Assembly (NCBI GenBank): GCA_036489395.1
Contig: DASXFW010000086.1
Location: 9,333-73,332 of the forward strand
Origin: Acetobacteraceae bacterium
GTDB taxonomy: Bacteria; Pseudomonadota; Alphaproteobacteria; Acetobacterales; Acetobacteraceae
DNA: 64,000 bases
Direction: 5' to 3'
Shown here in pieces: positions 1 to 64,000 of this stretch (positions are counted from its first letter, which is position 1; each line of letters opens with the position of its first letter). Both the position numbers and the translations under genes were made by a program. The notes below the pieces were generated by a model. It did no database searches. It was not told the origin of the DNA and saw only the letters and a list, made by a program, of their open reading frames with translations.

Positions 1-951
1 GTTGTTCGCGCGGTTCGCCTGGGAACGGAACGTCAGCGGATCGACGTGCAGCGGCCCGTTACCGAGGCCGCGTTCCAGCCGGTCTTCCTCGGACAGCGGC
101 CCATCCGGGCAATAGCCCCAGTTGAACACCATGGTCGTTTCATCGTCGATCGGCACCCAGCAATGCCCGGCGTCGAGCTGCAGGCCGCTTTCGGACTTCG
201 ACGGCCGGATCTGATGGAATGGCAGGATGAACTGGTAGGTGCGGATGTGTTGTTCGCTGTCGCCGAGCGGGCGGATGCCGGCGTACTGGTAGCCGTAGTC
301 GGTGATATCCACGACGAGCTTCGGCGCCTTGCCGCGCACGAACGGGCTGGATGGCTTGAAGCCGCCGCGCGTCGAGGTTTCCGAGATCAGCCGGTGCATG
401 ATCGGCGCGTGCGACGTGTCGATGCCGCCTTCCAGGCCCTGCAGCCAGTTGCAGTCCTGGATCACTTTGGTCACGTGGCGGTGCGACGCGGGCGCCTGGG
501 TCCAGGCGAATTTCGGCAGCGGCGGCATGTGTTCCACCGGGCCGAGATACGCCCAGATGATGCCGCCCATCTCGCAGGTCGGGTACGCGGTCAGGCGGAC
601 CTTGTGCTTGAAGTCGTTCTCTTCCGGCTCGTTCATCATATCGATGCAGGCGCCGGACACGTCGAACTTCCAGCCGTGATAGACGCAGCGCAGGCCGCAT
701 TCCTCGTTGCGTCCGAAATAGAGCGACGCGCGGCGGTGCGGGCAGAGCTCGTCGATCAGGCCGATGCGGCCTGCGGAATCGCGGAACGCGAGCAGGTCCT
801 CGCCGAGCAGGCGGACGCGGGCGGGCGGGCCGTCGGGCTCGGCGACCTCCCGCGACAGCAGCGCGGGCATCCAGTAGCGGCGCAGGGTATTGCCCATGGG
901 CGTTCCTGCGCTGACCCGGGTGACGAGTTCGTTGTCCTCGCGTGACAGCAT
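1..951 (-). CDS. Rieske [2Fe-2S] non-heme-iron oxygenase, large (alpha) subunit; 3' end runs off the window
   Basis: Absent from the ORF track because there is no stop inside the window. My own minus-strand translation from the ATG (complement of 949-951) reads MLSREDNELVTRVSAGTPMGNTLRRYWMPALLSREV...LCPHRRASLYFGRNEECGLRCVYHGWKFDVSG.... This carries the CxH...CxxH Rieske motif and stays open to position 1. The plus-strand ORF 46..945 is its antisense shadow. Confidence 0.85.
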   Translation of the reverse strand, partial: MLSREDNELVTRVSAGTPMGNTLRRYWMPALLSREVAEPDGPPARVRLLGEDLLAFRDSAGRIGLIDELCPHRRASLYFGRNEECGLRCVYHGWKFDVSGACIDMMNEPEENDFKHKVRLTAYPTCEMGGIIWAYLGPVEHMPPLPKFAWTQAPASHRHVTKVIQDCNWLQGLEGGIDTSHAPIMHRLISETSTRGGFKPSSPFVRGKAPKLVVDITDYGYQYAGIRPLGDSEQHIRTYQFILPFHQIRPSKSESGLQLDAGHCWVPIDDETTMVFNWGYCPDGPLSEEDRLERGLGNGPLHVDPLTFRSQANRANN

Positions 952-1195
952 GGCCGACTCCTCGTTATGGCGTTCGCACTGGTTCCCCGGGGCGGGCCCG
1001 GGTTTGGGCGCAGCCTAGAGCACATCGGGGGGCGGTGGGAACAGGCGAGCGCGCCTGGGCCCGCGGAGGCCCAGCCTTTGTCAAAGTGGCGACGGCATCT
1101 TTGGCCGGCGTGCCCGCGCCTGGAAACCGCGCCAAACCTCGCAGCCGCGTCGCGGAGCCCCTGCTGTAACGGCAATCTCCGGGATCGTTGCCGGA

Positions 1196-1852
1196 TCATG
1201 TCTGCATGCTGCCGCCCGAAAGGCTGGCGACCTTACGCTGCAAGCCCGCCACCAAGGCCGACGTGCCACCGTCGTTCAGCAAATGGCGGAAGTCGGAGCG
1301 CTGCACGGCGACCCGGCTGATCGAGCCGTCGGCCAGCACGTCCACCGCCTTCCAGCCGGACGCGGTGTTGCGCATCACGTAGTCCAGCTTGTGGATTGTG
1401 CCATCGCTTGCGATGATTTCGGTGGACACGACCGACTCGCCGTTACCAACATTTCGCAGCGCCGGTGCGATCTGGAACCTCTGGCCAGTATAATTATCGA
1501 AATTCGCCGCGTAGCTTGCCACCGTGTAGCGGCGGAAGGCGGCATGCAACCGGGCTTTCTGCTCGCTCGGAATTCCCGCCCAGGCCAGGCCGACGGACTC
1601 CACCAGGACCGCATTCAGGTCGAACGTCTGGTCGATCACTGGCTGCAACGACGCATAGCGTTGCGAGAACGCGGTGCCCCGGCCGGCTTTCATCGCGGCC
1701 AGCAATGCGGCGTCGAGGCGCTGAATCGGCACAGCAGCGGCGTCGGCGCCGCTATCGGCGCGCGCGGTGCGCCATGAGGCGGCGGCGACAGCAGCAGGGA
1801 TCGCGACACCCAGCAGGCCGCGGCGCCCAATCGTGATGACATTGTTCGCCAT
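1196..1852 (-). CDS. MlaC/Ttg2D-family periplasmic lipid-binding protein
   Basis: ORF 1196..1870 trimmed to the ATG at 1852 (MANNVITIGRRGLLGV...), which has GGAAGGAGAG 5 nt upstream. It has a Tat-like signal (RRGLLGVAIPAAVAAA). The mature part resembles toluene-tolerance Ttg2D/MlaC proteins (…FDLNAVLVESVGLAWAGIPSEQKARLHAAFRRYTVASYAANF…). Confidence 0.75.
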   Translation of the reverse strand: MANNVITIGRRGLLGVAIPAAVAAASWRTARADSGADAAAVPIQRLDAALLAAMKAGRGTAFSQRYASLQPVIDQTFDLNAVLVESVGLAWAGIPSEQKARLHAAFRRYTVASYAANFDNYTGQRFQIAPALRNVGNGESVVSTEIIASDGTIHKLDYVMRNTASGWKAVDVLADGSISRVAVQRSDFRHLLNDGGTSALVAGLQRKVASLSGGSMQT

Positions 1853-1876
1853 GGTTGCTCTCCTTCCCATTCGTTC

Positions 1877-2347
1877 TCACGCGAGACCGCATGCCGCGGT
1901 CAGATGTCCGGTGAACCGGTGCCATGTTTGCGTGGCGCCGAGTGCCGGGATGCCGATGAACCCGCGCAGTCGCAGATTGCCTCGCGCATCCAGCCAGAGC
2001 TTCGCCTGGTAAACGCCGCCGTCGCGCGGATCGATCACATGGCCCAGCCAGGTTCCATCCGGCTGCGGCCGTTCGTTGGTTATGATGGTCAGGCCGCATT
2101 GCGGCCGCCCGTCCACATCCGTGGGCATCGGCTCCCTCGGGTTGCGCGCAATGCCGACGATGCGGCCACACAATGCGTCACCGCACCGATCGATCGCGAT
2201 TACGCCGTGGCCGTTCGCCGTGGACCAGGTGCCGAGCGGGCTGTCCTCCGGCGCCGCTGACGCGCACGAGCCGGCCAGCACGAGGGCAAGGGCGACAGCA
2301 AACCGGAACACAACATGCCTGCCGGCAATCGCTGCGAACCGAAACAA
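1877..2347 (-). CDS. DUF2147 domain protein (secreted)
   Basis: This is the C-terminal 156 codons of ORF 1877..2737. A signal-like segment FRFAVALALVLAGSCASAA is followed by GTWSTANGHGVIAIDRCGDALCGRIVG...DGGVYQAKLWLDARGNLRLRGFIG, the pattern I associate with DUF2147. The start is set at the TTG at 2347 and is uncertain. The 130-aa N-terminal extension in the track looks non-coding. Confidence 0.7.
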   Translation of the reverse strand: MFRFAAIAGRHVVFRFAVALALVLAGSCASAAPEDSPLGTWSTANGHGVIAIDRCGDALCGRIVGIARNPREPMPTDVDGRPQCGLTIITNERPQPDGTWLGHVIDPRDGGVYQAKLWLDARGNLRLRGFIGIPALGATQTWHRFTGHLTAACGLA

Positions 2348-2986
2348 TCGAGAGTGCAACGGGGTTATTGCGGTCCGTCGAGCCGCTTGTGATCCGGCCG
2401 AGCGGGGTAAACCGCTCCCTCGGAAAGTAACGCGCTGGCAGACGTGAGGGTTGCCATATTTGAAGAGAAGAATTGTGGCCAGGGCGACGCGGAGCATTGC
2501 ACGCAGCACGACGAGCGCTTCGGCATAATCCCCGACAACCGCTCGTTGTGTGAGCGTTTGACCGGGCAAGCCGATGGCCGGACTCCGCGCCGCTGTCGCC
2601 TCGTTCAAGCGACAGACGAGCAGGGAACCGACTCCAGATTGCACCATATTGCGCACGGTCAGGCTCCTGTACATCGCAGTCTTCCATCGGCGGGAGGGTT
2701 GGCGGCCTGCCTCACGCAACCGCAGACTGGTTGGCACATGTATTCACATCGGTGCGGCAGATAATTGGCGTGTGGCGCGCATCACCTGTGCGGATTTCGG
2801 AAGATTGGCAGGCTTGACCAGGGAACTCGCCGCGTCGTGGGTGCGGACGGGACGATGCGAGCGGGGCGGCGGAGGCGTCGATCAATCGTGCGTAAATCGC
2901 ACAAGGGCTGACAGGAAAATCCGTATTATTTTCCGAGCCTGACAAGCGCAACTCATGGCGAAGCGAAGGATTCGCAAAAGCCAGAT

Positions 2987-3424
2987 TTGTGCGAGGGACT
3001 CGAGATGGCAAACCTGCTGTTTGCGCCGTGCGCCCGGCAAGACGCCGATGATAGAACGGGATGGGAGGAGCGCGGAAAGCGGCACCCGCCCGCTGCGTCG
3101 CACGACCCGACCAGAAGCGACCATCGATCGGAGGGCCGACGGGACCCGGGTCGCAGCGAATGGATTCCGGCAGGGTCCGGGCGACGGGAGTGGCACGAGG
3201 CTTGTCGGCAACAGGCGCCGTCTGCCGCAGCCGATCCGATCCTTGTCACCCTGTTGGCTGGCCTGGTGGCGGAGATGGCTGTGCCGTGGGCCATTATCTG
3301 GCTCTCGGACGCGCTGGTTTTCGACGTGCCGGCGTGGTCGCTGTGGCTGATATTCGGCGTACCCGCGGCGCTCGCATTTCTGGCCGTGCTGATTGAATGG
3401 ACGGTGCAGGCGTGGTTGCGGTAG
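2987..3424 (+). CDS. Possible small membrane protein (only the hydrophobic C-terminal ~70 aa look coding)
   Basis: ORF 2987..3424 ends in DPILVTLLAGLVAEMAVPWAIIWLSDALVFDVPAWSLWLIFGVPAALAFLAVLIEWTVQAWLR, which gives 2-3 predicted TM helices with fairly high GC3. The N-terminal part is Arg/Gly-rich noise and I could not define a start or an SD. Confidence 0.25.
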   Translation: MCEGLEMANLLFAPCARQDADDRTGWEERGKRHPPAASHDPTRSDHRSEGRRDPGRSEWIPAGSGRREWHEACRQQAPSAAADPILVTLLAGLVAEMAVPWAIIWLSDALVFDVPAWSLWLIFGVPAALAFLAVLIEWTVQAWLR

Positions 3425-3554
3425 GCGGTGCGTGAGACGCCGCGGGCGCCGTGGTCAGTGCGAGTTGCCATCGGCCGGCGGCATCCGACGTGCCCTGCCG
3501 CCTGGAATAATATCAGGTGCCGAAATGGCTGACTCTTCGGCCCATGCCGCCACC

Positions 3555-3638
3555 GTCAATGCCGACGCAGGTCGGCATCCACGCCTTTGCGGCATGCAGC
3601 AACCGTAAGTCGTGGATGCCGATCTGCGTCGGCATGAC
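3555..3638. repeat. RepF palindrome (terminator-like, about 45 nt downstream of the emrB stop)
   Basis: Left arm gtcaatgccgacgcaggtcggcatccacg (3555-3583) faces right arm cgtggatgccgatctgcgtcggcatgac (3611-3638). Each arm is itself a small hairpin (gccgac..gtcggc). Confidence 0.8.
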
Positions 3639-3682
3639 GATGGGGGCGTCGGCGCGTGCGTCATTCTTTGCGCCACCTGGTA

Positions 3683-5251
3683 TCAGTGCGCGCCCCCGGC
3701 CGCTGCGTCGCCCTTCCGGAGCAAAGCAACCGCCAGCGTCGCGCAAAGCAGGACAGTGCCAAGCAGGCCGAAGCAGTCAGCGTAGCCCATCAGAGTCGCC
3801 TGGGCGCGGATGGCGCCACCCAAGGCAATCACCGCGCGATGCAGGGCACCCGCCGGATCCGCGACGCCATGCGCCATGAAATATGCTTGCAGCGATGCCA
3901 GGCGGCTCTGCGTCGCCGGCTGCAACAACGACACATGCGAGTTGATCACAAACGAATGATATTGCTCTCGCTTGGTGAAGAACGTTTCGATCGACGCGGT
4001 GCCGATCGCACCACCCAGGTTGCGCAGCATGTTGAACAAGCCCGACGCGCCACCGGCCTCGTCCGGCGTGATCCCTACCATCGCGATGGCGGACAGCGGT
4101 GTCATCACCAGCGCCTGGCCAAGCGCCCTGGTCACGTCCGGCACGAAAAGCTGGGGCGCGGCATAGTCCGGATCGATATACAGGTTCATGAAGCAGCTTG
4201 TCGCGAACACCAACAGGCCGATGCCGACCAGCACACGTGAATCGAACCACTTCATCAGCAGCGGCACCAAGGGGATCACCAGAAGCTGCGGATAGCCGGT
4301 CCACGCCATGACCTCGCCGCTCTGTTTGGCATCGAATCCCTGCGCCACCTCCAGATACTGCGGCAGCAGGTACGCCGAGCCATACAGCGCGAAGCCCAGC
4401 AGGAAATTGCCCAGCGTCCCGAAGCCAAAATTACGTCGCGCAAACAACCGCAGCCGGACCAGCGGCTGCTCGCGCACCAGCTCGACAACGATGAAGGCGC
4501 CCAGCGCCACCGCAGCGACCAGGCTCAGCTTGACAATGAACGGCGAGCCGAACCAGTCATACACGTTGCCGTCGTCTAGCACGGTCTGCAACGCGGCCAG
4601 CCCCACCGCCATCAGCGCGATGCCAATCCAGTCGCCCTGCCGCAGCAGCGCGTACTGCGCCTTCGAGCGCGGCAAACCGTAGATCAGCGCCGACAGCATG
4701 ACCGCGCCCGGCACCAGGTTCATGTAGAAGATCGTTGACCAGCCGTAATTGTCGGTCAGCCAGCCGCCGATCGTCGGGCCGATCGCCGGCGCGAAGGTCG
4801 CCGTGACGGCGAACCCGGCAAATCCGGCCGTGCGCTTCGACGGCGGCAGCATCGCAACGATGATGGTGAACGCGAGCGGGATCAGCACCCCGCCAAAGAA
4901 CCCCTGCAAACCACGCAGCACGATCATTTCCGGCAGGCTGCTCGCTTGGCCGCACAGCGCCGAAAACACCAGGAACAAGACCGTATTCGCGATCAGGTAG
5001 CGTCGCAGCGAGAACACCCGGCTCATGAAGTCGGTCATCGGGATCACGATGATCTCGCCGATCAGATAGGCGGTGCTGATCCACGCGCCGTTGACGCCGC
5101 CCGTACCGATACCGCCCTCGATGTTGGGCAACGAGGAGTTGGTGACCTGGATGTTCAGCACCGCCATGAAGGCGCCGATCAGCGCGCCGCCCACGGCAAT
5201 CCATGTCCTCAGCGGAACCGTATCGCGATCCGCGGCTGCGATTGTTGCCAT
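3683..5251 (-). CDS. emrB: MFS drug:H+ antiporter, DHA2 (EmrB/QacA) family, 14-TMS type
   Basis: 522-aa ORF with family-typical N-terminus ...WIAVGGALIGAFMAVLNIQVTNSSLPNIEGGIG...AWISTAYLIGEIIVIPMTDF and many TM segments. It lies directly downstream of a HlyD-type adaptor gene. Confidence 0.9.
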   Translation of the reverse strand: MATIAAADRDTVPLRTWIAVGGALIGAFMAVLNIQVTNSSLPNIEGGIGTGGVNGAWISTAYLIGEIIVIPMTDFMSRVFSLRRYLIANTVLFLVFSALCGQASSLPEMIVLRGLQGFFGGVLIPLAFTIIVAMLPPSKRTAGFAGFAVTATFAPAIGPTIGGWLTDNYGWSTIFYMNLVPGAVMLSALIYGLPRSKAQYALLRQGDWIGIALMAVGLAALQTVLDDGNVYDWFGSPFIVKLSLVAAVALGAFIVVELVREQPLVRLRLFARRNFGFGTLGNFLLGFALYGSAYLLPQYLEVAQGFDAKQSGEVMAWTGYPQLLVIPLVPLLMKWFDSRVLVGIGLLVFATSCFMNLYIDPDYAAPQLFVPDVTRALGQALVMTPLSAIAMVGITPDEAGGASGLFNMLRNLGGAIGTASIETFFTKREQYHSFVINSHVSLLQPATQSRLASLQAYFMAHGVADPAGALHRAVIALGGAIRAQATLMGYADCFGLLGTVLLCATLAVALLRKGDAAAGGAH

Positions 5252-5257
5252 GGCCCG

Positions 5258-6388
5258 TTATCCCTGCTGGCCGCGCGTATCGATCGTCGGCTCGACCGAC
5301 ATGCCGGGACGCAACACTCCGATCAGCTTGTCGCCTGGGTCGATCGTGATCTTCACCGGGATGCGCTGCACGATCTTGGTGAAGTTGCCGGTGGCATTGT
5401 CAGGCGGCAGCAGCGCGAACTCCTGCCCGCTCGCTGGCGCGACGCTGTTCACCACGCCATGCACCGTGACGCCGGGGAAGGTGTCCACATCCAGCGTCAC
5501 CGGCTGACCGGCGCGCACGTCGGTAAGCTGCGTCTCCTTGTAGTTGGCCGTGACATACACCGCCCGCAGCGGCACCACCGCCATCAACTGCGTGCCGGCC
5601 TGCACGTATTGCCCGACGCGCAAGGCACGCGCGCCGACCGTGCCGTCGATCGGCGCGGTGACCGAGGTGTAGCTGACGTTCAGTTCAGCCTGGTGCAGCG
5701 CCGCCTGCTGCAATGCCAGCGTCGCCTGCGCCTTGCTAAGCTGCGCGATGAGCACGTCCACCTGCTTGTCCGCGGCGCCGACGGCCGCGGTATCGTGCTC
5801 CAGGATCGCCCGCTTCTCCTGGATGTCGGAGGCCGCCTTCTGTGCGCTCTGTATCGTGCCGGCGCCGCTCCGGGAGAGGGTCGTGTAGCGCTGATAGTCC
5901 TGGGTGGAGAATGTCAGTGCCGCCTGGTCCACCGCCACCGTGTCGCGTGCTTCGGTCACGGCAAGCCGCTGCTGGGAGATCTCCTGCCCGAGGTCGTCGA
6001 TAGCCGCCTGCGCCGCCTCCACGTTGGCCCGAGCAGCGGCCAGCGCCGTGCGGTAGTCGCGGTCGTCGATGCGGGCCAGCACCTGGCCGGCTTTCACCGG
6101 CTGGTTGTCGCCGACCAGCACCTGCGAAATATACCCCGCGACCTTCGGGCTGATCAGGACGTTGTCGGCCTGCAGGTACGCATCGTCGGTGGAGACCAGG
6201 AAACGCCCGGTGTTCCAGTAGTAATGGCCATACGCCCCGGCGAGCGTCAGCGCGGCGACCGCTCCGGCCGCCAGCAGCACCGAGCGGAGGCTCAGCCGGT
6301 GGCGGCGCGTATAGGTGTCCGCAACGTTGATATCGCGTTCGGACACCCGGATCTGTTCGTCGTCGAACGTCGTGATGTTCTGGTCCAT
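5258..6388 (-). CDS. emrA: HlyD-family membrane fusion protein (EmrA-like)
   Basis: ORF 5258..6439 trimmed to MDQNITTFDD... at 6388, with GGGAGG upstream. It has one N-terminal TM, a long coiled-coil (…AAARANVEAAQAAIDDLGQEISQQRLAVTEA…) and a C-terminal beta-barrel motif (…VYVTANYKETQLTDVRAGQPVTLDVD…). There is a 6-nt gap to emrB. Confidence 0.9.
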   Translation of the reverse strand: MDQNITTFDDEQIRVSERDINVADTYTRRHRLSLRSVLLAAGAVAALTLAGAYGHYYWNTGRFLVSTDDAYLQADNVLISPKVAGYISQVLVGDNQPVKAGQVLARIDDRDYRTALAAARANVEAAQAAIDDLGQEISQQRLAVTEARDTVAVDQAALTFSTQDYQRYTTLSRSGAGTIQSAQKAASDIQEKRAILEHDTAAVGAADKQVDVLIAQLSKAQATLALQQAALHQAELNVSYTSVTAPIDGTVGARALRVGQYVQAGTQLMAVVPLRAVYVTANYKETQLTDVRAGQPVTLDVDTFPGVTVHGVVNSVAPASGQEFALLPPDNATGNFTKIVQRIPVKITIDPGDKLIGVLRPGMSVEPTIDTRGQQG

Positions 6389-6723
6389 CGGAACCCTCCC
6401 GGCGGCGGTGCGCCTTGCGAAACCGGGAAGGGCCGGCACGGGGCCAGCCCTTCCGTGTCTGGTACCGATTGCGTGGGCCGGTGCATGTTGCCGGCGTGCC
6501 GCTTCGGCTGGTTGTTCCCGGTTGCTTCGACGGTGTGCTCCGCCTGCCTTGGCTTCCGACGGTCTGGTAGATGGACCTGCGGGAATTGGACGATAATCCG
6601 GTGAAGCGGCACAGGGTCTGTGCCCGGATTAGACAGATCACGACACGCGATGGGTTCGCAGTGACCGCCTGAATTCACAGAGGTTTTTCAGCGATTGCCC
6701 GGAGTGCAGCGGCAAGAAACAAC

Positions 6724-6898
6724 GTCCCCCCTCCCCTTGAGGGAGGGGTTGGGGGAGGGGTGCGTACATCCACTGACCGCGGATGTAAGCACCCCTCCCC
6801 CAACCCCTCCCTCAAGGGGAGGGGAGACCTACGCTCCGGCCGCGACCGTTTCATCCAGGGCGGGTCGGCCCGACGCCGGTGGCAACTTGCAATGACAG
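6724..6898. repeat. Composite repeat: RepC palindrome (6724-6828) plus RepB in reverse orientation (6844-6898)
   Basis: The RepC part is gtcccccctccccttgagggaggggttgggggaggggtgc..gcacccctcccccaacccctccctcaaggggaggggagac. It is followed by gaccgtttcatccagggcgggtcggcc..ggtggcaacttgcaatgacag. The same composite occurs in inverted orientation at 14589-14753. Confidence 0.9.
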
Positions 6899-6945
6899 CG
6901 GTCCGGGCGCGCGGCCGAAGCGTCAGCCGTCTCGCCCCCGATGTG

Positions 6946-7932
6946 CTAATCCACCGTGCAGCTTTCGAACCCACGCCGGAGCTGCGGACGGTTCAGATTA
7001 CGGCCGATGAACACCAGGCGGCTGGAGCGTTTCTCTCCCTCCTTCCACGGGCCAATGAAATCGCCGTCGGCGATCATGTGTACGGCCTGGAAGGCGAAGC
7101 GGCGGTTCTCTTTCGCGTAGTTCAGGATGCCCTTGGTGCGCAGCAGATCCGGGCCCTTGTCCTGCAGCAGCAGGCCGATCCAGGCATTGAACTTCTCCGG
7201 GTCGATCGGCTTGTCCACTTCGAAGCTGACCGAGGTCACGTCTTCGTTGTGCTCGTGCTCGTCCTCGCCGTTCAGGAAGTCCGGCGCCATCTCCAGGATC
7301 CGCCGCAGGTCGAATGCCTGCCGGCCCAGCACCTGATCGATCGGCAGCGCCGCGCGTTGCGTCCGGTGGATGACGGCAAAGCGGTTGATCGAGCGGATTG
7401 TGCGCTCGACTTCGTCCAGTTCCTCCGGCGTGACGAGGTCGGTCTTGTTCAGCACGATGACGTCGGCGAAGGCGATCTGGTCCTCCGCCTCGTGGCTGTC
7501 CTCCAGCCGCGCGGGCAGGTGCTTCGCATCGACCACGGTGACGATCGCGTCCAGCCGGGTCTTGGCCTTCACGCCCTCATCGATGAAGAACGTCTGCGCC
7601 ACGGGGGCGGGGTTCGCCAGGCCGGTGGTCTCGATGATGATGCCGTCAAACTTGTCGCGCCGTTTCATCAGGCCGCCGACGATGCGGATCAGGTCGCCGC
7701 GCACGGTGCAGCAGATGCAGCCGTTGTTCATCTCGAACACTTCCTCGTCGCTGTCCACGACGAGGTCGTTGTCCACCCCGAGCTCACCGAACTCGTTGAT
7801 CACCACGGCATACTTGCGGCCGTGTTGCTCGGTCAGGATGCGGTTCAGCAGCGTCGTCTTGCCGGCGCCGAGGTAGCCGGTCAGCACCGTCACCGGCACC
7901 AGCCCCACCGTGTCCATGTCTGTGTCTGGCAT
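6946..7932 (-). CDS. COG0523-family G3E GTPase (CobW/YjiA/ZigA-like metallochaperone)
   Basis: Walker A motif LTGYLGAGKTTLLN, the CxCC metal motif NGCICCTVRGD, and a CobW_C-like tail. Confidence 0.9.
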   Translation of the reverse strand: MPDTDMDTVGLVPVTVLTGYLGAGKTTLLNRILTEQHGRKYAVVINEFGELGVDNDLVVDSDEEVFEMNNGCICCTVRGDLIRIVGGLMKRRDKFDGIIIETTGLANPAPVAQTFFIDEGVKAKTRLDAIVTVVDAKHLPARLEDSHEAEDQIAFADVIVLNKTDLVTPEELDEVERTIRSINRFAVIHRTQRAALPIDQVLGRQAFDLRRILEMAPDFLNGEDEHEHNEDVTSVSFEVDKPIDPEKFNAWIGLLLQDKGPDLLRTKGILNYAKENRRFAFQAVHMIADGDFIGPWKEGEKRSSRLVFIGRNLNRPQLRRGFESCTVD

Positions 7933-8094
7933 CTGCCGTCACTCCACGTTCTTGTGCATTGAGGCGGAATATAGGGGCGCGGGGCCCGATCAGCCACCGG
8001 GGCGGCGAAGGAAGGCCGGTACTTCGCCCCGGACCCCGCCAAGAGGCAGCTCCGCCCTTGGTAGGTTTCAGAGCGGAGCCCTGACCTTGCCTTG

Positions 8095-9207
8095 CTACTC
8101 CGCCGGCCCGGACAGCACCTCGCGCCGCAGGTTGGCCAGGCGGGCGGCGATGAGCGGTGCATCGAATGCCTGCGCGCGGGCGCGGCCGGCTTCCGCCATT
8201 GCCGCGCGGCGTGCCGGATCGCCGACCAGCGAGCGGATCGCCGCCGCCACCGCCGCCGGATCGTCCGGATCGACATAGACCGCGGCGTCGCCGGCCACTT
8301 CGCGCAGCCCACCGCGGGGGGAGCAAACCAGCGCAGCCCCGCTCGCCATCGCCTCCAGGGCGACCAGGCCGAACGGCTCCTGCCAGCGGCTGGGCACCAC
8401 GACGATCGCCGCGCGTGCCATTGCGTCCAGCACGAAGGCGCGGTCGCGATAGCCGATGGCGCGCACGCCGGAGCCCTCCGTGGCGACGCGGACGATGCGG
8501 GTGAACTCGGTGTCCGGGCTGTTCACGCGGAAGCGGTCCGCGCCGATCATCTCCGCGCGCCAGCCGGGAAGGTGCGGCATGGCCTGGAGGCAGGCGGCGA
8601 CGAATACGTCGGGGCCCTTTTCCGGAACAACGCGGCCGGCATAGAGGATAAGGCGTTCACGCGGCTGTGGAGCGGGCAGGGCCGCGAGGTCGATCGCGTT
8701 CGGCAGCACGACGGGGGAGCGCGCCGGGCCGGGGACGCCATCGAGCAGACGGCGACGGAGATATTCGGACACGACGACGACGCGGGTGAGCCGTTGGAGC
8801 ATGCGCGCGCGTCCCCCCGCGGTGGTGGCCTGGCGCATGCCTTGCGGGTCGTTATGCAGAAACAACAGAATATGGGCGTGTGGCAGGCGGCGGGCGAGCC
8901 AGAGGGCGAGCTCGGGGCGGTTATGCACCTCAATCAGCGCCGGTTTGGCGCGCCACAGCGTCCACAGCAGCGCGGCGCCGTAGCGGATGTTGACGTTGCC
9001 CGGGAACCAGAAGGCGGGATGGACGGGGTGGAACGGCACGCCCGGGAAGGTAGGGGCGTTCTGCGGCCCGCCGATGACCAGCGGGCGGAAGCCGGGGGCG
9101 CGGACCAGGAGCTGGACCATGCTGCCGACCGCTCCGGCAAAGCCGGATGCGAACCCTTCGTTCGGCGGCAGGATCGTCGCAACGAGGGGCGCGGGAGGGG
9201 ATGGCAT
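8095..9207 (-). CDS. Glycosyltransferase, GT-B fold, family 4 (GT1-type)
   Basis: ORF 8095..9324 trimmed to MPSPPAPLVATILPP... at 9207. The C-terminal domain carries VVPSRWQEPFGLVALEAMASGAALVCSPRGGLREV, an EX7E-type motif. Confidence 0.85.
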   Translation of the reverse strand: MPSPPAPLVATILPPNEGFASGFAGAVGSMVQLLVRAPGFRPLVIGGPQNAPTFPGVPFHPVHPAFWFPGNVNIRYGAALLWTLWRAKPALIEVHNRPELALWLARRLPHAHILLFLHNDPQGMRQATTAGGRARMLQRLTRVVVVSEYLRRRLLDGVPGPARSPVVLPNAIDLAALPAPQPRERLILYAGRVVPEKGPDVFVAACLQAMPHLPGWRAEMIGADRFRVNSPDTEFTRIVRVATEGSGVRAIGYRDRAFVLDAMARAAIVVVPSRWQEPFGLVALEAMASGAALVCSPRGGLREVAGDAAVYVDPDDPAAVAAAIRSLVGDPARRAAMAEAGRARAQAFDAPLIAARLANLRREVLSGPAE

Positions 9208-9328
9208 CGAGGGTGCGCTATAGCCGGCGCGGGCGTGTGCGGCCAATGCCGGGGGGCCATCAAGTATCAGCTTGATGAATGAATGATTTCCAGCGGACGC
9301 CCGGAGCCGTGTCATTGCGGGCACCGTC

Positions 9329-10036
9329 TCAGGCGCTGCCCTGTTCCCGCCCCGACCGTGCCAGCCGGATCAGCTCCCGCCGCACATCCTGCGCATCGGC
9401 CACTGGCGCGGACCAGTGCACCCGCACCGCACGTTCCTCCACGGCCAAGTCGCAGCCATCCACATCCGCGGCCACCATTCGCCATGCTTCTGGCGTCCCG
9501 GCGATCGCCGCCAGCGCGTCCGGATGATCGGCGTTGCAATGCGCGACGATGTCCGCTTCCGCCGCCGCGATCGCCGTCACGGCCTTCGCATCCGGCGTCA
9601 GATCCGCGGCCCGCAGCCGCGCCGCGCGTGCGAACCCACCCACATACAGCCCGCCCAGCGGCCTGATCCGCCACAGCGCGAAATCGCCGAAATCCGCATA
9701 CATCGCGGCGTACGGGTGCACCGCCAGGAACCGCACCTTCAGCGCCGCATCCGCGACCGTTTCCGCTACCCCGGTCACCGTCACCCGCGGCGCGGTCTGC
9801 GGATTGGCCGCTTCCGCCGCCCCGCACACCAGCACGGAGCACCGCGGATCAGCCCGCAGATGCCGCGTGTGTTCGGAGAGCCCGGACAGCAGCAGCAGGA
9901 GGGCAAGGTCCGGCGCACAGGCCGGCGTCACCAGCGAGGCGAACGGCTGGCCCGCCGCGGATGTCGCCAACGTCCCGGAGCGCGTGGCACGCAGCAGTTT
10001 GCGGGCGGCCCAGGCAGCAGGTGCGCGATCGCTCAT
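9329..10036 (-). CDS. Pyridoxamine-5'-phosphate-oxidase-like FMN-binding / HugZ-family protein with a DUF2470-like C-terminal domain
   Basis: 235 aa. The N-terminal split-barrel pattern is ARKLLRATRSGTLATSAAGQPFASLV...RVTVTGVAE.... The C-terminal part, AEADIVAHCNADHPDALAAIAG, resembles DUF2470 of heme-utilisation proteins. Confidence 0.7.
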   Translation of the reverse strand: MSDRAPAAWAARKLLRATRSGTLATSAAGQPFASLVTPACAPDLALLLLLSGLSEHTRHLRADPRCSVLVCGAAEAANPQTAPRVTVTGVAETVADAALKVRFLAVHPYAAMYADFGDFALWRIRPLGGLYVGGFARAARLRAADLTPDAKAVTAIAAAEADIVAHCNADHPDALAAIAGTPEAWRMVAADVDGCDLAVEERAVRVHWSAPVADAQDVRRELIRLARSGREQGSA

Positions 10037-10293
10037 GCGTCCACCTCGGCCGGGCGCCGGGCGCTCAGCGCGCGCGATTCGATCGTCTCGGGCGGCCGCG
10101 CGCCCGGTGTCAGCGCCGCTTCCAGCGTCTCGATGCCCGGTGCCAGCCGTTCGGCGGCGGCGCCCTCACCGGCACACGGTGCGGCCGGCGCCGCTAGCGG
10201 CCGGATCAGCCTTGGCGCATAGGGCGGCCGGTCTGACGGATCATGGCGGGCGGCTGAGCGAAACCGGCGCCCCCGGGGAATCGTGTATGCCAT
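10033..10293 (-). CDS. Possible 86-aa protein translationally coupled to the HugZ-like gene
   Basis: The ATG at 10293 gives [24 protein letters not shown]...[18 protein letters not shown]. Its TGA overlaps the downstream ATG as ATGA at 10033-10036. GC3 is high but there are no recognisable motifs. It is embedded in a 768-aa antisense artefact ORF. Confidence 0.25.
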
Positions 10294-10371
10294 ATTTCGT
10301 TCACCTATCGTCTGCAATGCGCCACAATTCGTCTCCATAGTAGAGCCGTTGACCCCGCGGGAGCGCGACAC

Positions 10372-11106
10372 ATGACCGTACCCCCCACCAAAGAGAACGT
10401 CCCGACAAAACAGACCATCGCCCTGGTCGATGACGACCGGAACATCCTCACCAGCGTGCAGATGACGCTGGAGCAGGAGGGGTTCCAGGTGCGAACCTAT
10501 ACGGATGGCGAAAGCGCGTTGCAGGGACTGAACGCGCGGCCGGTCGATCTGGCCGTGCTGGACATCAAGATGCCCCGCATGGACGGCATGGAGCTGCTGC
10601 AGCGGCTGCGCCAGCGCAGTTCGATGCCGGTGATCTTCCTCACTTCCAAGGACGAGGAAGTGGACGAACTTATGGGCCTGCGCCTCGGCGCCGACGACTA
10701 CATCACCAAGCCGTTCTCGCAGCGCCTGCTGATCGAGCGCATCCGCGCCCTGCTGCGCCGCAATGAAGCCAGCCGCGCGGAAGGCTCCGGCGCCGCGCCG
10801 GGCGGGGTGCTGTCGCGCGGCGACCTGACGCTGGATGAGACGAAGCACCAATGCATCTGGAAAGGCCAGGACATCCAGCTTACCGTCACCGAGTTCCTGC
10901 TGGTGAAGGCGCTCGCGGCGCGGCCCGGCATGGTGAAAAGCCGCGACCAGCTCATCGATGCCGCCTATGGCGAGAATATCTACGTGGACGACCGCACGAT
11001 CGACAGCCACGTGAAACGGATTCGCAAGAAGTTCCGTACCGTGGACGATGATTTCAACCAGATCGAGACGCTGTACGGCATCGGCTACCGCTACAAGGAG
11101 CATTAA
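10372..11106 (+). CDS. chvI: OmpR-family response regulator ChvI
   Basis: The receiver domain carries [14 protein letters not shown]...[18 protein letters not shown] and [42 protein letters not shown], a string highly characteristic of ChvI. It also has a winged-helix output domain. It is followed immediately by the kinase gene. Confidence 0.9.
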
Positions 11107-12783
11107 TTGCCCGACGGCAGCAGCATCGGCGCCCTGGCGCCCGCAACGACGACACAACCCAAGCGGTTCCGCCCGCGTTGGGTGTCGCCGCTGCTGCGCC
11201 GCATCTTGCTGGTGAATGCGCTGCCACTGGCGCTGCTGGTTGTTGCGTTGCTCTATCTCGACCAGTACCAGAACGGGTTGCTGGAGGCGGAGGTCTCCGC
11301 CCTGCGCGAGCAAGCCAGGATCTTCGCCGGCGCACTGGGCGAAAGCGCGGTGCGCACCACCAACCCCGACGACCCGAAGCTGGTGCCGGACATCGCCCGG
11401 CCGCTGCTGTTTCGCCTGACCGATCCGACGCCGGACGCCGACGCCAAGCTGTATGCGCCGGACGGTACCGTGCTGGTCGACTCCCGCCTGCGCCAGGGTC
11501 CCGGCGGCGCCATCGATACAGAGCCGCTGCCCCCGCCCGTGCACTACGGCCCCCTGCTCGGCACCGTCGGCTGGATCTACGACCGGGTCCTGTCGCTGTT
11601 CCCGCACGACCGGCCGATCCCGCTGGTGGAACTGTCGCCCGGTGCCGGCCTGGAATGGCAGCCGAACGTAAAGGAGGAGCTGCAACTCAACAGCGCCGGC
11701 CAGAGCCGCGAGATGCCACCTTATATAAGGCGCACCAAGGACAACCGGCTGCTGGTGACGGTGGCAGAGCCGGTGGAGCGCGACCGCCATACCGTTGGCA
11801 TCATTCTGCTGACCCGCGAAGCCCGCGAAGTGGACGCCAGCCTGTTTGCCGTTCGCATCTCGATCCTTGCGTTGTTCTGCCTGGCGCTGGGACTGACGGT
11901 GCTGCTGTCCTGGTACCTGTCGCTGACGATCGCCCGGCCGATCCTGCGCCTGGCCGGCGTCGCGGCAGAGATGCGCGAGGGCAAGGGGCGCGCCGGCCGT
12001 GTGCCGCCCGCGCTGCTGCACCGGCATGACGAAGTGGGTGCCCTGGCAACCGCGCTTTCCGACTCGGCGCAGGCGCTGTGGGCGCGAATGGATGCGATCG
12101 AGCGCTTTGGTGCCGACGTGGCGCATGAGATCAAGAACCCGCTGTCCTCGATCCGCAGCGCCATCGAGACCCTGCGCCGCATCGAGGATCCCGCACGGCA
12201 GAAGCAGTTGCTGGCGATCATCACGCAGGATGTCGCGCGGCTGGACCGGCTGATCAGTGACGTGAGCGACGCGTCGCGGCTGGATGCCGAATTGTCGCGG
12301 CTGGCGGCGGAACGGGTGGAGGTGGTGCCGATCCTGCACGCCCTGACCGATCTGGACGACGCGACGCGCGACACCGACAACGATCCGAAGCTGGAGGTGG
12401 ATGCCAGCGCGCCGGACCTTGCGGTGTGGGCGGTCGAGGACCGGCTGGTGCAGGTGCTGCGCAACCTGATCGCCAACGCGCAGTCGTTCAGTCCCCCGCG
12501 CGGGCGGATCATGCTACGGGCACGGGATACGGGAGAGATGGTCGAGTTCGGTGTCGAGGACGAAGGGCCGGGAATTCCCGAAGGCAACCTGGAACAAGTG
12601 TTCGACCGGTTCTATTCGGAGCGTCCGAAGGGCGAGCGCTTCGGCCAGCACTCCGGCCTGGGCCTGTCGATCAGCCGGCAGATCATCGAAGCACTGCACG
12701 GACGGATTTCCGCCGAGAACCGCCGCGATGCGGAAGGCAACACGCTCGGCGCGCGTTTTGTGGTGCGATTGCCGAAGGCGTAA
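11107..12783 (+). CDS. chvG: Sensor histidine kinase ChvG/ExoS-like
   Basis: Starts at the TTG right after the chvI TAA. It has two TM segments flanking a periplasmic domain, an H-box (FGADVAHEIKNPLSSIRSAIETL), an N box (RNLIANAQSF) and a G2 box (GLGLSISRQIIEALHG). Confidence 0.85.
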   Translation: MPDGSSIGALAPATTTQPKRFRPRWVSPLLRRILLVNALPLALLVVALLYLDQYQNGLLEAEVSALREQARIFAGALGESAVRTTNPDDPKLVPDIARPLLFRLTDPTPDADAKLYAPDGTVLVDSRLRQGPGGAIDTEPLPPPVHYGPLLGTVGWIYDRVLSLFPHDRPIPLVELSPGAGLEWQPNVKEELQLNSAGQSREMPPYIRRTKDNRLLVTVAEPVERDRHTVGIILLTREAREVDASLFAVRISILALFCLALGLTVLLSWYLSLTIARPILRLAGVAAEMREGKGRAGRVPPALLHRHDEVGALATALSDSAQALWARMDAIERFGADVAHEIKNPLSSIRSAIETLRRIEDPARQKQLLAIITQDVARLDRLISDVSDASRLDAELSRLAAERVEVVPILHALTDLDDATRDTDNDPKLEVDASAPDLAVWAVEDRLVQVLRNLIANAQSFSPPRGRIMLRARDTGEMVEFGVEDEGPGIPEGNLEQVFDRFYSERPKGERFGQHSGLGLSISRQIIEALHGRISAENRRDAEGNTLGARFVVRLPKA

Positions 12784-12805
12784 GCGCGGCGCCGGTGGTA
12801 CCACT

Positions 12806-13229
12806 GTCATTGCGAGTTGGCCACCGGCCGGGGGCGGACCCGCGACTGGATGAAACGCTCGGCAGTACCTGTTGTGTCATGGCCGGGCTTGGCCCGGTCA
12901 CCCACGACTGTGCCCCGGCCGGCAAAGGAAAGACGTGGGTGGCCGGGACAAGCCCGGCCATGACATGGGTGGTTTCAGGTTAGGAGCGAAGCGACGAAGC
13001 AACCTCGGTCATGACGAGGGTTCCTCGGCTCCGCTTCGCTCCTGACAAGAAACTGGAGCCCCCCTGTCATTGCGAGGCCGCTTGGCCGAAGCAATCCCGT
13101 TCGCGACGAGCTGCAGGCAGCTCGTCACGATCGGGATTGCTTCGGCCAAGTGGCCTCGCAATGACAGAATGCCGCCGTTTCATCCAGGGCGGGTCGGCCG
13201 CCGCCGGCCGGTGGCCAATACGCAATGAT
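12806..13229. repeat. 425-bp repeat mosaic: RepB(fwd) - RepD - RepE half - RepA hairpin - RepB(rev)
   Basis: Components are RepB 12806-12857, RepD 12876-12965, RepE-like 12981-13056, RepA two-tier palindrome 13066-13165 and RepB reverse 13175-13229. The two RepB copies are inverted relative to each other and bracket the rest. Confidence 0.9.
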
Positions 13230-13290
13230 ACGTGCTTCGACGCTCGCGAAAGACCGCTCTAGGATCAGGCGACACTCGCGGGAGGCGCCA

Positions 13291-14538
13291 ATGTCCGATC
13301 CGATGACACCCACGTACGCGCGCAACATGCGCATCATCGGCCACACCGATCAGGGCGGCGGACGCGCGGACGGCGTGCAGCTCATGATCCACAAGGGTCA
13401 TGCCTTCGTCGGGCACATTTTCTCCAAGGGGTTTTCCGTCATCGATGTGCGCGATCCGACGAAGCCCAGGGCGGTGAACTACATCGCCGCGCCGCCGAAT
13501 ACCTGGTCGATCCATCTGCAGCAGTTCAACGACCTGCTGCTGGTGATCCACGCAAAGGACATGTTCGCGCAGCCGGAACTGGCCGACGAAAAGAACTACT
13601 ACAAAGGCAAGATCAGCGCGCACGGCGAAGCGTCATCCGAGCAGATCTGGTCCGCCGGAATGGCGGTGTATGACGTGAGCAAACCGGAAGCGCCGCGGCA
13701 GATTGGCTTCATGCCGGTGCAGGGCGGTGGGTTGCACCGCCTGTGGTACGTCGGCGGGCGATGGGCGTATGCGTCCGCGCTGCTGGACGGGTTCTCCGAC
13801 TACATCCTGATCACCATCGATCTGGCCGACCCGACGAAGCCGGTGCTTGCCGGGAAATACTGGCTGCCAGGCATGAACGTTGCCGCCGGCGAGGTTGCGC
13901 ACTGGCCGAGCGAAGTCGGCCGCTTCGGCCTGCATCACGCGATCGTGCACGGTGATATCGCCTATTGCAGTTGGCGCGATGCGTGCCTGGCGGTGGTGGA
14001 TGTAAGCGACCGCACCGCGCCGAAACTGATAACGCACAAAGTTTGGGCCCCGCCGTTCGGTGGCGGCACCCATAACGCCTTGCCACTGCCCAACAGGGAA
14101 TTGCTGATTGTCGTGGACGAGACCGTGCTGGATAACCGCGAGGATGGCGAGAAGCCGATCTGGGTATTCGACAATCGTGTGAAGTCGAATCCGATCAGCA
14201 TCGCCACGTTCCCCGAGCCGAGCGATGCGGATTATCTGAATGTGGGCGGCCATTTCGGCCCGCATAACGTGTACGAGAATCGACCGGATTTGTTCGTCAG
14301 CGAGGAGCTGATCTTTACGACGTATCAGAACGCCGGTGTCCGCGTTTACGATATCCGCGACAAGTACCGGCCTGTGGAAGTGGGCGCCTGTGTGCCGCCG
14401 CCGCCGGCGAAACTGGTCGATCCACGGCCCAACCGGCCGAAGGTGCTGCACTCGGCGGATGTGTCGGTAGATCGGAATGGGGTTGTGTACTGCACGGACT
14501 TTTCGGCGGGGCTTTATATCATGGAGTACAAGGGCTGA
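13291..14538 (+). CDS. LVIVD-repeat beta-propeller-like protein (function unknown)
   Basis: ORF 13225..14538 trimmed to MSDPMTPTYARNM... at 13291, with GGGAGG 6 nt upstream. It has recurrent LVIVD-like strands: LLVIHAKD, AVYDVSKP, LITIDLAD, LAVVDVSD, LLIVVDET, VRVYDIRD. Confidence 0.7.
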   Translation: MSDPMTPTYARNMRIIGHTDQGGGRADGVQLMIHKGHAFVGHIFSKGFSVIDVRDPTKPRAVNYIAAPPNTWSIHLQQFNDLLLVIHAKDMFAQPELADEKNYYKGKISAHGEASSEQIWSAGMAVYDVSKPEAPRQIGFMPVQGGGLHRLWYVGGRWAYASALLDGFSDYILITIDLADPTKPVLAGKYWLPGMNVAAGEVAHWPSEVGRFGLHHAIVHGDIAYCSWRDACLAVVDVSDRTAPKLITHKVWAPPFGGGTHNALPLPNRELLIVVDETVLDNREDGEKPIWVFDNRVKSNPISIATFPEPSDADYLNVGGHFGPHNVYENRPDLFVSEELIFTTYQNAGVRVYDIRDKYRPVEVGACVPPPPAKLVDPRPNRPKVLHSADVSVDRNGVVYCTDFSAGLYIMEYKG

Positions 14539-14588
14539 ACGCCCCGCCATTTTTGCGGAATACGAGAACTGAACGCCTCGTCATTTTT

Positions 14589-14860
14589 GTCATTGCGAGT
14601 TGCCCACCGGCCGTCGGGCCGACCCGCCCTGGATGAAACGGTCGCGGCCGGAGCGTAGGTCTCCCCTCCCCTTGAGGGAGGGGTGCGTACATCCACTGAC
14701 CGCGGATGTATGCACCCCTCCCCCAACCCCTCCCTCAAGGGGAGGGGGGGGACGTAGTTTCTTGTTAGGCCGTTTGGCCGAAGCAATCTCGTGCGTGACG
14801 AGCTGCCGGCGGCTCGTCACGCACGAGATTGCTTCGTCGCTTCGCTTCTCGCAATGACAG
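14589..14860. repeat. Repeat mosaic: RepB(fwd) - RepC - RepA/E hairpin
   Basis: Components are RepB 14589-14640, the linker ggtcgcggccggagcgtagg, RepC 14660-14753 (left arm shortened) and a RepA/E hairpin 14757-14860. Confidence 0.9.
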
Positions 14861-14965
14861 TGATTCGCTTCTCGCGATGCCAGTAAGGAGGGCTTGCGCA
14901 CGCGCGTCGCCTGATGTTCTCTGCCCGCATGGGCAAACAACGCCCGGCCTGCGGGAGGATAACGC

Positions 14966-16549
14966 GTGACTCCACGAGGCGAGGCGGATACCGCGTCTCC
15001 ACCGACAAACACGGACACTTCGCCCGCGCTCGATATCGTGGGCGCTTCGAAGCAATTCGGCGCAACCCGCGCACTCGATGGTGTTTCCCTCCAGGTGCGC
15101 CGCGGGGAGATCGTCGCATTGCTCGGCGAGAATGGTGCCGGCAAATCGACATTGATCAAAGCGCTTGCCGGCGTGCATACGCTCGACGCCGGCAGCATTC
15201 GCTACCACGGGCAGGATGTGTCCGACGGTCTGCGCCATTTGCCGATTGCCTTCATCCACCAGGATCTTGGCCTGATCGAGTGGATGACTGTCGCCGAAAA
15301 CATCTGCCTCGCGCTGGGTTATCCACGTCGCTTTGGTCTGGTTGATTGGAAAGCGGCACGCGAACGCGCCGCACGTGCCCTGTCGATGGTTGGCACCGAT
15401 ATCGATCCCGATGCGCGCGTCGCCTCGCTCGGCCGCACCGAGAAATCGCTGGTGGCGATCAGCCGCGCGCTGGCGGCCGACGTGGAACTGCTGGTGCTGG
15501 ACGAGCCCACCGCCAGCCTGCCGGCCAACGAGGTCGCGCGCTTGTTCGCCAGCCTGCGCCACCTGCGCGCGCAGGGCGTGGGCATGATCTACGTCTCGCA
15601 CCGCCTCGACGAGGTGTTCGAGATCGCCGATCGCATCGTCGTCCTGCGTGACGGCCGCATCGTCGGCGAACGCGCCACCGCCGGCACCAGTCCCGAGGAA
15701 GTGATCCTGCTGATCGTCGGCCGCGAACCGTCCCAGGTGTTCCGCCGCCCGGCGCAACGCAGCGGCGAGGCTCGGCTGGAGCTGGCCGGACTGACGGTCG
15801 GCGACGTGGGGCCGGTCGATTGCCGGCTGCATGGCGGCGAGATCGTCGGTCTGGTGGGCCTGCGCGGCGCCGGGCAGGAAAGCGTCGGCCGCGCCTTGTT
15901 CGGACTCGCGCAACTCACCGGTGGCCGCATGCTGCTGGACGGCCGCCCGGTCGCGCCGGCCTCGCCCCGCCAGGCAATGCGGGCAGGCATCAACCTCGTC
16001 TGTGCCGACCGCATGGCCGACGCGGTCGTGCCCAACATGTGCGTGCGCGAGAACCTGTTCCTGAACCTGCGCGCGGCGGGGTCGCGGACGCATTCCTTCG
16101 TCCGGCCGGCCCGCGAGCACCATGCCGCGTTCCGGCTCGGTCAGGAGATCGGGTTGCGCCCCAACGATCCCGCCCTGCCGATCGAATGGCTGTCCGGCGG
16201 CAACCAGCAGAAGGTCATGCTCGGCCGCTGGCTGCATCTCCAGGGCAAGGTCTATGTCCTGGAAGACCCCACCGCCGGCGTGGATGTCGGCGCCAAGACC
16301 GAGATCTATCGCCTGCTCGATCTCGCGCTGAAGCGTGGCGCGGCGATCCTGCTGGTCTCCACCGATTTCGAGGAGGTCGAAAAAATCTGCCACCGCGCGC
16401 TGGTGTTCGACCGCGGGCGCGTCGTCGCCGAGCTTGGCGTCGGCGACATGTCCACCGGCAACCTGCTCGCCGCCGCCTCCGCGAGCATCGGCCAGGTGGC
16501 CGAGGCGCTGACCCACATCGAGCCGCAGGCTGGCCATGCAATCGCTTAA
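14966..16549 (+). CDS. Sugar ABC transporter ATP-binding protein (duplicated ABC domains, RbsA/MglA type)
   Basis: GTG start with GGGAGGA 6 nt upstream. First domain: Walker A GENGAGKSTL. Second domain: signature LSGGNQQKV, with Walker B LLVLDEPT and VYVLEDPT. Confidence 0.9.
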   Translation: MTPRGEADTASPPTNTDTSPALDIVGASKQFGATRALDGVSLQVRRGEIVALLGENGAGKSTLIKALAGVHTLDAGSIRYHGQDVSDGLRHLPIAFIHQDLGLIEWMTVAENICLALGYPRRFGLVDWKAARERAARALSMVGTDIDPDARVASLGRTEKSLVAISRALAADVELLVLDEPTASLPANEVARLFASLRHLRAQGVGMIYVSHRLDEVFEIADRIVVLRDGRIVGERATAGTSPEEVILLIVGREPSQVFRRPAQRSGEARLELAGLTVGDVGPVDCRLHGGEIVGLVGLRGAGQESVGRALFGLAQLTGGRMLLDGRPVAPASPRQAMRAGINLVCADRMADAVVPNMCVRENLFLNLRAAGSRTHSFVRPAREHHAAFRLGQEIGLRPNDPALPIEWLSGGNQQKVMLGRWLHLQGKVYVLEDPTAGVDVGAKTEIYRLLDLALKRGAAILLVSTDFEEVEKICHRALVFDRGRVVAELGVGDMSTGNLLAAASASIGQVAEALTHIEPQAGHAIA

Positions 16550-17588
16550 ATCCACCGCGCTGGAACCCACCCGTCCAGAGCTGGCCGGGCTGACCCGCTG
16601 GCGCGCGGCGGTGCGGATACTGCCGGTCTATGGCCTGCCGATCCTGGCGCTGGCGCTCGCGGTCTTCTTCTCCATCCTGCTGCCGGACTCGTTCCCCACG
16701 GCCCTGAACGTCCGCTCCATCCTGAGCGACAAGGGCATCATCATGTTGCTCTCGCTTGGCGTGATGCTGCCGATGATGACCGGGCGCATCGACCTGACCA
16801 TCGGCTTCGGCATCGTCATGTGGCACATCCTGGCGATCAGCCTGCAGGTCTGGTACGGCGTGCCCTGGCCGCTTGCGGTCCTGCTGGTCCTGCTGTGCAG
16901 CGGCTTCGCCGGGCTGATCAACGGCCTGTTGGTCGAGGTGGCGCAGATCGACAGCATCATCGCCACGCTCGGCACCGGTACAATTCTATATGCGCTGGCG
17001 CTGTGGCTCAGCGGCGGCCGGCAGGTGATGGGCGTCCTCTCCGACGGCTTCATTGACATCAACGGGCTGTCGCCGCTCGGCATACCGATGCCGGCGGTCT
17101 ATGTGATCATCCTTGGCGCGGCGCTGTGGATCCTGACGGAGCGGCTGCCGCTGGGACGCCAGCTCTATGCGATCGGCGCCAACGAGAAAGCCGCGGCACT
17201 CAACGGCATTTCGGTGCGGGCCAATGTCGTCGGCGTGTTCGTCGGCTCCGGGCTGGTCGCCGGCTTCACCGGGTGCGTGCTGGCCTCGAAGCTGCAGATC
17301 GGCCAAGCGAATGTCGGGCTGGACTACCTGCTGCCGGCGCTGGTCGGCGCCTTCCTCGGCACCACCACGATCAGGCCGGGCCGGGTGAATGTCCTGGGCA
17401 CCATCGTCGGCGTGCTGGTCCTGGCGATCGGCATCTCCGGCATCCAGCAGCTTGGCGGCCAATTCTTCATCGAGCCGCTGTTCAACGGCACAACCCTCGT
17501 CGTCGCCATCGCGCTGGCCGGCTTCGCGCAGCGCCGCCGGTCCGTCTCGGTGTCGAAGGCGGCAAAGCCTGGACCGCCTGCCGGGTAG
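16536..17588 (+). CDS. Sugar ABC transporter permease (RbsC/AraH family)
   Basis: 350 aa and polytopic. The conserved loop is ...LYAIGANEKAAALNGISV.... It overlaps the ATPase gene by 14 nt. Confidence 0.9.
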   Translation: MQSLKSTALEPTRPELAGLTRWRAAVRILPVYGLPILALALAVFFSILLPDSFPTALNVRSILSDKGIIMLLSLGVMLPMMTGRIDLTIGFGIVMWHILAISLQVWYGVPWPLAVLLVLLCSGFAGLINGLLVEVAQIDSIIATLGTGTILYALALWLSGGRQVMGVLSDGFIDINGLSPLGIPMPAVYVIILGAALWILTERLPLGRQLYAIGANEKAAALNGISVRANVVGVFVGSGLVAGFTGCVLASKLQIGQANVGLDYLLPALVGAFLGTTTIRPGRVNVLGTIVGVLVLAIGISGIQQLGGQFFIEPLFNGTTLVVAIALAGFAQRRRSVSVSKAAKPGPPAG

Positions 17589-17656
17589 TTCCGGCGACGC
17601 GCCCGGCAGCCGCGCGGCGCACAGAAGCTGCCAACCAAGCAGGAGGAAGCAGGACC

Positions 17657-18778
17657 ATGACAGACATTCGCATGCCGCGGCGGACATTGTTGGCATCCGC
17701 CGCCGCCGCGCTGGCCATCCCCGCCGGCAGTGCCCAGGCCGCGGACGACTATCTGGCGAAGGCCAAGGCCTATATCGCCAAAGCGACGCAGCCGGGCGCG
17801 CCGTGGACCGGCCCGCGGACCGGCCCGAAAGCGCAGCCCCATAAATTGGTCATCTATGTCTCGCAGGACCAGCGCAACGGCGGTGCCCAGGGCGTCGGCG
17901 ACGGATCGCAGGAAGGCGCCAAGGCGATCGGCTGGAACTTCCGCGTGATCGACGGCCAAGGCTCGGTGGCGCAGCACACCTCGGCCTTGAACGAGGCGAT
18001 CGCGCTGAAGCCCGACGGCATCATCCTCGGCACCATCGACGCCAAGGAGCAGGCGCCGGTCATAGAACATGCGGTGAAGCTGGGGATCAAAGTGGTGGGG
18101 TGGCATTGCGCCGGGGAGCCGGGCCCGGTGAAGGACCCGCCGGTGATCACCAACATCACCACCGACCCGCACGAGGTCGGCAAGCTGGCCGCGATGTATG
18201 CCGTGGTGGATTCCAACGGCACGGCCGAAGCCGTGGTGATCGGCGACAACCTGTATGCGATCAGCACCGTCAAGACCGATGCCGCGATCGCTGCGATCAA
18301 GGGCGACAAAGGCTGCAAGGTGTTGGCGTTCGAGGACACGCCGATCGCCGACGTCGCCGCCCGGACGCCGCAGCTCACGACCACGCTGCTGGCCCGGTTC
18401 GGCAAGAAATGGACCTACACGATCGCGGTGAACGATCTCTGGTTCGACTTCATGGCGCCGTCGCTACAGGCGGCCGGCATCGATCCGAAAAACGGCTATC
18501 CGCGCGAGATTTCCGCCGGCGACGGCTCGGTGTCGGCATTCGAGCGGATCCGCGCACGGCATTATCAGATCGGCACAGTCGCCGAGCCGCTGCACCTGCA
18601 TGGATGGATGTGCATCGACGAGCTGAACCGTGCGTTCGCCGGCCAGCGGCCGAGCGCATTCGTGCCCCCGCCGCATTTGTTCGTGCACGGGAATATCGAC
18701 CGCGACGGTGGTGCGAACAACATCTACGACCCGGAGAACGGGTACAAGGATATCTATAAGAAGATCTGGGGGACGTAA
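17657..18778 (+). CDS. Periplasmic sugar-binding protein (PBP type I) with Tat-like signal
   Basis: This is the real gene inside ORF 17126..18778. The ATG at 17657 is preceded by AGGAGGAAG. The sequence begins MTDIRMPRRTLLASAAAALAIPAGSAQA and continues with a LacI/RbsB-like PBP fold (…LVIYVSQDQRNGGAQGV…IILGTIDAKE…). Confidence 0.85.
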   Translation: MTDIRMPRRTLLASAAAALAIPAGSAQAADDYLAKAKAYIAKATQPGAPWTGPRTGPKAQPHKLVIYVSQDQRNGGAQGVGDGSQEGAKAIGWNFRVIDGQGSVAQHTSALNEAIALKPDGIILGTIDAKEQAPVIEHAVKLGIKVVGWHCAGEPGPVKDPPVITNITTDPHEVGKLAAMYAVVDSNGTAEAVVIGDNLYAISTVKTDAAIAAIKGDKGCKVLAFEDTPIADVAARTPQLTTTLLARFGKKWTYTIAVNDLWFDFMAPSLQAAGIDPKNGYPREISAGDGSVSAFERIRARHYQIGTVAEPLHLHGWMCIDELNRAFAGQRPSAFVPPPHLFVHGNIDRDGGANNIYDPENGYKDIYKKIWGT

Positions 18779-18781
18779 CGC

Positions 18782-18880
18782 GTCTCCCCCTCCCCTTGAG
18801 GGAGGGGGTCAGGGGGAGGGGTGCCCGCGGCCCGCGAAGTTCACCCCTCCCCCCCAACCCCTCCCTCAAGGGGAGGGGGA
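18782..18880. repeat. RepC palindrome between convergent genes (possible bidirectional terminator)
   Basis: The sequence is gtctccccctccccttgagggagggggtcagggggaggggtgcc...tcacccctcccccccaacccctccctcaaggggagggggag. It fills most of the 119-bp gap between the stops at 18778 (+) and 18898 (-). Confidence 0.85.
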
Positions 18881-18897
18881 GTATTTTGTGCCTCGTT

Positions 18898-20070
18898 CTA
18901 CAGCCCGGCTTGTTCCAGCCGCAGGATCGCCCTCGCACAGGCCTGGGCGCGCGGCACCAGGCTGTCGATCCGCAGGAATTCGTCCGGACTGTGTGCCTTG
19001 CCGCCGACCGGACCGACCGCGCAGATGGTTGGCGCACCGACCCCGGCCGTGAAACCGGAATCCGCACAGCCGCCGGTGAACTCGCCGTCTGTCTGGAACC
19101 CGGTGTCCGCCGCCGCGGCCACATAGATCTCGAACAACCGTTTGGCGGTGGGCGTCTGCGTCAGCGGCAGGAACTCGCCCTTGATCGTCAGCTCCGTCCT
19201 GGTGCCGGGGACGTAGCTGCGCTCGATGATCGCGCCGATGCGCGCCATGATGTCGTCCTTGTCCTCCGGCTGCACGTAGCGGAGGTCGATCTGCCCCTCG
19301 GCCCAGGGCGCGACGGTGTTGACGCTCTGCCCGCCGCCGACCAGGCCGACGTTCAGTGTGATGCCGCGTTCCAGGTCGGTCAGCGCGTGGATCGCCTGGA
19401 TCTTGCGGGCGAGTTCCTCGATGGCGCTGATGCCGTCGGTGAACGCGCCGCCGGAATGCGCCGCCTTGCCGGTGATGCGGAAGGCCGAGAACACGCCGCC
19501 CTTGCGCCCGGTCACCACGTTGCCGGAGACGCGGCCGGGTTCGCTGTTGAACACGGCGCGGGCGCGGCGGGCCTCGTTCTCGATCACCGCGCGGCCTTCG
19601 GGGCTGCCGATCTCCTCGTCGCCGGTGAACAAGCCGAGCAGGGGAGCGGGCGAGCCGCCGAATTTGGCAAAGGCGGCGAGGACGAAGCAGTTCATCACCA
19701 GCCCCGCCTTCATGTCGGCCACGCCGGGGCCATAGGCGACGCCGTCACGGATCGTGAATGGGCGGCGCGATGCCTCGCCGTCGGGAAAGACGGTGTCGCG
19801 ATGCCCCATCAGCATGACGTGGCCGCCGGCATTGCCGGCCGGCCCGTCCCAGGGGACGGAGGCGCGCAGGCAGTCGCCGTGCTTCTGCTGGCGCAGCGTC
19901 TCAACCGGAATGCCCTGTGCGGCCATGAAGCGCTGCACCACCGCGCCGACCGCGTCGATGCCGGGCTTGTTGTAACTGCCGCTGTCGGTATCGACCATTT
20001 CGCGCAGCATCGCGACCATCGCGCTTTGCTGGGTGGCGAGCCAAGCGGTGATGTCGGCTTCGGTGCTCAT
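18898..20070 (-). CDS. M20-family metallopeptidase (carboxypeptidase G2 / glutamate carboxypeptidase-like)
   Basis: ORF 18898..20124 trimmed to MSTEADITAWL... at 20070. Motifs: LMGHRDTVF, GPGVADMKAG, FTGDEEIGSPEG. Confidence 0.85.
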   Translation of the reverse strand: MSTEADITAWLATQQSAMVAMLREMVDTDSGSYNKPGIDAVGAVVQRFMAAQGIPVETLRQQKHGDCLRASVPWDGPAGNAGGHVMLMGHRDTVFPDGEASRRPFTIRDGVAYGPGVADMKAGLVMNCFVLAAFAKFGGSPAPLLGLFTGDEEIGSPEGRAVIENEARRARAVFNSEPGRVSGNVVTGRKGGVFSAFRITGKAAHSGGAFTDGISAIEELARKIQAIHALTDLERGITLNVGLVGGGQSVNTVAPWAEGQIDLRYVQPEDKDDIMARIGAIIERSYVPGTRTELTIKGEFLPLTQTPTAKRLFEIYVAAAADTGFQTDGEFTGGCADSGFTAGVGAPTICAVGPVGGKAHSPDEFLRIDSLVPRAQACARAILRLEQAGL

Positions 20071-20488
20071 GGTCCTGTCTCCGGGCGCGGTCGTGGCCGG
20101 CGGGTAACAGAACCGGGCGGCCAATGCCAGCTTGCCGGCCGGTCGTGGCGGGTCAGTCGCGCGGTCAATAACATTGTTTTGTTACGTACCGGCGGTGCCA
20201 GGAGGCAACCGTTCGTCAACCCGTCCTATAGTGACGGCTGGGGAAGCCGCTGGCGCCCTGCTGGGAAAGCCCCGGCAAGGCGCCGGACGAACCTGGAGCG
20301 TGACAGCGGCGATAACACGATGAGGTGAACATGTCAGTATTAACGAAAGGCAACGCGGTATTAGTGGCTCATCCGACCTCAATGATTTGCAAAAAAGTTC
20401 TCACGGTCAAGCGCCACCGAGCTGAGTCTCAGACTGAGGAACGGGTCTCCATGGGAGGAGCAAAAATGGCCGGAAGAACGGCAGATAT

Positions 20489-20534
20489 TTCCGAACTACA
20501 ACAGGATTCCGAATTGACGGTAAGATAACGTCAA
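20489..20534 (+). promoter_or_regulatory. Motif cluster in the AT-rich leader: direct repeat TTCCGAA (20489-20495, 20507-20513) abutting the dyad TTGACG-N9-CGTCAA (20514-20534)
   Basis: Read directly from tttccgaactacaacaggattccgaattgacggtaagataacgtcaaatg. It lies about 115-160 nt upstream of the peptide ATG. I cannot define a convincing -10 element. Confidence 0.25.
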
Positions 20535-20580
20535 ATGAACGATAAAAAATCCTCAACATGGAATCATTGTCCTCACACAA

Positions 20581-20602
20581 GCGAGAGGGATGGTTCTCTC
20601 GC
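20581..20602 (+). promoter_or_regulatory. 7-bp-stem hairpin/dyad in the leader of the repeat-peptide gene
   Basis: The sequence is gcgagag-ggatggtt-ctctcgc, ending 48 nt upstream of the ATG at 20650. Confidence 0.3.
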
Positions 20603-20649
20603 AATGTAAGAAACCAGACGCAAGTTACTCGAAGGAAGGGATCCGAACA

Positions 20650-20922
20650 ATGCTTCAGTCAAACTCCTCAGTAGTTGTGAGCACCGTGCGCCTGGGCGGC
20701 CTCGCCCCGACCCTGAAGCCGGCGGTTAGCACCGTGCGCCTGGGCGGCCTCGCCCCGACCCTGAAGCCGGCGGCCAGCACCGTGCGCCTGGGCGGCCTCG
20801 CCCCGACCCTGAAGCCGGCGGTCAGCACTGTGCGCCTGGGCGGCCTCGCCCCGAGCCTGAAGCCGGCGGTCAGCACCGTTCGCCTGGGCGGCCTCGCCCC
20901 GACCCTGAAGCCGGCTCGCTGA
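20650..20922 (+). CDS. 90-aa tandem-repeat peptide: MLQSNSSVVV + 5 x (STVRLGGLAPTLKPAV-like 16-mer)
   Basis: This is the in-frame ATG inside ORF 20590..20922, with GAAGGAAGGG ending about 9 nt upstream. The differences between repeat copies are mostly synonymous in this frame (see findings). A stop and a hairpin follow. Confidence 0.55.
   Translation: MLQSNSSVVVSTVRLGGLAPTLKPAVSTVRLGGLAPTLKPAASTVRLGGLAPTLKPAVSTVRLGGLAPSLKPAVSTVRLGGLAPTLKPAR
20680..20919 (+). repeat. Tandem repeat, 5 x 48 bp, head-to-tail with no spacers
   Basis: The unit is agcaccgtgcgcctgggcggcctcgccccgaccctgaagccggcggtt. Copies lie at 20680, 20728, 20776, 20824 and 20872, each with at most 4 differences from copy 1. Confidence 0.97.
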
Positions 20923-20955
20923 TCTCAAATCAGCGTCAGACTTCGGCCAGAAGTG

Positions 20956-20982
20956 TTGGACCGGCGCTTTGCGCCGGTCCAA
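20956..20982 (+). terminator. GC-rich hairpin followed by a T-rich tract between the peptide gene and the next gene (attenuator/terminator candidate)
   Basis: The sequence is ttggaccggcgc-ttt-gcgccggtccaa, followed by gttgtttctg. It begins 34 nt after the TGA. Confidence 0.4.
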
Positions 20983-21010
20983 GTTGTTTCTGCCGTTGGG
21001 GAGGAACTCT

Positions 21011-21829
21011 TTGAGCACGATCGTCATGCCCGTAGCGACAGCGGCGCCTGAACTGACCAAGACGCCGCTGGTCACCTTCCACCGCTTCACAGCAGGTGCC
21101 CGCCTGCCGGAAAGAGCCGACCGGTCCGCCGCCGGCTCGTTGCCAACCCGTGCCTTCCGCTACTGTGTTCCATCGACCAGCGCCGCAGCCTACGGCTACT
21201 ATGTGTTCCCTCCAATCGGGTTCAGCGTGATCTGGGACGGCCACGAGATCATGTGGACATGGGATGGCGCCGCCGATTGGCTGCCGCTCACCAACACCCA
21301 GTTCCCCGGCTTCGATGAGGAGTTCCGCGCTGCGGCGCCCGAGGCGATTCAGGAGTGGGGGCCGCCTTTCCTTGCGGCGTTGCAGGAGCCTGGCCTGCTG
21401 CAGGTCTGGACCGGCCTCGTCGCTCGCACTGCGCCTGGCTGGAGTCTGCTTGTGCGCGCGCCGGCGAACCTGCCACGCAGCGGCGCCTACGAACTGTTTG
21501 AGGGCATCATCGAGACCGATCACTGGTTCGGTCCGCTGATCACTAACATGCGGCTGACCAAGACCGACGTGCCGATCGACTTCCGGGCCGACTTTCCGCT
21601 GCTGCAGGTCCAGCCGATCCCGCGTCACGTATACGACGACGCGGCGCTGAACAATTTCGCCATCGTGCCGGACCTCAGCCAGCTCCGTCAGGAGGATTGG
21701 GACTCCTACTATCAGACCGTCGTGCGTCCGCACCTTCAGGAGCATCGGCTGCGCGGGCAGTATGCGTCAGCGGCTCGCAAGCGGCGCGCCGCGGAGACCG
21801 GTGACAAGAGCGACAGCTCAGACGAGTGA
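21011..21829 (+). CDS. Uncharacterised 272-aa cytoplasmic protein (Trp-rich; possibly a DUF family, which I cannot verify)
   Basis: ORF 20969..21829. The TTG at 21011 sits 6 nt after GGGAGG; the alternative ATG is at 21026. Host-like codon usage is maintained over 270 codons. There is no signal peptide or TM segment. Distinctive strings: YYVFPPIGFSVIWDGHEIMWTWDGAADWLPL and TAPGWSLLVRAPANLPRSGAYELFEGIIETDHWFGPLITNMRL. Confidence 0.7.
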   Translation: MSTIVMPVATAAPELTKTPLVTFHRFTAGARLPERADRSAAGSLPTRAFRYCVPSTSAAAYGYYVFPPIGFSVIWDGHEIMWTWDGAADWLPLTNTQFPGFDEEFRAAAPEAIQEWGPPFLAALQEPGLLQVWTGLVARTAPGWSLLVRAPANLPRSGAYELFEGIIETDHWFGPLITNMRLTKTDVPIDFRADFPLLQVQPIPRHVYDDAALNNFAIVPDLSQLRQEDWDSYYQTVVRPHLQEHRLRGQYASAARKRRAAETGDKSDSSDE

Positions 21830-21830
21830 T

Positions 21831-24011
21831 CTACACTACGTCCGGCGTTTCGTAGCTCTCGACCGCCACTGCGGGTGCCAGAGCGGAGTTGCTGTCACGC
21901 TCCGGCACGCCGGCGAGACGCAGGCCTTCAGCGTACACCTCACGGTCCACGCGGCGAACGAAAGCTGTTGTCGCCAGGAACGACTCGATGGTGAAGTCTG
22001 GCTCGATCGCGAGGAGCCGGTTGCGCACTGTCGTCTGTTCCTGCGAGCGGCCGGCATGGCCGAGCGCTGCCAGGTACGGCTTGCAAGGTGCGGAGAACGA
22101 CGAGTTCATCTCGCTGACCGATCGCCCGATCACCACCGCTGACTCATAGTCTCGCTTCATCAGTGCCACGTTGATCAGCGTAGTGTCGTAGATGAACGCG
22201 TGCGGATCGAGCGGCGATAGCTTCTTGTAGCGGGTCACGCGACGTTCCGCTTCTTCCCAGTCACCCAGATAGCAGTAAGCGGCGCCGGACAGGTTCCAGG
22301 CCATCGCCAGGTTCGGATTGAGCGATAGCGCGCGTTCGTGCAGCGCGAGCGCCTCCTGCAGCCTGCGGTGCAGGAACGCACGCACATGGCCAGCGATTGT
22401 CAGTGCGCGCGCGTCGAATGGGTCGAGCACGATGGCGCGTTCTGCCAGAGCGCCAGCTTGTTCCATCGTCGCGCGTGGATCATCCGTCCAGCCCTGGCCG
22501 ACCAGGAAGACGTGCCAGTAGGCGTACCAGGCATAGGCGGAGGCGTAGTCCGGTTCCAACGCGATGGCATGCGCGAGATGCTCGCCTGCAAGCATGAACT
22601 GGCTGTGCTCCATGCGCCCGAGCAATGGAATGGCGCGCAGCATCAGATCGTAGGCGGTGGAATCGATCGGCGGGCGGGTGGCGCTGCGTTGCGCCTCGAT
22701 CAGCAGGATCTCCGGGTCGATCTGCGCGACCACTTCGGATGCGATCTCGTCCTGGAGCGACAGCAGATCGTTGGACTGGCGGTCGAAGCGGCGGGCCCAC
22801 ACCACCTGGCTGCCGGCGCGCAGATCGAGCAGGCGCACGGTGATGCGCAGCCGGTTGCGTACGCGCTGGATCGAGCCGTCCACCAGGAAGTCGATGCCGA
22901 ATGTGCGGCGGATCGCGGTCTCGTCGCGCGATTCGGCGGCGAACCGGCTGAGCGAGCTGGATGACACGACGAACATCCAGCGGAAGCGGGCGAGCGCGGT
23001 GGTGATCTCCTCGGCGAGGCCGGGGGCGAGATGCGCCTCTTCCTCGTTCACGCCGACAAGCTGCATCGGCATGACACCGACATGTGCGCCGCCGCGAGCG
23101 TTGCGCAGGTCCTGCTTGGGTTCCAGGACCGCCACGGGTTCGTCGATTGGCTCGGGGATCGGCGGCGCCGCGCGGTTCGCGGCGTCGGCCGATGAGGCTT
23201 GCTCAGGCTGCGGCTGCGATTGCGGGCGCACCGGAATGCGGCTGCCATAGGGGCCGCGAATCTCCGCCAGCAGCTTCTGCGTCTCCTGCGACGGCGCGGC
23301 ATCGAGCAGATCCGCCAACACGGCACGGCAGCGGTCGTAGGCCTGGATCGCCATGCCGCGTTCGCCGCGGGCGGCATGGGCGCGCATCAGCGCCCGCCAG
23401 GCGCCCTCATGCGCGCGGTCGATCTGCAACAGGCGCTGGGCGGCGGGGATGGCGGCTTCCGGCTCGGCCGAGTCGCGCAACAGCGCCTCGGCCACATTGC
23501 GGGCGCGATCGCGCAGCCGCTCGCGTTCCGTGGTCAGCCAGGCGTCGAACGTGGGGTCGATGCCGTCCAGATCCTCCAGCAGGTCGCCGTCCAGCAGGGA
23601 CAGCGAGGCGGGCTGGTCGGTGGTGGCGCGCATTACCTCCTCGACGTCCACCCAGACGATGCCGGGCTTCAGCGAGAGGTGGTCGCGGGTGACCTGGATG
23701 ATCTCGGCGCCGGCGGGGGCCAATGTTTCCAGGAGCCGATGAATTTCCTGCCGCAGCGAGGCCCTGGCTTGCTCCTCCGGGCGGCGGCTCCATAATAATT
23801 CCGCCAGCCGGCCGCGCAGCGCGGGGCGTGGATTGGACAGGGCGATGACGGCGAGCAGCGCTCGGGTCTTGCGCCCGGCGGGGAGAACGTTCTCGCTGGT
23901 GATCGTCCAGGCTTCCATCTGGCCGATCAGACGCAAGCGGAGCACCACCTGCCCCGAGGGGCTGGGCGGCGTGACGTTGGGAGTGGGCCGGGTGGTGGTG
24001 CCTGCCATCAT
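21831..24011 (-). CDS. SARP/BTAD-family transcriptional activator fused to a TPR-containing C-terminal region
   Basis: 726 aa. The N-terminal winged-helix region is LRLIGQMEAWT...GRKTRALLAVIALSNP...RLAELLWSRRPEEQARASLRQEIHRL. The BTAD region is ...AWRALMRAHAARGERGMAIQAYDRCRAVLADLLDAAPSQETQKLLAEI. The C-terminal half has TPR-like repeats (…ALALHERALSLNPNLAMAWNLSGAAYCYLGDWEEAE…). Its stop lies 1 nt from the stop of the convergent 272-aa gene. Confidence 0.85.
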   Translation of the reverse strand: MMAGTTTRPTPNVTPPSPSGQVVLRLRLIGQMEAWTITSENVLPAGRKTRALLAVIALSNPRPALRGRLAELLWSRRPEEQARASLRQEIHRLLETLAPAGAEIIQVTRDHLSLKPGIVWVDVEEVMRATTDQPASLSLLDGDLLEDLDGIDPTFDAWLTTERERLRDRARNVAEALLRDSAEPEAAIPAAQRLLQIDRAHEGAWRALMRAHAARGERGMAIQAYDRCRAVLADLLDAAPSQETQKLLAEIRGPYGSRIPVRPQSQPQPEQASSADAANRAAPPIPEPIDEPVAVLEPKQDLRNARGGAHVGVMPMQLVGVNEEEAHLAPGLAEEITTALARFRWMFVVSSSSLSRFAAESRDETAIRRTFGIDFLVDGSIQRVRNRLRITVRLLDLRAGSQVVWARRFDRQSNDLLSLQDEIASEVVAQIDPEILLIEAQRSATRPPIDSTAYDLMLRAIPLLGRMEHSQFMLAGEHLAHAIALEPDYASAYAWYAYWHVFLVGQGWTDDPRATMEQAGALAERAIVLDPFDARALTIAGHVRAFLHRRLQEALALHERALSLNPNLAMAWNLSGAAYCYLGDWEEAERRVTRYKKLSPLDPHAFIYDTTLINVALMKRDYESAVVIGRSVSEMNSSFSAPCKPYLAALGHAGRSQEQTTVRNRLLAIEPDFTIESFLATTAFVRRVDREVYAEGLRLAGVPERDSNSALAPAVAVESYETPDVV

Positions 24012-24081
24012 CGCGTCATCGTCGCTGCTGTCTCATCTGTATCGCAAATTGGATAAGCACGCCAAGACTTATAATCTCGTT

Positions 24082-25467
24082 TCATATCGCGGCTTCGGCG
24101 AAAATTTGACGCAGATCCTGGTTCCAGGGGCCGTGGAAGCGGTCCAGCCAGTGCTCCGCCTGGGTTGGACTACCTTCCACGATCGATTGGAGGGGACTCA
24201 GATAGACCGATTCATCGTGACCGGCGGTATCAAAGCGGGCCCGCGCTACGAGACCGTCACGCGCGATTGCCACAAGATCCCGTGATAATTCCCGCAGCGT
24301 ACCGTCCCGCCAGGGCAGGTTCGCCGCCAGCCCCTCGCGCGGGACGGCGGCACGCAGGGCCACCGCGTCGGCCCAGCCGGCGCCGCGAAGCAATGCCTCG
24401 GCGGCGGCCAGCGCTGCATTGTCGTACAGCAGGCCGACCCATAGGGCTGACTGCGCCAGCATCATTCCGGCGCTGCCGGCGTCGGCGCCGCGCATCTCCA
24501 GGAAGCGTTTCAGGCGGACATCGGTGAACACCGTGGTCATGTGGTCGGCGAAGTCGCCGACCGTGGCCTGAATGCCCGCCAGGCTGGGCAGGCGGCCCTG
24601 CATGAAGTCGCGGAAGCCGCTGCCGGCCACGTCGATATACTCGCCATCGCGATAGACGAAGTACATGGGCACCTCGTCGATCAGCCACCCGGCGTAGCGT
24701 TCGAAACCGAACCCGTCCTCGAACATCACCGGCGGAATGCCGGAGCGCGCGTTGTCGGTGTCGGTCCAGACATGCGCGCGGTAGGAGAGGAAGCCGTTCG
24801 GCCGGCCCTCGGTGAATGGCGAGTTGGCGAACAGCGCGGTGGCCAGCGGCTGCAGCAGCAGCGACAGGCGCAGCTTGCGCACCATGTCGGCTTCCGCGCC
24901 GTAGTCCAGGTTCACCTGCACCGTGCAGGTGCGGGTCATCATATCGAGGCCCATCGTGCCGACCAGCGGCATGTAGCGGCGCATGATGGCGTAGCGGCTC
25001 TTCGGCATCCACGGCATCTCGGCCCGGGTCGCCATGGGGTGGAAGCCGAGCGGCGCGAAGCCCATGCGCAGGTCGCGCGCCACGCTGCGCACCTGGTCGA
25101 AATGGGTTGCCAACTCGTCGCGCGTGTCGTGCAGCGTTGCTACCGGCGCACCGGACAGTTCGAGCTGTCCGGCAGGCTCGAGGGAGATCGCTGCGCCGCC
25201 CTGCTTCAGGCCGATGGTGTGGCCGTGGTCGTCGATCGGTGTCGCATCGTAGCGCTGCATGCCGGCCAGCATGTCGCGGATCGACGCGGGATGGCCGTCG
25301 GCCGGTTCGTACGGCGGCGTCTTCAGGTCGTTGTCACGAAACCCGAATTTCTCATGCTCTGTGCCGATGCGCCACTGATCGCGAGGCTTGCTGCCGGCGG
25401 CGATGTAATCGGCAAGCTGGCGAACCGACGTGATCGGAGTCGCGTCGGTGTCTCCGGGGTTGGACAT
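24082..25467 (-). CDS. gshA: Glutamate-cysteine ligase, plant/alphaproteobacterial type (GCS2)
   Basis: ORF 24082..25503 trimmed to MSNPGDTDA... at 25467. RIGTEHEKFGF and the overall length are typical of the plant-type GCL found in alphaproteobacteria. Confidence 0.9.
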   Translation of the reverse strand: MSNPGDTDATPITSVRQLADYIAAGSKPRDQWRIGTEHEKFGFRDNDLKTPPYEPADGHPASIRDMLAGMQRYDATPIDDHGHTIGLKQGGAAISLEPAGQLELSGAPVATLHDTRDELATHFDQVRSVARDLRMGFAPLGFHPMATRAEMPWMPKSRYAIMRRYMPLVGTMGLDMMTRTCTVQVNLDYGAEADMVRKLRLSLLLQPLATALFANSPFTEGRPNGFLSYRAHVWTDTDNARSGIPPVMFEDGFGFERYAGWLIDEVPMYFVYRDGEYIDVAGSGFRDFMQGRLPSLAGIQATVGDFADHMTTVFTDVRLKRFLEMRGADAGSAGMMLAQSALWVGLLYDNAALAAAEALLRGAGWADAVALRAAVPREGLAANLPWRDGTLRELSRDLVAIARDGLVARARFDTAGHDESVYLSPLQSIVEGSPTQAEHWLDRFHGPWNQDLRQIFAEAAI

Positions 25468-25504
25468 GTTCTTCCCAGGCGTCTCGGGTTCGTCGAACAG
25501 CAAG

Positions 25505-26212
25505 TTAGCCGGACAGTGGTGCCTGCAACAATGCCAGTCCGGCGAGGCAGGCGGTCTCGGCCCGGAGGATGCGCGGGCCGAGGCTCACTGGGGTTACAAG
25601 GGGATGGCGGCGGAGCGCTTCAACCTCCGCCGGGGTGAAACCGCCTTCCGGGCCGATGAGCAGTGCGGCGGGGCTTTGGGCGGGCCGAAGGTGCGGGGCG
25701 GCTTCGCGTTCGATGGCAGAGAACAAGCGGCGTTCCGCGGGCCAGGTGGCGAGCAGGTCGGCGAGCTTCGTCGCGGGATGCAGCGCGGGAATGGTCAGGC
25801 GCTCGCATTGCTCGGCGGCTTCAATAGCGATCGCGGCGAGGCGCGAGTCGTTCAGGCGGCCGGTGTTGGTGTGCTCCGTGATGACGGGGAGCAATGCAGC
25901 GGCGCCGAGTTCGGTCGCCTTCTGTATGACGAGATCGGTGGCGTCGCGCTTCAACAGGGCGAAGGCAAGCCAGATGTCGGCCTCGGGCGCTTGCGGGCGA
26001 AGCTGCGATTCGACGGTGAATTCGGCCTCCCCGCGGCGGAGGGTGGCGATGCGCGCGGCCCACTCGCCGTCGCGGCCATTGAAGAGGTGGACCAGGCTGC
26101 CGGCGTCGCGGCGCACGACGCGCCCGAGGTAGTGCGCCTGCATGCCGCTGCCGGCGACGCGGGCACCGAGGGTGAGGGGCGCGGTGACGAACAGGCGGGG
26201 GATGGTGGTCAT
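25505..26212 (-). CDS. rsmE: 16S rRNA (uracil1498-N3)-methyltransferase RsmE
   Basis: This is the real gene inside ORF 25505..26503, starting at MTTIPRLFV... (26212). It has a PUA-like N-terminus and the SPOUT motif LLIGPEGGFTPAEV...LGPRILRAETA. Confidence 0.9.
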   Translation of the reverse strand: MTTIPRLFVTAPLTLGARVAGSGMQAHYLGRVVRRDAGSLVHLFNGRDGEWAARIATLRRGEAEFTVESQLRPQAPEADIWLAFALLKRDATDLVIQKATELGAAALLPVITEHTNTGRLNDSRLAAIAIEAAEQCERLTIPALHPATKLADLLATWPAERRLFSAIEREAAPHLRPAQSPAALLIGPEGGFTPAEVEALRRHPLVTPVSLGPRILRAETACLAGLALLQAPLSG

Positions 26213-26595
26213 GCGAGTGGTGAGGCCGCAGGGTGACCGGTGGGCGAAGCGGGGTGGTCGTTGGGCGGCGCCTGTGTGGTGCGCGGCTGCGGTACTTGTA
26301 ACGCGGAGCACCGCTGAGAACCGCGGAGCACCGCGGAGGTTTTCGCTCCGGCCGAGTGACGCACACCACACGCGCACCGCGTTAAACCCGTCTCTGGGGT
26401 TCTTCGCGGTTCTCCGTGGTTGCGCGCGTCGATCAATGGGACCCTGCCAACCGCATCGCCGTCGCGGGGCGATCGCAGGGTCCGGGTAACGCGGCCGCAG
26501 CACGCCGCGGGGGATCGGCAGGTTCCTCGGTTCACGCCCTCGACATGGCGGCGATCCGCGGCGGCGGCAAGCGCCGTCGCGGCGCGAGCGATGCA

Positions 26596-26623
26596 GTCTC
26601 CCCCTTGAGGGGGAGGGGGAGAC
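26596..26623 (-). terminator. Mini RepC-type hairpin just downstream of the MFS transporter stop
   Basis: The sequence is gtctccccc-ttga-gggggagggggagac, ending 18 nt from the stop at 26641. There is no clear U-tract. Confidence 0.35.
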
Positions 26624-26640
26624 TACGCAATCATCGCACG

Positions 26641-28002
26641 TCAGGCCGAGCGTGCCACTCCTGTTGCCGTGGCTCCCGATGCGCGCTCCAGCCCGAGGTC
26701 CGGCAGGTGCAGCTCCGCCTCCCGCGTTTCAGGCCCCAGCAGCACGCCAGTGACCATCAGGATTCCGGCAAGGCCCAGCAACACGATCGGCGTGTAGAGG
26801 TAGGGCATGAAGTGCGCGAGCCAGAGCACGTAGATGCCGGAGAATGACGGGATCACCACGGCCAGGCTGTAGCCGATGCCGTAGCCGCTCGCGCGCACAT
26901 GGGTGGGGAAGCGCTCGCAGATATACACGGTGACGACGCCCCACGGCGAGATCGCCAGGATGTGGAAGATACCCGCGATGACGCAGGTCATCAGCGGCGA
27001 GCCGCCGGACAGCGCGTTGCTGATCAGCGTATAGTAAAGCGCCGGTCCGGCCAGAAGGACGGCGCATGATGCGATCAGGATGGCGGGGCGGCGGCCGATC
27101 ATCTGGCTCAACAGGCCGTAGCCGACGAAGGCGAAGAACAAGCCGATGCTGGCGAACAGGAAGGTGTTCGACGTCATCTCGCTGGATACATGCAACTGCT
27201 GGATCATGATGCTGGGCAGCAGCGTGGATGGCTGACCGACCAGCCAGAAGCCGCTCATCATCAGGAAGATCTGACCGAGCGTGCGCAGATGCCGACCGGA
27301 CAGCACGGCCTTCAAAGGCGCGGCGTGCTTTTCCGAAGACTCCCAAAGCGGCGATTCAGGCACCGTGCGATAATACAGCAGGAAGGCGAACGCGATCAGG
27401 AAGCCGATCACGAATGGAATGCGCCAGCCCCAGGCGTAGTATTGTTCCTTCGTGGTGATGGCCAGCATGATGGTGGTGACGACGGTGGTCATGCAGAAGC
27501 CGAGCGGGAACGCGCCCTGGATCAGGCCGCCGACGAAGCCTCGGCGATCCTTCGGCACCATCTCCAGCGCCAGCGTGTTGTTCGACGTGTATTCGCCGCC
27601 CATGAAGATGCCGCCGACGAAGCGGATCGCGATCAGCAGGCCGAGCGACCAGACACCGACGCTGGCGTCGCTGGGCAGGAAGGCGATCAGCAGCGTGAAG
27701 AAGCCGAAGCCGGCGATGCTGATCATGGTGGTGCGGCGCCGGCCGATCTTGTCGGCCCAATGGCCGAAGACGATGGCGCCGCAGGGGCGGCCGAGCAGCG
27801 TGGCGACGATCGTGAAGTAGTAGATCGTGGTCGTGGCTGTTGGGCTGAGGTTCTTCGGCTCGAAGTAGGTCATGACCGGCGCCAGCACGAGCGCCGGCAG
27901 GTAGATGTCGAAGAAGTCGACAGCGAAGCCGACGAAGCCGGCGAAGATCGCTTTCCTTGCTGCCGGCGGCAAAGCTTCGCTGGAGTACAATCCTGATTTC
28001 AT
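26641..28002 (-). CDS. MFS transporter, metabolite:H+ symporter (MHS) family
   Basis: 453 aa with 12 TM segments. The N-terminal MHS pattern is GFVGFAVDFFDIYLPALVLAPV...GAIVFGHWADKIGRRRT. Confidence 0.9.
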   Translation of the reverse strand: MKSGLYSSEALPPAARKAIFAGFVGFAVDFFDIYLPALVLAPVMTYFEPKNLSPTATTTIYYFTIVATLLGRPCGAIVFGHWADKIGRRRTTMISIAGFGFFTLLIAFLPSDASVGVWSLGLLIAIRFVGGIFMGGEYTSNNTLALEMVPKDRRGFVGGLIQGAFPLGFCMTTVVTTIMLAITTKEQYYAWGWRIPFVIGFLIAFAFLLYYRTVPESPLWESSEKHAAPLKAVLSGRHLRTLGQIFLMMSGFWLVGQPSTLLPSIMIQQLHVSSEMTSNTFLFASIGLFFAFVGYGLLSQMIGRRPAILIASCAVLLAGPALYYTLISNALSGGSPLMTCVIAGIFHILAISPWGVVTVYICERFPTHVRASGYGIGYSLAVVIPSFSGIYVLWLAHFMPYLYTPIVLLGLAGILMVTGVLLGPETREAELHLPDLGLERASGATATGVARSA

Positions 28003-28091
28003 GGCGCATCTCCCGAACGGCCAGGGTTACTGTCCCTTTTGTGGAAGCGTAGCACCGAGTGGAAGACGGACACAAACATTCCGTAAGAAAT

Positions 28092-28107
28092 GGCAAGTAT
28101 GCTGCCA
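28092..28107 (-). promoter_or_regulatory. Candidate sigma-54 (-24/-12) promoter facing the MFS transporter
   Basis: The minus strand reads TGGCAG-CATAC-TTGCC, compared with the consensus TGGCAC-N5-TTGCW. GG and GC have the correct spacing. It lies about 90 nt upstream of the ATG at 28002. Confidence 0.4.
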
Positions 28108-28190
28108 TGAGCGTGTTGTCGTTTTATTACGGATTGCCACCGACCGACCGGGCCGCTGCGCGAATCCTGTGGCCTCGATGCCGCCCGCCC

Positions 28191-28350
28191 GTCATGGCCG
28201 GGCTTGACCCCATGTGCATCAGGATAAGGTGTGTGCAGATACGGAATTTCCATGTGTCATGGCCGGCCTTCGCCGGCCATGACACAGAAGCATCGGCATC
28301 TCCGCCTGCCCGCTTATCCTGACGCACATGGGGCTTGACCCGGCCATGAC
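28191..28350. repeat. RepD nested palindrome
   Basis: Outer arms are gtcatggccgggcttgaccccatgtgcatcaggataag (28191-28228) and cttatcctgacgcacatggggcttgacccggccatgac (28313-28350). The inner hairpin is catgtgtcatggccggccttcgccggccatgacacag (28251-28287). Confidence 0.85.
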
Positions 28351-28426
28351 GCGTAGGAGACATGGCCACCGCTTCGTCCGGCGTCGGTCCGCCAGTCGGT
28401 GGCAACTCGCGAGGACGGACGCGTGG

Positions 28427-28972
28427 TTACTCCGCGGCGGTGGCCATCTCCTTCGCGTGCATAGAGGCGATCTTCGCCTGCGCACGCGCCCGACGGTCGT
28501 CGAACTTGGCCAGACGGCGCTGCGGGTTCGGGTGCACGACGTTGTTCTCCGCGCCCGGGTTCATCTGCGAACCCGCCCAGCCATGCGCGGCGATGTCGAA
28601 GATGATGCCCGACAGGTCGGTGTGCTTCACTTCGTAGCCGTCCGGATTGTTCGGATCGCCCATGATCCAGGTCGCGCCGGCGTTGCGCGCGATCTTGCCT
28701 TGCTCCACCACGTCATCGACCCAGAAGCCGATGTGATGGATGCCGACGAAATCCTTGCCGGTGCCCTGCGCGGCCTCGTCGCTCTTGAAATGCAGGATCG
28801 CCAGGTTCACGACGCCATCGGTCAGGAACACGCCCTCGGCCAGCGGGCCGTCGAGCTCGGTCACTTCCTGCAGGCCCACGGCCTGCTTGTAGAATTCAGC
28901 GGTCTCCCACGGGTCCTCGACGCTCAGCGCGACGTGACGGATCCGGCCTTTGGTCTGCGCGGTCATGGACAA
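28427..28972 (-). CDS. VOC-family (glyoxalase/bleomycin-resistance/dioxygenase fold) protein
   Basis: 181 aa. RIRHVALSVEDPWETAEFYKQAVGL...GIHHIGFWVDDV is the typical VOC beta-alpha-beta-beta-beta module. The C-terminal tail is basic. Confidence 0.8.
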   Translation of the reverse strand: MSMTAQTKGRIRHVALSVEDPWETAEFYKQAVGLQEVTELDGPLAEGVFLTDGVVNLAILHFKSDEAAQGTGKDFVGIHHIGFWVDDVVEQGKIARNAGATWIMGDPNNPDGYEVKHTDLSGIIFDIAAHGWAGSQMNPGAENNVVHPNPQRRLAKFDDRRARAQAKIASMHAKEMATAAE

Positions 28973-29113
28973 CTCCCTACTTTGTCTGGCCTCTGACCCG
29001 GCAGTTTAGCTGGAAATCGGCCAAAGGCCAGGGTTGGTGCGGCCAAACCTGGTGCGCAACCCGAAAAGGCCGATTAAGGTGCCCTGGGAGAGCTACCAAC
29101 GGGAGACGATCAG

Positions 29114-29959
29114 ATGACCAACCGAGTGGGCCGTCGCGCCCTGACCGGCGTTGCCGCGCTGCTGCCCGCCAGCGCGCTTATTGGCAGCGCCCGGGCGCAG
29201 ACAGCCGATGAGAGCACTTTCGACCGCATCCGCCGTACCAAGACGCTGCGCGTCGCCGGCCTGCCGGGCGCGCTGCCGTACTTCGATAAGGACCTCGTGA
29301 GCGGCAAGTTCTCCGGCGCCTGCGTCGATATGGCCAACGACATCGCCAAGGTGTTCGACGCGCAGGTCACCTATCTCGATGCCACCTACGGCACATCCGT
29401 GCTCGACCTGCAATCCAACAAGGTCGATCTGGCGTTCGCGTTGAACCCGACGCCGGTGCGTGCCTTGTCCATCGGCTTCACCCATGCGGTGATCATCCAC
29501 CCCTTCGGCTGCCTGGCGAAACAGGGGATGAACCCGAAAACCTGGGACGATCTCAACAAGCCGGACGTGCGCATCTGTTTCGACATCGGCTCGCTGCATG
29601 AAACCGCGGCGCGGCGCTATTGCCCGAAGGCACAGCTCACCGGCTACCAGACCACCGACCAGTGCCTGCTGGCGCTGCAATCCGGCCGCGAGGACGTGGA
29701 GATTCTTGCGGCCTTGCTGGGCCTGGCAGCGGTGGGGAAGAATCCGTCGCTCGGCCCGTACCACCTGCTGGGCAATCCGACCGTGGCGCTGCCAAGCTGC
29801 CTCGGCATTCAGTTCGAACCCAATTCGCGCTTCGAGGTCGTGCTGAACGCGTGGGTCGACTTCAACCGTGGCACCGGGCAGATCCGCGAGTGGCTGCTGG
29901 ACGGCCTGGCGAAGTTCGGTGTGAAGCGCGATCAGGTGCCGTCCGAGCTGAGCTTCTAG
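29114..29959 (+). CDS. Amino-acid ABC transporter substrate-binding protein (PBP family 3)
   Basis: 281 aa. The signal RRALTGVAALLPASALIGSARA is followed by ...TLRVAGLPGALPYFDKD...GACVDMANDIAKVF... Confidence 0.85.
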   Translation: MTNRVGRRALTGVAALLPASALIGSARAQTADESTFDRIRRTKTLRVAGLPGALPYFDKDLVSGKFSGACVDMANDIAKVFDAQVTYLDATYGTSVLDLQSNKVDLAFALNPTPVRALSIGFTHAVIIHPFGCLAKQGMNPKTWDDLNKPDVRICFDIGSLHETAARRYCPKAQLTGYQTTDQCLLALQSGREDVEILAALLGLAAVGKNPSLGPYHLLGNPTVALPSCLGIQFEPNSRFEVVLNAWVDFNRGTGQIREWLLDGLAKFGVKRDQVPSELSF

Positions 29960-29998
29960 GCAGCGGTTGGGATCGGTGGCCCACGACCGCGACATTCT

Positions 29999-30159
29999 GT
30001 CATTGCGAGGCCGCTTGGCCGAAGCAATCTCGTTCCCGACGATCTGCCGGCGGCTCGTCAGAAACGAGATTGCTTCGGCCAAGCGACCTCGCAATGACAG
30101 AATGCCGCGGTCTCATCCAATGCGGGTCGGCCCATCGGCCGGTGGCAGCTCGCAATGAC
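29999..30159. repeat. RepA two-tier palindrome (29999-30098) plus RepB reverse (30109-30159)
   Basis: The RepA part is gtcattgcgaggccgcttggccgaagcaatctcgttcccgacg...gaaacgagattgcttcggccaagcgacctcgcaatgac. It is followed by ggtctcatccaatgcgggtcggccc..ggccggtggcagctcgcaatgac. It sits between the SBP and permease genes. Confidence 0.9.
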
Positions 30160-30200
30160 AGGAAGCCGCGGCCGCCGATCACCGACCCCCGCACCCTGAT

Positions 30201-30866
30201 ATGCATTACCACTGGGACTTCGTATTCCTCGAACGCTACATCCCGCTGCTGTGGCGCGGCGTGCTGGTCACGCTCGGCTACACGGTGGGCAGCGTGGTAC
30301 TCGGGCTGATCATTGGCCTGCTGGTCGGCCTGGGCCGCCTGTCGAAATCGAAACTGCTGAACCTGCCGCTGATCGCGTATATTGAGGCGTTCCGCTGCAC
30401 CCCGCTGCTGGTGCAGCTCATCTGGTTCTACTACGCGCTGCCGGTGCTGCTGGGCATCCAGATTCCCGCGATCACCGCTGCGACCATGACGCTGTCGCTG
30501 TACACCGGCGCGTTCTACGCCGAGATCTTCCGCGGCGGCATCATCTCCATCGAGCGCGGGCAATGGGATGCGGCGCGCGCGCTCGGGCTGCGGCCGTGGC
30601 CGATGATGCGGCGGGTGATTCTGCCGCAGGCGGTGCGGCGCATGATCCCGCCCTTCGTCAACCAGTCCATCACCCAGCTCAAGAACACGTCGCTGGTATC
30701 CGTCATCGCCGTGCCGGACCTGCTGTATAATGGCGGGCTGATCACCGCGGACACCTATCGTCCGCTGGAAGTCTATACCGTGGTGGCGATCATCTATTTC
30801 GCCATGTTGTTTCCCAGCACGCTGCTGGCACAGGCTTACGAACGGCATCTGACCAAGGGGCGGTGA
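30201..30866 (+). CDS. Amino-acid ABC transporter permease (His/Glu/Gln/Arg/opine family)
   Basis: 221 aa. The N-terminal motif is ...LLWRGVLVTLGYTVGSVVLGLIIG.... The EAA-like loop is ISIERGQWDAARALGLRPWPMMRRVILPQA. Confidence 0.9.
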   Translation: MHYHWDFVFLERYIPLLWRGVLVTLGYTVGSVVLGLIIGLLVGLGRLSKSKLLNLPLIAYIEAFRCTPLLVQLIWFYYALPVLLGIQIPAITAATMTLSLYTGAFYAEIFRGGIISIERGQWDAARALGLRPWPMMRRVILPQAVRRMIPPFVNQSITQLKNTSLVSVIAVPDLLYNGGLITADTYRPLEVYTVVAIIYFAMLFPSTLLAQAYERHLTKGR

Positions 30867-30910
30867 AGGCCGTTCCGTCATCCCCGGCGGAAGCGGGCGC
30901 CCGGAGCAGT

Positions 30911-31093
30911 GTCATTGCGAGTTGGCCACCGGCCCGGTGGCCGCCCCCCTGGATGAAACGGCAGCATTCTGTCATTGCGAGGCCGCTTGGCCGAAGCAAT
31001 CTCGTTCGTGACGAGCTGCCAGCGGCCCGTCACGAACGGGATTGCTTCGGCCATGCGGCCTCGCAATGACAAGGAGCTCCAGTTTCTTGTTAG
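30911..31093. repeat. RepB forward (30911-30960) plus RepA two-tier palindrome (30971-31070) plus the cagtttcttgttag tail
   Basis: This is the mirror image of the 29999-30159 composite, on the other side of the permease gene. Confidence 0.9.
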
Positions 31094-31185
31094 ACACGTG
31101 TCGCGGCCGCGCCGCATGGATCAACGCTTGCGCGGGTCGGCCTTAGGCCCTCCTGCTTTCGCGCGGATGACGCAGCGGCCGCCAG

Positions 31186-31368
31186 TCACGCGTTGAAATG
31201 CTCTTCCGGCGGATCCAGCACCTCAGTCGCCAGGAACAGCAGGTGTTCTGCCGCCACGCGATAGCCTGCGCGGTCGGCATCCTGCGCCAGCGTGAGCAGC
31301 CGGTCGGACAGCAACAGTGGGCTGAACGCGGGAGATTCGGCCGGAACGATGCGACTGATGTAGGCCAT
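31186..31368 (-). CDS. Possible 60-aa hypothetical protein
   Basis: The sequence is MAYISRIVPAESPAFSPLLLSDRLLTLAQDADRAGYRVAAEHLLFLATEVLDPPEEHFNA. It looks helical with host-like codon usage, and lies 96 nt downstream of the amidohydrolase gene on the same strand. No motif was recognised. Confidence 0.35.
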   Translation of the reverse strand: MAYISRIVPAESPAFSPLLLSDRLLTLAQDADRAGYRVAAEHLLFLATEVLDPPEEHFNA

Positions 31369-31464
31369 GGCTTTTTCCCTTCCAGGCTTTTCGATACCCC
31401 GGAGCGTGAAGGGAGAAGCGGTTTCGGTCCCTGATCTAAATCAACTCATTCCCGTCAATTCTGC

Positions 31465-32646
31465 TCATGCATCGGTACGCGGCATTAACTGCTCGGTAAG
31501 GGTTGCCCAGTACGACGCGCCCACGGTCAGCACCTCGTCATTGAAGTCGTAGGCCGGATGATGCACCATCGCATCGTTCTTGCCGCGCGCGGCGCCCAGC
31601 AGAATGTAGCTGCCCTGTTTTGCTTGCAGCATGAACGCGAAATCCTCACCGCCCATCGTGGGATTGCGCATCGGCCGCACGCGCGCCTCGCCGGCCACAG
31701 TGGTGGCGGCACGCAAGGTCAGCTCGGTCGCCGCGGGGTCGTTGACCGTCGCGGGATACGCGCGCTGGAACATCACGTCGGCCCGCGCGCCAAAACTTTG
31801 CGCAATTCCGGTGGCCAGGTTGCGCACGCCCGCTTCCAGCTTGTCGCCGACTTCCGGCTTGAACCAGCGCGCCGTGCCTTTCATGTGCACCGTTTCCGGA
31901 ATCACGTTGTAAGTGTGGCCGCCGCTGATATGGCCGATGCTGATCACGCCGCCTTCCACCGGCTCGATCGTGCGCGACACGATGCTCTGCAGCGCGGTCA
32001 CGATGTGGCTGGCGATGACGATCGGATCGATACCGAAATGCGGCTGCGCGCCGTGTGTCCCCTTGCCGGTGATGGTGATCTCGATATTGCCGACCGCGGC
32101 CATGATCGGCCCGGCGCGCCACAGGAACGTACCCGCGGGCAGCAATGGCCAGTTGTGCATGCCGAACACCATGTCGGCAGGACAACGTTCGAACAAGCCT
32201 TCCTTCACCATGATCTCGCCGCCGGCCAGGTTTTCTTCCCCCGGCTGGAAGATCAAATACACCGTGCCGTCGAAGTTGCGTGTCTCTGACAGGTACTTTG
32301 CCGCCCCGAGCAGCATGGTGGTGTGGCCGTCGTGGCCGCAGGCGTGCATGAGGCCGGGGGTGCGGCTGGCATAGGGGAGGTTGGTTTCCTCGTGGATCGG
32401 CAGCGCGTCCATGTCGGCGCGCAGGCCGATCGCACGGGTCGAATCGCCGCGACCGCGGATCACGCCCACCACGCCGGTCCTGGCGAGGCCGGTGACGATC
32501 TCATCCACCCCGAACTCCCGCAGTTTTTCCTGCACCTTGGCGGAGGTACGGGTCTCCTCCAGCGCGAGTTCCGGATGTGCGTGCAGGTCGTGCCGCCACG
32601 CGGCCATCTCGTCGTGGAACTCGGCGATGCGGTTGATGATTGGCAT
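31465..32646 (-). CDS. M20D-family amidohydrolase (aminoacylase/hippurate-hydrolase type)
   Basis: This is the real gene inside ORF 31465..32778, starting at MPIINRIAEFHDEMAAWRHDLHAHPEL... (32646). Motifs: MHACGHDGH and ...IFQPGEE.... Confidence 0.9.
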   Translation of the reverse strand: MPIINRIAEFHDEMAAWRHDLHAHPELALEETRTSAKVQEKLREFGVDEIVTGLARTGVVGVIRGRGDSTRAIGLRADMDALPIHEETNLPYASRTPGLMHACGHDGHTTMLLGAAKYLSETRNFDGTVYLIFQPGEENLAGGEIMVKEGLFERCPADMVFGMHNWPLLPAGTFLWRAGPIMAAVGNIEITITGKGTHGAQPHFGIDPIVIASHIVTALQSIVSRTIEPVEGGVISIGHISGGHTYNVIPETVHMKGTARWFKPEVGDKLEAGVRNLATGIAQSFGARADVMFQRAYPATVNDPAATELTLRAATTVAGEARVRPMRNPTMGGEDFAFMLQAKQGSYILLGAARGKNDAMVHHPAYDFNDEVLTVGASYWATLTEQLMPRTDA

Positions 32647-32668
32647 TTTTGTTTCCTGGCAGCCCGGA

Positions 32669-33532
32669 TCACGCCTTGTGCGGCCTGGCAAACGTCCGCG
32701 CAAGCCCTTCCGCGAGCGGGATCGGATCGAGGCGGAGAGCTTCGCGCATGGGGCCGATGTCGAACGCTTTGTCCTCAAGCAGCCGGCGGATTTCCGCCGA
32801 TCGGATCGTTGGCACGAACGGCAGGAAGCGCGTCAGCGGGGCCAGCCCGATCAGCGGCGCGGCGGGAAAGCGCACGATGTGCGGCGGCTTCACTCCGGCC
32901 GCGGCTGCCACCGCGCGAACGAAATCGGCATACGCAACGGGCACCGGCCCCGCCAGCACCAGGCTGTGCGGTCCGTCCCATTCGCGCGCCAGCGACGCCA
33001 GGATGGCGCGCGTCACGTCGTCCTGGTGGACCGGCTGCACCAGGGCCGTGCCGCCTGCGGGCAGCGGCAGCAGCGGCAGAAGACGCAGCAACGCGGCGAG
33101 GCGTTGCACGTTGTCCTCGCCCTGCGCGCCGTAGATCATCGTGGGGTGCAGCATGACGCCGGGACGTCCGGACGCGAGAAACGCTGCCTCGCCAGCCAGC
33201 ACGCCGTTGCCATGCTCGTCCGGCCAGCTTGTGAACTTCCGCGTGCTGCCCAGGAACACGAAGCGCGCTTTCGGCGGCGCCGCGTTGAGGATCGCGGCGG
33301 TGTGGCGTGCGTGCGCGGTCGATACGATATCGCTGGCGTCGCGCAGCGCCGTTCGCAGCGCCGTTGGGTCGGTCAGGTCGGCGATGCGAGCTGGCGGTGC
33401 GATGCCGGCGGCGGCCCAGCGCGCCGGATTGCGCACGATGGGCATCGGTGTGATGCCGTGCCCCAGCAGCGCGCGACACAATACGGAACCGGAGCGACCC
33501 GACGCGCCGATGACATGCGTCACGTTTGTCAC
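32669..33532 (-). CDS. NAD(P)H-binding atypical SDR / NmrA-like oxidoreductase
   Basis: 287 aa with the N-terminal Rossmann motif HVIGASGRSGSVLCRALL. It lies 22 nt upstream of the amidohydrolase gene on the same strand. Confidence 0.8.
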   Translation of the reverse strand: MTNVTHVIGASGRSGSVLCRALLGHGITPMPIVRNPARWAAAGIAPPARIADLTDPTALRTALRDASDIVSTAHARHTAAILNAAPPKARFVFLGSTRKFTSWPDEHGNGVLAGEAAFLASGRPGVMLHPTMIYGAQGEDNVQRLAALLRLLPLLPLPAGGTALVQPVHQDDVTRAILASLAREWDGPHSLVLAGPVPVAYADFVRAVAAAAGVKPPHIVRFPAAPLIGLAPLTRFLPFVPTIRSAEIRRLLEDKAFDIGPMREALRLDPIPLAEGLARTFARPHKA

Positions 33533-33716
33533 GCGTGCGGCCTCGATTCACACCTGATCTGCAGCAGAGTTTTGCCGAATAAGAGCAAAGCGTCCGTCGT
33601 TTCTTTTCCCATGTCCGATGTAATACCGCATGCCGGGCCCCATGTGACGGCATAGGCGGAATCCCGCCTGCGCATAAGGGGGAGGGCTCCGCTTCTCCCG
33701 GCATGGGAGAAAGTGG

Positions 33717-34073
33717 GTGAACTTCCTGAATGCCGCGTGGCTGAAGCCGCGCGCTGCCGCCGTCGTTTTTGGTGCTGCACTCACGCTGGCGATCGGCTTT
33801 TGGGGACTGGGCTGGCATACCGCAAGCGGTGCGCAGCAAATGGCCAATGCGCAATCCAGGGCCGCGGTGGTTTCCGCGCTGGTACCACTGTGCGTCGCCA
33901 AGGCGGAGAAAGATCCCGATGCAGCGCGGCTTGCCAGGCTGCGTGGCGAGACTACCACCTTTGCCCGAACTGAGATCGTTCGTGACTCCGGCTGGGCCAC
34001 GCTGGCCAACGCCACAAGCGGTCCCAACTATCCGCTGGCCGTGGCATGCTCTGACAGGTTGAAAAGCTTGTAG
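33717..34073 (+). CDS. Hypothetical membrane-anchored protein
   Basis: GTG start with GGGAGAAAG upstream. One N-terminal TM segment (AAAVVFGAALTLAIGFWGLGW). No recognisable motif. Confidence 0.45.
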   Translation: MNFLNAAWLKPRAAAVVFGAALTLAIGFWGLGWHTASGAQQMANAQSRAAVVSALVPLCVAKAEKDPDAARLARLRGETTTFARTEIVRDSGWATLANATSGPNYPLAVACSDRLKSL

Positions 34074-34166
34074 CGCCGGCATACAAAAGGGCAGCGCCTT
34101 GATCCGGGCCGCCGCGTACCTGGTGCCCGCCGATTTTCGTTGGACCATTCAATTGGAGTATCACCA

Positions 34167-34487
34167 ATGAGCCGACCGGAACTTGGTCACAAGTTCGCCT
34201 GCGTGGGCTGCGGAGCTCGGTTTTACGACCTGAACCGTTCGCCGGCCATTTGCCCCAAATGCGAGATCCAGCAGCCCGCGGAAAAGCCGCGTGTCGTTCG
34301 GGCCGTCGGCGGTGGCGCATCCAGCCGGCGATCAGCTTGGAACAAGCTGCCCCCCGCTGCGCATGAAGAGCCGGAATCCGCCGAGGTTGTGGAAGATGCG
34401 GACGCCGACGCGGAGGAAAACGAGCAGGAGGATGAACCGGACAATGATGTGGACGAACTGCCGGACGTCGGAGAATCTGCGTTATAA
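34167..34487 (+). CDS. FYDLN_acid family zinc-ribbon protein (TIGR02300-like)
   Basis: ORF 34140..34487 trimmed to MSRPELGHKFACVGCGARFYDLNRSPAICPKCE.... It has the eponymous FYDLN motif, a CxxC..CxxC ribbon and an acidic tail (EDADADAEENEQEDEPDNDVDE). Confidence 0.8.
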   Translation: MSRPELGHKFACVGCGARFYDLNRSPAICPKCEIQQPAEKPRVVRAVGGGASSRRSAWNKLPPAAHEEPESAEVVEDADADAEENEQEDEPDNDVDELPDVGESAL

Positions 34488-34557
34488 GGTTATCGTCCGG
34501 GTTTATTAGCCGGCACGTACGACCAACCCGTTGATCCATGCGGCGCGACTGCTCCCT

Positions 34558-34818
34558 GTCATTGCGAGTCCGCTTGGCCGAAGCAATCTCGTTGGAGATG
34601 AGCCGCTGCTTGTCGCCAACGATATTGCTTCGGCCAAGCGGCCTCGCAATGACAGAATGGCCCGGGCCATTTTCTTGTTAGGAGCGAAGCGCCGAAGCAA
34701 TCTCGGTCGTGACGGGCAGCGGCTCATCAGGAACGACATTGCTTCGTCGCTTCGCTCCTCGTAATGACATTGTTCACGACGCCCGACGAGAGCTTGCCCG
34801 TACACCTCGCAATGACAG
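34558..34818. repeat. RepA hairpin (34558-34653) plus RepE hairpin (34670-34768) plus a terminal cgcaatgacag stub
   Basis: The sequence is gtcattgcgagtccgcttggccgaagcaatctcgttggagatgagccgctgcttgtcgccaacgatattgcttcggccaagcggcctcgcaatgac, followed by ttcttgttaggagcgaagcgccgaagcaatc...attgcttcgtcgcttcgctcctcgtaatgac. Confidence 0.9.
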
Positions 34819-34837
34819 CCATGTTACGCCGTCACGC

Positions 34838-35041
34838 TCAGTCCGCGCCGATACCGAGCTTGTTGGCCACACTCTGCGGCGGGTCGCGCAGCACCAGGAT
34901 CGTGCCATCCGTCATGTGGACGGCGGAGCCAGGGCCACGATCCTGCGGATAGATGCGCAGGATCTGGTAGGGATTCAGGAACACTTCACCGCCGTCCTCG
35001 ACGAGCGAGAATTTCGGAAATCGGATCGCCCCGCTCATCAT
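34838..35041 (-). CDS. Possible 67-aa protein with a weak FlbD/SwrD-like pattern
   Basis: This is the C-terminal part of ORF 34838..35230: MMSGAIRFPKFSLVEDGGEVFLNPYQILRIYPQDRGPGSAVHMTDGTILVLRDPPQSVANKLGIGAD. The spacing G-x-E-x-F-L-N-P..I..I...(8-10)..DG....V......V..K recalls FlbD. There are no flagellar genes nearby. Confidence 0.35.
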   Translation of the reverse strand: MMSGAIRFPKFSLVEDGGEVFLNPYQILRIYPQDRGPGSAVHMTDGTILVLRDPPQSVANKLGIGAD

Positions 35042-35192
35042 CTTTTGCCTTCGGTTGCGGCCTGAACATGGGTCGGCGCACCACGCGGTGCAATGGAAGC
35101 AACGCGACCGGTCACCGGTGATCTTGCAGCCAGTGCCCCGGACGTGTGCATAGTCCGCCGCCTCCCTGCCCGCGACCGAATGGAGAGCCGCC

Positions 35193-37190
35193 ATGCGTTT
35201 CCTTATCCTGGCGCTGCTGATCTTCACCACGCCCGCCCTGGCCGCCGACCTGACGTTGAAGCGGGTGATGCTGTCCTCGGCCGGCGTCGGTTATTTCGAA
35301 TATGAAGCCAACGTCGATGGCCCCGCCACGCTCCGTCTGAACGTGCCGCTGGCGGAAGTGGACGACGTGCTGAACTCGCTGGTGGTGTTCGACAGCGCCG
35401 GCGGCGTCGGCACGATCGAGCTGCCCGGCCGCGACAACACATACGCCGCGTTCGGCGCATTGCCGTTCGGGCCAGAGGGCCTGCGCTCGCCGATCGCCTA
35501 TCTCAACGACCTGCGCGGGGTGGAGATCACCGTGCAGGGGCCGCAGCCGATGACCGGCCGCATCATGGGTGCGGAACGGTTCAACGAGACAATTCCCGGC
35601 GCGACCGGCCAGCCGCCGATGATTGTGCCGCGCACTCGCGTCACGCTGATGAGTCCCCAGGGGCTGCGGCAGTTCGTGCTGGAGGATGCGGCAAGCGTGC
35701 AGGTCGCCAACCCGGCGCTGCGGGCCGACATAGACCATGCGCTGGAAGCGGCGCGCGCGCAGGCGAGCCAGACGATGCGTCCTATCACGCTGCACAGCAG
35801 CGGCACCGGGCCGCGCACGGTGCGCGTCGGCTACGTCGTGGCGGCGCCGTTGTGGAAGGCGACGTATCGCCTGGTGCTGCCGGCGAAGCCCGGCGACAAG
35901 GCGCGGCTGCAAGGCTGGGCGGTGCTGGAGAACGAGTCGGGCGCCGACTGGAACGGCGTCGCGCTGACCTTGCAATACGGCAATCCGGTGACGTTCCGCC
36001 AGGCGATCTATCGCAGCTATTACGTGCAGCGGCCGGAGGTACCGGTGGAGGTGCTGGGTCACATATTGCCGGGCGTGGACACCGGCGCCCGGCCGTTCAA
36101 CGGGGCGATGAACCGCAGCCTGCCCGGCGGCTTCGCGGGCATGGCCGCACCGGTGCCGATGGCGGCGATGGCCGCCGCCGCGCCGCCGGTTCTGGCCCAG
36201 CCGACCAACACGGTGACCGCGACCGAAGGCGCCGAGGATACCGTGTTTCAGATTCCCACTCCGGTGGCGCTGCCGGCCGGTCATACCGCGAGCGTGCCGA
36301 TCATCGACCGGTCGGTGCCCGCCGATCGGGTCGATGTCGCGACCGGCAATGACACGCATCCGCTGTCCGCGGTGCAGATCGGCAACGATACCGGCAGCAG
36401 CCTGCCGGCCGGGGTGCTGGCGTTATACGATTCGGCCGGGCCGGTGGCATTTGCGGGCGACGCGCGGCTGGGTGGCCTGCCGGTCGGCGAGACCAGGCTG
36501 CTGTCGTTCGCGCAGGACCTGCGCACGACAGTCGAGCGTCAGGTCAGCGCGCAGACCACGCTTGCCGCGCTGACCGCGGCACAGGGCGTGCTGCACATGA
36601 CGATGCGGCAGCGCGAAGTGCAGCACATCGCGCTGATCGCGCCGCCGCGGGAAGCGCGCCGCGTGCTGGTGGAAATTGCGAAGGAGGGCGATCGGATGCT
36701 CACGATCGAAGGCGGTCCGGTAGCGGGGACACAGCAGACCGCGACGGCTTGGCGCATCCCCGTATCGCTGAAAGCAGGGGAGACACGGCATCTGGTGGTC
36801 TATGTGGATCGCCTGGAACATGAAGATACCGCGCTGCTCGCCAACGACGCCGCGGTGGTGGTGAGCGTGCTGGCGGACGACACGCTGTCGTCGTCGGCGC
36901 GCGCCGCGTTGCAGAAGATCGAGGCGCTGCGGCAGGACGAGGCGACAAAGCGTGCGGCCGTGGCCACGCTGCAAGCGCAACTGGCCGCGGTAGAGCAAGA
37001 CGAGGATCGCATTCGCAAGAATCTCGCGGTGGTGGCGGCGAACGACGCGTTGCATGCCCGGCTGACGCACGAGCTGGACGCGGACGAGACGCGCATCGGG
37101 CAATTGAACGTTTCGTTGGTGGATGCACGCGCGGCGGCGGACAGGTCGCATCAGGCGCTGGCCGCGGCGGTGCAAAGTTTGCGGATTTGA
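35193..37190 (+). CDS. DUF4139-family secreted protein (MuiA-like) with a C-terminal coiled coil
   Basis: 665 aa. The signal MRFLILALLIFTTPALA is followed by LTLKRVMLSSAGVGYFEYEANVDG.... The C-terminus has the coiled-coil segment ALQKIEALRQDEATKRAAVATLQAQLAAVEQDEDRIRKNL. Confidence 0.75.
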   Translation: MRFLILALLIFTTPALAADLTLKRVMLSSAGVGYFEYEANVDGPATLRLNVPLAEVDDVLNSLVVFDSAGGVGTIELPGRDNTYAAFGALPFGPEGLRSPIAYLNDLRGVEITVQGPQPMTGRIMGAERFNETIPGATGQPPMIVPRTRVTLMSPQGLRQFVLEDAASVQVANPALRADIDHALEAARAQASQTMRPITLHSSGTGPRTVRVGYVVAAPLWKATYRLVLPAKPGDKARLQGWAVLENESGADWNGVALTLQYGNPVTFRQAIYRSYYVQRPEVPVEVLGHILPGVDTGARPFNGAMNRSLPGGFAGMAAPVPMAAMAAAAPPVLAQPTNTVTATEGAEDTVFQIPTPVALPAGHTASVPIIDRSVPADRVDVATGNDTHPLSAVQIGNDTGSSLPAGVLALYDSAGPVAFAGDARLGGLPVGETRLLSFAQDLRTTVERQVSAQTTLAALTAAQGVLHMTMRQREVQHIALIAPPREARRVLVEIAKEGDRMLTIEGGPVAGTQQTATAWRIPVSLKAGETRHLVVYVDRLEHEDTALLANDAAVVVSVLADDTLSSSARAALQKIEALRQDEATKRAAVATLQAQLAAVEQDEDRIRKNLAVVAANDALHARLTHELDADETRIGQLNVSLVDARAAADRSHQALAAAVQSLRI

Positions 37191-37238
37191 GCGAGAAAGG
37201 GCGATGTCATCGACATCGACCATCGATGCCGGCCCTCT

Positions 37239-37310
37239 GTCATTGCGAGGCCGCTTGGCCGAAGCAATCTCCCGCGGGAGATTGCTTCGGCCAAGCGGCC
37301 TCGCAATGAC
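37239..37310. repeat. RepA mini-version (72-bp perfect-arm hairpin)
   Basis: The sequence is gtcattgcgaggccgcttggccgaagcaatctcccgcgggagattgcttcggccaagcggcctcgcaatgac. Confidence 0.95.
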
Positions 37311-37363
37311 AATGGAAACGGCGGGCTGAGGCCTCGGTGTGTCGGACGCCCGCATACCAAAGG

Positions 37364-38461
37364 ATGATCGGCATGAGCGGTGATGCACTGGTCGAAGCAA
37401 TCGTCGGCATAGTCGGGCCGATGCTCGATGCGTTGGACCGCCTGGAATTCATCGCGCGGCATCTGCATCCGCCGGATATAGCGTCGCTGATGGAAGTGCT
37501 CGAAGACTCCGATGCAACGCTGCGCACGGCGCGCGAGACGGTCACCGCCGCGGCATGGCCGGAGCACCTGATCCCGTTCCGCGACCAGATCGACCTCGCC
37601 GCGGGCCTGACACTGCGTGCGTGCGACGGGCTGCGCGAGGCCGCGGTCTCCGGTGGGCTGCGAGCAGCGATGCGGGCGCTGCGCAATGTAGGCCGCGCGA
37701 CCGAGGCGCTGTATCCACTGGCATCGTCACTGCCCTCCGTCAGCCGCTTCTTCCTCGAACCAGACCAGCGCGACGACGCCGATTTGCTCGAGCGCGTTGC
37801 CGCGGGGGCGGAGCGGACGGACGTGCGGGTGGGCGTGCTGCACGCAAACAACACGACGGACGAACGTGGCGGGTTCTCGGTGTATGTTCCGGAGGATTAC
37901 GATCCCGCGCGCGCGTATCCGCTGGTCATGGCACTGCATGGCGGCTCCGGCCACGGCCGCTTGTTCCTGTGGACCTGGGTGCGCGAGGCACGCAGCCGCG
38001 GCGTTATCCTGGTCGCGCCCACCGCCACCGGCGATACATGGTCGCTGATGCAGCCGGAGATCGACGCGGCCCACCTCGTTCGTGTGCTGGAACATGTCGC
38101 TGGGACCTTGCGGGTGGACCGCTCGCGCCTGCTGCTGACGGGCATGAGCGACGGCGGCACGTTCACGCTGCTGAGCGGCCTCGGCGAGGCCTCACCCTTC
38201 ACCCATCTGGGGCCGATCGCCGCGAGCTTCCATCCGATGTTCGTGACGATGACGCCGCCGCAGCGTCTGCTGGGCCTGCCGATCTATCTGGTGCATGGGG
38301 CGCTGGACTGGATGTTTCCGGTGTCGGTCGCGCGCACGGCGTACGGCGCGCTGGACGGGGCGGGCGCGAAGGTCGTGTACCGCGAGATCGCCGACCTGTC
38401 GCACGCGTATCCGCGCGAGGAGAATGCGTCGATGCTGACCTGGTTCCTGGGCGAGCGGTGA
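37364..38461 (+). CDS. Alpha/beta-hydrolase esterase (phospholipase/carboxylesterase or PHB-depolymerase-like) with an N-terminal helical domain
   Basis: ORF 37337..38461; the start is ambiguous among 37337, 37364 and 37373. The C-terminal half carries PLVMALHGGSGHG...LLLTGMSDGG (GxSxG nucleophile elbow)...VHGALDWMFP. Confidence 0.8.
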   Translation: MIGMSGDALVEAIVGIVGPMLDALDRLEFIARHLHPPDIASLMEVLEDSDATLRTARETVTAAAWPEHLIPFRDQIDLAAGLTLRACDGLREAAVSGGLRAAMRALRNVGRATEALYPLASSLPSVSRFFLEPDQRDDADLLERVAAGAERTDVRVGVLHANNTTDERGGFSVYVPEDYDPARAYPLVMALHGGSGHGRLFLWTWVREARSRGVILVAPTATGDTWSLMQPEIDAAHLVRVLEHVAGTLRVDRSRLLLTGMSDGGTFTLLSGLGEASPFTHLGPIAASFHPMFVTMTPPQRLLGLPIYLVHGALDWMFPVSVARTAYGALDGAGAKVVYREIADLSHAYPREENASMLTWFLGER

Positions 38462-38514
38462 GGCAAACAGCCGCCGCGTCACTGCGCCGCGGTTCGCGTG
38501 GCACCGGCAACCGT

Positions 38515-38782
38515 GTCATTGCGAGAAGCGCAGCGACGAAGCAACCTCGTTCGTGATGAGCCGCTGCTCGTGCCGACCGAGGTTGCTTCGGCGATGCGCT
38601 CCTAACAAGAAACTGGGGCCCTCTGTCATTGCGAGGCCGCTTGGCCGAAGCAATCTCCCCGGGAGATTGCTTCGGCCAAGCGGCCTCGCAATGACAGAAA
38701 GTCGGCGTTTCATCCAGGGCGGGTCGGCCGCCGCCGGCCGGTGGCCAACTCGCAATGACGAGGTCGCAATGACGAGGTCGCA
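38515..38782. repeat. RepE hairpin (38515-38616) plus RepA mini (38625-38695) plus RepB reverse (38705-38759) plus a 2x gcaatgacgaggtc stub
   Basis: Read directly from the sequence. The module order is the same as at 13066-13229 and 29999-30159. Confidence 0.9.
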
Positions 38783-38817
38783 CCACCCTGCATGGATTCA
38801 ACATTTCGGGATTGGCA

Positions 38818-39207
38818 TTACTTCGGAACAACGCCTTTGGCTCCGAGCACGACCGCAAAATCCCGATCGAACGTTGCGATGTGCCGGCATCGGGCACGCT
38901 CGGCGTCGTGCTGGATAATGCCGTCGGCGAAGTCGCTACCATCGCGGAGCACGGCCAGGCCCATCTCGGCAGCGGGCCGATCCACCACAACGTTGCGGCT
39001 TTCGATAACATCCCGAATGCTGTCTGCGATGTCGCCCACGCTCAGGCGATAGGCGCACCGCAGCACCCAGACCAGTTCGCAAAGCACGATGCTGGAAATC
39101 GCGATGGTCTCGCCGCTTTCGATCAGCCGCGCCGCGGCCTTTGCCTGCGCAAGATCGTCCCACGTTAGGTAGCGCACCAGAATGTTGGTATCGATGGCGA
39201 CCGTCAT
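38818..39207 (-). CDS. vapC: Type II toxin, PIN-domain ribonuclease VapC
   Basis: 129 aa. The sequence MTVAIDTNILVRYL carries the first acidic residue of the PIN motif; others are ...CELVWVL... and ...ATFDRDF. Its ATG overlaps the antitoxin stop (ATGA). Confidence 0.9.
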   Translation of the reverse strand: MTVAIDTNILVRYLTWDDLAQAKAAARLIESGETIAISSIVLCELVWVLRCAYRLSVGDIADSIRDVIESRNVVVDRPAAEMGLAVLRDGSDFADGIIQHDAERARCRHIATFDRDFAVVLGAKGVVPK

Positions 39208-39452
39208 CGGCCGCGGCCGGCCTCGATCGCTTCCTGCATCTCCCGCAAGGATACCGGCTGCTGCCCTGCCCGGCGGAGCCGTCCACGCAGGCTGCGCAGG
39301 TCGTGTCCGCTGGCGGCGGGAGCCAACTCGACGCGGCCATCGCGCAACATAGCGACCGCCACCTTGTCGCCCGGCTTCAGGCCGAGATGGTCCAGCAGGG
39401 CTTGCCGCAAGGTGACCTGGCCCTTCGACGTGATGGTCAGTTCGATCGTCAC
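39204..39452 (-). CDS. vapB: AbrB/MazE/SpoVT-family antitoxin (VapB-type partner)
   Basis: ORF 39204..39503 trimmed to the GTG at 39452 (VTIELTITSKGQVTLRQALLDHLGLKPGDKVAVAMLRDGRVEL...). This is the looped-hinge-helix SpoVT/AbrB pattern. Confidence 0.8.
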   Translation of the reverse strand: MTIELTITSKGQVTLRQALLDHLGLKPGDKVAVAMLRDGRVELAPAASGHDLRSLRGRLRRAGQQPVSLREMQEAIEAGRGR

Positions 39453-39531
39453 GACCGTCCCCGGTAAGGCAGTGTGTGCCTTGATCTGGCGCGCGCGACC
39501 CAAGCGGTCAAGTGGGCACGGTGAAGGGCCG

Positions 39532-41331
39532 CTATATCGCGATCCCCGCCGCCGCCAGCGCCCTCAGGAAATTCGGCTCCGGCGGCGGCAGCGGCGGCAG
39601 ATCCCAACTGCCGGTGCCGATCGGCCGGATCTCGCGATCCACCGGCACTTCCACCAGGTACGGCCGCCCCGACGCGATTGCCGCCTTCAGCGCGTCCTCC
39701 ACTTCGTCCGCGCGCGTGACCGTATGCGACGCGACGCCGAAGCTTTTCGCCAGCATGGCGAAGTCCGGGCTGTACAACGCGCCCGTGCGATCCGTATGGA
39801 ACCCGGTGACCAGCTCGCGTCCGCCGAACATGCCGTGCTGGATGTCGCGGATCGAGCAATACCCGTAGTTGTTCCACACCACCCACACCACCGGGATGTC
39901 GTATTCCGCCGCCGTCGCCAGCGCGTGCGGCGTCATCAGGAACGACCCGTCGCCGACCACCGCGACGCACGGCCGGTCCGGCGCCGCCAGCTTCGCGCCC
40001 AGGATGCCGGACGTGGCGAACCCCATCGCCGCGAACCCCCAGGAATGGATCAGGTGCCGCGGCCGCAGCGTGTCGAACAACTGGATGATCCAGTTGTGGT
40101 GCACGCCCACGTCGGACGCGATGATCGCGTTGTCGGGCAGGGCCCGCGACAGCGCGCGCATCAGCCGCTCCGGCCGCAGCGGCACCGCGTCGGACTCCGC
40201 CAGCCGGCCCTGATAATCGGCCCACACCGCGCGACCGCGCCGCAGCCGGTCCAGCCATGCGCCGCCCTCGCGCACACCGCCGCCCAGGCGAGATCGCGCC
40301 GTCGCCGTCAGCCACGCCAGGCTCGCCTTCGCGTCGCCAAGGATCGCGTGCTCTGCCGGATAGTTCCGCCCCAGTTCCGCCGGATCGATGTCGATCTGTA
40401 CCAGCCGCGACGGCGGGATCGACAGTGTGTAGCCGTCCAGCCAGGCGCTGGTGGCGCGGTCGTCGAACGAGAACCCCAGCGACAGGATCACGTCGGCGTG
40501 CTTCGTCGCGTCGTTGGCGGCGTAGCTGCCGTTGCGGCCGATCGCGCCGAACGCCAGAGGATGGCGGTCGCTGATCGCACCCTTGCCGTTCGGGCTGGTC
40601 ACCACGGGGATCGCCATCGTCTTGGCGAACGCGGCCAGTTCCGGCGCGGCTTCCGCCAGCAGCGCGCCCTGGCCGGCGATGATCACCGGGCGCTCCGCCG
40701 CCAGCAGCATATCCAGCGCCGCGGACAGCGCCTCCGGATCGCCCGGCGTGTGGTTCGCCGCCCGGCGGGACGCGACAGGCGGGGTCACCGCCGCCTCCTC
40801 CACGAATACGTTCAGCGGCACGTCGAGGTTCACCGGCCCGGGCCGCCCCGCCAGCATCAGGTCCCACGCCTGGCGCACTGCCAGCGGCACCATGTCGGTA
40901 CGCGTCGGCTGGAAACTGCGCTTCACATACGGGCGGATCACCGACGGGAAATCGCCCTGGAAATAGCGGCCCGTCTCCTGGAACGGCTGGCGGTTGAACT
41001 GGCTGGTCGGCACGTTGCCGGTGATGGCGAAGAATGCGCTGCTGTCCATCATCGCCGCCGCCAGCGCCACCACAAGGTTCGCCGAGCCGGGCCCGCAGGA
41101 CGTGAACGTCGCCACCGGCTCGTGCCGCACCTTGAAATACGCGTCCGCCATATGCCCGGCGGCTTGCTCGTGATGCACCGAGATGGTGCGGATGCGGTTC
41201 TGCGCCTTGAACGCCGCATCCAGGAAACCGACGTTGCCGTGCCCGCACAGCCCGAATAAGTAGGGCACGTTCTGCCGGATCAGGAAATCGACGATGATGT
41301 CGGCGCCGTTCATCTGGACGGTATCGGGCAT
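39532..41331 (-). CDS. Thiamine-diphosphate-dependent enzyme (acetolactate-synthase-like superfamily)
   Basis: This is the real gene inside ORF 39532..41574, starting at MPDTVQMNGADIIVDFLIRQNVPYLFGLCGHGNV... (41331). The ThDP-binding motif is VVGDGSFLMTPHALATAAEYDIPVVWVVWNN. Confidence 0.9.
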   Translation of the reverse strand: MPDTVQMNGADIIVDFLIRQNVPYLFGLCGHGNVGFLDAAFKAQNRIRTISVHHEQAAGHMADAYFKVRHEPVATFTSCGPGSANLVVALAAAMMDSSAFFAITGNVPTSQFNRQPFQETGRYFQGDFPSVIRPYVKRSFQPTRTDMVPLAVRQAWDLMLAGRPGPVNLDVPLNVFVEEAAVTPPVASRRAANHTPGDPEALSAALDMLLAAERPVIIAGQGALLAEAAPELAAFAKTMAIPVVTSPNGKGAISDRHPLAFGAIGRNGSYAANDATKHADVILSLGFSFDDRATSAWLDGYTLSIPPSRLVQIDIDPAELGRNYPAEHAILGDAKASLAWLTATARSRLGGGVREGGAWLDRLRRGRAVWADYQGRLAESDAVPLRPERLMRALSRALPDNAIIASDVGVHHNWIIQLFDTLRPRHLIHSWGFAAMGFATSGILGAKLAAPDRPCVAVVGDGSFLMTPHALATAAEYDIPVVWVVWNNYGYCSIRDIQHGMFGGRELVTGFHTDRTGALYSPDFAMLAKSFGVASHTVTRADEVEDALKAAIASGRPYLVEVPVDREIRPIGTGSWDLPPLPPPEPNFLRALAAAGIAI

Positions 41332-41395
41332 GGGCGGTGCCTTCTGCTGACGGTGGTTGGGCGGGCCTGCTTGTCTCACAGCCGGGGCCAGCCGC

Positions 41396-41446
41396 CCATC
41401 CCATCGAATTCCCCATCCCATCGAATTCCCCATCCCATCGAATTCC
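41396..41446. repeat. Perfect 3 x 17-bp tandem repeat (ccatcccatcgaattcc) in a divergent promoter region
   Basis: Copies lie at 41396-41412, 41413-41429 and 41430-41446 and are identical. Confidence 0.97.
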
Positions 41447-41477
41447 TTGAGCCGCTCCCCCACCCGCGGGCTATAAT
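41447..41477 (+). promoter_or_regulatory. Candidate sigma-70 promoter TTGAGC-N19-TATAAT facing the FkbH-like gene
   Basis: ttgagc lies at 41447-41452, directly abutting the third 17-mer. A perfect tataat lies at 41472-41477, which is rare in this GC background. The 19-nt spacer is longer than optimal. Confidence 0.4.
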
Positions 41478-41559
41478 CCACCCGGAAGCCGCGCCCCGCG
41501 CGCGTCCCAATCCCGGCCGCAAAACCCGGCCCGCACTCCGAGCCAGGGACCCGAACCCC

Positions 41560-43434
41560 GTGACCGAACTGCACTGGCTGCCCACTGTTCCCGACTGGCG
41601 TACCCGCCTGCGGGCCTTCGCCGCGGCCCCCGCCTGGGATGCGGCGGTGGCGCTTGCCAACGCCAACCTGAATTTCGTGCTGACCAACGCGCTGGACGAG
41701 ACCGTCCGCCGCGCCTTCCCCTCGCGTCCGGACAGCATAACCACCAAGCCGGTTCGCCTGGCGGTGCTGGGCTCCGCCACGCTAACCCACCTGCTGCCGG
41801 CGATCCGCGTCGCCGGCCTGCGCCGGAACATCTGGATCGACACCTACGAGAGCGATTTCGGCCAGTACTGGCAGGAGCTGTCGGACCCCGAATCCACCCT
41901 GCACGAATTCAAGCCGACCACGGTGCTGCTGTCGCTCGACGCCTACGACCTGACAGCCGGTGTGACGGCCGGCCTGGACGCGGCCGGCGCCAACGCCGCG
42001 TTGCAGGAGGTGACCGACCGCATCCGCGCCACCTGGCGTCAGGCCCGCGAGGCTTTCCACTGCCCCGTCATCCAGCAGGCCGCGCTGCCGGTACACCTGC
42101 CCGTTCTGGGCGGCAACGAACACCGGCTATCCGGTTCGCGCGCCGCCTTCATCACCCGGCTGAACCAGTCGCTGCGCGCGATGGCGGACGAGGACGGCGT
42201 CGATCTGCTGGCGCTGGACGAACGCGCCGCGCGCGACGGCATCGCCCGCTGGCACGATACCGCGCTGTGGCACCGTTCCAAGCAGGAGATCGCGCCCCCC
42301 GCCGCGCCGCTGTACGGCGATCTCGTCGGCCGGCTGCTCGCCGCCAAGCAGGGCCGCTCGTTCAAATGCCTGGTCATGGACCTGGACAACACGATGTGGG
42401 GCGGCGTGATCGGCGACGACGGCATGGAGGGCATCGTGCTCGGCCAGGGCAGCGCGCTGGGCGAAGCCTACGTCGCGTTCCAGGATTACGTGCGCGAGCA
42501 ATCGCGGCGCGGCGTGATCCTGGCGGTGTGTTCCAAGAACGACGAAGCGAACGCGCTGGAGCCATTCGAGAAGCACCCCGACATGGTGCTGAAGCGGCCC
42601 GACATCTCCAGCTTCGTCGCCAACTGGTCCGACAAGGCCGGCAACATCCGCGCCATCGCCGAGGAACTGAACATCGGCATCGATTCCCTTGTGTTCATCG
42701 ACGACAACCCATTCGAGCGTAACCTGGTGCGCCAGGAACTGCCGATGGTCGCGGTGCCGGAAGTGTCCGACGACCCGACCTATTATCCGCTGGCGATCGC
42801 CGACGCGGGATACTTCGAAGGCCTGTCCGTCACCGACGAAGACCGCGAGCGCACCGCGCAATACCAGGGCAACAAAGCACGCGACGCGTTGAAGGCGTCG
42901 GCCACCGATCTGGAAGGCTACCTGCGCGGGCTGGAAATGCAGCTCGTGTGGAAGCGCTTCGACCGCGTGGGTTTGCAGCGCATCGTCCAGCTCATCAACA
43001 AGTCGAACCAGTTCAACCTGACCACGCGACGCTATGCGGACGAGGACGTGCTGGCTGTCATGGCCGATCCGGATGCGTTCGGCCTGCAGCTTCGGCTGCT
43101 CGATCGCTTCGGCGATAACGGCGTGATCGCCATCGTCATCGGCCGGCTGCGCGACAACAGGGACCTCGACCTCGACACCTGGTTGATGAGTTGCCGCGTG
43201 CTCGGGCGGCAGGTGGAGCCGACCACACTGAACCTGGTCGCGCAGGAGGCGGCGAAGCTGGGCGCGCGGCGGCTGGTCGGGACCTATATTCCGACGAAGA
43301 AGAATGCGATGGTGAAGGACCACTACGCGAAGCTGGGATTCGCAGCGATGTCCGAGACGGGCGGCAACACCAACGTCCTCGATCTGGCGACGTTCGTGCC
43401 GGCGAAGACCTTCATCCACGTCACGGAGGGCTGA
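41560..43434 (+). CDS. FkbH-like protein (HAD-superfamily subfamily IIIC phosphatase domain plus C-terminal GNAT-like acyl-transfer domain)
   Basis: This is the real gene inside ORF 41353..43434; the GTG start at 41560 is tentative. HAD motifs: VMDLDNTMWGGVIGDD, AVCSKNDE, FIDDNPFERN. The C-terminal LMSCRVLGRQVE is typical of FkbH-family proteins. Confidence 0.85.
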   Translation: MTELHWLPTVPDWRTRLRAFAAAPAWDAAVALANANLNFVLTNALDETVRRAFPSRPDSITTKPVRLAVLGSATLTHLLPAIRVAGLRRNIWIDTYESDFGQYWQELSDPESTLHEFKPTTVLLSLDAYDLTAGVTAGLDAAGANAALQEVTDRIRATWRQAREAFHCPVIQQAALPVHLPVLGGNEHRLSGSRAAFITRLNQSLRAMADEDGVDLLALDERAARDGIARWHDTALWHRSKQEIAPPAAPLYGDLVGRLLAAKQGRSFKCLVMDLDNTMWGGVIGDDGMEGIVLGQGSALGEAYVAFQDYVREQSRRGVILAVCSKNDEANALEPFEKHPDMVLKRPDISSFVANWSDKAGNIRAIAEELNIGIDSLVFIDDNPFERNLVRQELPMVAVPEVSDDPTYYPLAIADAGYFEGLSVTDEDRERTAQYQGNKARDALKASATDLEGYLRGLEMQLVWKRFDRVGLQRIVQLINKSNQFNLTTRRYADEDVLAVMADPDAFGLQLRLLDRFGDNGVIAIVIGRLRDNRDLDLDTWLMSCRVLGRQVEPTTLNLVAQEAAKLGARRLVGTYIPTKKNAMVKDHYAKLGFAAMSETGGNTNVLDLATFVPAKTFIHVTEG

Positions 43435-43440
43435 ACGATT

Positions 43441-43683
43441 ATGCCGACGGAAGCCGAGATCTACGCTGGGTTGACCGAAATTTTCAACGATGTGTTCATG
43501 CGCGACGACATGGCGTTGACGCCGGCACTGGCGGCGAACGACGTGCAGGGCTGGGACTCGTTCAAGCAGATCGAGATCATCATGGCGTCCGAGGAGAAGT
43601 TCGGCATGAAATTCACCACCCGCGAGCTGGACAGTCTGCAGAACGTCGGCGATCTGGTGCGGGTGATCGCCGCGAAGGCGTAA
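43441..43683 (+). CDS. Acyl carrier protein
   Basis: 80 aa. GWDSFKQIEIIMASEEKF supplies the phosphopantetheine-Ser context (DS motif). It lies 6 nt after the FkbH-like stop. Confidence 0.85.
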   Translation: MPTEAEIYAGLTEIFNDVFMRDDMALTPALAANDVQGWDSFKQIEIIMASEEKFGMKFTTRELDSLQNVGDLVRVIAAKA

Positions 43684-43715
43684 CGGAATCCTCGCCCGCG
43701 CGACGGAAGCGGATT

Positions 43716-43997
43716 GTCATTGCGGGGGTTCCAAACGGACCGCCATTGCGGGGTGTCGCACCGATTGTCATTGCGAGGCCGTTTGGCCGAAGCAATCGCG
43801 TTGGAGATGAGCCGCCGCTTGTCACCAACGAGATTGCTTCGGCCAAGCGGCCTCGCAATGACGGAATGGTCCGGGCCATTTTCTTGTCAGGAGCGTAGCG
43901 GTCCCCGGACTTGACCCGGGGAAGCAACCTCGTGCGTGACAACCCCCATTGGCTCCTCACGAACGAGCTTGCTTCCTCGGCTCGCTCCTCGCCATGA
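43716..43997. repeat. RepA hairpin (43767-43862) flanked by partial RepA/RepE modules
   Basis: The RepA part is gtcattgcgaggccgtttggccgaagcaatcgcgttggagatgagccgccgcttgtcaccaacgagattgcttcggccaagcggcctcgcaatgac. There is an upstream stub gtcattgcggggg (43716) and a downstream ttcttgtcaggagcgtagcg...gctcgctcctcgccatgac. Confidence 0.9.
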
Positions 43998-44081
43998 CAC
44001 CTGTCGCATTCGCCACCCGATAATCGCTCTTTTGGCGACTTGCCTTACCACCCGCACGATCCCTGGTGTAGCGTCCGGCGC

Positions 44082-45347
44082 ATGTCCCAGGACCCCGAAC
44101 ACCCGCCCGCCGCCCCCCCGATCTTCGATCCGGCCGCCTTCCGCCTGACCGACGCGCAGGCGTCGTTGATCGCGCGCACCCAGCGCCTGGCGGCGGAAAA
44201 CTTCGGTCCGCGCGCTGCGCAGTACGATCGCGAAGCCCGCTTTCCCACCGAAAATTACCGCGACCTGCGTGACGCCGGCTTGCTTGCGATCTGCGTTCCG
44301 GCAGCGCACGGTGGCCTCGGTGCCAACTACCAGACGTACTCGCTGGCCGCGGCGGAGATCGCCCGCCATTGCGGCGCAACGGCACTGACCTGGAACATGC
44401 ACGTTTGCTCGACGCTCTGGTCCGGTCCGCTGGCCGACGACCTGACGATGGACGACGCCACCCGCGCCGATCACGACCGCCGCCGCGCGGTGCATTTCGC
44501 CCGCATCGTGCGCGCCGGTGCGATCTACGCGCAGCCCTTCTCCGAGGGTAACGCCGCCGCATCGGGCGCCGCGCCATTCGGGACGCTGGCGCGGCCGGTC
44601 GAAGGCGGCTGGCGCATCACCGGCCGCAAGGTGTTCGCATCTCTGTCGGGCAACGCCGATTACTACGGCACGCTGTGCACCGAGCCATCCGCCGACGGCT
44701 CGCTGTCCCGCCGCAACACGCTGTATCTCGCGGTGCCGGCCAACGCGCAGGGCGTGCGCGTGGAGGGCGAGTGGGATCCGCTGGGCATGCGCGGCACTGT
44801 GTCCCGCAACCTTATCCTCGACGACGTATTCGTGCCCGACGACGCGGCGCTGATGCCGCGCGGCATTTACGCACAGGCGGCAATCCGCTGGCCGCATATG
44901 TTCCTGACGCTGTCGCCGACCTATCTCGGCCTGGCGCAGGCCGCGTTCGATTTCACGGTGCGTTATCTGCGCGGCGAGGTTCCCGGTGCGCCGTCCGGCA
45001 AGCGCCGCGGCAGCGCCGTGAAGCAGCTTGTCGTCGCCGAGATGCGCATCAAACTGGAGCAAGCCAAGTCGCTGTGGTTCCAGGCAATCAGCGAGGCACA
45101 TGTCGATCCGTCGAAAGATCAGGTGCTGCGTGCCTATGCCGCACAGCACTGCGTCATGGAAACCGCGAACGACCTGGCACGCCTGGCGATCCGCACCTGC
45201 GGCGGCCATGCCATGTTGAAAAGCTTCCCACTGGAACGCATATACCGAGACAGCCGCTGCGGTTCGCTCATGCTGCCGTGGACCGCGGAAATCTGCCTGG
45301 AACGCATCGGCCGCGGCGCTTTGTACGAAGACGGCGAGACCGACTGA
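44082..45347 (+). CDS. Acyl-CoA/acyl-ACP dehydrogenase family protein (FkbI/ZmaE-like context)
   Basis: ORF 44040..45347 trimmed to MSQDPEHPP... at 44082. It has the ACAD fold pattern (…ENFGPRAAQYDREARFPTENYRDLRDAGLL…). The canonical C-terminal YEGT catalytic-Glu motif is replaced by LPWTAEI. Confidence 0.85.
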   Translation: MSQDPEHPPAAPPIFDPAAFRLTDAQASLIARTQRLAAENFGPRAAQYDREARFPTENYRDLRDAGLLAICVPAAHGGLGANYQTYSLAAAEIARHCGATALTWNMHVCSTLWSGPLADDLTMDDATRADHDRRRAVHFARIVRAGAIYAQPFSEGNAAASGAAPFGTLARPVEGGWRITGRKVFASLSGNADYYGTLCTEPSADGSLSRRNTLYLAVPANAQGVRVEGEWDPLGMRGTVSRNLILDDVFVPDDAALMPRGIYAQAAIRWPHMFLTLSPTYLGLAQAAFDFTVRYLRGEVPGAPSGKRRGSAVKQLVVAEMRIKLEQAKSLWFQAISEAHVDPSKDQVLRAYAAQHCVMETANDLARLAIRTCGGHAMLKSFPLERIYRDSRCGSLMLPWTAEICLERIGRGALYEDGETD

Positions 45348-46855
45348 TGAACCTCGCCGACCTGATCGACCGCAACGCCGCATTCACGCCCGGCAAGCCG
45401 GCGCTGCGTTTCGAAGGCGCCGTGTGGGACTATGCTTTTTTCGCATGCCGCATCGCCGCACTGGCGCGGGCGATGCAGTCGCAACTTGGCGTGCACCGCG
45501 GCGATCGCGTCGCCGTGCTGGCGTTGAACCGTCCGGATTATCTGGCGCTGCTGTACGCATGCGCGCGGCTCGGTGCGATGCTGGTGCCGTTGAACTGGCG
45601 GCTTGCGATCCCGGAGCAAGTGTTCATCCTGCGCGATGCCGGGGTGAAGGCGGTATTCGTCGCGGCCGATTTCGCCGCCGTCGCGCCGCTGCTGATGCAG
45701 GCCTTGCCGCAGACCCGCATCGTGCATCTGGATGATGCCGCCGGCTTCGAGGCGTTGCTGAACGCTGGCACCGGTGACGGCCGCGAACCGCACGTGGATT
45801 TCTCCGCGCCGCTGTTGATTGTTTATACGTCCGGCACCACCGGCCGACCGAAAGGCGCCGTACTAACCCAGCAGGCGGTATTCTCCAACGGCGTGATGAG
45901 CCACCACATGCACGCGATGACGGCGGACGATCATGTGCTGACCGTGCTGCCGTTTTTCCATGTCGGCGGCTTGAACATTCAGACGACGCCGGCGCTGCAG
46001 CTCGGCGCGACGGTTACCATCCACGCCCGTTTCGCGCCCGGCGACACGCTGGCGGCCATAGCGCATGACCGTCCGACGCTGACCGGGCTGGTGCCCGCGG
46101 CGGTCCAGGCGTTGCGGCAGCATCCGGCGTGGGAGACAACGGACCTCACCTGTCTGCGCGCGATGATGACGGGGTCGAGCATCGTGCCGCAGAAGCTGAT
46201 TGACGCCTTCACCGATCGTGGCGTGCCGGTGGTGCAGGTCTATGGCGCGACCGAGACCTGTCCGATCGCAATCTACACGCGCCTTGGCGGCGATTTGACG
46301 CGGCCAGGCTCGACCGGCCTGCCCGGCCTGCTGTGCGAAGCGCGCATCGTCGATGCAGCCGGCAACGACGTGGCGGCGAACGTTCCGGGCGAGATTCTCA
46401 TTCGCGGCGAGAACGTTCTGGTGGAGTACTGGGGCAACGCGGCCGCAACAGCCGATGGGTTGCGCGACGGTTGGTACTGGACCGGCGACATCGCCAAACG
46501 CGATGCCGATGGCTATGTCACGGTGCTGGAGCGCAAGCGCAACGTGATCATATCTGGCGGCGAGAATGTCTATCCGGCGGAGATCGAACGCGTGCTGCAC
46601 GACCATCCCGCGGTCGCGGAAGCAGCGGCGATCGGCGTGCCCGATCCGCGCTGGCAGGAGGTCCCGCTCGCCTTCGTCGTGCTGCGCGAAAACGCGACGC
46701 AAGGGGCCGCTGAACTGCGCGCCCATGTCGCCGCGCAACTGGCCCGCTTCAAGCTGCCGCGGGAGATCGTTATCGTACCCGACCTGCCGCGCAACGCGCT
46801 CGGCAAGGTGCAGCATTTCCGGCTGCGGGAGATGTGGGGAGAGGAGCGCGGATGA
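45347..46855 (+). CDS. AMP-dependent synthetase/ligase (acyl-CoA or acyl-ACP ligase) 1
   Basis: This is the real gene inside ORF 44675..46855. The ATG overlaps the upstream TGA (TGATG). It has the A3 motif IVYTSGTTGRPKGAVL and the A10 region ...LPRNALGKV. Confidence 0.9.
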   Translation: MNLADLIDRNAAFTPGKPALRFEGAVWDYAFFACRIAALARAMQSQLGVHRGDRVAVLALNRPDYLALLYACARLGAMLVPLNWRLAIPEQVFILRDAGVKAVFVAADFAAVAPLLMQALPQTRIVHLDDAAGFEALLNAGTGDGREPHVDFSAPLLIVYTSGTTGRPKGAVLTQQAVFSNGVMSHHMHAMTADDHVLTVLPFFHVGGLNIQTTPALQLGATVTIHARFAPGDTLAAIAHDRPTLTGLVPAAVQALRQHPAWETTDLTCLRAMMTGSSIVPQKLIDAFTDRGVPVVQVYGATETCPIAIYTRLGGDLTRPGSTGLPGLLCEARIVDAAGNDVAANVPGEILIRGENVLVEYWGNAAATADGLRDGWYWTGDIAKRDADGYVTVLERKRNVIISGGENVYPAEIERVLHDHPAVAEAAAIGVPDPRWQEVPLAFVVLRENATQGAAELRAHVAAQLARFKLPREIVIVPDLPRNALGKVQHFRLREMWGEERG

Positions 46856-46908
46856 TCCGGTATCCAGGTAATGGCGCGGCGTATGGCGCAGCCACCCACC
46901 TCACCCCC

Positions 46909-46986
46909 GTCATGGCCGGCCCTGAGCCGGCCATCTACCCCGCGGACCGTCCGTGCGAAGATGACCGGGTCAAGCCCGGCCATGAC
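46909..46986. repeat. RepD elements between the two ligase genes
   Basis: The elements are gtcatggccggccctgagccggccat (46909-46934) and gatgaccgggtcaagcccggccatgac (46960-46986). Confidence 0.8.
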
Positions 46987-47024
46987 GGGTTAGTCGTTGC
47001 CATGACGCAAGAGCATTCCCGCCC

Positions 47025-48524
47025 ATGACCGACTGGACCAACCTCGGCGACGCCATCGACCGCGATAGCGACCCCGCCACGCCGGCGGTCATCGACCTCG
47101 GCCACGAAACTCCGCCGCGCATCTACACCTACGGCGAGCTCGACTCCCTCGCGAACGCCGTCGCGCGCGGCTTGCTGCGCCGCGGCCTGAACGCCGGCGA
47201 CCGCGTCGCCATCATCGCCGCAAACCGCGCCGAGTACCTCGCGAGCTTCCTCGGCACCATGCGCGCCGGCCTCGTCTCCGTGCCGGTGAATTTCAAGCTT
47301 CCGCCCATCCTGGTGCAGCACATCCTGCGCGACTCCGACACGCGCTTCGTCCTGTGCGACGCGGCGCGCGCGTCCCTGTGCCCGCCCGATCTTCCGCACG
47401 CGACCTTTGGCCACGACAGCTTCGCCGCATTGCTCGATTCCGGCGAATTCGCAGCCGTGCGGCCGGAACCAACGGCGCCGGGCATGTTCCTCTACACCTC
47501 CGGTTCAACCGGCCGGCCAAAAGGCGTGGTCCTGTCGCACGAATCCCATCTCTGGGTGCTGCGCGTCCGCCGGCGCATCGGCGTCCCGCAGCGCACGTTG
47601 GTCGCCGCGCCGCTGTATCACATGAACGCGCTCGCGGTCTGCCAGGTCGCGCTGGTGCAACGCGACACCATCGTGCTGCTGCCAAACTTCACAGCACCCA
47701 GCTATATCCGTGCGATCGGCGAACACCGCGCCACGATGCTGACCTCGGTCCCGCCGATGATCGCCATGATGCTGCGCGAGGAAGAATTGCTCCGCCGCAC
47801 CAACCTTTCGTCCGTCACGTCGGTGCGCATGGGTTCCGCGCCGGTGTCCGCCGCGCTGATGGATGCGATCCGCGCGATGTTTCCCAACGCCTCCATCACC
47901 AACGGCTACGGCACCACGGAATCCGGCCCGATCGCCTTCGCGCCTCACCCCGACGGCCGCGAGACGCCACCCTTGTCCGTCGGCGTGCCGCACCTGGCCG
48001 TGCAGCTTCGCCTCGTCGCCGACGACGATAACAATGCGACGGAAGGTATCCTGGACATCAAGTGCGGCGCGCTGATGAACGGTTATCACAAACTCCCGGA
48101 GGCCACGGCGAAGGTGATGACCGAAGACGGCTTCTACATCACCGGCGACGTATTCCGCCGCGACGAACACGGCTTCCATTTCTTCGTCGGCCGCACCGAC
48201 GACATGTTCGTCAGCGGCGGCGAGAACATCTATCCGGGCGAAGTCGAAAAGATCCTCGAGACCCACCCCCTCATCCGTCAGGCCGCCGTCATTCCTGTTC
48301 CCGACGACATCAAGGGCCACAAGCCCGTCGCCTTCGTCGTTGCCGCGGAACGCCTGACCGAGGACGACGTGAAACGCCACGCCCTGGCCAACGCCGCCGC
48401 CTACCAGCACCCCCGCCGCGTCTGGTTCCTGGACGAATTGCCGCTCGCCGGCACCAACAAGGTCGATCGCCGCGCGTTGTTAGAGCACGCGATGAATGCG
48501 CTCGGCACCGAGGAGACAAGATGA
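47025..48524 (+). CDS. AMP-dependent synthetase/ligase 2
   Basis: 499 aa with the A3 motif [15 protein letters not shown], the A8-like motif [21 protein letters not shown] and the C-terminal [11 protein letters not shown]. Confidence 0.9.
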
Positions 48525-49534
48525 GAGCCCTGGTCCTGCGCGCGCACGGCGCGATCGACACGCTGCGCGTCGAACCCGACTTCCCCGATCCGATCCCCGG
48601 CGACGGTGACGTCCTGCTGCGCGTCCGCGCATGTTCCTTTAACTACCACGACGTTTTCACCGTGCGCGGCATGCCCGGCATCAAAATCCCCATGCCCGGC
48701 ATCCCCGGCCTGGACCTGGCGGGCGAGATCGTCGCCCTCGGCACGGGTGTAACCGGCTGGCAGGTTGGCGACCGCGTCGTCGTCGATCCCATTAACCGGG
48801 TAGAGGGTGGATTGATGGGCGAGACCATCCACGGCGGTATGGCCGAGCTCTGCCGCGTGCGCGCCCACCAGCTTGTGCGCCTGCCCGACGCGGTCAGCTT
48901 CGTGGAGGCTGCGGCGCTCCCCTGCGCCTATGGCACCGCGCATCGCATGATGGTCACCAACGGCAGCGTCGCCGCGGGCGAAAAAGTGCTGATCCTGGGC
49001 GCATCCGGTGGCGTCGGCGTGTGCTGCGTGCAGCTTGCGAAACTCGCCGGCGCCACGGTGATCGCGTGCGCGGGCAGCGAGGCAAAGGCGCGGCGGCTGC
49101 GCGACCTCGGCGCCGATCACACGATAAACTACGTCGAAAAGGACTTCGTGCAGGAGGTCTATGCCCTCTACGGCAAGCCGGTCCGCCGCGGCGCGGGCAC
49201 CGATCGCGGCATGGACGTGGTCGTGAACTACACCGGCGGCGACACCTGGACCAAATCGCTGCGCGTGCTGCGCGTCGGCGGACGGTTGCTGACGTGTGGC
49301 GCCACCGCGGGCTACGACCCCAAGGAGGACATCCGCTTCATCTGGACGTTCGAGCTGAAAATCCTCGGCGCCAACGGCTGGGCGCGAGCGGATGTCGAAC
49401 GCCTGTTGCAGCTTGTCGCGGAACGAAAATTGAAGGCGCTGGTTGATGAAACCTTCCCGTTGGACCGCGCGCCCGAGGCACTTGCGCGCCTGGAAAACCG
49501 CAACGTGTTCGGCAAGCTCGTGGTGACGCCATGA
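48521..49534 (+). CDS. Zinc-type alcohol dehydrogenase / quinone-oxidoreductase-like MDR protein
   Basis: This is the real gene inside ORF 48062..49534. The start [10 protein letters not shown]... at 48521 overlaps the upstream stop (ATGA). It has a GroES-like N-terminal domain and the Rossmann motif [17 protein letters not shown]. Confidence 0.9.
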
Positions 49535-49953
49535 GCGACCTGCCGCTGTCCAAGGAGCGACTGCAGCGCATGCTGGCGGGATCGCCGGCGATCGACGCGA
49601 TGGGTCTGGAAGTGGTGTCCACCGATCCCGCGGCGGAAACCGTCGTGATGCGCGCGGCGATGCGGCCGGAGTTCGAACGCATGCGTGGCTCCGGCCAATG
49701 GCACGGCGGCCCGATCGCCGCGATCATCGACACGGTTGGCGACTATGCGCTGGTCATGGTGCTGGGCCGGCCGCTGCCGACCATCAACATGCGGGTGGAT
49801 TATCTGCGGCCGGCGATCAACACCGCGCTGATCGTCACCGGGCGCGTTCGCCGCAACGGCCGCAGTGTCGGCGTGGTGGATATCGACGTGGCGAACGAAG
49901 CCGGCGCGATGGTGGCGATCGGCCGTGCGGCCTATGCGACCGCGACCGGGTGA
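49531..49953 (+). CDS. PaaI/hotdog-fold thioesterase
   Basis: 140 aa with ...GQWHGGPIAAIIDTVGDYALV...GRVRRNGRSVGVVDIDV.... It overlaps the MDR gene by 4 nt. Confidence 0.85.
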   Translation: MSDLPLSKERLQRMLAGSPAIDAMGLEVVSTDPAAETVVMRAAMRPEFERMRGSGQWHGGPIAAIIDTVGDYALVMVLGRPLPTINMRVDYLRPAINTALIVTGRVRRNGRSVGVVDIDVANEAGAMVAIGRAAYATATG

Positions 49954-50000
49954 ACCGGTCGCGACCTGATTCGAAGGGCCGTAGCGACCCGCATCCAACT

Positions 50001-50284
50001 GTCATTGCGAGTTGGCCACACTCCGGCGGCGGCCGACCCACCCTGGATGAAACTGAAGCCCCCTGTCATTGCGAGGCCGCTCGGCCGAAGCAATCTCGTT
50101 CGTGATGAGCTGCGGGCGGCTCGTCACGAACGGGATTGCTTCGGCCGAGCGGCCTCGCAATGACAGGGGGCTTCAGTTTCTTGTTAGCGCAGCGAAGCAA
50201 TCCCCCGCCGGCGATCGCACGATGCCCGCGGGAGATTGCTTCGCTGCGCTCGCAATGACAGTGGGGCTGCGCTCGCAATGACAG
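50001..50284. repeat. RepB forward (50001-50052) plus RepA two-tier palindrome (50065-50164) plus RepE-like hairpin (50173-50259) plus a stub
   Basis: Read directly from the sequence. The module order is the same as at 30911-31093. Confidence 0.9.
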
Positions 50285-50410
50285 TGGAGCGGTCGCGTCG
50301 GCCCGACACCCGCGCAGCAGTGGAGGCCCTGCGCCGCCACCTGAAACCGAGGTTGCCGAAAACCTACCGATCGGTATCATCGCCACCGAACCCCAGGCGC
50401 GAGGCGCGGC

Positions 50411-51523
50411 ATGAACTTCGATTTCTCTGACGACAGCAAGCTGCTGCGCGAGCAAGCGCAGCGCTTCCTGCGGGAGAATTGTCCGCCCAAGGCGGTGCGT
50501 GCGGTGCTGGAGGGGAAGGCGCCGCATGACGCCGCGTTGTGGCGCGGCATGGCGGAGATGGGCTGGCTCGGCGCGGCAATCCCCGAAGCGTATGACGGCG
50601 CCGGCCTCGGCTACGAGGCATTGTGCGTGCTGGCGGAAGAACTCGGCCGCGCGCTGGCGCCGGTGCCGTTTACATCCAGCGTCTGCCTCGCCGCCGAAGC
50701 GATCCTCGCCGCCGGCAGCGAGTCGCAGAAACGCGAGTACCTGCCGAAGCTCGCGCGGGGTGAACTGATTGCGACATTCGCCCTGGCGGAGGGCGCGGGC
50801 GATCCGCGCGAGGCCAGCGTGCACACGCGGCTGGCCGACGGCCGTATCAGCGGCACGAAATGGCCGGTGCCGGATGGCACGATCGCGCAGCTTGCCGTGG
50901 TGGCCGCACGCGATGCGTCCGGCGTATCGCTGGCGCTGGTCGATCTGACCGCACTCGGCATAACGCGCACCGCGCTGGCAAGCGTCGATCCCAGCCGAGA
51001 CCAGGCGAAAATCGATTTCGTCAACGCGCCCGCGGTGCTGCTGGGCGAAGCGGGCCAGGGCTGGAACACCGTGCGCCGCGTGCTGGATCGTGCGGCCATC
51101 GTGACCGCGTTCGAGCAGGTAGGCGGCGCGACGGCGGCACTGGAGATGGCGACGGCGTATGCGAAGGAACGGTTCGCGTTCGGTCGCCCGATCGGTTCAT
51201 TCCAGGCGATCAAGCACAAGCTGGCGGACGTGTACGTCGCGACCGAGCTCGCGCGTTCCAACGCCTATTACGGCGTCTGGGCGCTGTCGGCGGATGCGGC
51301 GGAACTGCCGCTGGCAGCCGCAACCGCGCGCGTGTCGGCGTCCGACGCATTCTTCCAGGCGACGAAGGAGAATATCCAGGTGCATGGCGGCGTTGGCTAC
51401 ACCTGGGACTACGACTGTCACTTGTACTATCGTCGCGCCAAGCTGCTGGCGCTGGCTTTGGGCAGCCAGCGGCATTGGAAGAATCGCGTGGTCGCCGAAC
51501 TCGAAACCCGCAACGCCGCCTGA
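50411..51523 (+). CDS. Acyl-CoA dehydrogenase family protein, degenerate (probable non-catalytic partner subunit)
   Basis: 370 aa with the ACAD fold. The FAD/substrate motif is degenerate (FALAEGAGDP in place of SEPxxGSD). There is no Glu at either known catalytic-base position (VLDRAAI; ALALGSQRH). Confidence 0.85.
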   Translation: MNFDFSDDSKLLREQAQRFLRENCPPKAVRAVLEGKAPHDAALWRGMAEMGWLGAAIPEAYDGAGLGYEALCVLAEELGRALAPVPFTSSVCLAAEAILAAGSESQKREYLPKLARGELIATFALAEGAGDPREASVHTRLADGRISGTKWPVPDGTIAQLAVVAARDASGVSLALVDLTALGITRTALASVDPSRDQAKIDFVNAPAVLLGEAGQGWNTVRRVLDRAAIVTAFEQVGGATAALEMATAYAKERFAFGRPIGSFQAIKHKLADVYVATELARSNAYYGVWALSADAAELPLAAATARVSASDAFFQATKENIQVHGGVGYTWDYDCHLYYRRAKLLALALGSQRHWKNRVVAELETRNAA

Positions 51524-51543
51524 CGCGCAGGGAGCACGACACG

Positions 51544-52776
51544 ATGGACTTCGACGATACCCCGGAAGAAGCCGCGTTCCGCACCGAGGCGCGCGCATTC
51601 CTGGAAGCGAACGCCACCCGCAAGACTCGCCGTTCCGCCGCGCATCGCTACGGCGATACCGACGCGGCCGAGGTCGCCCGCGCCAGGTCCTGGCAGGTGC
51701 GGAAAGCGGATGCCGGTTTCGCCGGCATCACCTGGCAGAAGGAATGGGGTGGCCGCGGCGGCACGCCGATGCAGCAGATCATCTGGCAGCAGGAGGAGGC
51801 AAACTACGAGACCCCGCCGAACATCTTCCTGATCGGGCTGGGCATGTGCATCCCCACCATGATCGCCTACGCGAAGCCCGACCAGTTGCAGCGCTATGTG
51901 AAGCCGGCGCTGCGCGGGGATGAGATCTGGTGCCAATTGTTTTCCGAACCCTCCGGCGGTTCCGATGTCGGCGGGCTGCGCACGCGGGCAGAGAAGCGCG
52001 GCGACGAGTGGGTGATCAACGGACAGAAGATCTGGACCTCCGGCGCGCATTATTCCGATTACGGCCTGCTGCTGACGCGCAGCGATCCGAACATCCAGAA
52101 ACACGCCGGCCTGACCGCGTTCTTCATCGACATGAAATCGCGCGGTATTGAGGTGCGGCCAATCCACCAGATGTCGGGCGCATCGAACTTCAACGAGGTG
52201 TTCTTCACCGATCTGCGCGTGCCGGATGCGCAGCGGCTCGGCGCGCCGGGCGCCGGCTGGAAGGTGGCGATCACCACGCTGATGAACGAGCGTCTCGCCG
52301 CCAGCGAAAATCGCCGCCCCGACATGCAGGACCTGATCGAGCTGGCACGCTCGCTCGAGATCGACGGCCGTCCCGCGATCGCCGACCCGGCAGTGCGCGA
52401 GCGCATCGCCGAATGGCATGCGCAAACGGCGGGCCTGACCTACACGCGGTTCCGCGTGCTTACCGCGCTGTCGCGCGGGCAGACTCCCGGGCCGGAGAAC
52501 TCGATCTTCAAGCTGGTCAATGCCAGTAAGCAGCAGGCGGTTGCCTCCTTCGGCATGGACCTGCTGGGCATGGCGGGTGGCGTGATGGATCCCGACCTCG
52601 CGCCAGTGCAGGCGATGTTCCAGGATTCGCTGCTATCGGCGCCGGGCATGCGCATCGCCGGTGGCACCGACGAGATCCTGCGCAATATCATCGCCGAACG
52701 CGTGCTTGGACTGCCCGGCGATATGCGCGCTGACAAGGACCTGCCTTTCAACCAATTGCCAAGTGGGAGTCGATAG
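51544..52776 (+). CDS. Acyl-CoA dehydrogenase family protein (catalytic subunit candidate, IVD/LCAD-type base)
   Basis: This is the real gene inside ORF 50860..52776, starting at MDFDDTPEEAAF... (51544). It has the canonical LFSEPSGGSD. Glu in TLMNERLA aligns with the IVD-type base, while the C-terminal motif is IAGGTDEI (the MCAD-type Glu is replaced by Gly). Confidence 0.9.
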   Translation: MDFDDTPEEAAFRTEARAFLEANATRKTRRSAAHRYGDTDAAEVARARSWQVRKADAGFAGITWQKEWGGRGGTPMQQIIWQQEEANYETPPNIFLIGLGMCIPTMIAYAKPDQLQRYVKPALRGDEIWCQLFSEPSGGSDVGGLRTRAEKRGDEWVINGQKIWTSGAHYSDYGLLLTRSDPNIQKHAGLTAFFIDMKSRGIEVRPIHQMSGASNFNEVFFTDLRVPDAQRLGAPGAGWKVAITTLMNERLAASENRRPDMQDLIELARSLEIDGRPAIADPAVRERIAEWHAQTAGLTYTRFRVLTALSRGQTPGPENSIFKLVNASKQQAVASFGMDLLGMAGGVMDPDLAPVQAMFQDSLLSAPGMRIAGGTDEILRNIIAERVLGLPGDMRADKDLPFNQLPSGSR

Positions 52777-52786
52777 GATGCACCCT

Positions 52787-52887
52787 GTCATTGCGAGGAG
52801 CGAAGCGACGAAGCAACCTCGGTCGTGTCGAGGCACTGTGCGACTACACGAACGGGATTGCTTCGTCGCGTCGCTCCTCGCAATGAC
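52787..52887. repeat. RepE two-tier palindrome inside an apparent operon
   Basis: The sequence is gtcattgcgaggagcgaagcgacgaagcaacctcggtcgtg...cacgaacgggattgcttcgtcgcgtcgctcctcgcaatgac. It lies 11 nt after the ACAD stop and 21 nt before the thiolase ATG, whose GGGGAGGAG SD follows the repeat. Confidence 0.95.
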
Positions 52888-52907
52888 CGAGGGGAGGAGC
52901 GGCCGCC

Positions 52908-54092
52908 ATGACTGAACGCACGCTGCGGGGAAAAACCGCCATCGTCGGCATTGGCGAGACCACCTATTATCGCCACGGCCAGGCACCCGACGCCGAATTC
53001 ACGCTCGCGCTGCAAGCGGTCGTCGCCGCGTGCAAGGACGCCGGCATCAGCCCGCATGACATCGACGGCTTCGCTTCCTACGGCAACGACCGCAGCGAGG
53101 CCGGCCGTCTCGCCGCCGCGCTCGGCGTTAAGGAGCTGCGCTTCTCTAACATGTTCTGGGGCGGCGGCGGCGGCGGAGTCTGCGGCGCGGTCGGCAACGC
53201 CGCCGCAGCCGTGGCGACCGGCATGGCGGACTGCGTCGTCGCGTTTCGCTCGCTGGCGCAAGGCCAGTTCGCGCGCTATGGCCGCGGCACCGGCGCACCC
53301 CTCGCTGCCGGTGACGACCAATTTCTGTTCCCCTACGGTATCATGTCCCCAGCACAGCGTTTCGCCATGAAGGTGACGCGCTTCATGCACGACCACGGCA
53401 TTCGCCAGGAAGCGCTGCGCGCGATCTCGCTCGCCTGCTACCACCACGCGCAGAACAATCCCAACGCCGTGATGCGTGGCCGGCCGCTGACGGAACAAAA
53501 ATACGACGACTCGCGCTGGATCATCGAACCGTTCTTCCATCTCTACGATTGCTGTCAGGAAAACGACGGTGCCGCCGCGGTTATCGTCGTCCCCGCCGAC
53601 CGTGCCCGCGACTTTCCGCACAAACCCTCCTACCTGCTGTCATGCGCGCAAGGCTGCGACCATCGCAGTGCCGCGCCCGTGCACAACATGCCGAACTACC
53701 CGAGCTCGCATTTCGGCCAGATCGGGCCTCGGCTTTACGACATGGCAAAGCTGTCACCGTCCGACATCGGCATCGTGCAGTGCTATGAGAACTTCACCGG
53801 CGGCGTGCTGATGAGCCTGGTAGAACACGGCCTGGTGCGGCCGGAGGAAGCCAACGAAGTGCTGGTAAAGGACAACCTGATCGTGCCGAACGGAGGCATG
53901 CCGCTGAACACCAGCGGCGGCAACCTGGCCGAATGCTACATGCACGGCCTGGAGCTGGTGAACGAATCCGTGCGGCAGATCCGCGGCACCGCGATCAACC
54001 AGGTGAAGCGCAATGACACCGCGATCGTCATCGGCGGCCCGATGGTCACACCGGTCAGTTCCATCATCCTCGGATCGGAGGCGGCACTATGA
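52908..54092 (+). CDS. SCPx/Ltp-type thiolase-like protein (non-specific lipid-transfer/thiolase family)
   Basis: 394 aa with ...TAIVGIGETTYYRHG... and the C-terminal NTSGGNLAECYMHGLELVNESVRQIRG, typical of Ltp/SCP2-thiolases. It is followed by a DUF35 gene. Confidence 0.9.
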   Translation: MTERTLRGKTAIVGIGETTYYRHGQAPDAEFTLALQAVVAACKDAGISPHDIDGFASYGNDRSEAGRLAAALGVKELRFSNMFWGGGGGGVCGAVGNAAAAVATGMADCVVAFRSLAQGQFARYGRGTGAPLAAGDDQFLFPYGIMSPAQRFAMKVTRFMHDHGIRQEALRAISLACYHHAQNNPNAVMRGRPLTEQKYDDSRWIIEPFFHLYDCCQENDGAAAVIVVPADRARDFPHKPSYLLSCAQGCDHRSAAPVHNMPNYPSSHFGQIGPRLYDMAKLSPSDIGIVQCYENFTGGVLMSLVEHGLVRPEEANEVLVKDNLIVPNGGMPLNTSGGNLAECYMHGLELVNESVRQIRGTAINQVKRNDTAIVIGGPMVTPVSSIILGSEAAL

Positions 54093-54526
54093 GCGACTTC
54101 TATCTTCCGGAGGGCCTGCCGGCGCCGAACACGTCGGACATGCTGTCCGCGCCGTATTGGGAAGCGACGCGAGCCGGACGGTTGCGCATCCAGAAGTGCC
54201 GCGGCTGCGGCGCGTGGCAGTGGGGACCGGAGTGGGTTTGTCACCGGTGCCATTCGTTTGATCTGACCTGGGAAGACATCGAAGGGCGTGGGCGCATCTA
54301 CAGTTATCAGCGTCCGCATCATCCGGTGCATGCGGCGCTGAACGGGCACGGCCGCTACATCGTTGTTCTCGTCGAGCTCCCCGAATACGGCAACGTGCGC
54401 ATGGTCGGCAATCTGCTCGGCGACCCGCGGCAGGACGTGCAGATTGGCGCGGCAGTCGAGGCGGTGTTCGAGCCCCACGCCGACTTCACGCTGGTGCAGT
54501 GGCGGCCGATCACCACCCGCGCTTGA
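54089..54526 (+). CDS. DUF35 Zn-ribbon / OB-fold protein (thiolase partner)
   Basis: 145 aa with a four-Cys ribbon (CRGCGAWQWGPEWVCHRCHS) and an OB-fold tail. It overlaps the thiolase gene by 4 nt. Confidence 0.85.
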   Translation: MSDFYLPEGLPAPNTSDMLSAPYWEATRAGRLRIQKCRGCGAWQWGPEWVCHRCHSFDLTWEDIEGRGRIYSYQRPHHPVHAALNGHGRYIVVLVELPEYGNVRMVGNLLGDPRQDVQIGAAVEAVFEPHADFTLVQWRPITTRA

Positions 54527-54574
54527 GCGGAAGTCATGCCGTATCCCGCAACGGCACCCAACGCAGCGGGCGCA

Positions 54575-55729
54575 TCATCGCATGCGCGCGGCAACGAGGT
54601 CCGCGGCGCCGGCGGCGATGCGCGCGATTGCCGGAATGTCCACGCTGTGCGGCAGGCGGTCCTGTGGCAGGTGGAACCACGCGTTGCTGCCGACCAGCGT
54701 GATGTAGCACCCGCCGGCACGGTGGATATCACGCGTTTCGCCGCTCGGTACATGCGTCTTTGGCACCAGCACGTCGAGCGGCTGGCCGGCATCGATCAGA
54801 TGCTGCACGCATTGCGCTCGCAATCCATCGTCAGGTGACATCAGCGACAACTTGCCGCCAGCCGCACCAATGTTTGCGCCGTAGTGGATCCAGACAGCAC
54901 CGCCTGGCTGGTCCCAGCCGGGACGCCGCGCGATGAAATCGTCCAGTCCGATATGGCCAAGCTCATGGCCGCTGTTGGCGGTGAGGATTACGTCGCGGTC
55001 CGGCCGCGCTGCGAGAACGCGACGCAATGATTCCAGCCAGCACACCAGGCCGCCACCGCGTTCAGCAGTGGACTGCCACCAGGAACTGCGCGGCGTCATG
55101 ACCACCAGCGGCGCGAGCGTGCGATCGCGTCCGGCGATCGATACCACGACGTTGTCGGCACGCGCCGTCACACGCCGGCTGTGGGCGACCAGCCTGGCAC
55201 GAACTCCTCGCGAGGCGGCGGACATCACCGCATCCCGCGTTTCGCTTCTCACGTGAAGCGCCGGTGCACCATAGGGATGGCGGAATTGTTCTGCATTGAG
55301 CAATGCCAGGCCAGGGTTCGCGCCGGCGCAGACGATCACCATGCCAGCATGGGCAGCGCTGCTGCGCAGGGCGCGATACTCCCCGCTATACACTGCATGT
55401 GGCGACAGCTCCGCCACGCCGATCATCGCCTTGCTGCCCGCCACACCCAGTTCGCCAACCACGCCGTCCATGTCTGTGGTGGGCGCGTCGAACACCGGCA
55501 CGCCATCCAACCGCGTTCCATCGAATTCCAAATACACGGCAACCGGATCGATCCGGTCCAGCATGAACTCCTCAACCGAAACGTCCGCACCGAGCGCCGC
55601 CGCTTCGCGCGCCAGCCACGCCGCACCCGCCGCGTCTCCGGCGGTGCCGGTGCGATGGATGCCGGACGACTCCCAGCCCTGCAGCCACCCAGCCGCACGA
55701 TCACCCGTGTCCGACGCCATCGGTCGCAT
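54575..55729 (-). CDS. Hypothetical protein, possibly a degenerate M28-peptidase-like fold
   Basis: 384 aa, lying 3 nt downstream of the ThDP enzyme gene. LTANSGHELGHIGLDDF resembles the xxxEExGLxGS strand-helix of M28 enzymes but has His-Glu in place of Glu-Glu. The assignment is weak. Confidence 0.55.
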   Translation of the reverse strand: MRPMASDTGDRAAGWLQGWESSGIHRTGTAGDAAGAAWLAREAAALGADVSVEEFMLDRIDPVAVYLEFDGTRLDGVPVFDAPTTDMDGVVGELGVAGSKAMIGVAELSPHAVYSGEYRALRSSAAHAGMVIVCAGANPGLALLNAEQFRHPYGAPALHVRSETRDAVMSAASRGVRARLVAHSRRVTARADNVVVSIAGRDRTLAPLVVMTPRSSWWQSTAERGGGLVCWLESLRRVLAARPDRDVILTANSGHELGHIGLDDFIARRPGWDQPGGAVWIHYGANIGAAGGKLSLMSPDDGLRAQCVQHLIDAGQPLDVLVPKTHVPSGETRDIHRAGGCYITLVGSNAWFHLPQDRLPHSVDIPAIARIAAGAADLVAARMR

Positions 55730-55732
55730 CCG

Positions 55733-57379
55733 CTATGCCGGCCGACGCACCACCGGCGACGGGATGCTTTCGATCATCACGTTGATGCAGGCGGGCTTGC
55801 CGCTGGCCAGCGAACGCTCGATCGCCCCAGCCATGTCTTCCGCGTGTTCTACCAATTCGCCGTGTCCGCCCAGCGCGACGGCGACAAGATCGTAGCGCGG
55901 TGCGGAGAGCTCGCACCCTACAGCGCGGTCGCGACCGTAGTCGCGCACTTGCAGATTATATTCGGCGTTCCAGCGCGCATCGGTGCCGACGACCGCGACG
56001 AACGGCAGGCCGCGCCGTGCTGCGGTTTCGAATTCCGCCATATGGAAGCCGAAGGTTCCGTCGCCCAGCACGGCGATGACAGGCGCCTTCGGTTCCGCCA
56101 CGCGCGCGGCAATCGCCATCGGCAAGGAGCTGCCGATCGAGCCGCCGACACCATTGATCATGCGCCGTGGCGGCACCGGCAGAACGCTCTGGCCCCACTG
56201 CGCGAATTCGCCGCCGTCGCAGATCAGCACTGTGTCGGGTTCGCGTTCGACGAACGGCTTCAGCGCGCGGAACACCTCGATCGCGTGCAGCTTGCCGGGT
56301 GTTTTCGAGCCGAGCGTTGCCCAGGAGTCCGGCCGTGTGGTGAAGGCCGCGCGGGCCTCGGCGAGCCATGCCGCGCTGCCCAATGTACGGCCGGCGACGC
56401 GGCGGATCAGCGTTTCACCGGCCGGGTGCGTGTCGGCAACGCAGCCGAAGGCGAAGCGGGCGCCGGTTTCGCGCGCGGCTCGGTCAACCAGGGTGCCTTC
56501 CGGGTCGATGGATACGAAGCGGCACGCTGGATCGATCCACGGCGCTTCACCGAACTTCAAGGTGAAGTCGAAGGCTTTGCCCAGCAGCACGATCAGATCG
56601 ACGCGGCGGATCAGCTCGTTGAATGCGCCAAGCGTCGCGTCGTTGAAGCCGCGCGGGCTTTCCATGATGCAGGTCGGCACCCGCGTCGCGGCTTCGAGTT
56701 TCGCGAGCAAGGTGCGGCCGGAAGGGTTGGCCAGGGCGGGGCCGGCGATGATCAGCGGGCGCGACGACGACGCAACGACTCCCAGGATCGCGTCGGCCGC
56801 GGCGTCGCTTAGCGCGACCGGCCTTGCGGTGAAGTCGCCCGGCTCCGGCCATACCGCGGCATTGTCGGCGACATGCGCATCGAGCAAATCGGACGGCAGA
56901 CTGAGATGCACCGGCCCGGGGCGGCCTGACGTGGCGATGCGGATCGCTTTCGCCACGTCGGTGCCGAGTGTTTCGGCGGACGTCGCCATCCACGACGCCT
57001 TCGCCACGTGCGACGCCATGTCGGCCTGGCGCAGTTCCTGGAAACCGCCGCGGCCAAGCTGATTCGTTTCGGTATGTCCGGACAGCAGCACCAGCGGCGA
57101 TTCCTGTCCCTGCGCGGTCATCAGTGCGGCGGTGGCGTTGGCGTGACCGGGGCCGCCGGTGACCATCGCGAAGCCGGGCGTGCCGGTCATGCGGCCCCAG
57201 GCGTCGGCGGCGTGCACTGCGGCGGCTTCATGCCGCGTGTGCACGAGGTCGATCGAGGTGTCGATCGCCGCATCGAACAGCGACATGATGTGGTTGCCGG
57301 AGAGCGTAAAGATGGTGCGGTGGCCGGCGTGTTCCAGCGTGCGCATGACGATGTCGGCGCCGCGTAGGGGTTGAGGCAT
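55733..57379 (-). CDS. Thiamine-diphosphate-dependent enzyme (acetolactate-synthase-like), paralogue of 39532..41331
   Basis: ORF 55733..57421 trimmed to MPQPLRGADIVMRTLEHAGHRTIFTLSGNHIM... at 57379, with AAGGAAG upstream. Motifs: GGPGHANATAAL and the ThDP motif LGDGTFGFHMAEFETAARRGLPFVAVVGTD. Confidence 0.9.
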   Translation of the reverse strand: MPQPLRGADIVMRTLEHAGHRTIFTLSGNHIMSLFDAAIDTSIDLVHTRHEAAAVHAADAWGRMTGTPGFAMVTGGPGHANATAALMTAQGQESPLVLLSGHTETNQLGRGGFQELRQADMASHVAKASWMATSAETLGTDVAKAIRIATSGRPGPVHLSLPSDLLDAHVADNAAVWPEPGDFTARPVALSDAAADAILGVVASSSRPLIIAGPALANPSGRTLLAKLEAATRVPTCIMESPRGFNDATLGAFNELIRRVDLIVLLGKAFDFTLKFGEAPWIDPACRFVSIDPEGTLVDRAARETGARFAFGCVADTHPAGETLIRRVAGRTLGSAAWLAEARAAFTTRPDSWATLGSKTPGKLHAIEVFRALKPFVEREPDTVLICDGGEFAQWGQSVLPVPPRRMINGVGGSIGSSLPMAIAARVAEPKAPVIAVLGDGTFGFHMAEFETAARRGLPFVAVVGTDARWNAEYNLQVRDYGRDRAVGCELSAPRYDLVAVALGGHGELVEHAEDMAGAIERSLASGKPACINVMIESIPSPVVRRPA

Positions 57380-57441
57380 GGTCTTCCTTTCGTGGCCCTG
57401 GTGTCGAGGCAGGGATGTCACGGCGATGTCATGGCACGAGC

Positions 57442-57616
57442 GTCATTGCGAGGAGCGCCGCGACGAAGCAAGCCACGTCACGCCTGTCCTCTGACCGAGA
57501 TTGCTTCGTCGCAGCGCTCCTCGCAATGACAGAAGGACGGCGTTGCATCGTGGACGGGTCTGCCTTGGCTGGTGGCAACTCGCAAGGACAGGGGCCTGCG
57601 CTTCTCGCGATGGCAG
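57442..57616. repeat. RepE hairpin (57442-57530) plus a degenerate RepB-reverse-like segment
   Basis: The RepE part is gtcattgcgaggagcgccgcgacgaagcaagcc...gagattgcttcgtcgcagcgctcctcgcaatgac. It is followed by ...ggctggtggcaactcgcaaggacagg. Confidence 0.85.
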
Positions 57617-57631
57617 TGGCGGGGCCGGCGC

Positions 57632-59665
57632 TTACTGCCGGGCCGCCAGTTGTGCGTGCAATGCATCGGCGTCGGTGATCGGTAGGCCGCAGACATTGCG
57701 GCGGCACAAATAAGCGGCGGATGCGCCGTTGACGGCGCCTTTGCCGAACGCTGGATGGTCAGTGGGCAACGCATCGGATGCGGGCGCGCGCAACACGATA
57801 ACCGCGGGATCCGGTGCGCACAGCGCGGCCTGCACCAAGGCCAGCGTGCGCGTATCGGCCGGATCGCCGGCTAGGACCACCGACGCTGCTTCCTCCAAAA
57901 AGTCCGCCGCCGCGAGCATGCCGGGCATTCCGGCGAGCCTATCCGCATCGGGGGCGAATGCGCGCAGCAGCCCCTCGGTGCGGGCACGCCATGATGCGTC
58001 GCCGGTCAGATAGAACATGCGCGCATAGACCTCTGCCATGAGGCCAGTGCCGGCGGGCACGGCGTTGTCGGCGGCGGTGCGCGGCCGGGCCAGCGGCACG
58101 TCCGTAGCGTCGGCCGCAGTCGTGTAGAATCCGCCGTGTCCGTCTGCGAAGAATGCTTCAGCCGCGTGGACCACACGCTGCGCGTTTGCCAGATAACGCG
58201 GATCGCCGGTCGCTTCGAACAACGCGAGCGCGGCGCGTGCCATCGCAGCCTGATCGTCCACCAATCCCGCAGCCGCGACACGGCTCAGGCGGAATGCATG
58301 CTGCACGCGACCGTCGGGCGTGCCCATCCGCGCCATGATGAAGTCGAAGGCCTCCGCCGCGCGCGCCAGCCATTCCGGATGGGCAAACACGCGCGATGCG
58401 CGGGCCAGGGCGGCGATGGCCAGGCCATTCCAGTCGGCCAGCACCTTGTCGTCGCGGCCCGGTCGGATGCGCTTCGCCCGCACCCGAAACAGCACCTCGC
58501 GCGACCGCGCCAGTTCGGCTTCCTCGGCACCGGAACCAGGCGGCGTCAGCCGGCGCAGGATGTTATGGCCTTCCCAATTGCCGGCTGCCGTGACGTCGTA
58601 AGCGCGCTTGAATGCGGCGGCATCGGCACCGAGCAGCTCATCGATCTCGGCTTCGGACCAGACGTAGAAGCGGCCTTCCTCGCCCTCGCTGTCGGCGTCT
58701 TCCGATGCGGCGAACGCGGCCTTTCCATCGACATGTTCTGCCGTCATGTCGCGGATCATCCAACCGACGGTTTCCTCCGCGCGCTGCGCATACAGCGGAT
58801 CGGGGCGATGCGCGTGTGCCAGTGCCAGCAGGTCCAGCAACTGCGCGTTGTCGTACAGCATCTTCTCGAAATGCGGCACCAGCCAGATCGCATCGGTGGA
58901 ATAGCGTGCGAAGCCGCCGCCGAGATGATCGTAGATGCCGCCTTGCGACATGCGTTGCAGCATCAGGTGCAACATGTCCTGACCGGCGGGATCGCCGGTG
59001 CGGAACGCGTTCTGCCAAAGGAATCGGAAGATCGGCGGATTGGGAAACTTCGGCGCGCCTTTCAGCCCGCCATGCTCTGCATCGTTCATCCGCAGATAGG
59101 CCTGCGCCACCGCGTCGAGATGCACCGGAGTCGGAAGATCGCCCGCGGACGGCTCGGCGCTGCGTTGCAGGAAGCGGCGTAGCGCCCCGGTATTCTGCGT
59201 CACCAACTGGTCTTTTTCGTGATACGCCGCGGCGGCGCCTTGCAGCACCTGGCGGAACGACGGCCGTCCCCAGCGCGGTTCCGGCGGAAAATAGGTACCG
59301 CCCCAATACGGCGAGCCATCCGGTGCCAGGAACATGGTCAGCGGCCAGCCGCCTTGCTCGCCCAGCGCATGCAGCGCGGACATGTAGAGATGATCGATGT
59401 CGGGGCGTTCCTCGCGATCGACCTTGATGCTGACATACTGCGCGTTCATCAGCGCGGCGGTTTCGGAATCCTCGAATGATTCGTGCGCCATGACATGGCA
59501 CCAGTGGCACGCGGCGTAGCCGATCGACAGCAGGATTGGCTTGTCGGCCGCCGCCGCCTCGGTGAGCGCTGCCGCGCCCCACGGACGCCAGTGCACTGGA
59601 TTGTCAGCATGCTGCAGCAGATAGGGGGAGGTTTCGTGGCGCAGCAGGTTGGCGGGTTCGGCCAT
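57632..59665 (-). CDS. Thioredoxin-domain protein of the DUF255/YyaL family (N-terminal Trx-like domain plus (alpha/alpha)6 barrel)
   Basis: ORF 57632..59701 trimmed to [30 protein letters not shown]... at 59665. It has the hallmark [18 protein letters not shown]. Confidence 0.9.
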
Positions 59666-59746
59666 AGGTCGGGTCCTTCCGCGGGGTGGCCTATGGAACA
59701 TGGGGCCGGTGCGGCGCGGGTGACAGTGGCGTCCGCCTGGCTGGCG

Positions 59747-60718
59747 TTACGCCACGTGCATGATCGGGTACGGGCCGGCGACTTCGCTGCCCGCCACCAG
59801 ATAAAGTTGCGTCCGCCCGTCCGGAACCGCGTGAGCGTGCCACAGGTCGAAGGTGAAGCCGCCTTCCAGCATGCCGTCCGACGCCTGCACTGGCACAAGA
59901 ATCTGCGCCATCTCGACCGCGCGGCGATCACGCTGCACGAACAGTAGCGTGACGGGCAACAGCTTGCCGTCACCGTCGCGCGATTTCGGCGCGTAGGACG
60001 GCGCCGGCACGCGGACATCACCGCGCAGCGCGAAGCTGCGACCGGGCGAGGCGTCCTCTCCCGGCAGCATCAGCGCGGCGCTGGCGACGTCGGTCGGACC
60101 GTCAAAGGGCTGCGGCTGCACGAACGGTGTCGCGTCAGCCAGCGGCGCGGCGCGCGGTGGACGTTCCTGGCCCGCGACATTCACTGTCACCACGTTCGAA
60201 CGTACGTCGAAATCGATCGCGCTCAGCGCGAGCCGTGTGGTCTCCGTGGTAAAGCCAAAGCCCAGCAGGTTGATTTGCTCGATGCCCAGGCCGGTGGTTG
60301 CCGCCTCGAACGCATCCGGCATCGGACCGGATGCGGACAGACCGCGTTCGCGCATGCGCTTGTCGCGGTCCAGTGGGCGAATACAGCGCACGTTGCCGGT
60401 GTCCAGATCGGTGGCCGCTACGAGCATGTTGGTGTCGGAGTCGACCAGCCATTCGCGCATTCCGTTCGAGTAGCGGACGATGAGCAACGGCAGGGTGCTA
60501 TTTCGGGTCAGGTCAGCCTCGGTCGGTGCGGCGCAGGCCAGGCTGATCGCGGGTGCGGGACGCGCGGCGGTGGCATCGTCGGGATCGGCTGGCTCGAGCG
60601 CCTGGATGCGATGAGATACCGCAAGTTGCAGCGCGAGAATCTGCTTGTCGCCGAGCGCGAACCAGGCATCGCCGTCGATGCGCACCGTGTCGATCATCGC
60701 TGCCTGGTACTCGTTCAT
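59747..60718 (-). CDS. Hypothetical 323-aa protein, co-oriented partner of the giant HExxH protein
   Basis: The ATG at 60718 has GGAGATG upstream and lies 33 nt after the upstream stop. There is no signal peptide or TM segment and no motif I can assign. Codon usage is host-like high GC. Confidence 0.65.
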   Translation of the reverse strand: MNEYQAAMIDTVRIDGDAWFALGDKQILALQLAVSHRIQALEPADPDDATAARPAPAISLACAAPTEADLTRNSTLPLLIVRYSNGMREWLVDSDTNMLVAATDLDTGNVRCIRPLDRDKRMRERGLSASGPMPDAFEAATTGLGIEQINLLGFGFTTETTRLALSAIDFDVRSNVVTVNVAGQERPPRAAPLADATPFVQPQPFDGPTDVASAALMLPGEDASPGRSFALRGDVRVPAPSYAPKSRDGDGKLLPVTLLFVQRDRRAVEMAQILVPVQASDGMLEGGFTFDLWHAHAVPDGRTQLYLVAGSEVAGPYPIMHVA

Positions 60719-60751
60719 CGCGCATCTCCATAGCCGGCGAGCGACAGCCTG

Positions 60752-63700
60752 CTATTTGAATTTAGACATGTCCTGTGCCAGCAAATAGGGCGTGCACACC
60801 GAGCAATATTTGTGCAGGCCTGTGGGCTGCGGCCCGGAATCATACATGACGCAGGGGGTGTTGGCTGCCGGCATGCTGGTGTCCATCTCCTTCTCTGTCC
60901 AGACGACATCGATCGTCAGGCCTGCTCCCGTGACGTTGTTCGTTGTGATCGCCACGGGATTGGCCGGTTTGGTCGTGTACTCGCCGGGGTCGTAGATGGC
61001 CACGCCGTCCACGGCATCGCCCGAGACAGATGTGATAATGATTTCTGCCGTGGTTTCCGAATTGCCCCCAATGACTTCTTCGTCTTCGTTGACATCGCCA
61101 GGGTCGTACCCGGCCCCGCCATTGGCCACCGTCGCTGAGGTCATTACCCAGGCGGACGACGTTTTCTGCGTCCCGGCCTCGAACCAGCAATGATTGCCCT
61201 TACCCAGATCCTTGGTGTTGGGATGCGCCGGAATCGAGTCGTGGGTGGAAGATGGCGGGTTGGGCGGCGTGCCCTCCGGCGCCTGTCCGAACGCATGACC
61301 GCATTCGTGTATGACGGTATCGGTGAAGTCGGCGGCCTCGGCGGGATCGTAAACCGCCAGAAGGTTGCCGTTCTGACATTCGCCAAGGAAGTCCTTGGCT
61401 CCCTGCACCGTGAGGTCGGTGAACTTGATCTGCTTCACCACTGGCTTCCAGGTAGGTGTGAGCTGCAATCCGTTCGCTCCGGTAAGCAGTGCCGGCTGCG
61501 GCGACTGATAGCGTCCCCGATTGGCGACGGTCACAGCCGTCACCGCGCCACCGTTCTGCGCGGTGATCGTCACCTGCGCCGCCGTAACACCCGCCTCGTT
61601 CACCGTCACGGACGTGCCGATGCTGGCCGGGGTGCAGCCGGTTCCGCCATTCGCGACGGCGACGCCGTCGAGATAGAACTCGTCCTCCACCGCGGCAGGC
61701 CATTTCACAAAGACCTGTCCCAGCACGGCGCGCTGCTGATAGGCAATGAACACGTCGGTGCTGGCGAGTGCGACAGCCGCCAGCGTGGTGCTGGTGCCGG
61801 CGATCTTCTCTTTCACCAGGTAATTGCCGCTGGCGAACAGATCCCCGCCCTGCAGCGGCGGATCGCAGGTATCCTTGCCCATATTCACGCCGATGGCGAG
61901 CGCCGTGCCGCCTGAATCGTCGGTCGGCACGTCGGCGAATTTCGCCTTGGCCGCAAACGGCGTGTTCTTTGTCGCGGTGTTGCCATCGGGGTCCCATTGC
62001 GCATCGCACACAGCGATGGGGACGCGCAGCGGTGTCTTTGTCGGCGCTGCGCCGGAGGGGAAGAACTGCGCCTTGTTGGAATTCGACAACACCAGCGCGT
62101 CGCCACTCCCCGTCGCGGCGTTCGGGATGACCATGTAGCGCGGATACACCGCCTGTGGCGACATGCCGTTCAGCGTGGCTGCGTCGATGTCGTGGTCGGC
62201 GACGGTGCGGTCCAGCACCACCACGACCTCCTCATAAGCCGCGATGGCGTCCGCCAGGTCGCCGTGCGTGAACCCGGCTTTCGTGTCGAAGCCTTCCACG
62301 GCAACACGCTGGTACCAGAACTTGCGCCAAACCTCGATGACTTCCGGGTCGGAGGGCGCGTCGCCCAGTGGCCGCGGCTTGCGCGCGCCGAGGTTCTTGG
62401 CTGGCTCGGCCGAGCCGCCCGCGTCCGTGTGTCCCTCGACGTATTTTGCCAGATGCGGATCCTCGTTGATGTAGGCCAGCGCGGTGAACACATCGCCGCC
62501 AAAGCGCGACAGGGTCACCTTCATGTCGGCGAAGGCAACGGTCTTGCCGGACTTGGTCTTCTTCGACTTGTGCACGAGATACTTTCGGTCGTTCTTGTCC
62601 TTATGCTTGAGCTCGTCGGAAATCTCGTTCCATTTCCATACGAATTTTGCGTCGACTGGGGTCTCGCTGACCGTGGAACCTCCGAGGGTGGTGCCGGAGG
62701 GCGCGGTGTGCGCGCTGGCAACGGTGACCGTCTTGATGTCGCGGTCGGGGAGGTCGACGCCCCAGTTCGCCGCCTTCATGTTGTCGGGACTGGGCGCCAG
62801 CATGAAGAGCAGCGGCACGCCGGGAATGTTCTTCGTCAGCCTGGCGCGCAGTGTCACCTCGCGGCCGTCCGGATCATCCTTGAAGTTGATGTAGAAACGC
62901 TTGGGATCGACGCCCCACGCCTCTGGCTTGTTTGGATCCGGCTTGTAGCGGACCTTCACCGACTCGATCGTGACAACGGTGAAGCGCGCCCAGTCGGCAT
63001 TTCGTTTGCGGCGCCGCGGCAGGTCGCGCTCTGGCCGGTACAGTTGCAGGAACAACCGGCTGTCGCAGAGCGTGTCTGAATCCGTCGTGCCCTCCACCCA
63101 GACGATGACCGGTTTCTTCTTCAGGTCGCCGACCGTCATCGGGTCCGGCGGGTCCGTGCCGTCCGCATCCTTGAACACCGCGATCGCGCCACTGTCCGAA
63201 CCGTCTTCGAGCGTGACCATATGGTCATCGGTTTCCGCCGGCCACTGTGCCGCCTCCAGCTTGTTCACGACCAGCCTGGCGCGACTGAAGGATTTGTCGG
63301 CGCTCTGGCAATGCAGGAAGCGACCGACCCCGGCCTTCTGCTTCTTGTTCATCGTGATCTGGTCGGGAATGACGAGGCCTACGAGATCGTCGTGGTATGT
63401 CTTCAACTGCTTGTCGAGCGAGTAGTCGCCGGGTGCCGCCTGGTCGGGATCGGCCTGAAGCGCGGCGATCTTGCCCTGGTCGTTCCAGTTCAGCGTCATC
63501 TTGAGTTCGCTGACGTTGAAATCTTCCGTGACGGGATCGGCAAAACGCTGCGAGACGTCTTCCGTACCCTTCAAAGTCAGTTTCAGCTTGAACGCTGCCG
63601 TCGATACTTTCTTGCCGCGCGCCCAGAGCTTGATCTTGTCGGTACCGGTCAGTCCGGCGGCGGGCAGCGCATCGAGATTGGCCGCGGGCTTGCTGCACTT

Positions 63701-64000
63701 CATGTTCTGGAACAAGTCGAGATTGGTGCTGTAGCCGGTGAACTCCGCCGTACCGGCAAACTGGCATTCCGCCGGTTCGGTCCGGGTTTGCTCCACAGAG
63801 ACCAGCATGTATGTGGGTGTCGGCGGGATTTCCGGCGCGTCCTTGTTGTTGCTGTCCTTGGCACCGGCGTGCGGTTTGCGGTCGAGCAGTGCGACCACGT
63901 ATTCGAGTTCGATCTTTGGCGTAATGACATTGGCCGGGCGCGCGCGTACCGAGTTGGTCGCGGGCCCCTCCACGGTGATGCGGTCATCCTTCGCGGGATC
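60752..64000 (-). CDS. Giant (>1080 aa) protein with a single HExxH zinc-metallopeptidase-like motif and GG(S/T/A)GY-type repeat modules; 5' end probably beyond the window
   Basis: ORF 60752..63973. The frame stays open for the 9 codons up to position 64000 (DPAKDDRIT-VEGPATNS...). Features: VIHECGHAFG; repeated modules VAVANGGTGCTPASIG...VTITAQNGGAVTAVTVANRGRYQSPQP and TVANGGAGYDPGD...IIITSVSGDAVDGVAIYDPGEYTTKPANP; and a Cys-containing tail CVMYDSGPQPTGLHKYCSVCTPYLL. It is Lys-rich with lower GC than its neighbours. Confidence 0.8.
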   Translation of the reverse strand, partial: DPAKDDRITVEGPATNSVRARPANVITPKIELEYVVALLDRKPHAGAKDSNNKDAPEIPPTPTYMLVSVEQTRTEPAECQFAGTAEFTGYSTNLDLFQNMKCSKPAANLDALPAAGLTGTDKIKLWARGKKVSTAAFKLKLTLKGTEDVSQRFADPVTEDFNVSELKMTLNWNDQGKIAALQADPDQAAPGDYSLDKQLKTYHDDLVGLVIPDQITMNKKQKAGVGRFLHCQSADKSFSRARLVVNKLEAAQWPAETDDHMVTLEDGSDSGAIAVFKDADGTDPPDPMTVGDLKKKPVIVWVEGTTDSDTLCDSRLFLQLYRPERDLPRRRKRNADWARFTVVTIESVKVRYKPDPNKPEAWGVDPKRFYINFKDDPDGREVTLRARLTKNIPGVPLLFMLAPSPDNMKAANWGVDLPDRDIKTVTVASAHTAPSGTTLGGSTVSETPVDAKFVWKWNEISDELKHKDKNDRKYLVHKSKKTKSGKTVAFADMKVTLSRFGGDVFTALAYINEDPHLAKYVEGHTDAGGSAEPAKNLGARKPRPLGDAPSDPEVIEVWRKFWYQRVAVEGFDTKAGFTHGDLADAIAAYEEVVVVLDRTVADHDIDAATLNGMSPQAVYPRYMVIPNAATGSGDALVLSNSNKAQFFPSGAAPTKTPLRVPIAVCDAQWDPDGNTATKNTPFAAKAKFADVPTDDSGGTALAIGVNMGKDTCDPPLQGGDLFASGNYLVKEKIAGTSTTLAAVALASTDVFIAYQQRAVLGQVFVKWPAAVEDEFYLDGVAVANGGTGCTPASIGTSVTVNEAGVTAAQVTITAQNGGAVTAVTVANRGRYQSPQPALLTGANGLQLTPTWKPVVKQIKFTDLTVQGAKDFLGECQNGNLLAVYDPAEAADFTDTVIHECGHAFGQAPEGTPPNPPSSTHDSIPAHPNTKDLGKGNHCWFEAGTQKTSSAWVMTSATVANGGAGYDPGDVNEDEEVIGGNSETTAEIIITSVSGDAVDGVAIYDPGEYTTKPANPVAITTNNVTGAGLTIDVVWTEKEMDTSMPAANTPCVMYDSGPQPTGLHKYCSVCTPYLLAQDMSKFK

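Follow-up and report, generated by a model that had tools for sequence, protein, structure and literature searches.

Multi-core RiPP precursors are known from several systems, among them the PatE-type precursors of cyanobactins, VarA of thiovarsolin, multi-core microviridins and the fungal Kex2-processed repeats of the ustiloxin/victorin type. New RiPP classes are usually found via known enzyme families. Here we describe a five-repeat gene in a stretch of Acetobacteraceae DNA of 64,000 nucleotides (64 kb; hereafter the window), which, judged from its recurrence just ahead of DUF6065 in most of the related loci studied, is a candidate for a new family of ribosomal peptide precursors, together with its downstream partner gene, a DUF6065 member (Table 1). 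The first-pass annotation had proposed a multi-core precursor belonging to no described family. Indeed, searches of the literature for DUF6065, PF19541 and the motif strings came back empty, those on multicore or tandem-repeat RiPP mining gave nothing relevant among the papers listed, and no publication or curated family covering the precursor-DUF6065 system was found in the literature, Pfam or NCBIfam, the peptide itself having no credible Pfam/NCBIfam family. Enzyme-led RiPP mining would miss such a cassette because its partner protein is a DUF with a predicted nucleotide-hydrolase-like fold and its precursor is often unannotated.

Table 1 Features of the precursor-DUF6065 locus, with positions counted in the window
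Feature	Position	Strand	Description
Upstream non-coding block CGAATTGACGGTAAGATAACGTCAAATGAACGATAAAAAATCCTCAACATGGAATCAT	20510..20567		presumed operator/promoter region of the precursor gene
Shine-Dalgarno-like GAAGGAAGGG	20631..20640	+	10 nt before ATG 20650; read from the sequence
Precursor-peptide gene	20650..20922	+	90 aa: 10-aa leader MLQSNSSVVV and five 16-aa units STVRLGGLAPTLKPA[V/A/R], then TGA
Five 48-bp units	20680..20919	+	head to tail, in frame with ATG 20650 and TGA 20920-20922; one family motif V-R-L-G-G-x-A-P-x-L encoded per unit
GC-rich intercistronic hairpin, then GTTGTTTCTG	20956..20992	+	12-bp stem, 9 G-C pairs, 3-nt loop; from the terminator scan
DUF6065 partner gene	21011..21829	+	272 aa from TTG 21011, or 267 aa from ATG 21026; presumed peptide-binding/maturation protein
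BTAD and TPR transcriptional regulator	21831..24011	-	726 aa; convergent; Pfam BTAD, TPR; role presumed

Repeat array and coding frame of the precursor gene

The 48-bp array is by far the strongest tandem repeat in the window, for which Tandem Repeats Finder gave a period of 48 at 20680-20915 with 4.9 copies, 95% matches, zero indels and a score of 437, and the runner-up scores 107. The coordinates, start, stop, 90-aa product and copy differences read in the first-pass annotation were all exact by sequence reading and Tandem Repeats Finder, and its AT-richer leader was confirmed as well, the 10 leader codons having a GC content of ~43% vs ~78% for the repeats. The product contains no Cys, as annotated, and also no Glu, no Tyr and no secretion signal. 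Its unit is without an acidic residue, and its motif reads V-R-L-G-G-L-A-P-T-L. Unit-by-unit comparison showed GTT vs GTC in unit 1, V>A in unit 2, ACC>ACT and T>S in unit 4, and GTG>GTT, GCG>GCT and V>R in unit 5, which amount to 8 nucleotide differences, 4 at third positions and 4 causing replacement changes.

Because the copies differ at just 8 positions, the window alone cannot prove that the repeat is coding, and the silent bias that had been taken as a sign of selection on this frame is not statistically meaningful for these 8 differences. Moreover, several frames are open across the array in this GC-rich DNA, two of them on the minus strand, so the window by itself would also suit a non-coding 48-bp minisatellite (VNTR) or a true gene on the opposite strand (ORF 20668-21090, minus strand, 140 aa). 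At the family level, however, the bias was borne out. When 46 arrays were sliced without bias into 503 units, the copies differed 268, 97 and 1267 times at codon positions 1, 2 and 3, respectively, and 78% of the differences were synonymous vs 29% expected. The + frame of the precursor had the highest synonymous fraction of the six frames in these 46 arrays; the co-phased antisense frame reached 0.68, as expected when third positions coincide, and contained stops in 7 of the 46. In loci whose partner protein is 47-79% identical to that of the window, the array periods (48, 51, 54, 57, 60, 75, 81 and 84 bp) were all multiples of 3, and hundreds of motif-to-motif spacings were exact multiples of 3 as well. 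Frame-breaking variants and arrays unrelated to an ORF had been named beforehand as marks of a plain VNTR. The family does not behave in this way: frame slips were found in just 5 of ~60 arrays, four with a single 1-bp slip and one (L023) with two irregular spacings, and all five come from metagenome-assembled genomes, their long-read assembly being taken from the record names.

The motif also outlives the DNA repeat. More diverged lineages have lost the DNA repeat and kept a motif of the V-R-L-G-x-x-x-P-x-[LF] type between unrelated spacers; among Sneathiella isolates and relatives of these, VRLGNMSPAF occurs 3-7 times with unrelated spacers in between, although the DNA itself is not repeated. 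In lower-GC genomes without a DNA repeat, the + ORF is the sole ORF and is called by gene finders. The + strand also has a conserved Shine-Dalgarno sequence and a conserved ATG, and the precursor ORF always lies on the DUF6065 strand. At the family level, these codon and frame patterns refute the minisatellite and antisense readings, which we regard as extremely improbable also for the window, and they establish the precursor as a real gene under purifying selection in the + frame, as the first-pass annotation had supposed.

Alignment across the family identified the repeated motif as the conserved element, the spacers being variable. The consensus consists of a hydrophobic, a basic and a hydrophobic residue followed by Gly, three variable positions, Pro, one variable position and Leu or Phe, and most family members read D-x-G-K-V-R-L-G without K-P-A. 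No reactive side chain is universally conserved in the motif, Lys being absent in the window and Arg in L076 and L080. Gly and Pro are the sole invariant residues of the A2 motif set, and in more distant clades even Pro varies. Copy number across the family ranges from 1 to 31, with the largest arrays reaching 31 units and 600 aa. More distant clades carry single-copy peptides of ~35 aa with looser motif variants in the precursor position, and single-motif peptides of 35-45 aa were found in L051, L052, L056, L057, L060, L143, L148 and L152. Since distant clades carry such single-core peptides in the same position, one motif is likely the functional unit.

The exact 90-aa and 110-aa products were not found in a collection of 15 billion proteins, and the precursor gene is therefore effectively unannotated. 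A protein search with the 90-aa product gave two weak matches (P0001 and P0002), both of the same repeat type. Because few ORFs of this size appear among called proteins, locus-based searches were adopted. In a near-identical metagenome contig, the + strand ORF was called as a partial gene, and in L085, a near-identical strain, the array extends to at least 6.4 units with the frame kept, vs 5 in the window.

Linkage to DUF6065 and predicted fold of the partner protein

A same-strand repeat ORF lies just upstream of the DUF6065 homologue in ~71 of 75 assessable genome loci. Conversely, of 35 loci found by searching metagenomes with the peptide, 31 have DUF6065 immediately downstream of it, and the precursor was present in all seven loci having upstream sequence that were fetched by exact protein look-up. 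The linkage between precursor and DUF6065 thus holds in both search directions. Exceptions are DUF6065 genes whose precursor has decayed or is missing (L021, L022, L024 and L067) and precursors without DUF6065 (L088, L098, L123 and L135). These results agree with the multi-core proposal of the first-pass annotation, and the check that it had suggested came out as predicted: homologues keep the unit and vary in copy number, and a relative of the 272-aa protein comes next in nearly every case. The gene is best called a candidate precursor, its cleavage and modification being proposed. In a profile search, DUF6065 was represented by 1,129 clusters at 50% identity. The cassette was seen in soil and peat Acetobacteraceae, Xanthobacteraceae, marine Sneathiella isolates and Gammaproteobacteria, and its cultured hosts include Sneathiella limimaris and S. 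chinensis, with the assemblies GCA_012932565.1 and GCA_042431125.1, respectively.

The TTG start of the partner gene has GGAGGA 5 nt upstream and is also called in the near-identical metagenome contig. The partner passes Pfam PF19541 (DUF6065) with 60.5 bits vs a cut-off of 26.6, and it represents a divergent subfamily because the match covers just profile positions 84-171 of 236; all 85 aligned relatives match PF19541. A single sequence gave an AlphaFold model with a pLDDT of 35.6, and the 85-sequence alignment was needed for a usable AF2 model (pLDDT 90.6). The top Foldseek matches of this model are all trimeric dUTPases (probability 1.0, E 5.6e-5 to 1e-3, target TM-score 0.5-0.77), and viral dUTPases match it structurally as well, showing that the modelled fold of the partner is a dUTPase-like beta-barrel. 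The alignment contains 28 invariant columns, including R30, C47, R144, N148, E159, D165 and Q194, and D32 and E48 are nearly invariant. From their conservation pattern, these polar and charged residues are enzyme-like.

Compared with trimeric dUTPases and dCTP deaminases, the partner stretch EGIIETD-WFGPL aligns by eye with dUTPase motif III, G(V/L)IDxDYxG, and hhalign placed it in the same register. In our reading of the consensus, motif III-like and IV-like stretches are visible, whereas the Asp of motif I and the glycine-rich motif V are absent. The partner additionally carries ~55 residues at its N-terminus and helices at its C-terminus. The hhalign comparisons of the DUF6065 family with E. 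coli Dut (E 0.52) and Dcd (E 0.19, the Dcd sequence used being identical to that of 1xs1) were not significant, no Pfam dUTPase or DCD match occurred in any of the 85 DUF6065 members, and a sequence-profile search of the PDB with DUF6065 gave nothing, with a best E of 1.4. Because the fold matches while sequence homology is non-significant and motifs I and V are absent, DUF6065 is best regarded as a structural relative and not as a dUTPase. We also considered whether the motif D-V-R-L-G-N is a mimic or derivative of the N-terminal D-[LV]-R-L-G strand of dCTP deaminase, through strand complementation or gene fission. This idea found no support, as the motif profile retrieved no Dcd chain from the PDB and its best match was an unrelated acetamidase (E 1.6).

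Regulatory elements and neighbouring genes

The non-coding block upstream of the precursor gene is near-invariant across both Acetobacteraceae synteny classes in an alignment of 30 upstream regions, and the GC content around it drops to 0.47-0.50 vs ~0.66 in the surroundings, marking an AT-rich intergenic stretch. Within the block, positions 20514-20534 form the palindrome TTGACG-N9-CGTCAA, which the window has just once. Its relative position is the same in 38 loci, and the distant locus L082 has it as well, in the gap that separates the precursor from the divergent BTAD gene. Both the G.A.GG element and the ATG stand out as conserved columns of the upstream alignment, and in homologues the Shine-Dalgarno DNA translates as '...KEGFRTM' right up to the start. 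The promoter and terminator scan predicted no sigma-70-type promoter on the + strand upstream of the precursor gene. Downstream of the precursor stop, a strong hairpin occurs in nearly all loci, its stem sequence differing by clade, and the median best 45-nt folding energy of the region is -24 kcal/mol vs -17.7 for length-matched coding controls (p=3e-15). The conservation of the putative operator, the Shine-Dalgarno sequence and the hairpin is thus evident from these comparisons. The window hairpin, located at 20956-20982 between the precursor stop and the DUF6065 start, is terminator- or attenuator-like; an Rfam scan over 19800-21400 recovered no RNA family, and its sole sub-threshold match, 'CRISPR-DR20', falls on this hairpin.

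The strong hairpin lies ~35 nt past the precursor stop in nearly all loci, ahead of DUF6065. This layout would suit an upstream ORF or cis-regulatory leader in which nascent-peptide stalling, or where the ribosome sits with respect to the hairpin, governs read-through into DUF6065, the peptide being functionless. SecM- and TnaC-type arrest peptides are established stalling sequences, and motifs rich in R, G and P can stall ribosomes, although the motif here resembles SecM and TnaC only loosely. However, arrays of up to 31 units and 600 aa go far past any known leader peptide, purifying selection acts on every copy and not on the last alone, and precursors occur without a downstream DUF6065. 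Moreover, the peptide is conserved in L076, L077 and L080, where the gap to DUF6065 is 19-32 nt and holds no strong hairpin. We therefore consider a purely regulatory ORF very unlikely and a functional peptide the better reading.

The immediate gene neighbourhood in the window comprises an M20 peptidase, DUF6065, the BTAD-TPR regulator and GshA. The regulator adjoins the cassette in 13 closely related loci, divergent homologues of 25-41% identity adjoin it in L060, L061, L063 and L076, and BTAD-TPR genes lie divergently upstream of it in L080 and L082; the regulator is absent from ~40 class A loci. Exporters found nearby are of the EamA type in L059, L062, L080 and L082 and of the MFS type in L061 and L062. 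Across the window neighbours and the conserved neighbour clusters, no YcaO, radical SAM, LanB/C, ATP-grasp or RiPP recognition element and no dedicated protease is conserved beside the precursor-DUF6065 pair; the adjoining peptidases, M20 in the window and TldD in class A loci, may reflect plain synteny. The GCS2 protein by the regulator was considered as an ATP-dependent peptide ligase and rejected, since it is a housekeeping plant-type GshA (TIGR01436, 573 bits vs a cut-off of 463). PADLOC and PHROGs gave no tie to defence systems or phages, and the IMG/VR matches, which lie close to the ends of contigs, resemble host flanks.

Proposed function and comparison with known systems

We consider it rather probable that the two genes form a cassette of an undescribed family, in which DUF6065 recognises the motif copies and modifies and/or excises them. 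The first gene would encode a short cytoplasmic Cys-free peptide with a leader of ~10 residues and N tandem units, and the second would supply DUF6065, which would bind each motif copy and modify it and/or cut it out. As in multi-core RiPP precursors, a single translation product would thereby yield N copies of a small product, with more copies giving more product. Expression would be set by the palindromic operator in the AT-rich upstream region, the strong Shine-Dalgarno sequence and the intercistronic hairpin, the last of which would keep the precursor transcript more abundant than that of the partner. The linked BTAD-TPR regulators and EamA/MFS exporters fit a small exported or sensed product, for which proteolytic release, export and a part played by the regulator would complete the scheme.

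The pairing and the conserved motif prove an interaction-type relationship and not chemistry. The repeat protein might thus stay unprocessed and serve as an intact, disordered and multivalent partner of DUF6065, acting as a scaffold, sponge, inhibitor or regulator that displays N linear motifs. Multivalency would be sensible because dUTPase-fold proteins are typically trimers, and both the lack of a universal reactive residue in the motif and the lack of a conserved dedicated protease would suit such a partner. Single-motif peptides of 35-45 aa in several clades, however, do not fit a scaffold, and a copy number of 1-31 that varies between near-identical strains suggests dosage rather than architecture. 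The enzyme-like invariant charged residues of DUF6065 and the small-molecule exporters that recur nearby also argue against it, and we judge the unprocessed multivalent protein unlikely compared with a precursor that is modified or excised.

It is possible, though doubtful, that DUF6065 founds a new class of peptide-maturation enzymes derived from the dUTPase/dCTP-deaminase barrel and acting repeatedly on a strand-turn motif in a tandem polyprecursor. Its chemistry might depend on nucleotides, a trait inherited from that barrel, with nucleotidylation and phosphoryl transfer as examples, or it might alter the backbone, and the product might be a small conserved signal or cofactor-like molecule that is exported by EamA/MFS transporters and sensed or controlled by BTAD-TPR regulators in many soil and marine Proteobacteria. 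We know of no RiPP enzyme with a dUTPase-like fold and of no peptide-modifying activity for this fold, and a literature search combining dUTPase and RiPP returned nothing relevant, just an unrelated paper.

If the cassette proposal is true, it would provide a first clue to the function of DUF6065, a role not seen before for the dUTPase barrel, a natural tuning of product dosage by repeat number (1-31, differing between near-identical strains) and a directly testable two-gene system with cultured hosts. A peptide-maturation enzyme would moreover make this a new RiPP class, built on an enzyme fold that is itself new to RiPPs. Even if the peptide is unprocessed, the pairing of a conserved repeat-motif protein with a dUTPase-fold protein would represent a protein-protein system of a kind not yet described.

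Among known peptides, PqqA (TIGR02107), the precursor of PQQ, is likewise a short ribosomal peptide, and its N-terminal K-P-A-x-x-x-x-R-L-G resembles K-P-A-V-S-T-V-R-L-G of the unit. An identity with PqqA was rejected, as the score of 22.2 bits vs a cut-off of 20 is the sum of five weak 10-residue matches, none passing singly, and hence a repeat-summing artefact; the E-x-x-x-Y pair from which PQQ is made is absent from the 90 aa, which have neither residue, and no pqqB-E genes are adjacent. Pfam matches of other precursors (Gp5_trimer_C, DUF6859, HpcH and others) are repeat artefacts too, with no single stretch clearly passing. The 'unusual peptide-binding proteins' CgnB and CgnE of crocagin are aminopeptidase-derived (PMC10070186), and were dismissed as a precedent for DUF6065, being unrelated to it.

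In RRNPP-type pheromone systems, a peptide gene lies beside a TPR-domain transcription factor with exporters nearby, which could be a functional analogy only: the cassette regulator is of the BTAD/winged-helix-TPR type and not of the RRNPP family, and it is missing from the class A loci noted above. Unlike graspetides/microviridins, the cassette has no ATP-grasp gene, and the window unit offers no acidic residue for a cross-link. Cyanobactins differ in having recognition sequences around hypervariable cores, whereas the cassette has a conserved repeated motif and variable spacers, and a PatA/PatG-type subtilisin-like protease is absent from the window neighbours and the conserved neighbour clusters. 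In relation to multi-core RiPP precursors generally, the cassette lacks PatA/PatG proteases, YcaO/TfuA, an ATP-grasp ligase and DUF3328, its partner is dUTPase-like, and its leader of only ~10 aa is very short for a RiPP, which counts against the proposal. To our knowledge, no higher core multiplicity is known from bacteria, and 31 copies seem unusually high for them. The cassette is nonetheless akin to multi-core RiPP precursors in its small gene with iterated near-identical units, its conserved adjoining protein, its variable copy number, the existence of single-core relatives and the hairpin after the precursor gene.

The repeat ORF and its reading frame

The first-pass annotation had taken five 48-bp repeats in the window for a candidate multi-core precursor gene, and both TRF and sequence reading confirmed the five-copy array exactly, with a TRF score fourfold above that of any other tandem repeat in the window. 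The copy differences it described were all recovered by unit-by-unit comparison. Its argument that a bias toward silent changes proves coding failed on the window alone, because only 8 nucleotides differ (4 at third positions and 4 residue-changing) and several other frames are also open across this 78% GC stretch, two of them on the minus strand. The array lies at the end of an AT-rich stretch, with an intergenic GC of 0.47-0.50 at that flank vs ~0.66 around it. The ORF had no entry in a 15-billion-protein collection, in either its 90-aa or its 110-aa form, and a protein search with the ORF product returned two relatives only. For GC-rich genomes, most precursors of this family are absent from protein databases, although gene callers do find them in genomes of lower GC such as Sneathiella.

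A DUF6065 protein search of one-genome-per-species contigs provided 76 loci (L numbers denote comparison loci from genome or metagenome contigs), mostly from Acetobacteraceae and Rhodopila MAGs, with some from Xanthobacteraceae and other Hyphomicrobiales and one from a gammaproteobacterium; identity of the DUF6065 partner across them was 47-79%. TRF detected a tandem array directly 5' of DUF6065 in almost all of them, with periods of 48, 51, 54, 57, 60, 75, 81 or 84 bp, every one divisible by 3. Each array forms a single plus-strand ORF that stops 110-170 bp ahead of DUF6065 and encodes units of the type TADAGKVRLGGFAPTLAP, usually ending in APTLPPAR before the stop codon. Successive V-R-L-G cores are spaced by 48, 51, 54, 81, 84 or 87 nt in hundreds of cases, with occasional double units of 102 or 108 nt. 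Frame-breaking copy variants, named earlier as evidence against a gene, were looked for across the arrays, and out-of-frame spacing occurred in five only: one single-base slip each in L012, L025, L043 and L046, and two irregular spacings, of 70 and 59 nt, in L023. These arrays all come from metagenome-assembled genomes which, judging by their record names, are long-read assemblies.

Selection on the reading frame was further assessed in 46 arrays (503 units), which were cut by period alone to keep the counts free of any motif-filter bias, and differences were scored against each array's own consensus. Codon positions 1, 2 and 3 carried 268, 97 and 1267 differences, and 78% of the differences were synonymous vs ~29% expected with uniform mutation. 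Thus, the claim of selection on this frame, not supportable from the window, was upheld by the family. The plus frame of the array had the highest synonymous fraction of the six frames; the co-phased antisense frame came second (0.68) as frame geometry predicts, and stop codons interrupt it in 7 of the 46 arrays. At the family level, both a non-coding VNTR and an antisense gene are refuted. A cis-acting leader-peptide role of the ORF is unlikely, because arrays reach up to 600 aa and every unit is under selection.

The strongest argument for gene status comes from lineages in which the DNA repeat has decayed. In the cultured isolate Sneathiella limimaris, a called 102-aa ORF lies 5' of DUF6065 and contains [IV]-[RQ]-[LT]-G-N-M-S-P-A-F-K four times with unrelated spacers between, and TRF found no tandem repeat matching the peptide units at this locus. 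S. chinensis and related contigs likewise keep the motif without a DNA repeat, as do the gammaproteobacterium, whose ORF contains three copies of KDKGQVVIGSRSPAFK, and two more lineages. The recurrence of the motif between unrelated spacers indicates that selection keeps the motif and leaves the spacers free to vary. Among the A2 set of motif windows, only one Gly and one Pro are invariant, and the core pattern is hydrophobic, basic, hydrophobic, Gly, x, x, x, Pro, x, Leu/Phe; even this core is loosened in more distant clades (IMG/VR loci).

Linkage to DUF6065 and layout of the cassette

Features of the cassette and its neighbours in the window
Feature	Position	Strand	Description
M20 peptidase gene	18898-20124	-	Divergent, on one side of the array
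Conserved non-coding block	20510-20567		~58 nt, ~80-140 nt 5' of the ATG; almost unchanged among Acetobacteraceae loci whose flanking genes differ
Perfect palindrome	20514-20534		TTGACG-N9-CGTCAA, inside the block
Shine-Dalgarno-like sequence	20631-20640	+	GAAGGAAGGG, by sequence reading
Precursor ORF	ATG 20650, TGA 20920-22	+	MLQSNSSVVV and five copies of STVRLGGLAPTLKPA[V/A/R]
Tandem array	20680-20915	+	TRF: period 48, 4.9 copies, 95% matches, no indels, score 437
Hairpin	20956-20992		Between precursor stop and DUF6065; 12-bp GC-rich stem, T-rich tail
DUF6065 gene	21011-21829	+	Beside the array; PF19541, 60.5 bits
BTAD-TPR regulator gene	Past DUF6065		726 aa, convergent
Glutamate-cysteine ligase gene (GshA)	Beyond DUF6065		Housekeeping, plant-type, convergent

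Starting from DUF6065, a peptide gene was found upstream in ~71 of 75 assessable genome loci, L071 being a truncated locus. L021 and L022 (~3790-3830) keep DUF6065 with the precursor reduced to a degenerate single motif, AQVRLGAFEPAS, and no precursor was found upstream of DUF6065 in L024 and L067. The expectation that homologues would keep the unit, vary in copy number and be followed by the same partner held: units are kept, copy number ranges from 1 (L051, L052, L056, L057) to 31 (L012), and, in a scan of metagenome contigs from the peptide side, DUF6065 lies directly downstream in 31 of the 35 loci with at least 400 nt past the stop codon. In L123 (1-363), one of the four exceptions, a BTAD gene lies directly 3' of the array and DUF6065 is absent. 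Evidently, either partner can be lost, or may come from elsewhere in the genome.

Distant DUF6065 genes on IMG/VR contigs (38-57% identity) also have small variant-motif ORFs upstream. Of the ORFs that were read, most have one motif copy and a length of ~35 aa, as in MKPSLRIALPVRLPATTDTGRIRFGAGIRMPTSR followed by a stop; L155 has two motif copies, the low-GC L156 has VKLGASCRTPA four times, and L157 encodes GGGFRLGGLFRLGG. These single-copy peptides indicate that one motif is the functional unit and that tandem multiplication is a clade-specific elaboration. Compared with window positions 20680-20922, L085 (1-314) is from a near-identical strain with identical flanks and a 100% identical DUF6065; gene callers chose its plus-strand ORF, and its array has at least 6.4 units, in frame, vs 5 in the window before the contig ends inside it. 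Many other contigs likewise break off inside their arrays (L034, L038, L042, L047, L054). Short-read assemblies can collapse repeats, and copy numbers from them, including the five in the window, are therefore unreliable. We are nearly certain that the repeat is a genuine gene under selection in this frame, with a functional tie to DUF6065.

The Shine-Dalgarno sequence and ATG are conserved in the upstream alignment, placing the start at 20650 rather than at the upstream ATG 20590. The palindrome occurs once in the window and keeps its position relative to the precursor in 38 loci; the distant L082 also has it there, between a divergent BTAD-TPR gene and the precursor. It is probably the operator site of a dimeric regulator. 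A scan of the plus strand upstream of the precursor gene gave no canonical sigma-70 promoter, the ~58-nt block by eye fits neither a sigma-70 nor a sigma-54 promoter, and the cassette matched no Rfam family. A comparable hairpin is present in nearly all loci with stems that differ by clade, and its stability significantly exceeds that of length-matched coding controls (median -24 vs -17.7 kcal/mol, p=3e-15). Peptide natural-product operons are known to use a stem-loop placed after the precursor gene and before the enzyme gene to keep the precursor transcript above that of the enzyme; by analogy, we infer that this hairpin would raise the precursor transcript over that of DUF6065.

Only the precursor and DUF6065 are universal to the cassette. 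Class A (~40 Acetobacteraceae loci) has a PAS histidine kinase, TldD, precursor, DUF6065 and an SGNH-type hydrolase, and class B (16 Acetobacteraceae loci including the window) has an M20 peptidase, precursor and DUF6065, with BTAD-TPR and GshA on the other strand; the M20 and TldD peptidases may reflect coincidental synteny. Outside Acetobacteraceae, BTAD-TPR regulators adjoin the pair in L060, L061, L063, L076, L080 and L082, with only 25-41% identity to that of the window where measured. EamA transporter genes adjoin it in four lineages (L059 1969-2955, L062 2036-2950, L080 5769-6641 and L082 5870-6814, the last overlapping the DUF6065 stop codon) and MFS transporters in L061 and L062. Such recurrence in unrelated settings points to the regulator and a small-molecule exporter as accessory components of the system. 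In L076, a protein-methyltransferase-like gene (4782-5807) lies directly 3' of the pair.

Several other repeats were observed. In L055 (3409-4001), the precursor-DUF6065 gap is 592 bp vs the usual ~150; within it lies a 16-bp tandem repeat (GGTCAGTACCAGAGCC x3.4) that may be an insertion. Just 3' of DUF6065 in L019 (3780-4030), a 21-bp repeat (CGTCATGGCCGCCCCGCCTCC x7.5) abuts its own inverted copy (GGCCATGACGGGGGGCGGGGT x4.5). In the window, short tandem or dispersed elements of the type TCGCAATGAC(A/G)(G/A)(T/G)G at 14841-14884, 38750-38782 and 50243-50287 resemble a REP-type family of intergenic repeats. At 6737-6761 and 6791-6815, a duplicated 12-bp unit, TTGAGGGAGGGG, and its likewise duplicated reverse complement, ACCCCTCCCCCA, form an inverted pair ~30 bp apart, with a third copy at 14714-14738, and a perfect 17-bp repeat (CCCATCCCATCGAATTC x3.1), whose period is not divisible by 3, occupies 41395-41446.

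DUF6065 and the proposed maturation scheme

DUF6065 has 272 aa from its TTG start, and a profile search returned 1,129 clusters at the 50% identity level, of which 285 scored E values below 1e-30. An AlphaFold model from an 85-sequence alignment (pLDDT 90.6, pTM 0.79) was compared with the PDB by Foldseek, and the best 50 matches were all trimeric dUTPases (E 5.6e-5 to 1.3e-3; TM-scores 0.45-0.77 by target and ~0.35 by query). Among viral models, uncharacterised phage proteins of similar size came first and viral dUTPases next. These matches indicate a dUTPase-like barrel, to which the model adds a ~55-residue N-terminal segment and C-terminal helices. On visual comparison, EGIIETD-WFGPL looks similar to motif III of dUTPases and L-x-Q-V-Q-P to motif IV; hhalign gave the same register in comparisons that were not significant, and no family member matched Pfam dUTPase or DCD. 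We therefore class DUF6065 as a structural relative and probably not a dUTPase.

The best-supported reading, which we consider somewhat probable, is that the ORF is a tandem multi-core precursor, each motif copy of which is recognized and modified and/or excised by DUF6065. Each round of translation would then yield N copies of a small product. Expression would be set by the palindrome and hairpin, and the cassette of many lineages would have a BTAD-TPR regulator and an exporter attached. The main rival, which we consider possible but less likely, is that the unprocessed peptide serves as a multivalent ligand of a trimeric DUF6065. No nucleophile is common to all motif variants. The 28 invariant columns of the family (including R30, C47, R144, N148, E159, D165 and Q194, with D32 and E48 nearly so) form a pattern that suits an enzyme better than a passive scaffold. 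Candidate chemistries include a change to the peptide backbone, cleavage, or modification of the Arg or Lys that most motif copies carry; nucleotide-dependent chemistry inherited from the dUTPase-like fold is an attractive speculation.

Comparison with known peptide systems

An NCBIfam match to PqqA was rejected as an artefact of five weak repeat matches summed; the Glu and Tyr that define PqqA are absent from the window product, and no pqq genes lie nearby. Full-text literature searches found no description of DUF6065, PF19541 or the motif strings and nothing related on dUTPase combined with RiPPs (ribosomally made, post-translationally modified peptides), and nothing relevant on multicore RiPP mining was among the matches listed. 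In function, the repeat ORF is akin to the multi-core precursors of cyanobactins, thiovarsolins, multi-core microviridins and fungal Kex2-type repeats. The defining enzymes of all four are absent from this cassette, and membership therefore failed for each. We regard the pair as a candidate ribosomal precursor and putative maturation protein, in which the partner has a fold not known from RiPP pathways and the precursor belongs to an undescribed family. The pair would be categorically new only if its chemistry or role proves to lie outside the RiPP paradigm.

Follow-up and report, generated by a model that had tools for sequence, protein, structure and literature searches.

What function is served by a short repeat-peptide gene lying immediately upstream of a gene for an uncharacterized 272-amino-acid (aa) protein? 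The question arises from a locus in a 64,000-nucleotide stretch of Acetobacteraceae DNA (hereafter the window), where the original prediction had placed four elements (the peptide gene, a hairpin, the 272-aa protein gene and a convergent regulator gene) and had proposed an undescribed peptide-maturation system. All four elements are present at the positions claimed, and "undescribed" appears apt, as no description of the system was found in the literature or in curated models. We put the odds at slightly better than even (a probability of about 0.55) that the locus is a self-contained, vertically ancient cassette making a peptide-derived product, and we would best read this cassette as a new leaderless, multi-core system for peptide maturation or signalling.

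Results

Organization, linkage and surroundings of the cassette

The putative precursor gene (20650–20922, plus strand) encodes a 90-aa peptide with five 16-aa units (STVRLGGLAPTLKPAV). It is followed on the same strand by a GC hairpin with a T-rich tail (20956–20992; stem 20956–20982) and then by the gene for the 272-aa protein (21011–21829), which has a Pfam match to DUF6065. The gene for the 726-aa regulator, a SARP (wHTH+BTAD)-TPR protein by its domain matches, is convergent (21831–24011, minus strand), its stop codon lying 1 nt from that of the DUF6065 gene.

The original prediction depended on homologs of the 272-aa protein being linked to repeat ORFs elsewhere, and they are: among 84 window-like loci (65–82% identity), ∼79 have a same-strand repeat-peptide gene 5′ of DUF6065, and the large majority of 80 genome loci gave a tblastn or motif match 5′ of DUF6065 in the same orientation. 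The arrangement extends to four relatives of 50–59% identity, including Sneathiella and Odyssella, to at least 62 of 75 distant (35–50%) metagenome loci, and to L169, the one inspected of two loci (L169 and L170) recovered from virus-labelled contigs. It was also found on a plasmid of a cultured Rhizobium, where a hypothetical protein (the repeat peptide) is followed by DUF6065 and an MFS transporter. In ∼5 of the 84 window-like loci DUF6065 has no adjacent repeat gene, no clear repeat ORF is apparent at the Sagittula salina locus, and a Sinorhizobium DUF6065 protein (26% identical) is preceded by a non-repetitive 169-aa protein. Because most of the ∼170 related loci that were examined share it, the arrangement is far beyond chance, and the pairing is therefore probably an undescribed pathway for a peptide-derived product. 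The coupling of a precursor gene to a maturation-enzyme gene that generically marks RiPP loci is found here as same-strand adjacency of peptide and DUF6065, kept from 82% down to ∼35% protein identity, and together with the BTAD/TPR regulator the pair forms a truly linked cassette.

The flanking genes tell a different story. An M20 peptidase (18898–20070/20124, minus strand) and a GCS2-type glutamate-cysteine ligase (gshA; 24082–25503, minus strand) were confirmed beside the cassette, and an MFS transporter was also identified among the window's flanking genes. The suggestion that the M20 peptidase supplies processing was not supported, as it adjoins the cassette in just 4 of 61 window-like loci with full flanks; in most of these the upstream neighbor is TldD and the downstream one a non-GDSL lipase. 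The M20 peptidase and gshA represent nothing more than local synteny. The window's own cassette contains no dedicated protease, RRE domain or exporter. Cassettes elsewhere are not always exporter-free: in distant clades a transporter gene directly follows DUF6065 (of 40 loci having downstream sequence, 7 carry an MFS and 4 an EamA gene; L086 is a further case).

The repeat-peptide gene

The peptide consists of a 10-aa N-terminus (MLQSNSSVVV) and five 16-aa units, the last of which ends in KPAR and the stop codon. TRF detects the array (20680–20915, plus strand) with a period of 48 bp, 4.9 copies, 95% matches and a score of 437; every 48-bp unit encodes the core VRLGGLAP(T/S)L, and a unit-by-unit listing shows mostly synonymous differences. 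A Shine-Dalgarno-like sequence, GAAGGAAGGGA (20631–20641, plus strand), precedes the gene, and an alignment of 60 loci gives the consensus GAA.GG 8–10 nt 5′ of the ATG. The ATG at 20650 is further supported by the homologous peptides, which share this short N-terminus (M-L/S-x-F/S..V-x-D-x-G-K-VRLGG). Among 561 distinct 33-mers, the entropy at codon positions 1, 2 and 3 was 0.35, 0.31 and 1.30, respectively, and the motif had zero matches on the minus strand; this excess at third positions, confined to one strand, indicates that the repeat ORF is translated.

Homologous ORFs range from 47 to >600 aa and carry from 2 to >40 units, many having just two units within 47–60 aa. They have essentially no leader, the first unit beginning 4–17 residues past the Met. 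Each unit combines a variable spacer with a conserved motif, (D-x-x)-[K/R/T]-V-x-φ-G-x..-P-x-φ, which could act as a recognition sequence. Of the residues that known RiPP chemistries typically involve (Cys, Ser, Thr, Tyr, Trp, Glu and Lys), none is conserved in all units; the positions shared across the family are hydrophobic only, usually plus Gly and Pro. In one Rhizobium variant, Ala-Asn replaces the Gly-Gly of the unit.

The window peptide scores 22.2 bits against the PqqA model (TIGR02107; cut-off 20), and its KPAVSTVRLG resembles the PqqA leader K-P-x-φ-x-D-φ-R-φ-G. PqqA itself is a single peptide of ∼23 aa with a conserved Glu-x3-Tyr and with pqqBCDE next to its gene. PqqA identity was rejected on three grounds: five weak repeats together make up the score, no single stretch passing the threshold; the cross-linked Glu-x3-Tyr is absent, the peptide having no Glu or Tyr at all; and homologs with different spacers (D-A-G-K) lose the resemblance. 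We treat it as chance or a convergent beta-strand motif.

Upstream element and intergenic hairpin

An alignment of 60 upstream regions revealed a conserved control element (20510–20568, plus strand; block at least 70% conserved) ∼115–140 nt 5′ of the peptide start codon. It comprises an inverted repeat, TTGACG-N9-CGTCAA (20514–20534), followed by AACGATAAAAAATCCTCAA..TGGAATCAT, and no Rfam family matches it. Allowing ≤2 mismatches, the palindrome occurs once in the window and lies 5′ of the peptide gene in 63 of 82 window-like loci, as compared to 10 matches in 729 kb of downstream DNA.

The hairpin between the peptide and DUF6065 genes was confirmed, with 12 pairs (9 of them GC), a 3-nt loop and a tail, GTTGTTTCTG, with 6 T in 10 nt, and it is the sole terminator-like site between 20000 and 24300. 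The intergenic region folds with −39.9 kcal/mol (z = −3.75), which none of 200 shuffled sequences equalled. In the window's clade the hairpin is conserved at the same offset (40–55 nt 3′ of the stop codon), with a core GACCGGGC..GCCCGGTC and compensatory variants, and 51 of 77 window-like loci have a perfect stem of ≥8 bp (shuffled median 6.4). A GC stem-loop at a conserved position followed by a U-run is what defines an intrinsic terminator or attenuator, with the qualification that the tails are weak in many loci; judged by these features the hairpin is probably a partial terminator/attenuator, or else a 3′ stabilizer of the peptide transcript. Distant clades lack it altogether and retain the peptide.

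A small ORF, a hairpin with a T-rich tail and then a gene is also the layout of amino-acid operon attenuators, in which case the ORF would be a classical leader peptide controlling transcription through the hairpin and DUF6065 the sole functional product. We regard this as very improbable, given that ORFs reach >600 aa, that their motif is deeply conserved at the protein rather than the RNA level, and that the hairpin lies 33–55 nt past the stop codon and no alternative antiterminator overlaps the ORF; the clades that keep the peptide and lack the hairpin argue in the same direction.

The regulator

The regulator has an N-terminal wHTH and BTAD region (∼22–252), a Pro/Ala-rich linker, and a C-terminal TolB_N-like and TPR module (∼305–705). 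The BTAD match is clear (E = 8.2e-14) and TPRs are present; the Trans_reg_C match is weak (E = 0.016, below cut-off). Weak PDB matches are to the SARPs AfsR and EmbR, with residues 22–248 matching the AfsR SARP domain at E = 0.002, so the protein has the OmpR-type winged helix followed by BTAD that characterizes a SARP. Among loci with full flanks, regulator homologs adjoin the pair in just one-third or so of the window-like ones (20 of 61) and in 8 of 14 distant ones. Across clades the TolB_N-like/TPR module recurs by the pair in varied orientations and with different output domains; where a cNMP-binding domain and a Crp HTH replace the N-terminus, the C-terminal module alone is conserved. 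Read from its sequence, the regulator appears to lack both membrane segments and a periplasmic domain.

The DUF6065 protein

The protein starts at a TTG located 6 nt past GGGGAGG, and the resulting N-terminus (MST..) agrees with its homologs. Its Pfam DUF6065 (PF19541) match is well above threshold (E = 2.8e-16; 60.2 bits vs a gathering threshold of 26.6) and spans profile positions 84–171 of 236 only; the window protein thus belongs to a divergent subfamily of this family, which comprises 990 clusters at 50% identity. All 24 diverse relatives searched likewise match DUF6065. It was the sole match in Pfam and NCBIfam searches, which detected no known class-defining RiPP enzyme or RRE. Among 137 sequences, down to 32% identity, G42, C52, G62, G135, N153, P175 and P196 are invariant, and R149, E164, E168, D170, Q199 and Q201 nearly so, a pattern like that of an enzyme.

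The protein has no sequence relative in the PDB. Its confident AF2 model (pLDDT 94, pTM 0.86) predicts a dUTPase-like fold: in a Foldseek search of the PDB the top 50 matches were all dUTPases (probability 1.00; E 3e-5 to 1e-3; TM-score 0.5–0.8, normalized on the dUTPase), and BFVD matches were to uncharacterized phage proteins first and then to (viral) dUTPases. In the model, the invariant Cys52 lies at the N-terminus of an inserted helix; no conserved His that could partner it was found in the 137 sequences. We consider the protein a putative peptide-processing or peptide-modifying enzyme; it may modify the peptide, which would make the product a RiPP, as the arrangement, the fold and the conserved residues suggest.

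Two other readings of this protein must be weighed. The repeat product might act intact, as a multivalent disordered ligand, scaffold or inhibitor (e.g., an antitoxin-like "sponge") that binds one DUF6065 protein per unit and buffers it as a nucleotide-handling enzyme of the dUTPase superfamily. The fold, with equivalents of the phosphate- and water-binding motifs II–IV kept, would suit this, as would a conserved Gly, Pro and hydrophobic pattern resembling a binding epitope rather than a reactive site and a copy number free to vary; a small partner encoded first, with a hairpin favoring it over the enzyme encoded second, likewise fits toxin-antitoxin or inhibitor stoichiometry. However, the MFS/EamA genes downstream in many clades and the ligand-sensor regulator point to a small exported product, and many peptides have just two units. 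Moreover, some loci hold DUF6065 but no repeat gene beside it, which an antitoxin model would make lethal or pointless, and PADLOC returned zero matches for the peptide, DUF6065 or the regulator, nor did any toxin-antitoxin family match, placing none of them among known defense or toxin-antitoxin systems. We therefore judge an intact-acting product unlikely.

Alternatively, on the model of tandem pheromone precursors and of RRNPP-type peptide sensing, DUF6065 could be purely a processing endopeptidase or transpeptidase with Cys52 as nucleophile, its unmodified linear or cyclized unit peptides serving as a secreted signal for the TPR regulator. An invariant Cys at a helix N-terminus, a tandem, identical-unit, leaderless precursor, a TPR sensor module that accompanies the pair while its outputs vary, and the exporters of distant clades are all consistent with this. 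We nevertheless find it rather improbable because Cys52 has no conserved His partner and the fold is unlike any known peptidase clan, Foldseek giving only dUTPases. In addition, with the regulator predicted to have neither a membrane segment nor a periplasmic domain, a secreted signal would need to re-enter the cell.

Discussion

Returning to the preferred reading, a maturation or signalling cassette, its steps can be sketched as follows. The small gene would yield a leaderless precursor, little beyond a string of identical units (5 here; 2 to >40 elsewhere), each bearing its own recognition motif, (D-x-x)-[K/R/T]-V-R-φ-G-x-x-[A/S]-P-x-φ. The DUF6065 protein, with its predicted dUTPase-fold beta-barrel, its inserted helix carrying the invariant Cys52, and its conserved Arg149, Asn153, Glu168/Asp170 and Gln199, would bind each unit and then modify and/or cut it. 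General peptidases would finally release a short product, which in many relatives may be exported by the MFS or EamA transporter encoded directly 3′. Most transcripts would stop at the hairpin past the peptide gene, and we propose that substrate would therefore exceed enzyme. The SARP-TPR protein would control the operon, probably via the TTGACG-N9-CGTCAA region, and the ligand of its TolB_N/TPR module may be the product or something related to it.

More tentatively, and with considerable doubt, the cassette may represent a widespread, unrecognized class of leaderless multi-core peptides, mainly in Alphaproteobacteria, in which an enzyme of dUTPase fold, perhaps dependent on a nucleotide and equipped with a catalytic Cys, turns each repeat into a small product that is exported by MFS or EamA transporters and perceived by a dedicated TolB_N/TPR receptor with SARP, Crp/cNMP or cyclase-like outputs. 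If true, this would be a peptide-derived signalling circuit of Gram-negative bacteria whose maturase has a new fold.

Comparison with known systems

By its model, the DUF6065 protein would share a beta-barrel fold with the trimeric dUTPase/dCTP deaminase superfamily, and we take the relationship to be at the fold level only, as sequence-profile similarity is not significant (probability 0.1–0.3%; 0.3% by hhalign against a dUTPase alignment). In the sole hhalign alignment, itself non-significant, R149, E168/D170 and Q199 are the positional equivalents of the motif II Arg, motif III Asp and motif IV Gln of dUTPases. The protein is not a dUTPase with five motifs (I–V): an aromatic residue stands where motif I has its Asp, and the Gly-rich, P-loop-like arm of motif V is absent. 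Unlike dUTPases, it has ∼120 extra residues, including the helix with the invariant Cys, and a basic C-terminal tail, R-x-G-x-Y-A-x3-R-(K/R)-R-R.

The regulator resembles SARPs such as AfsR and EmbR in its OmpR-type winged helix and BTAD with TPRs beyond, and like them it is cluster-situated, beside a putative biosynthetic operon. It differs in its alphaproteobacterial host and in that the part co-evolving with the cassette is the C-terminal TolB_N-like and TPR module, which elsewhere carries cNMP-binding/Crp or other N-termini. SARPs typically bind direct heptamer repeats, whereas the conserved site upstream of the cassette is an inverted repeat.

As a whole, the cassette is close to multi-core RiPPs whose precursors have recognition sequences flanking the cores (background in part from PMC12186524): cyanobactins, fungal dikaritins (e.g., ustiloxin) and KexB-processed repeats, and plant burpitides and lyciumins. 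In contrast to these, the cassette has no N-terminal leader, no known RiPP enzyme, RRE or class-defining protease by Pfam and NCBIfam, and no universally conserved nucleophilic or aromatic residue in its unit, and we found no link in the literature between RiPPs and a dUTPase-like fold such as that predicted for its putative partner enzyme. What it has in common with them is a ribosomal precursor of near-identical tandem units, each with a putative recognition motif, an adjacent putative maturation gene and a highly variable copy number.

Results

The repeat-peptide ORF (20650-20922, forward strand) encodes a 90-aa product in which MLQSNSSVVV is followed by five 16-residue units (STVRLGGLAPTLKPAV). 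The array at 20680-20915 has a 48-bp period, 4.9 copies, and 95% matches according to Tandem Repeats Finder, and its units differ little, mostly by synonymous changes. An SD-like sequence (GAAGGAAGGGA) lies 5' of the ATG. Downstream on the same strand, a 272-aa protein is encoded at 21011-21829 from a TTG start with GGGGAGG 6 nt before it; its sole Pfam match is DUF6065 (60 bits), and no NCBIfam model matches it. The 726-aa regulator gene (21831-24011) lies on the opposite strand and ends 1 nt past the DUF6065 stop codon. Genes for an M20 peptidase and a GCS2-type glutamate-cysteine ligase flank the cassette. The layout described in the original prediction (i.e., peptide ORF, hairpin, 272-aa protein, and convergent regulator) was thus accurate in all details. 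An NCBIfam match of the peptide to PqqA (22.2 bits versus a cut-off of 20) was rejected as an artifact of summed repeats: the score barely exceeds the cut-off because KPAVSTVRLG, which resembles the PqqA leader KPxφxDφRφG, is present five times.

The original prediction hinged on whether homologs of the 272-aa protein are linked to repeat-peptide ORFs elsewhere, and we found that this pairing recurs from close to distant clades. At E ≤ 0.001 the protein has 1911 close homologs, in Acetobacteraceae and Rhodopila genomes, and a scan with one genome per species yielded 80 window-like loci (65-78% identity). Nearly all 80 have a same-strand ORF 90-220 bp upstream of DUF6065 with 2 to >40 tandem units of 16-20 residues each, although these copy numbers are approximate because many loci are from long-read MAGs in which indel errors split the repeat ORF into several frames (e.g., loci L012, L019, and L051) and arrays are possibly collapsed. 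The unit consensus is D-A-G-K-V-R-L-G-G-[F/Y/C/L/M/V]-A-P-T-L-A-(P)-T-A. The relatives that are 50-59% identical, in Sneathiella, Candidatus Odyssella, and two MAGs, come with upstream ORFs of 47-166 aa with 2-6 units (e.g., KVRLGNMSPAF, KVRIGGVAPAF, and KVRMGDMSPVF), the ORF often ending directly after the motif. A representative library of the family holds 990 DUF6065 clusters at 50% identity. Seeding a metagenome scan with a clade that shares only 35-38% identity with the window protein added 80 distant loci. Upstream DNA of ≥200 bp is available for 75 of them, and at least 62 of these have a tandem-repeat ORF there; the motifs of these clades include PKVRMGQGDAPAKVVKH, KVQTGGGIISPKVKAH, TEFGGGLIAPAVTAH, VKVEIGNGAIAPRV, RRVRFGGGSAPQV, and GKVQVGGYIKKLPV.

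The cassette also occurs in cultured strains, namely Rhodopila globiformis DSM 161, Rhizobium sp. SRDI969, and Rhizobium sp. WSM4643. DUF6065 is found on plasmids of two cultured Rhizobium isolates, and on the one inspected, from SRDI969, a hypothetical protein with three D-x-G-K-V-H-I-A-N-K-S-P-A-F units precedes DUF6065 and an MFS transporter. Two loci are on virus-labelled contigs; at the one inspected (L169, an IMG/VR contig, 1413-2433), two D-x-G-R-I-R/K-I-G-G units precede DUF6065. Together with best BFVD structural matches to uncharacterized phage proteins, this contig indicates that the DUF6065 fold, and perhaps the cassette too, is also present on phage or prophage DNA. The L169 contig carries a long ORF downstream of both genes.

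Inspection of the Sagittula salina locus revealed no clear repeat ORF near DUF6065, and a Sinorhizobium DUF6065 at 26% identity is preceded by a nonrepetitive 169-aa protein. Because of these exceptions, the pairing characterizes a large subfamily and not necessarily the whole Pfam family. At this Sinorhizobium locus (L173, S. medicae plasmid pMl1, 4384-5597), DUF6065 is translationally coupled to the 169-aa hypothetical protein, and a gene for an S8 serine peptidase follows 1.3 kb farther on; here, at the outer edge of the Pfam family, the partner architecture differs. The repeat gene is absent from only ∼5 window-like loci, which could reflect recent array loss or assembly collapse. In three such loci (L025, L026 at 5748-6000, and L029) TldD directly precedes DUF6065; the intergenic hairpin is still present in L026, and one degenerate unit (AQVRLGAFEP) in L025.

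To characterize the repeat, 1007 instances of its 11-residue core were gathered from 84 loci, giving 561 distinct 33-mers with a mean entropy per codon position of 0.35/0.31/1.30, positions 1 and 2 being constrained by the amino-acid-motif selection itself. The motif was never found on the opposite strand of the 84 loci. One peptide motif is thus maintained through extensive third-position change and in genomes whose G+C differs widely, the outcome of purifying selection acting at the protein level. Only 4-17 residues without signal-peptide character stand ahead of the first unit, and the precursor is in effect leaderless. One public gene call (P0090, 405 aa) fuses an out-of-frame translation of the array (ARFVSVPARLRSRPP...) to DUF6065; automated annotation evidently mishandles repeat arrays, and the peptide family may have been overlooked for that reason.

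The hairpin between the two genes (20956-20992, forward strand) begins 33 nt past the peptide stop codon, has a 12-bp stem (9 GC), a 3-nt loop, and a T-rich tail, and is the sole terminator-like site in 20000-24300. The 88-nt intergenic region has a predicted fold of -39.9 kcal/mol (z = -3.75). By direct stem search compared with shuffled sequences, a perfect stem of ≥8 bp is present 40-55 nt past the peptide stop codon in 51 of 77 window-clade loci (shuffled median 6.4). Its core, GACCGGGC..GCCCGGTC, has compensatory variants such as GCCGGGCAG..CTGCCCGGC and GAACCGGGTC..GACCCGGTT. In distant clades the gap between peptide and DUF6065 genes is usually very short and has no hairpin. A short translated ORF before a hairpin is also the layout of classical leader-peptide attenuation, which we consider very improbable here, as the repeat is deeply conserved at the protein level and persists where the hairpin is absent.

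A second noncoding element, a block of ∼60 bp (20510-20568, forward strand), contains a perfect 6-bp inverted repeat, TTGACG-N9-CGTCAA, followed by an A-rich stretch. The inverted repeat occurs only once in the window (20514-20534), and the conserved block lies ∼115-140 nt 5' of the peptide start. It was found in 63 of 82 window-like loci regardless of flanking genes (background, 10 in 729 kb), and the block may serve the cassette as operator and promoter or as an element of the 5' UTR. Rfam gave no family match for this element, and for the hairpin, which is palindromic, it returned only sub-threshold CRISPR-DR matches.

An AlphaFold2 model of the DUF6065 protein built from a 137-sequence alignment (32-77% identity) reached pLDDT 94 and pTM 0.86; a model from an earlier 23-sequence alignment (65-78% identity) had pLDDT 34 and was discarded. 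All of the top 50 Foldseek matches in the PDB were trimeric dUTPases (E 3e-5 to 1e-3, TM up to 0.80 on target), and the BFVD matches were headed by the phage proteins (E 1e-9), with viral dUTPases next. At the sequence level, the family profile found nothing among PDB sequences at E up to 10, Pfam at E up to 10 gave no sub-threshold dUTPase or DCD match, and hhalign was not significant against either E. coli Dut alone or a 5-sequence dUTPase alignment, so we claim similarity only at the level of fold. A single hhalign alignment, itself not significant, is congruent with the fold match: it places LLVR149-x-P-x-N153 on motif II (I-R-P-R-S-G), E-G-I-I-E168-T-D170-x-W-x-G on motif III (P-G-T-I-D-x-D-Y-R-G), and P-L-x-Q199-V-Q-P on motif IV (R-I-A-Q). 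The Asp of motif I and all of motif V are missing. Features particular to DUF6065 are two invariant residues, Cys52, with which an inserted helix starts, and Asn153, and a C-terminal tail that is basic (R-x-G-x-Y-A-x3-R-K-R-R). Polar residues conserved to this extent argue for an enzyme. An unlikely alternative is that DUF6065 handles nucleotides and that the repeat product is its multivalent ligand or inhibitor. Separately, one MAG (locus L003) has a bona fide dut gene (7755-8159) ∼1 kb downstream of DUF6065; it served as a source of a dUTPase sequence, and its position is taken to be coincidental.

For neighbor counts, flanking ORFs of all loci were clustered and assigned to Pfam, with full flanks available for 61 window-like and 14 distant loci. 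ORFs were called by a greedy longest-ORF heuristic in high-GC DNA, and some clusters (e.g., c1, c6, c7, and c13) were antisense artifacts of the repeat or of TldD and were ignored. Domain matches in the regulator are BTAD and TPRs, together with two weak ones, to an OmpR-type winged helix and a TolB_N-like stretch; over the first 250 residues it can be aligned, weakly, with the SARPs AfsR and EmbR. A regulator homolog is encoded no more than 5.5 kb away in 20 of 61 window-like loci and in 8 of 14 distant ones, convergent and downstream in the window clade and usually divergent and upstream elsewhere. Only the C-terminal ∼400 residues (TolB_N-like and TPR) are conserved. At locus L162 (4286-6916, reverse strand) the module, 29% identical (E 2e-41), is preceded not by winged helix-BTAD but by a cNMP-binding domain and a Crp HTH, along with a cyclase-like stretch, and at L088 (3648-5438, reverse strand) it alone aligns, after ∼200 residues without counterpart in the window protein. 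These swapped N-terminal output domains look like domain shuffling around a dedicated sensor. In distant clades, transporters lie directly 3' of DUF6065 in loci having downstream DNA (MFS-like in 7 of 40, EamA in 4 of 40), as they also do at L086 and on the Rhizobium plasmid. Because regulator and transporter recur across deep divergence, the ancestral cassette looks to have been ordered sensor-regulator, repeat peptide, DUF6065, exporter; the exporter was either lost from the window version or never there.

Other neighbors were not retained as cassette parts. The M20-gshA-rsmE context is found in just 4-7 of 61 full-flank window-like loci, and the suggestion that the M20 peptidase could process the peptide was not supported, a divergent M20 gene lying beside the peptide gene in 4 of 61. 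In the window clade the upstream neighbor is most often a co-directional TldD (50 of 61) and the downstream one a non-GDSL lipase (48 of 82); both are confined to that clade and were set aside as lineage synteny. Within the clade, the slot just upstream of the peptide gene is occupied by two different peptidases, TldD or M20. It is possible that TldD trims the peptide, although synteny is the probable explanation.

Discussion

We consider a peptide-maturation cassette the best-supported reading, with a probability of about 0.55. The precursor would be leaderless and multi-unit, with its own recognition motif in every unit; the DUF6065 enzyme would modify and/or cleave each unit, and in the window's clade the hairpin would set an excess of substrate over enzyme expression. 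The product, presumably small because MFS and EamA exporters occur elsewhere, would be sensed by the cognate sensor-regulator. The weak points of this model are that the unit has no universally conserved reactive residue, that the window cassette has no protease or exporter, and that a few loci have no adjacent peptide. DUF6065 might instead be a processing peptidase only, acting on unmodified signal peptides, which overlaps with maturation and which we think improbable.

PADLOC matched the cassette to no defense-system family, and literature searches returned nothing relevant on DUF6065, PF19541, a dUTPase-like fold with RiPPs or peptide chemistry, or multi-core RiPPs in Alphaproteobacteria. 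If DUF6065 acts on the repeats, it would represent a new family of ribosomal-peptide maturases with a dUTPase-like fold and a new precursor logic, in which there is no leader and the recognition motif is repeated along with each core. Given the size of the family and how common it is in the environment (soil, peat, and rhizosphere Acetobacteraceae, Rhizobium plasmids, and Sneathiella), a function for it would annotate thousands of "hypothetical" gene pairs. The class of alphaproteobacterial regulators and cyclases that includes the TolB_N/TPR module co-evolving with the cassette is very abundant and poorly understood, and a defined cognate ligand would make the whole class experimentally tractable. 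With only two genes and a presence in cultured strains, the cassette is directly testable, and confirmation of its enzyme chemistry or signaling role would make greater novelty credible.

The regulator qualifies as a SARP by its domains and is atypical in its host and C-terminal module. SARPs usually bind direct repeats, whereas the conserved upstream site is an inverted repeat, and the operator type is thus probably atypical. Although it is a member of no known multi-core RiPP system, having no known class-defining enzyme, RRE, or leader, the DUF6065 cassette would work much as cyanobactins, fungal KexB-processed repeats, and plant burpitides do.

Follow-up and report, generated by a model that had tools for sequence, protein, structure and literature searches.

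To our knowledge, characterised FkbH enzymes belong to polyketide and non-ribosomal peptide pathways only. The Dlt system, consisting of DltA, DltC, DltB, DltX and DltD, carries out the D-alanylation of teichoic acids. The biochemistry of the FkbH enzymes has been summarised (PMC7489565, PMC3679948), and the tetronate and methoxymalonate pathways offer FkbH and ACP pairs for comparison, namely Mad7/Mad8 and Mad14/Mad12 of tetromadurin and BafAIV/BafAII of bafilomycin. A recent paper on acylation by MBOAT and SGNH proteins states that pathways other than Dlt work without a carrier protein (PMC12148441), and glycerate esters occur naturally, for example on gellan (PMC7009714). No published description of FkbH-ACP-MBOAT cassettes was found in the open-access and preprint literature searched.

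The locus addressed here lies in a window of 64,000 nucleotides, which is the whole stretch of DNA that was analysed, on contig C224 of an Acetobacteraceae genome that is 93% complete in 409 contigs. The part under study, positions 41560-49953 of the window, is 8.4 kb long with all genes on the + strand, and its features, together with those just upstream, are as follows.

41396..41477, + strand: upstream region of FkbH (sequence read)
41513..41550, + strand: 5' leader, a hairpin CCGGCCGCAAAACCCGGCC followed by GAGCCAGGGAC (by-eye comparison)
41560..43434, + strand: FkbH-type loader, module 1a, 624 aa (TIGR01686, HAD-IIIC, FkbH_N)
43441..43683, + strand: dedicated ACP, module 1b, 80 aa, with the attachment Ser in GWDSF (PF00550)
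43684..44081, unstranded: 398-nt gap after the ACP, a synteny breakpoint with a REP-type palindrome inside
44082..45347, + strand: ACAD1, module 2a, acyl-CoA dehydrogenase family (Pfam ACAD N/M/C domains)
45347..46855, + strand: Lig1, module 2b, acyl-CoA ligase, AMP-ligase 1 (PF00501, PF13193)
47025..48524, + strand: Lig2, module 3a, second acyl-CoA ligase, AMP-ligase 2 (Pfam; synteny)
48521..49534, + strand: MDR, module 3b, zinc-free, quinone-oxidoreductase/enoyl-thioester-reductase type (Pfam/NCBIfam, sequence)
49531..49953, + strand: PaaI-type hotdog thioesterase, module 3c (Pfam/NCBIfam)

Taken jointly, we consider it fairly probable that this stretch is a mosaic of three independently inherited operon-sized modules, adjacent to one another in this genome alone, and that its FkbH-ACP pair is a loader whose acceptor is encoded elsewhere. 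The first-pass annotation had named the gene families, the 6 nt from the FkbH stop codon to the ACP start codon, the TGATG and ATGA overlaps, and the motifs DLDNTMWGG, SKND, DDNPFE and SCRVLGR; all of these are present, and the four FkbH motifs are nearly invariant among 66 relatives.

The FkbH protein scores 300.2 bits against TIGR01686, for which the curated cut-off is 146.65 (Pfam/NCBIfam search), and its length of about 620 aa resembles that of tetronate-type enzymes. Three domains are recognised: an N domain (FkbH_N, SGNH-like), a HAD-IIIC phosphatase, and a GNAT-fold C-domain with Cys545 in SCRVLGR. Residues 55-423 align to PDB 3SLR (E 3e-67), and the AlphaFold model (pLDDT 87) retrieves the same structure with Foldseek at a TM of 0.90, while the C-domain returns GNAT matches. 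The HAD residues D274-L-D-N-T278, S325-K-N, K359 and D381-D382 show little or no variation among the 66 relatives, and Cys545, which sits in the GNAT-fold domain of the model, is kept in 65 of 66 sequences. An ACP adjoins FkbH in 75 of 80 related loci, with GWDSF in 45 of 52 clustered ACPs. Judged by sequence, the pair is genuine and its catalytic motifs are intact, and the FkbH protein probably loads a glyceryl unit onto its ACP.

Upstream of FkbH lie three perfect 17-bp direct repeats, at 41396, 41413 and 41430, and downstream of them TTGAGC (41447) and TATAAT (41472), a site that a default sigma-70 scan leaves uncalled because its spacer is 19 nt. In relatives, the same region holds another conserved box, GTTTTTGTTGAA...GTGTTA. 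The 5' leader has no match in Rfam; same-genus orthologues have in common the form CCGGCCGCAAnnnCCGGCC...GCGCCAGGAAC, as seen by eye in the upstreams of 10 orthologous loci, and by this comparison the leader travels with the FkbH-ACP module. That module is the sole conserved unit of the stretch, in 80 loci and in 18 more from different Acetobacteraceae genera, and no third gene is conserved beside it in these 98 loci. The pair is 77-85% identical (approximately) in most close relatives, all flanks vary, and it is present in 7 of 8 same-genus genomes.

The FkbH tree places the gene of the window in a "stand-alone" clade whose origin lies among FkbH genes with MBOAT/SGNH acyltransferases beside them. 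This clade has 35 rows, 34 of them with no MBOAT nearby; MBOAT linkage is seen in 13/14, 3/4, 6/7 and 2/2 rows of the sister and outgroup clades. An MBOAT within 4 kb accompanies 18 of 28 FkbH relatives at 53-62% identity, against 1 of 78 at or above 62%. A sample of 300 alphaproteobacterial species has 28 FkbH loci, of which 12-13 have an MBOAT within 4 kb. The one stand-alone-clade locus with an MBOAT nearby (L028) carries it, with a homologue of the GDS-motif partner described below, just upstream of FkbH on the opposite strand. Members of the stand-alone clade occur widely across Acetobacteraceae, and there are many of them among metagenome-derived sequences.

Contig C224 has no MBOAT; the nearest in this genome are on C352, C49, C130 and C137. 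On C137 there is a complete cassette of ACP, FkbH, GDSL/SGNH-like protein and MBOAT, in that order. On C352 an MBOAT is paired with a membrane-anchored GDS-motif (SGNH-like) protein. This MBOAT shares 48-60% identity with FkbH-linked MBOATs, against about 42% with the other orphan MBOATs of the genome, and its C-terminus bears the acyl-shuttle motif FLYYRF; its GDS-motif partner has homologues of 32-50% within FkbH-ACP-MBOAT loci. Across 150 family genomes, FkbH of the window's clade is found in 19 of the 24 with a C352-type MBOAT, compared with 41 of 150 overall, these being counts from related and not independent genomes.

If the enzyme works as its characterised FkbH homologues do, its HAD domain would take 1,3-bisphosphoglycerate, and the conserved Cys in the GNAT-fold C-domain would relay the glyceryl group to the phosphopantetheine arm of the ACP, giving glyceryl-S-ACP. 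This acyl-ACP would then be consumed by an acyltransferase encoded elsewhere, the likeliest consumer in this genome being the C352 pair, acting in trans. As a tentative reading, to which we give somewhat less than even chances, the C352 proteins may esterify a polymer of the cell envelope, with the pair in the window as the donor half, on the cytoplasmic side, of a split Dlt-like machine.

The co-occurrence of loader and MBOAT is not universal. Seven family genomes, one of them closed, hold an FkbH orthologue (62-70%) and no match to the MBOAT family (PF03062), and one same-genus genome combines an intact FkbH with a C352-type MBOAT reduced to a pseudogene; therefore, an MBOAT is not the sole or obligatory consumer. 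The five of the seven that were checked, complete or near-complete, have one FabF-type KS only and no condensation domain. These genomes favour a rival reading, in which the acceptor supplied by the pair is something other than a PKS/NRPS or an MBOAT and the C352 proteins are at most a second, optional consumer. Such an acceptor may be, for example, a cytoplasmic acyltransferase placing glyceroyl or lactyl on a lipid, on the amine of a sugar nucleotide or on some other metabolite. The conservation of the pair amid varying flanks agrees with it, as do two loci in which a 1,550-aa GT2+GT9 glycosyltransferase directly follows the ACP. However, no candidate acceptor was found, the clade descends in the tree from MBOAT-linked genes, and it is strongly enriched in genomes with the matching MBOAT type, so that we regard this rival as doubtful. 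It is likewise rather unlikely, in our estimate, that the stand-alone clade passes a C3 acyl group drawn from glycolysis to a kind of acceptor not yet linked to FkbH chemistry.

The neighbours of the pair have their own associations. In the order FkbH, ACP, ACAD given by the first-pass annotation, the ACAD is set off from the ACP by 398 nt that contain a REP-type palindrome with 46-nt arms at 43767-43812 and 43817-43862; the family of this palindrome has about 1,180 core-motif copies genome-wide. The three genes had been taken for an established trio, yet ACAD1 stands beside FkbH-ACP in 0 of 98 related loci, and its orthologues (64-75% identity) have Lig1 adjoining in 18 of 18, and neither FkbH nor the Lig2 block in any. 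The best PDB match of ACAD1 is an "acyl-CoA dehydrogenase type 2 domain protein", FkbI (PDB 1R2J) is not named among its 50 PDB matches listed, and Lig1 best matches fatty-acyl- and feruloyl-CoA synthetases. Lig2 orthologues (54-66% identity) have MDR and PaaI alongside in 11 of 11 loci and the other modules never. The MDR, previously described as zinc-type, is of a zinc-free type, with GLD where the zinc motif GHE would stand and with PIG3, crotonyl-CoA reductase and acryloyl-CoA reductase as its best models. Translational coupling, which had been claimed for both ligases and the thioesterase, exists inside ACAD1-Lig1 (TGATG at 45345-45349) and inside Lig2-MDR-PaaI (ATGA at 48521-48524 and 49531-49534). 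Lig1 and Lig2 are 169 nt apart, with an inverted repeat in the gap.

The three blocks are never together in the 98 + 18 + 11 related loci, and the borders of the modules are the three long intergenic gaps. Orthologues of ACAD1 and Lig2 were not found in six same-genus genomes tested; where a genome has both ACAD1-Lig1 and Lig2-MDR-PaaI, the blocks are far apart, for example at 0.3 Mb and 3.7 Mb of one replicon (G125). Modules 2 and 3 are strain-accessory, ordinary CoA-thioester modules unrelated to the ACP. Each would activate a free acid with CoA, followed by dehydrogenation in module 2, and by reduction and then hydrolysis in module 3. Against the mosaic it may be said that genes so closely spaced and pointing the same way might conceivably have been recruited together in this one strain.

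A further reading makes the eight genes one pathway, in which glyceryl-ACP is modified by ACAD1 and MDR, then ligated or released by the ligases and the thioesterase. The single strand, the compact 8.4 kb, the coupling inside the two CoA modules and the lack of a competing PKS/NRPS speak for it, and the first-pass annotation had likewise proposed a free-standing pathway to a C3-derived acid. The conserved-synteny comparison sorts the neighbours into three unrelated blocks instead, and because of this split an ACP-tethered C3 acid that is oxidised, ligated, reduced or released by them has no comparative support. Additionally, the blocks differ in phyletic distribution, gaps with palindrome or inverted repeat stand between them, ACAD1-Lig1 loci elsewhere have no ACP, the MDR is an enoyl reductase by type and not a hydroxyacyl dehydrogenase, and both ligases resemble CoA ligases, all of which makes a single pathway very improbable.

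The earlier statement that the window holds no PKS/NRPS stands, and it extends to the rest of the contig and to the 93%-complete genome. The 9-kb contig flanks beyond the window hold no PKS, NRPS or MBOAT; contig C224 has no ketosynthase, the rest of the assembled genome has FAS-type KS only, on other contigs, and neither a modular KS nor a condensation domain is present in the assembly. The pair is thus orphaned from PKS/NRPS, as had been proposed, both here and in relatives. The 3-hydroxyacyl-CoA dehydrogenase that had been reported missing is indeed not in the cassette by Pfam/NCBIfam annotation. That the pair provides a PKS/NRPS in the unassembled ~7% of this 409-contig genome with hydroxymalonyl- or methoxymalonyl-ACP, or with a glyceryl unit for a tetronate, would suit a family best known from such pathways, but it is largely refuted and the least credible reading, given the assembled genome, the five orthologue genomes with FabF-type KS only, and the lack, beside the pair, of any conserved FabH-like gene, 3-hydroxyacyl-CoA dehydrogenase or O-methyltransferase.

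The apparent orphan biosynthetic cluster is a chance juxtaposition. An FkbH and an ACP with a nearby ACAD should not be called a hydroxymalonyl-ACP pathway, by mining tools or by readers, without a synteny check. The clade shows that FkbH-ACP can part from its MBOAT and persist without one. The identity of the acceptor would reveal how bacteria put glycerate-type esters on envelope molecules. If the novel-acceptor reading were true, glyceryl-ACP would have a role in the envelope or in primary metabolism that has not been described before.

Two described pathways were considered as matches and rejected. The hydroxymalonyl/methoxymalonyl-ACP set (FkbG-K, ZmaD/E/G/N, BafAI-AV) is not co-inherited here, with ACAD1 at 0/98, no 3-hydroxyacyl-CoA dehydrogenase and no PKS/NRPS. 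For the tetronate glycerate-utilisation operon, no FabH-like enzyme, acyltransferase or dehydratase is among the annotated neighbours, and no third gene accompanies the pair in the 98 loci. With the FkbH and ACP of tetronate and methoxymalonate pathways, the pair shares the TIGR01686 domain, the HAD motifs, the Cys and the adjacent small ACP, and by analogy the expected chemistry would be the same, from 1,3-bisphosphoglycerate to glyceryl-S-ACP. Unlike those systems, it is without PKS/NRPS, FabH-like gene, 3-hydroxyacyl-CoA dehydrogenase or co-inherited FAD dehydrogenase, and its two genes form a free unit that moves among chromosomal contexts with no relation to one another. The FkbH of the window is phylogenetically nested among FkbH-ACP-MBOAT-SGNH cassettes, but its derived clade has lost the MBOAT linkage (1/78 loci with it) and persists in MBOAT-less genomes. 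Compared with Dlt, the host is a Gram-negative alphaproteobacterium, the loader is an FkbH phosphatase/transferase where Dlt uses an adenylating ligase, and glyceryl probably takes the place of D-alanyl as the acyl group. The MBOATs of the genome score 172-183 bits against the DltB model, below the cut-off, and carry the C-terminal F-x-Y-x-x-F acyl-shuttle motif of the MBOAT class (PMC12148441). The Dlt-like MBOAT/SGNH half is missing from the window and would be, if anywhere, on another contig. Dlt and the proposed machine would nevertheless have a common logic of cytoplasmic loader, small carrier protein, MBOAT and SGNH protein.

The source genome, an Acetobacteraceae assembly of 6.5 Mb in 409 contigs (93% complete), has Rhodopila and Acidisphaera as its nearest named relatives; the window spans positions 9333-73332 of its contig C224. 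Genes were called by GC3 frame analysis and ORF listing, followed by Pfam and NCBIfam, and every gene listed in the first-pass annotation was confirmed. The genes under study are the following.

41560-43434, FkbH: TIGR01686 at 300 bits (cut-off 146.65), HAD-IIIC, FkbH_N
43441-43683, ACP: PP-binding, GWDSF
44082-45347, ACAD1: all three acyl-CoA dehydrogenase (ACAD) domains
45347-46855, Lig1: AMP-binding
47025-48524, Lig2: AMP-binding
48521-49534, MDR: zinc-free MDR
49531-49953, PaaI-type thioesterase: hotdog fold

The overlapping junctions, TGATG at 45345-45349 and ATGA at 48521 and 49531, are as first described. Of the proposed FkbH-ACP-ACAD succession the first step stands, with the ACP 6 nt after FkbH, and the second does not, a 398-nt gap with a palindrome (46-nt arms) preceding ACAD1. 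The MDR protein had been called zinc type; judged by its sequence, it is of the enoyl-thioester/quinone reductase type and not a zinc alcohol dehydrogenase, because GLD stands in place of the GHE zinc motif and the PIG3, crotonyl-CoA reductase and acryloyl-CoA reductase models score best. Both ACAD1-Lig1 and Lig2-MDR-PaaI look like ordinary CoA-thioester modules: fatty-acyl- and feruloyl-CoA synthetases are the enzymes that Lig1 resembles, and ACAD1 matches best to an "acyl-CoA dehydrogenase type 2 domain protein". An FkbI-type identity for ACAD1 was rejected because its 50 listed PDB matches do not name FkbI. After these genes, the window at 50411-54526 holds an ACAD pair, an SCPx-type thiolase and a DUF35/ChsH2-like OB-fold protein, which together resemble a distinct module of the side-chain beta-oxidation type.

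The reading of eight genes as one free-standing pathway to a C3 acid is not supported. Each of the sixteen proteins encoded at 35-60 kb was searched for at 80 loci with FkbH relatives (53-85% identity), and only FkbH and the ACP recur, the ACP in 75 of the 80. No linked orthologue of ACAD1, Lig1, Lig2, MDR, PaaI, either ThDP enzyme or the downstream ACAD pair was found at these loci, and the thiolase/DUF35 pair is unlinked except at L019, where both orthologues (83% and 75% identity) follow the ACP at a distance of about 3 kb. All-against-all clustering of the neighbours revealed no third conserved gene, and another 18 FkbH loci, taken from a range of Acetobacteraceae genera, agreed, so that none was found in 80 + 18 loci. 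An AI-2E transporter, DUF1194, a Hint-domain protein, an MFS transporter, an M24 peptidase and PhyH do recur as neighbours but were rejected as conserved partners, representing local synteny of Rhodopila-like genomes.

The other genes travel in modules of their own. About 22 of 150 family genomes have an ACAD1 orthologue (64-75% identity), with Lig1 as the next gene at 18 of 18 fetched loci, and FkbH, ACP, Lig2, MDR and PaaI are all absent from these 18. Every Lig2 orthologue examined (54-66%; 11 of 11 loci) has MDR and PaaI beside it, arranged in one of two gene orders, and the other modules are missing there. Genomes with both the ACAD1 and the Lig2 module have them well separated, as in G125, where 0.31 Mb and 3.74 Mb are their positions on a single replicon, and in G090, G048, G050 and G018, where they occupy separate contigs. 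Within the window's genus an FkbH orthologue (83-85%) is present in seven of eight genomes, and orthologues of ACAD1 and Lig2 were found in none of the six same-genus genomes tested. Cultured relatives with an FkbH orthologue include Rhodopila globiformis DSM 161 (L039) and Acidisphaera sp. S103 (L020). The modules thus recur separately, and each of the three synteny breakpoints falls in one of the three long intergenic gaps (43684-44081, 46856-47024 and 49954-50410), so that conserved synteny identifies all but FkbH-ACP as unrelated neighbours, an outcome named beforehand as refuting the single-pathway reading. Upstream of the ACAD1 orthologues (loci L127-L144), a protein of about 350 aa without a Pfam or NCBIfam match is present at 14 of 18 loci, and a divergent MarR regulator accompanies ACAD1-Lig1 at 6 of 18; neither adjoins ACAD1 in the window.

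Many intergenic gaps of the window are occupied by REP/MITE-like palindromes with the core GTCATTGCGAG, at 43767-43862, 50001-50272, 52787-52887 and 12 other places, and the core has 1,182 genome copies against about 3 expected by chance. The palindromes were rejected as proof of operon borders, the same repeat lying between the tightly linked ACADb and thiolase (52787-52887); the roughly 1,180 core copies genome-wide also speak against it. Upstream of FkbH (41513-41550) stands a short leader, the hairpin CCGGCCGCAAnnnCCGGCC followed by GCGCCAGGAAC, which is kept 20-60 nt before the FkbH start in the same-genus orthologues (L011-L017 and L062 compared). Further upstream these orthologues share GTTTTTGTTGAA...GTGTTA, in place of which the window carries three 17-bp direct repeats and TTGAGC-N19-TATAAT; more distant loci (L015, L020, L039) keep only a similar upstream box. 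A promoter/terminator scan gave no more sites than shuffled sequence, and Rfam over 41200-50500 gave only sub-threshold miRNA-like matches, on palindromes.

FkbH-ACP belongs to the FkbH/ACP glyceryl-loading family. D274-x-D-x-T, S325-K-N, K359, D381-D and Cys545 of SCRVLGR are invariant or nearly so in 66 relatives, and a metagenomic relative (P0002) is 94% identical. The only solved relative, 3SLR (Bacteroides fragilis BF1531, N-terminal and phosphatase domains), covers residues 55-423 (E 3e-67), and its fold is reproduced by the AlphaFold model of FkbH (pLDDT 87; Foldseek TM 0.90). The last ~170 residues adopt a GNAT fold in this model, with SCRVLGR at the end of a β-strand, which we take to be the position where GNAT enzymes bind pantetheine pyrophosphate. 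In the established FkbH mechanism, 1,3-bisphosphoglycerate is converted to a glyceryl thioester and passed to a dedicated ACP (PMC7489565, PMC3679948). The motifs and fold of FkbH fit this mechanism, from which the chemistry of the pair is inferred, with glyceryl as the putative acyl group of the clade.

The lack of any PKS or NRPS, noted at first for the window, extends to the whole assembled genome, because only FAS-type ketosynthases were found by PF00109 (on contigs C119 and C254, none on the window's contig, C224) and no condensation domain by PF00668. In the contig flanks, 9 kb on either side, the proteins encoded are TPR/GT9-like, Ig/LysM, CDP-alcohol phosphatidyltransferase, ValRS and PEP-CTERM.

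Distant relatives of the window FkbH (53-62% identity; Acidobacteriota, Hyphomicrobium, Gammaproteobacteria and other Acetobacteraceae) carry an MBOAT gene directly after the ACP. After removal of duplicates, an MBOAT lies within 4 kb of FkbH at 18 of 28 loci at 53-62% identity, compared with 1 of 78 at 62% or above. Among 300 evenly sampled alphaproteobacterial species, an FkbH domain is present in 27, and 12-13 of their 28 loci have an MBOAT within 4 kb. The maximum-likelihood tree places the window FkbH in a 35-member clade (SH-aLRT 83), 34 of whose members are without an MBOAT nearby. Since the sister clades are MBOAT-linked (13/14 and 3/4), as are deeper ones (6/7 and 2/2), the stand-alone state of this clade is read from the tree as derived. 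In two loci (L069, at 11907-12365, and L075) a glyoxalase/VOC-family protein of about 150 aa (c41) stands between FkbH and the ACP, and in a third (L061) just after the ACP; it may modify the ACP-bound acyl group.

The source genome itself has three FkbH paralogues and four MBOATs. A complete cassette of ACP (PP-binding), FkbH, GDSL/SGNH-like protein and MBOAT lies on the minus strand of contig C137 (12195-17192, L095); its FkbH, 42% identical to that of the window, falls in one of the deeper MBOAT-linked clades, and its GDSL/AlgX-like protein is membrane-anchored (381 aa). The third paralogue (C50:35200-40353, L096; 39% identity) lies beside a MaoC-dehydratase/SDR fusion and a beta-keto acid cleavage enzyme, with no ACP homologue detectable nearby. 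A candidate partner in trans is found on contig C352 (3429-6060, L210), where an orphan MBOAT is followed downstream by a membrane-anchored GDS-motif protein of 369 aa (LLLGDSRA block) without a Pfam or NCBIfam match. C49 and C130 each carry a further orphan MBOAT with its partner. The C352 MBOAT is 48-60% identical to cis-linked MBOATs and only about 42% to the other two orphans, and its GDS-motif partner has homologues (32-50%) within FkbH-ACP-MBOAT loci, the pair being orthologous to the acceptor half of such loci elsewhere. The MBOAT ends in FLYYRF, a type of C-terminus described as the acyl-shuttle hexapeptide of MBOAT/SGNH systems (PMC12148441). At the one locus of the stand-alone clade that has an MBOAT close by (L028), a GDS-motif-partner homologue and the MBOAT stand just upstream of FkbH on the opposite strand. 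Of the 24 family genomes with a C352-type MBOAT, 19 also hold a stand-alone-clade FkbH, against 41 of all 150 family genomes, and about 11-12 of 26 stand-alone-FkbH genomes have an unlinked C352-type MBOAT; these counts, drawn from genomes related to one another, are suggestive.

An MBOAT is not the consumer throughout. PF03062 has no match in seven family genomes that encode an FkbH orthologue at 62-70% identity, one of these genomes being closed (3.8 Mb). The five that were checked further each encode just one ketosynthase, of FabF type, and lack condensation domains. A genome of the window's own genus has an intact FkbH, although its C352-type MBOAT is a pseudogene (three TGA, one TAA). Therefore, at least in the MBOAT-less genomes (five checked), FkbH-ACP must have a consumer other than an MBOAT, PKS or NRPS. 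The flanks of FkbH-ACP differ in nearly every genus. Directly after the stand-alone ACP and on the same strand, two Acetobacteraceae genera encode a 1,550-aa GT2 + GT9 protein (L174, at 11323-15981, and L175), which hints at a glycan acceptor.

In regard to known systems, FkbH-ACP does not belong to the hydroxymalonyl/methoxymalonyl-ACP pathway, as had been proposed for the trio with the dehydrogenase, because that dehydrogenase is not co-inherited and neither a 3-hydroxyacyl-CoA dehydrogenase nor a PKS is present. Nor is it a member of the tetronate glycerate-utilisation operon. Open-access and preprint literature on FkbH with MBOAT, polysaccharide or HAD-IIIC gave PKS/NRPS contexts only, and no description of FkbH-ACP-MBOAT-SGNH cassettes was found there; MBOAT/SGNH pathways other than Dlt are stated to be without a carrier protein (PMC12148441). 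It is to these cassettes that FkbH-ACP is related by descent, and its remaining interest is that of a conserved, mobile two-gene unit whose cis link to MBOAT has been lost.
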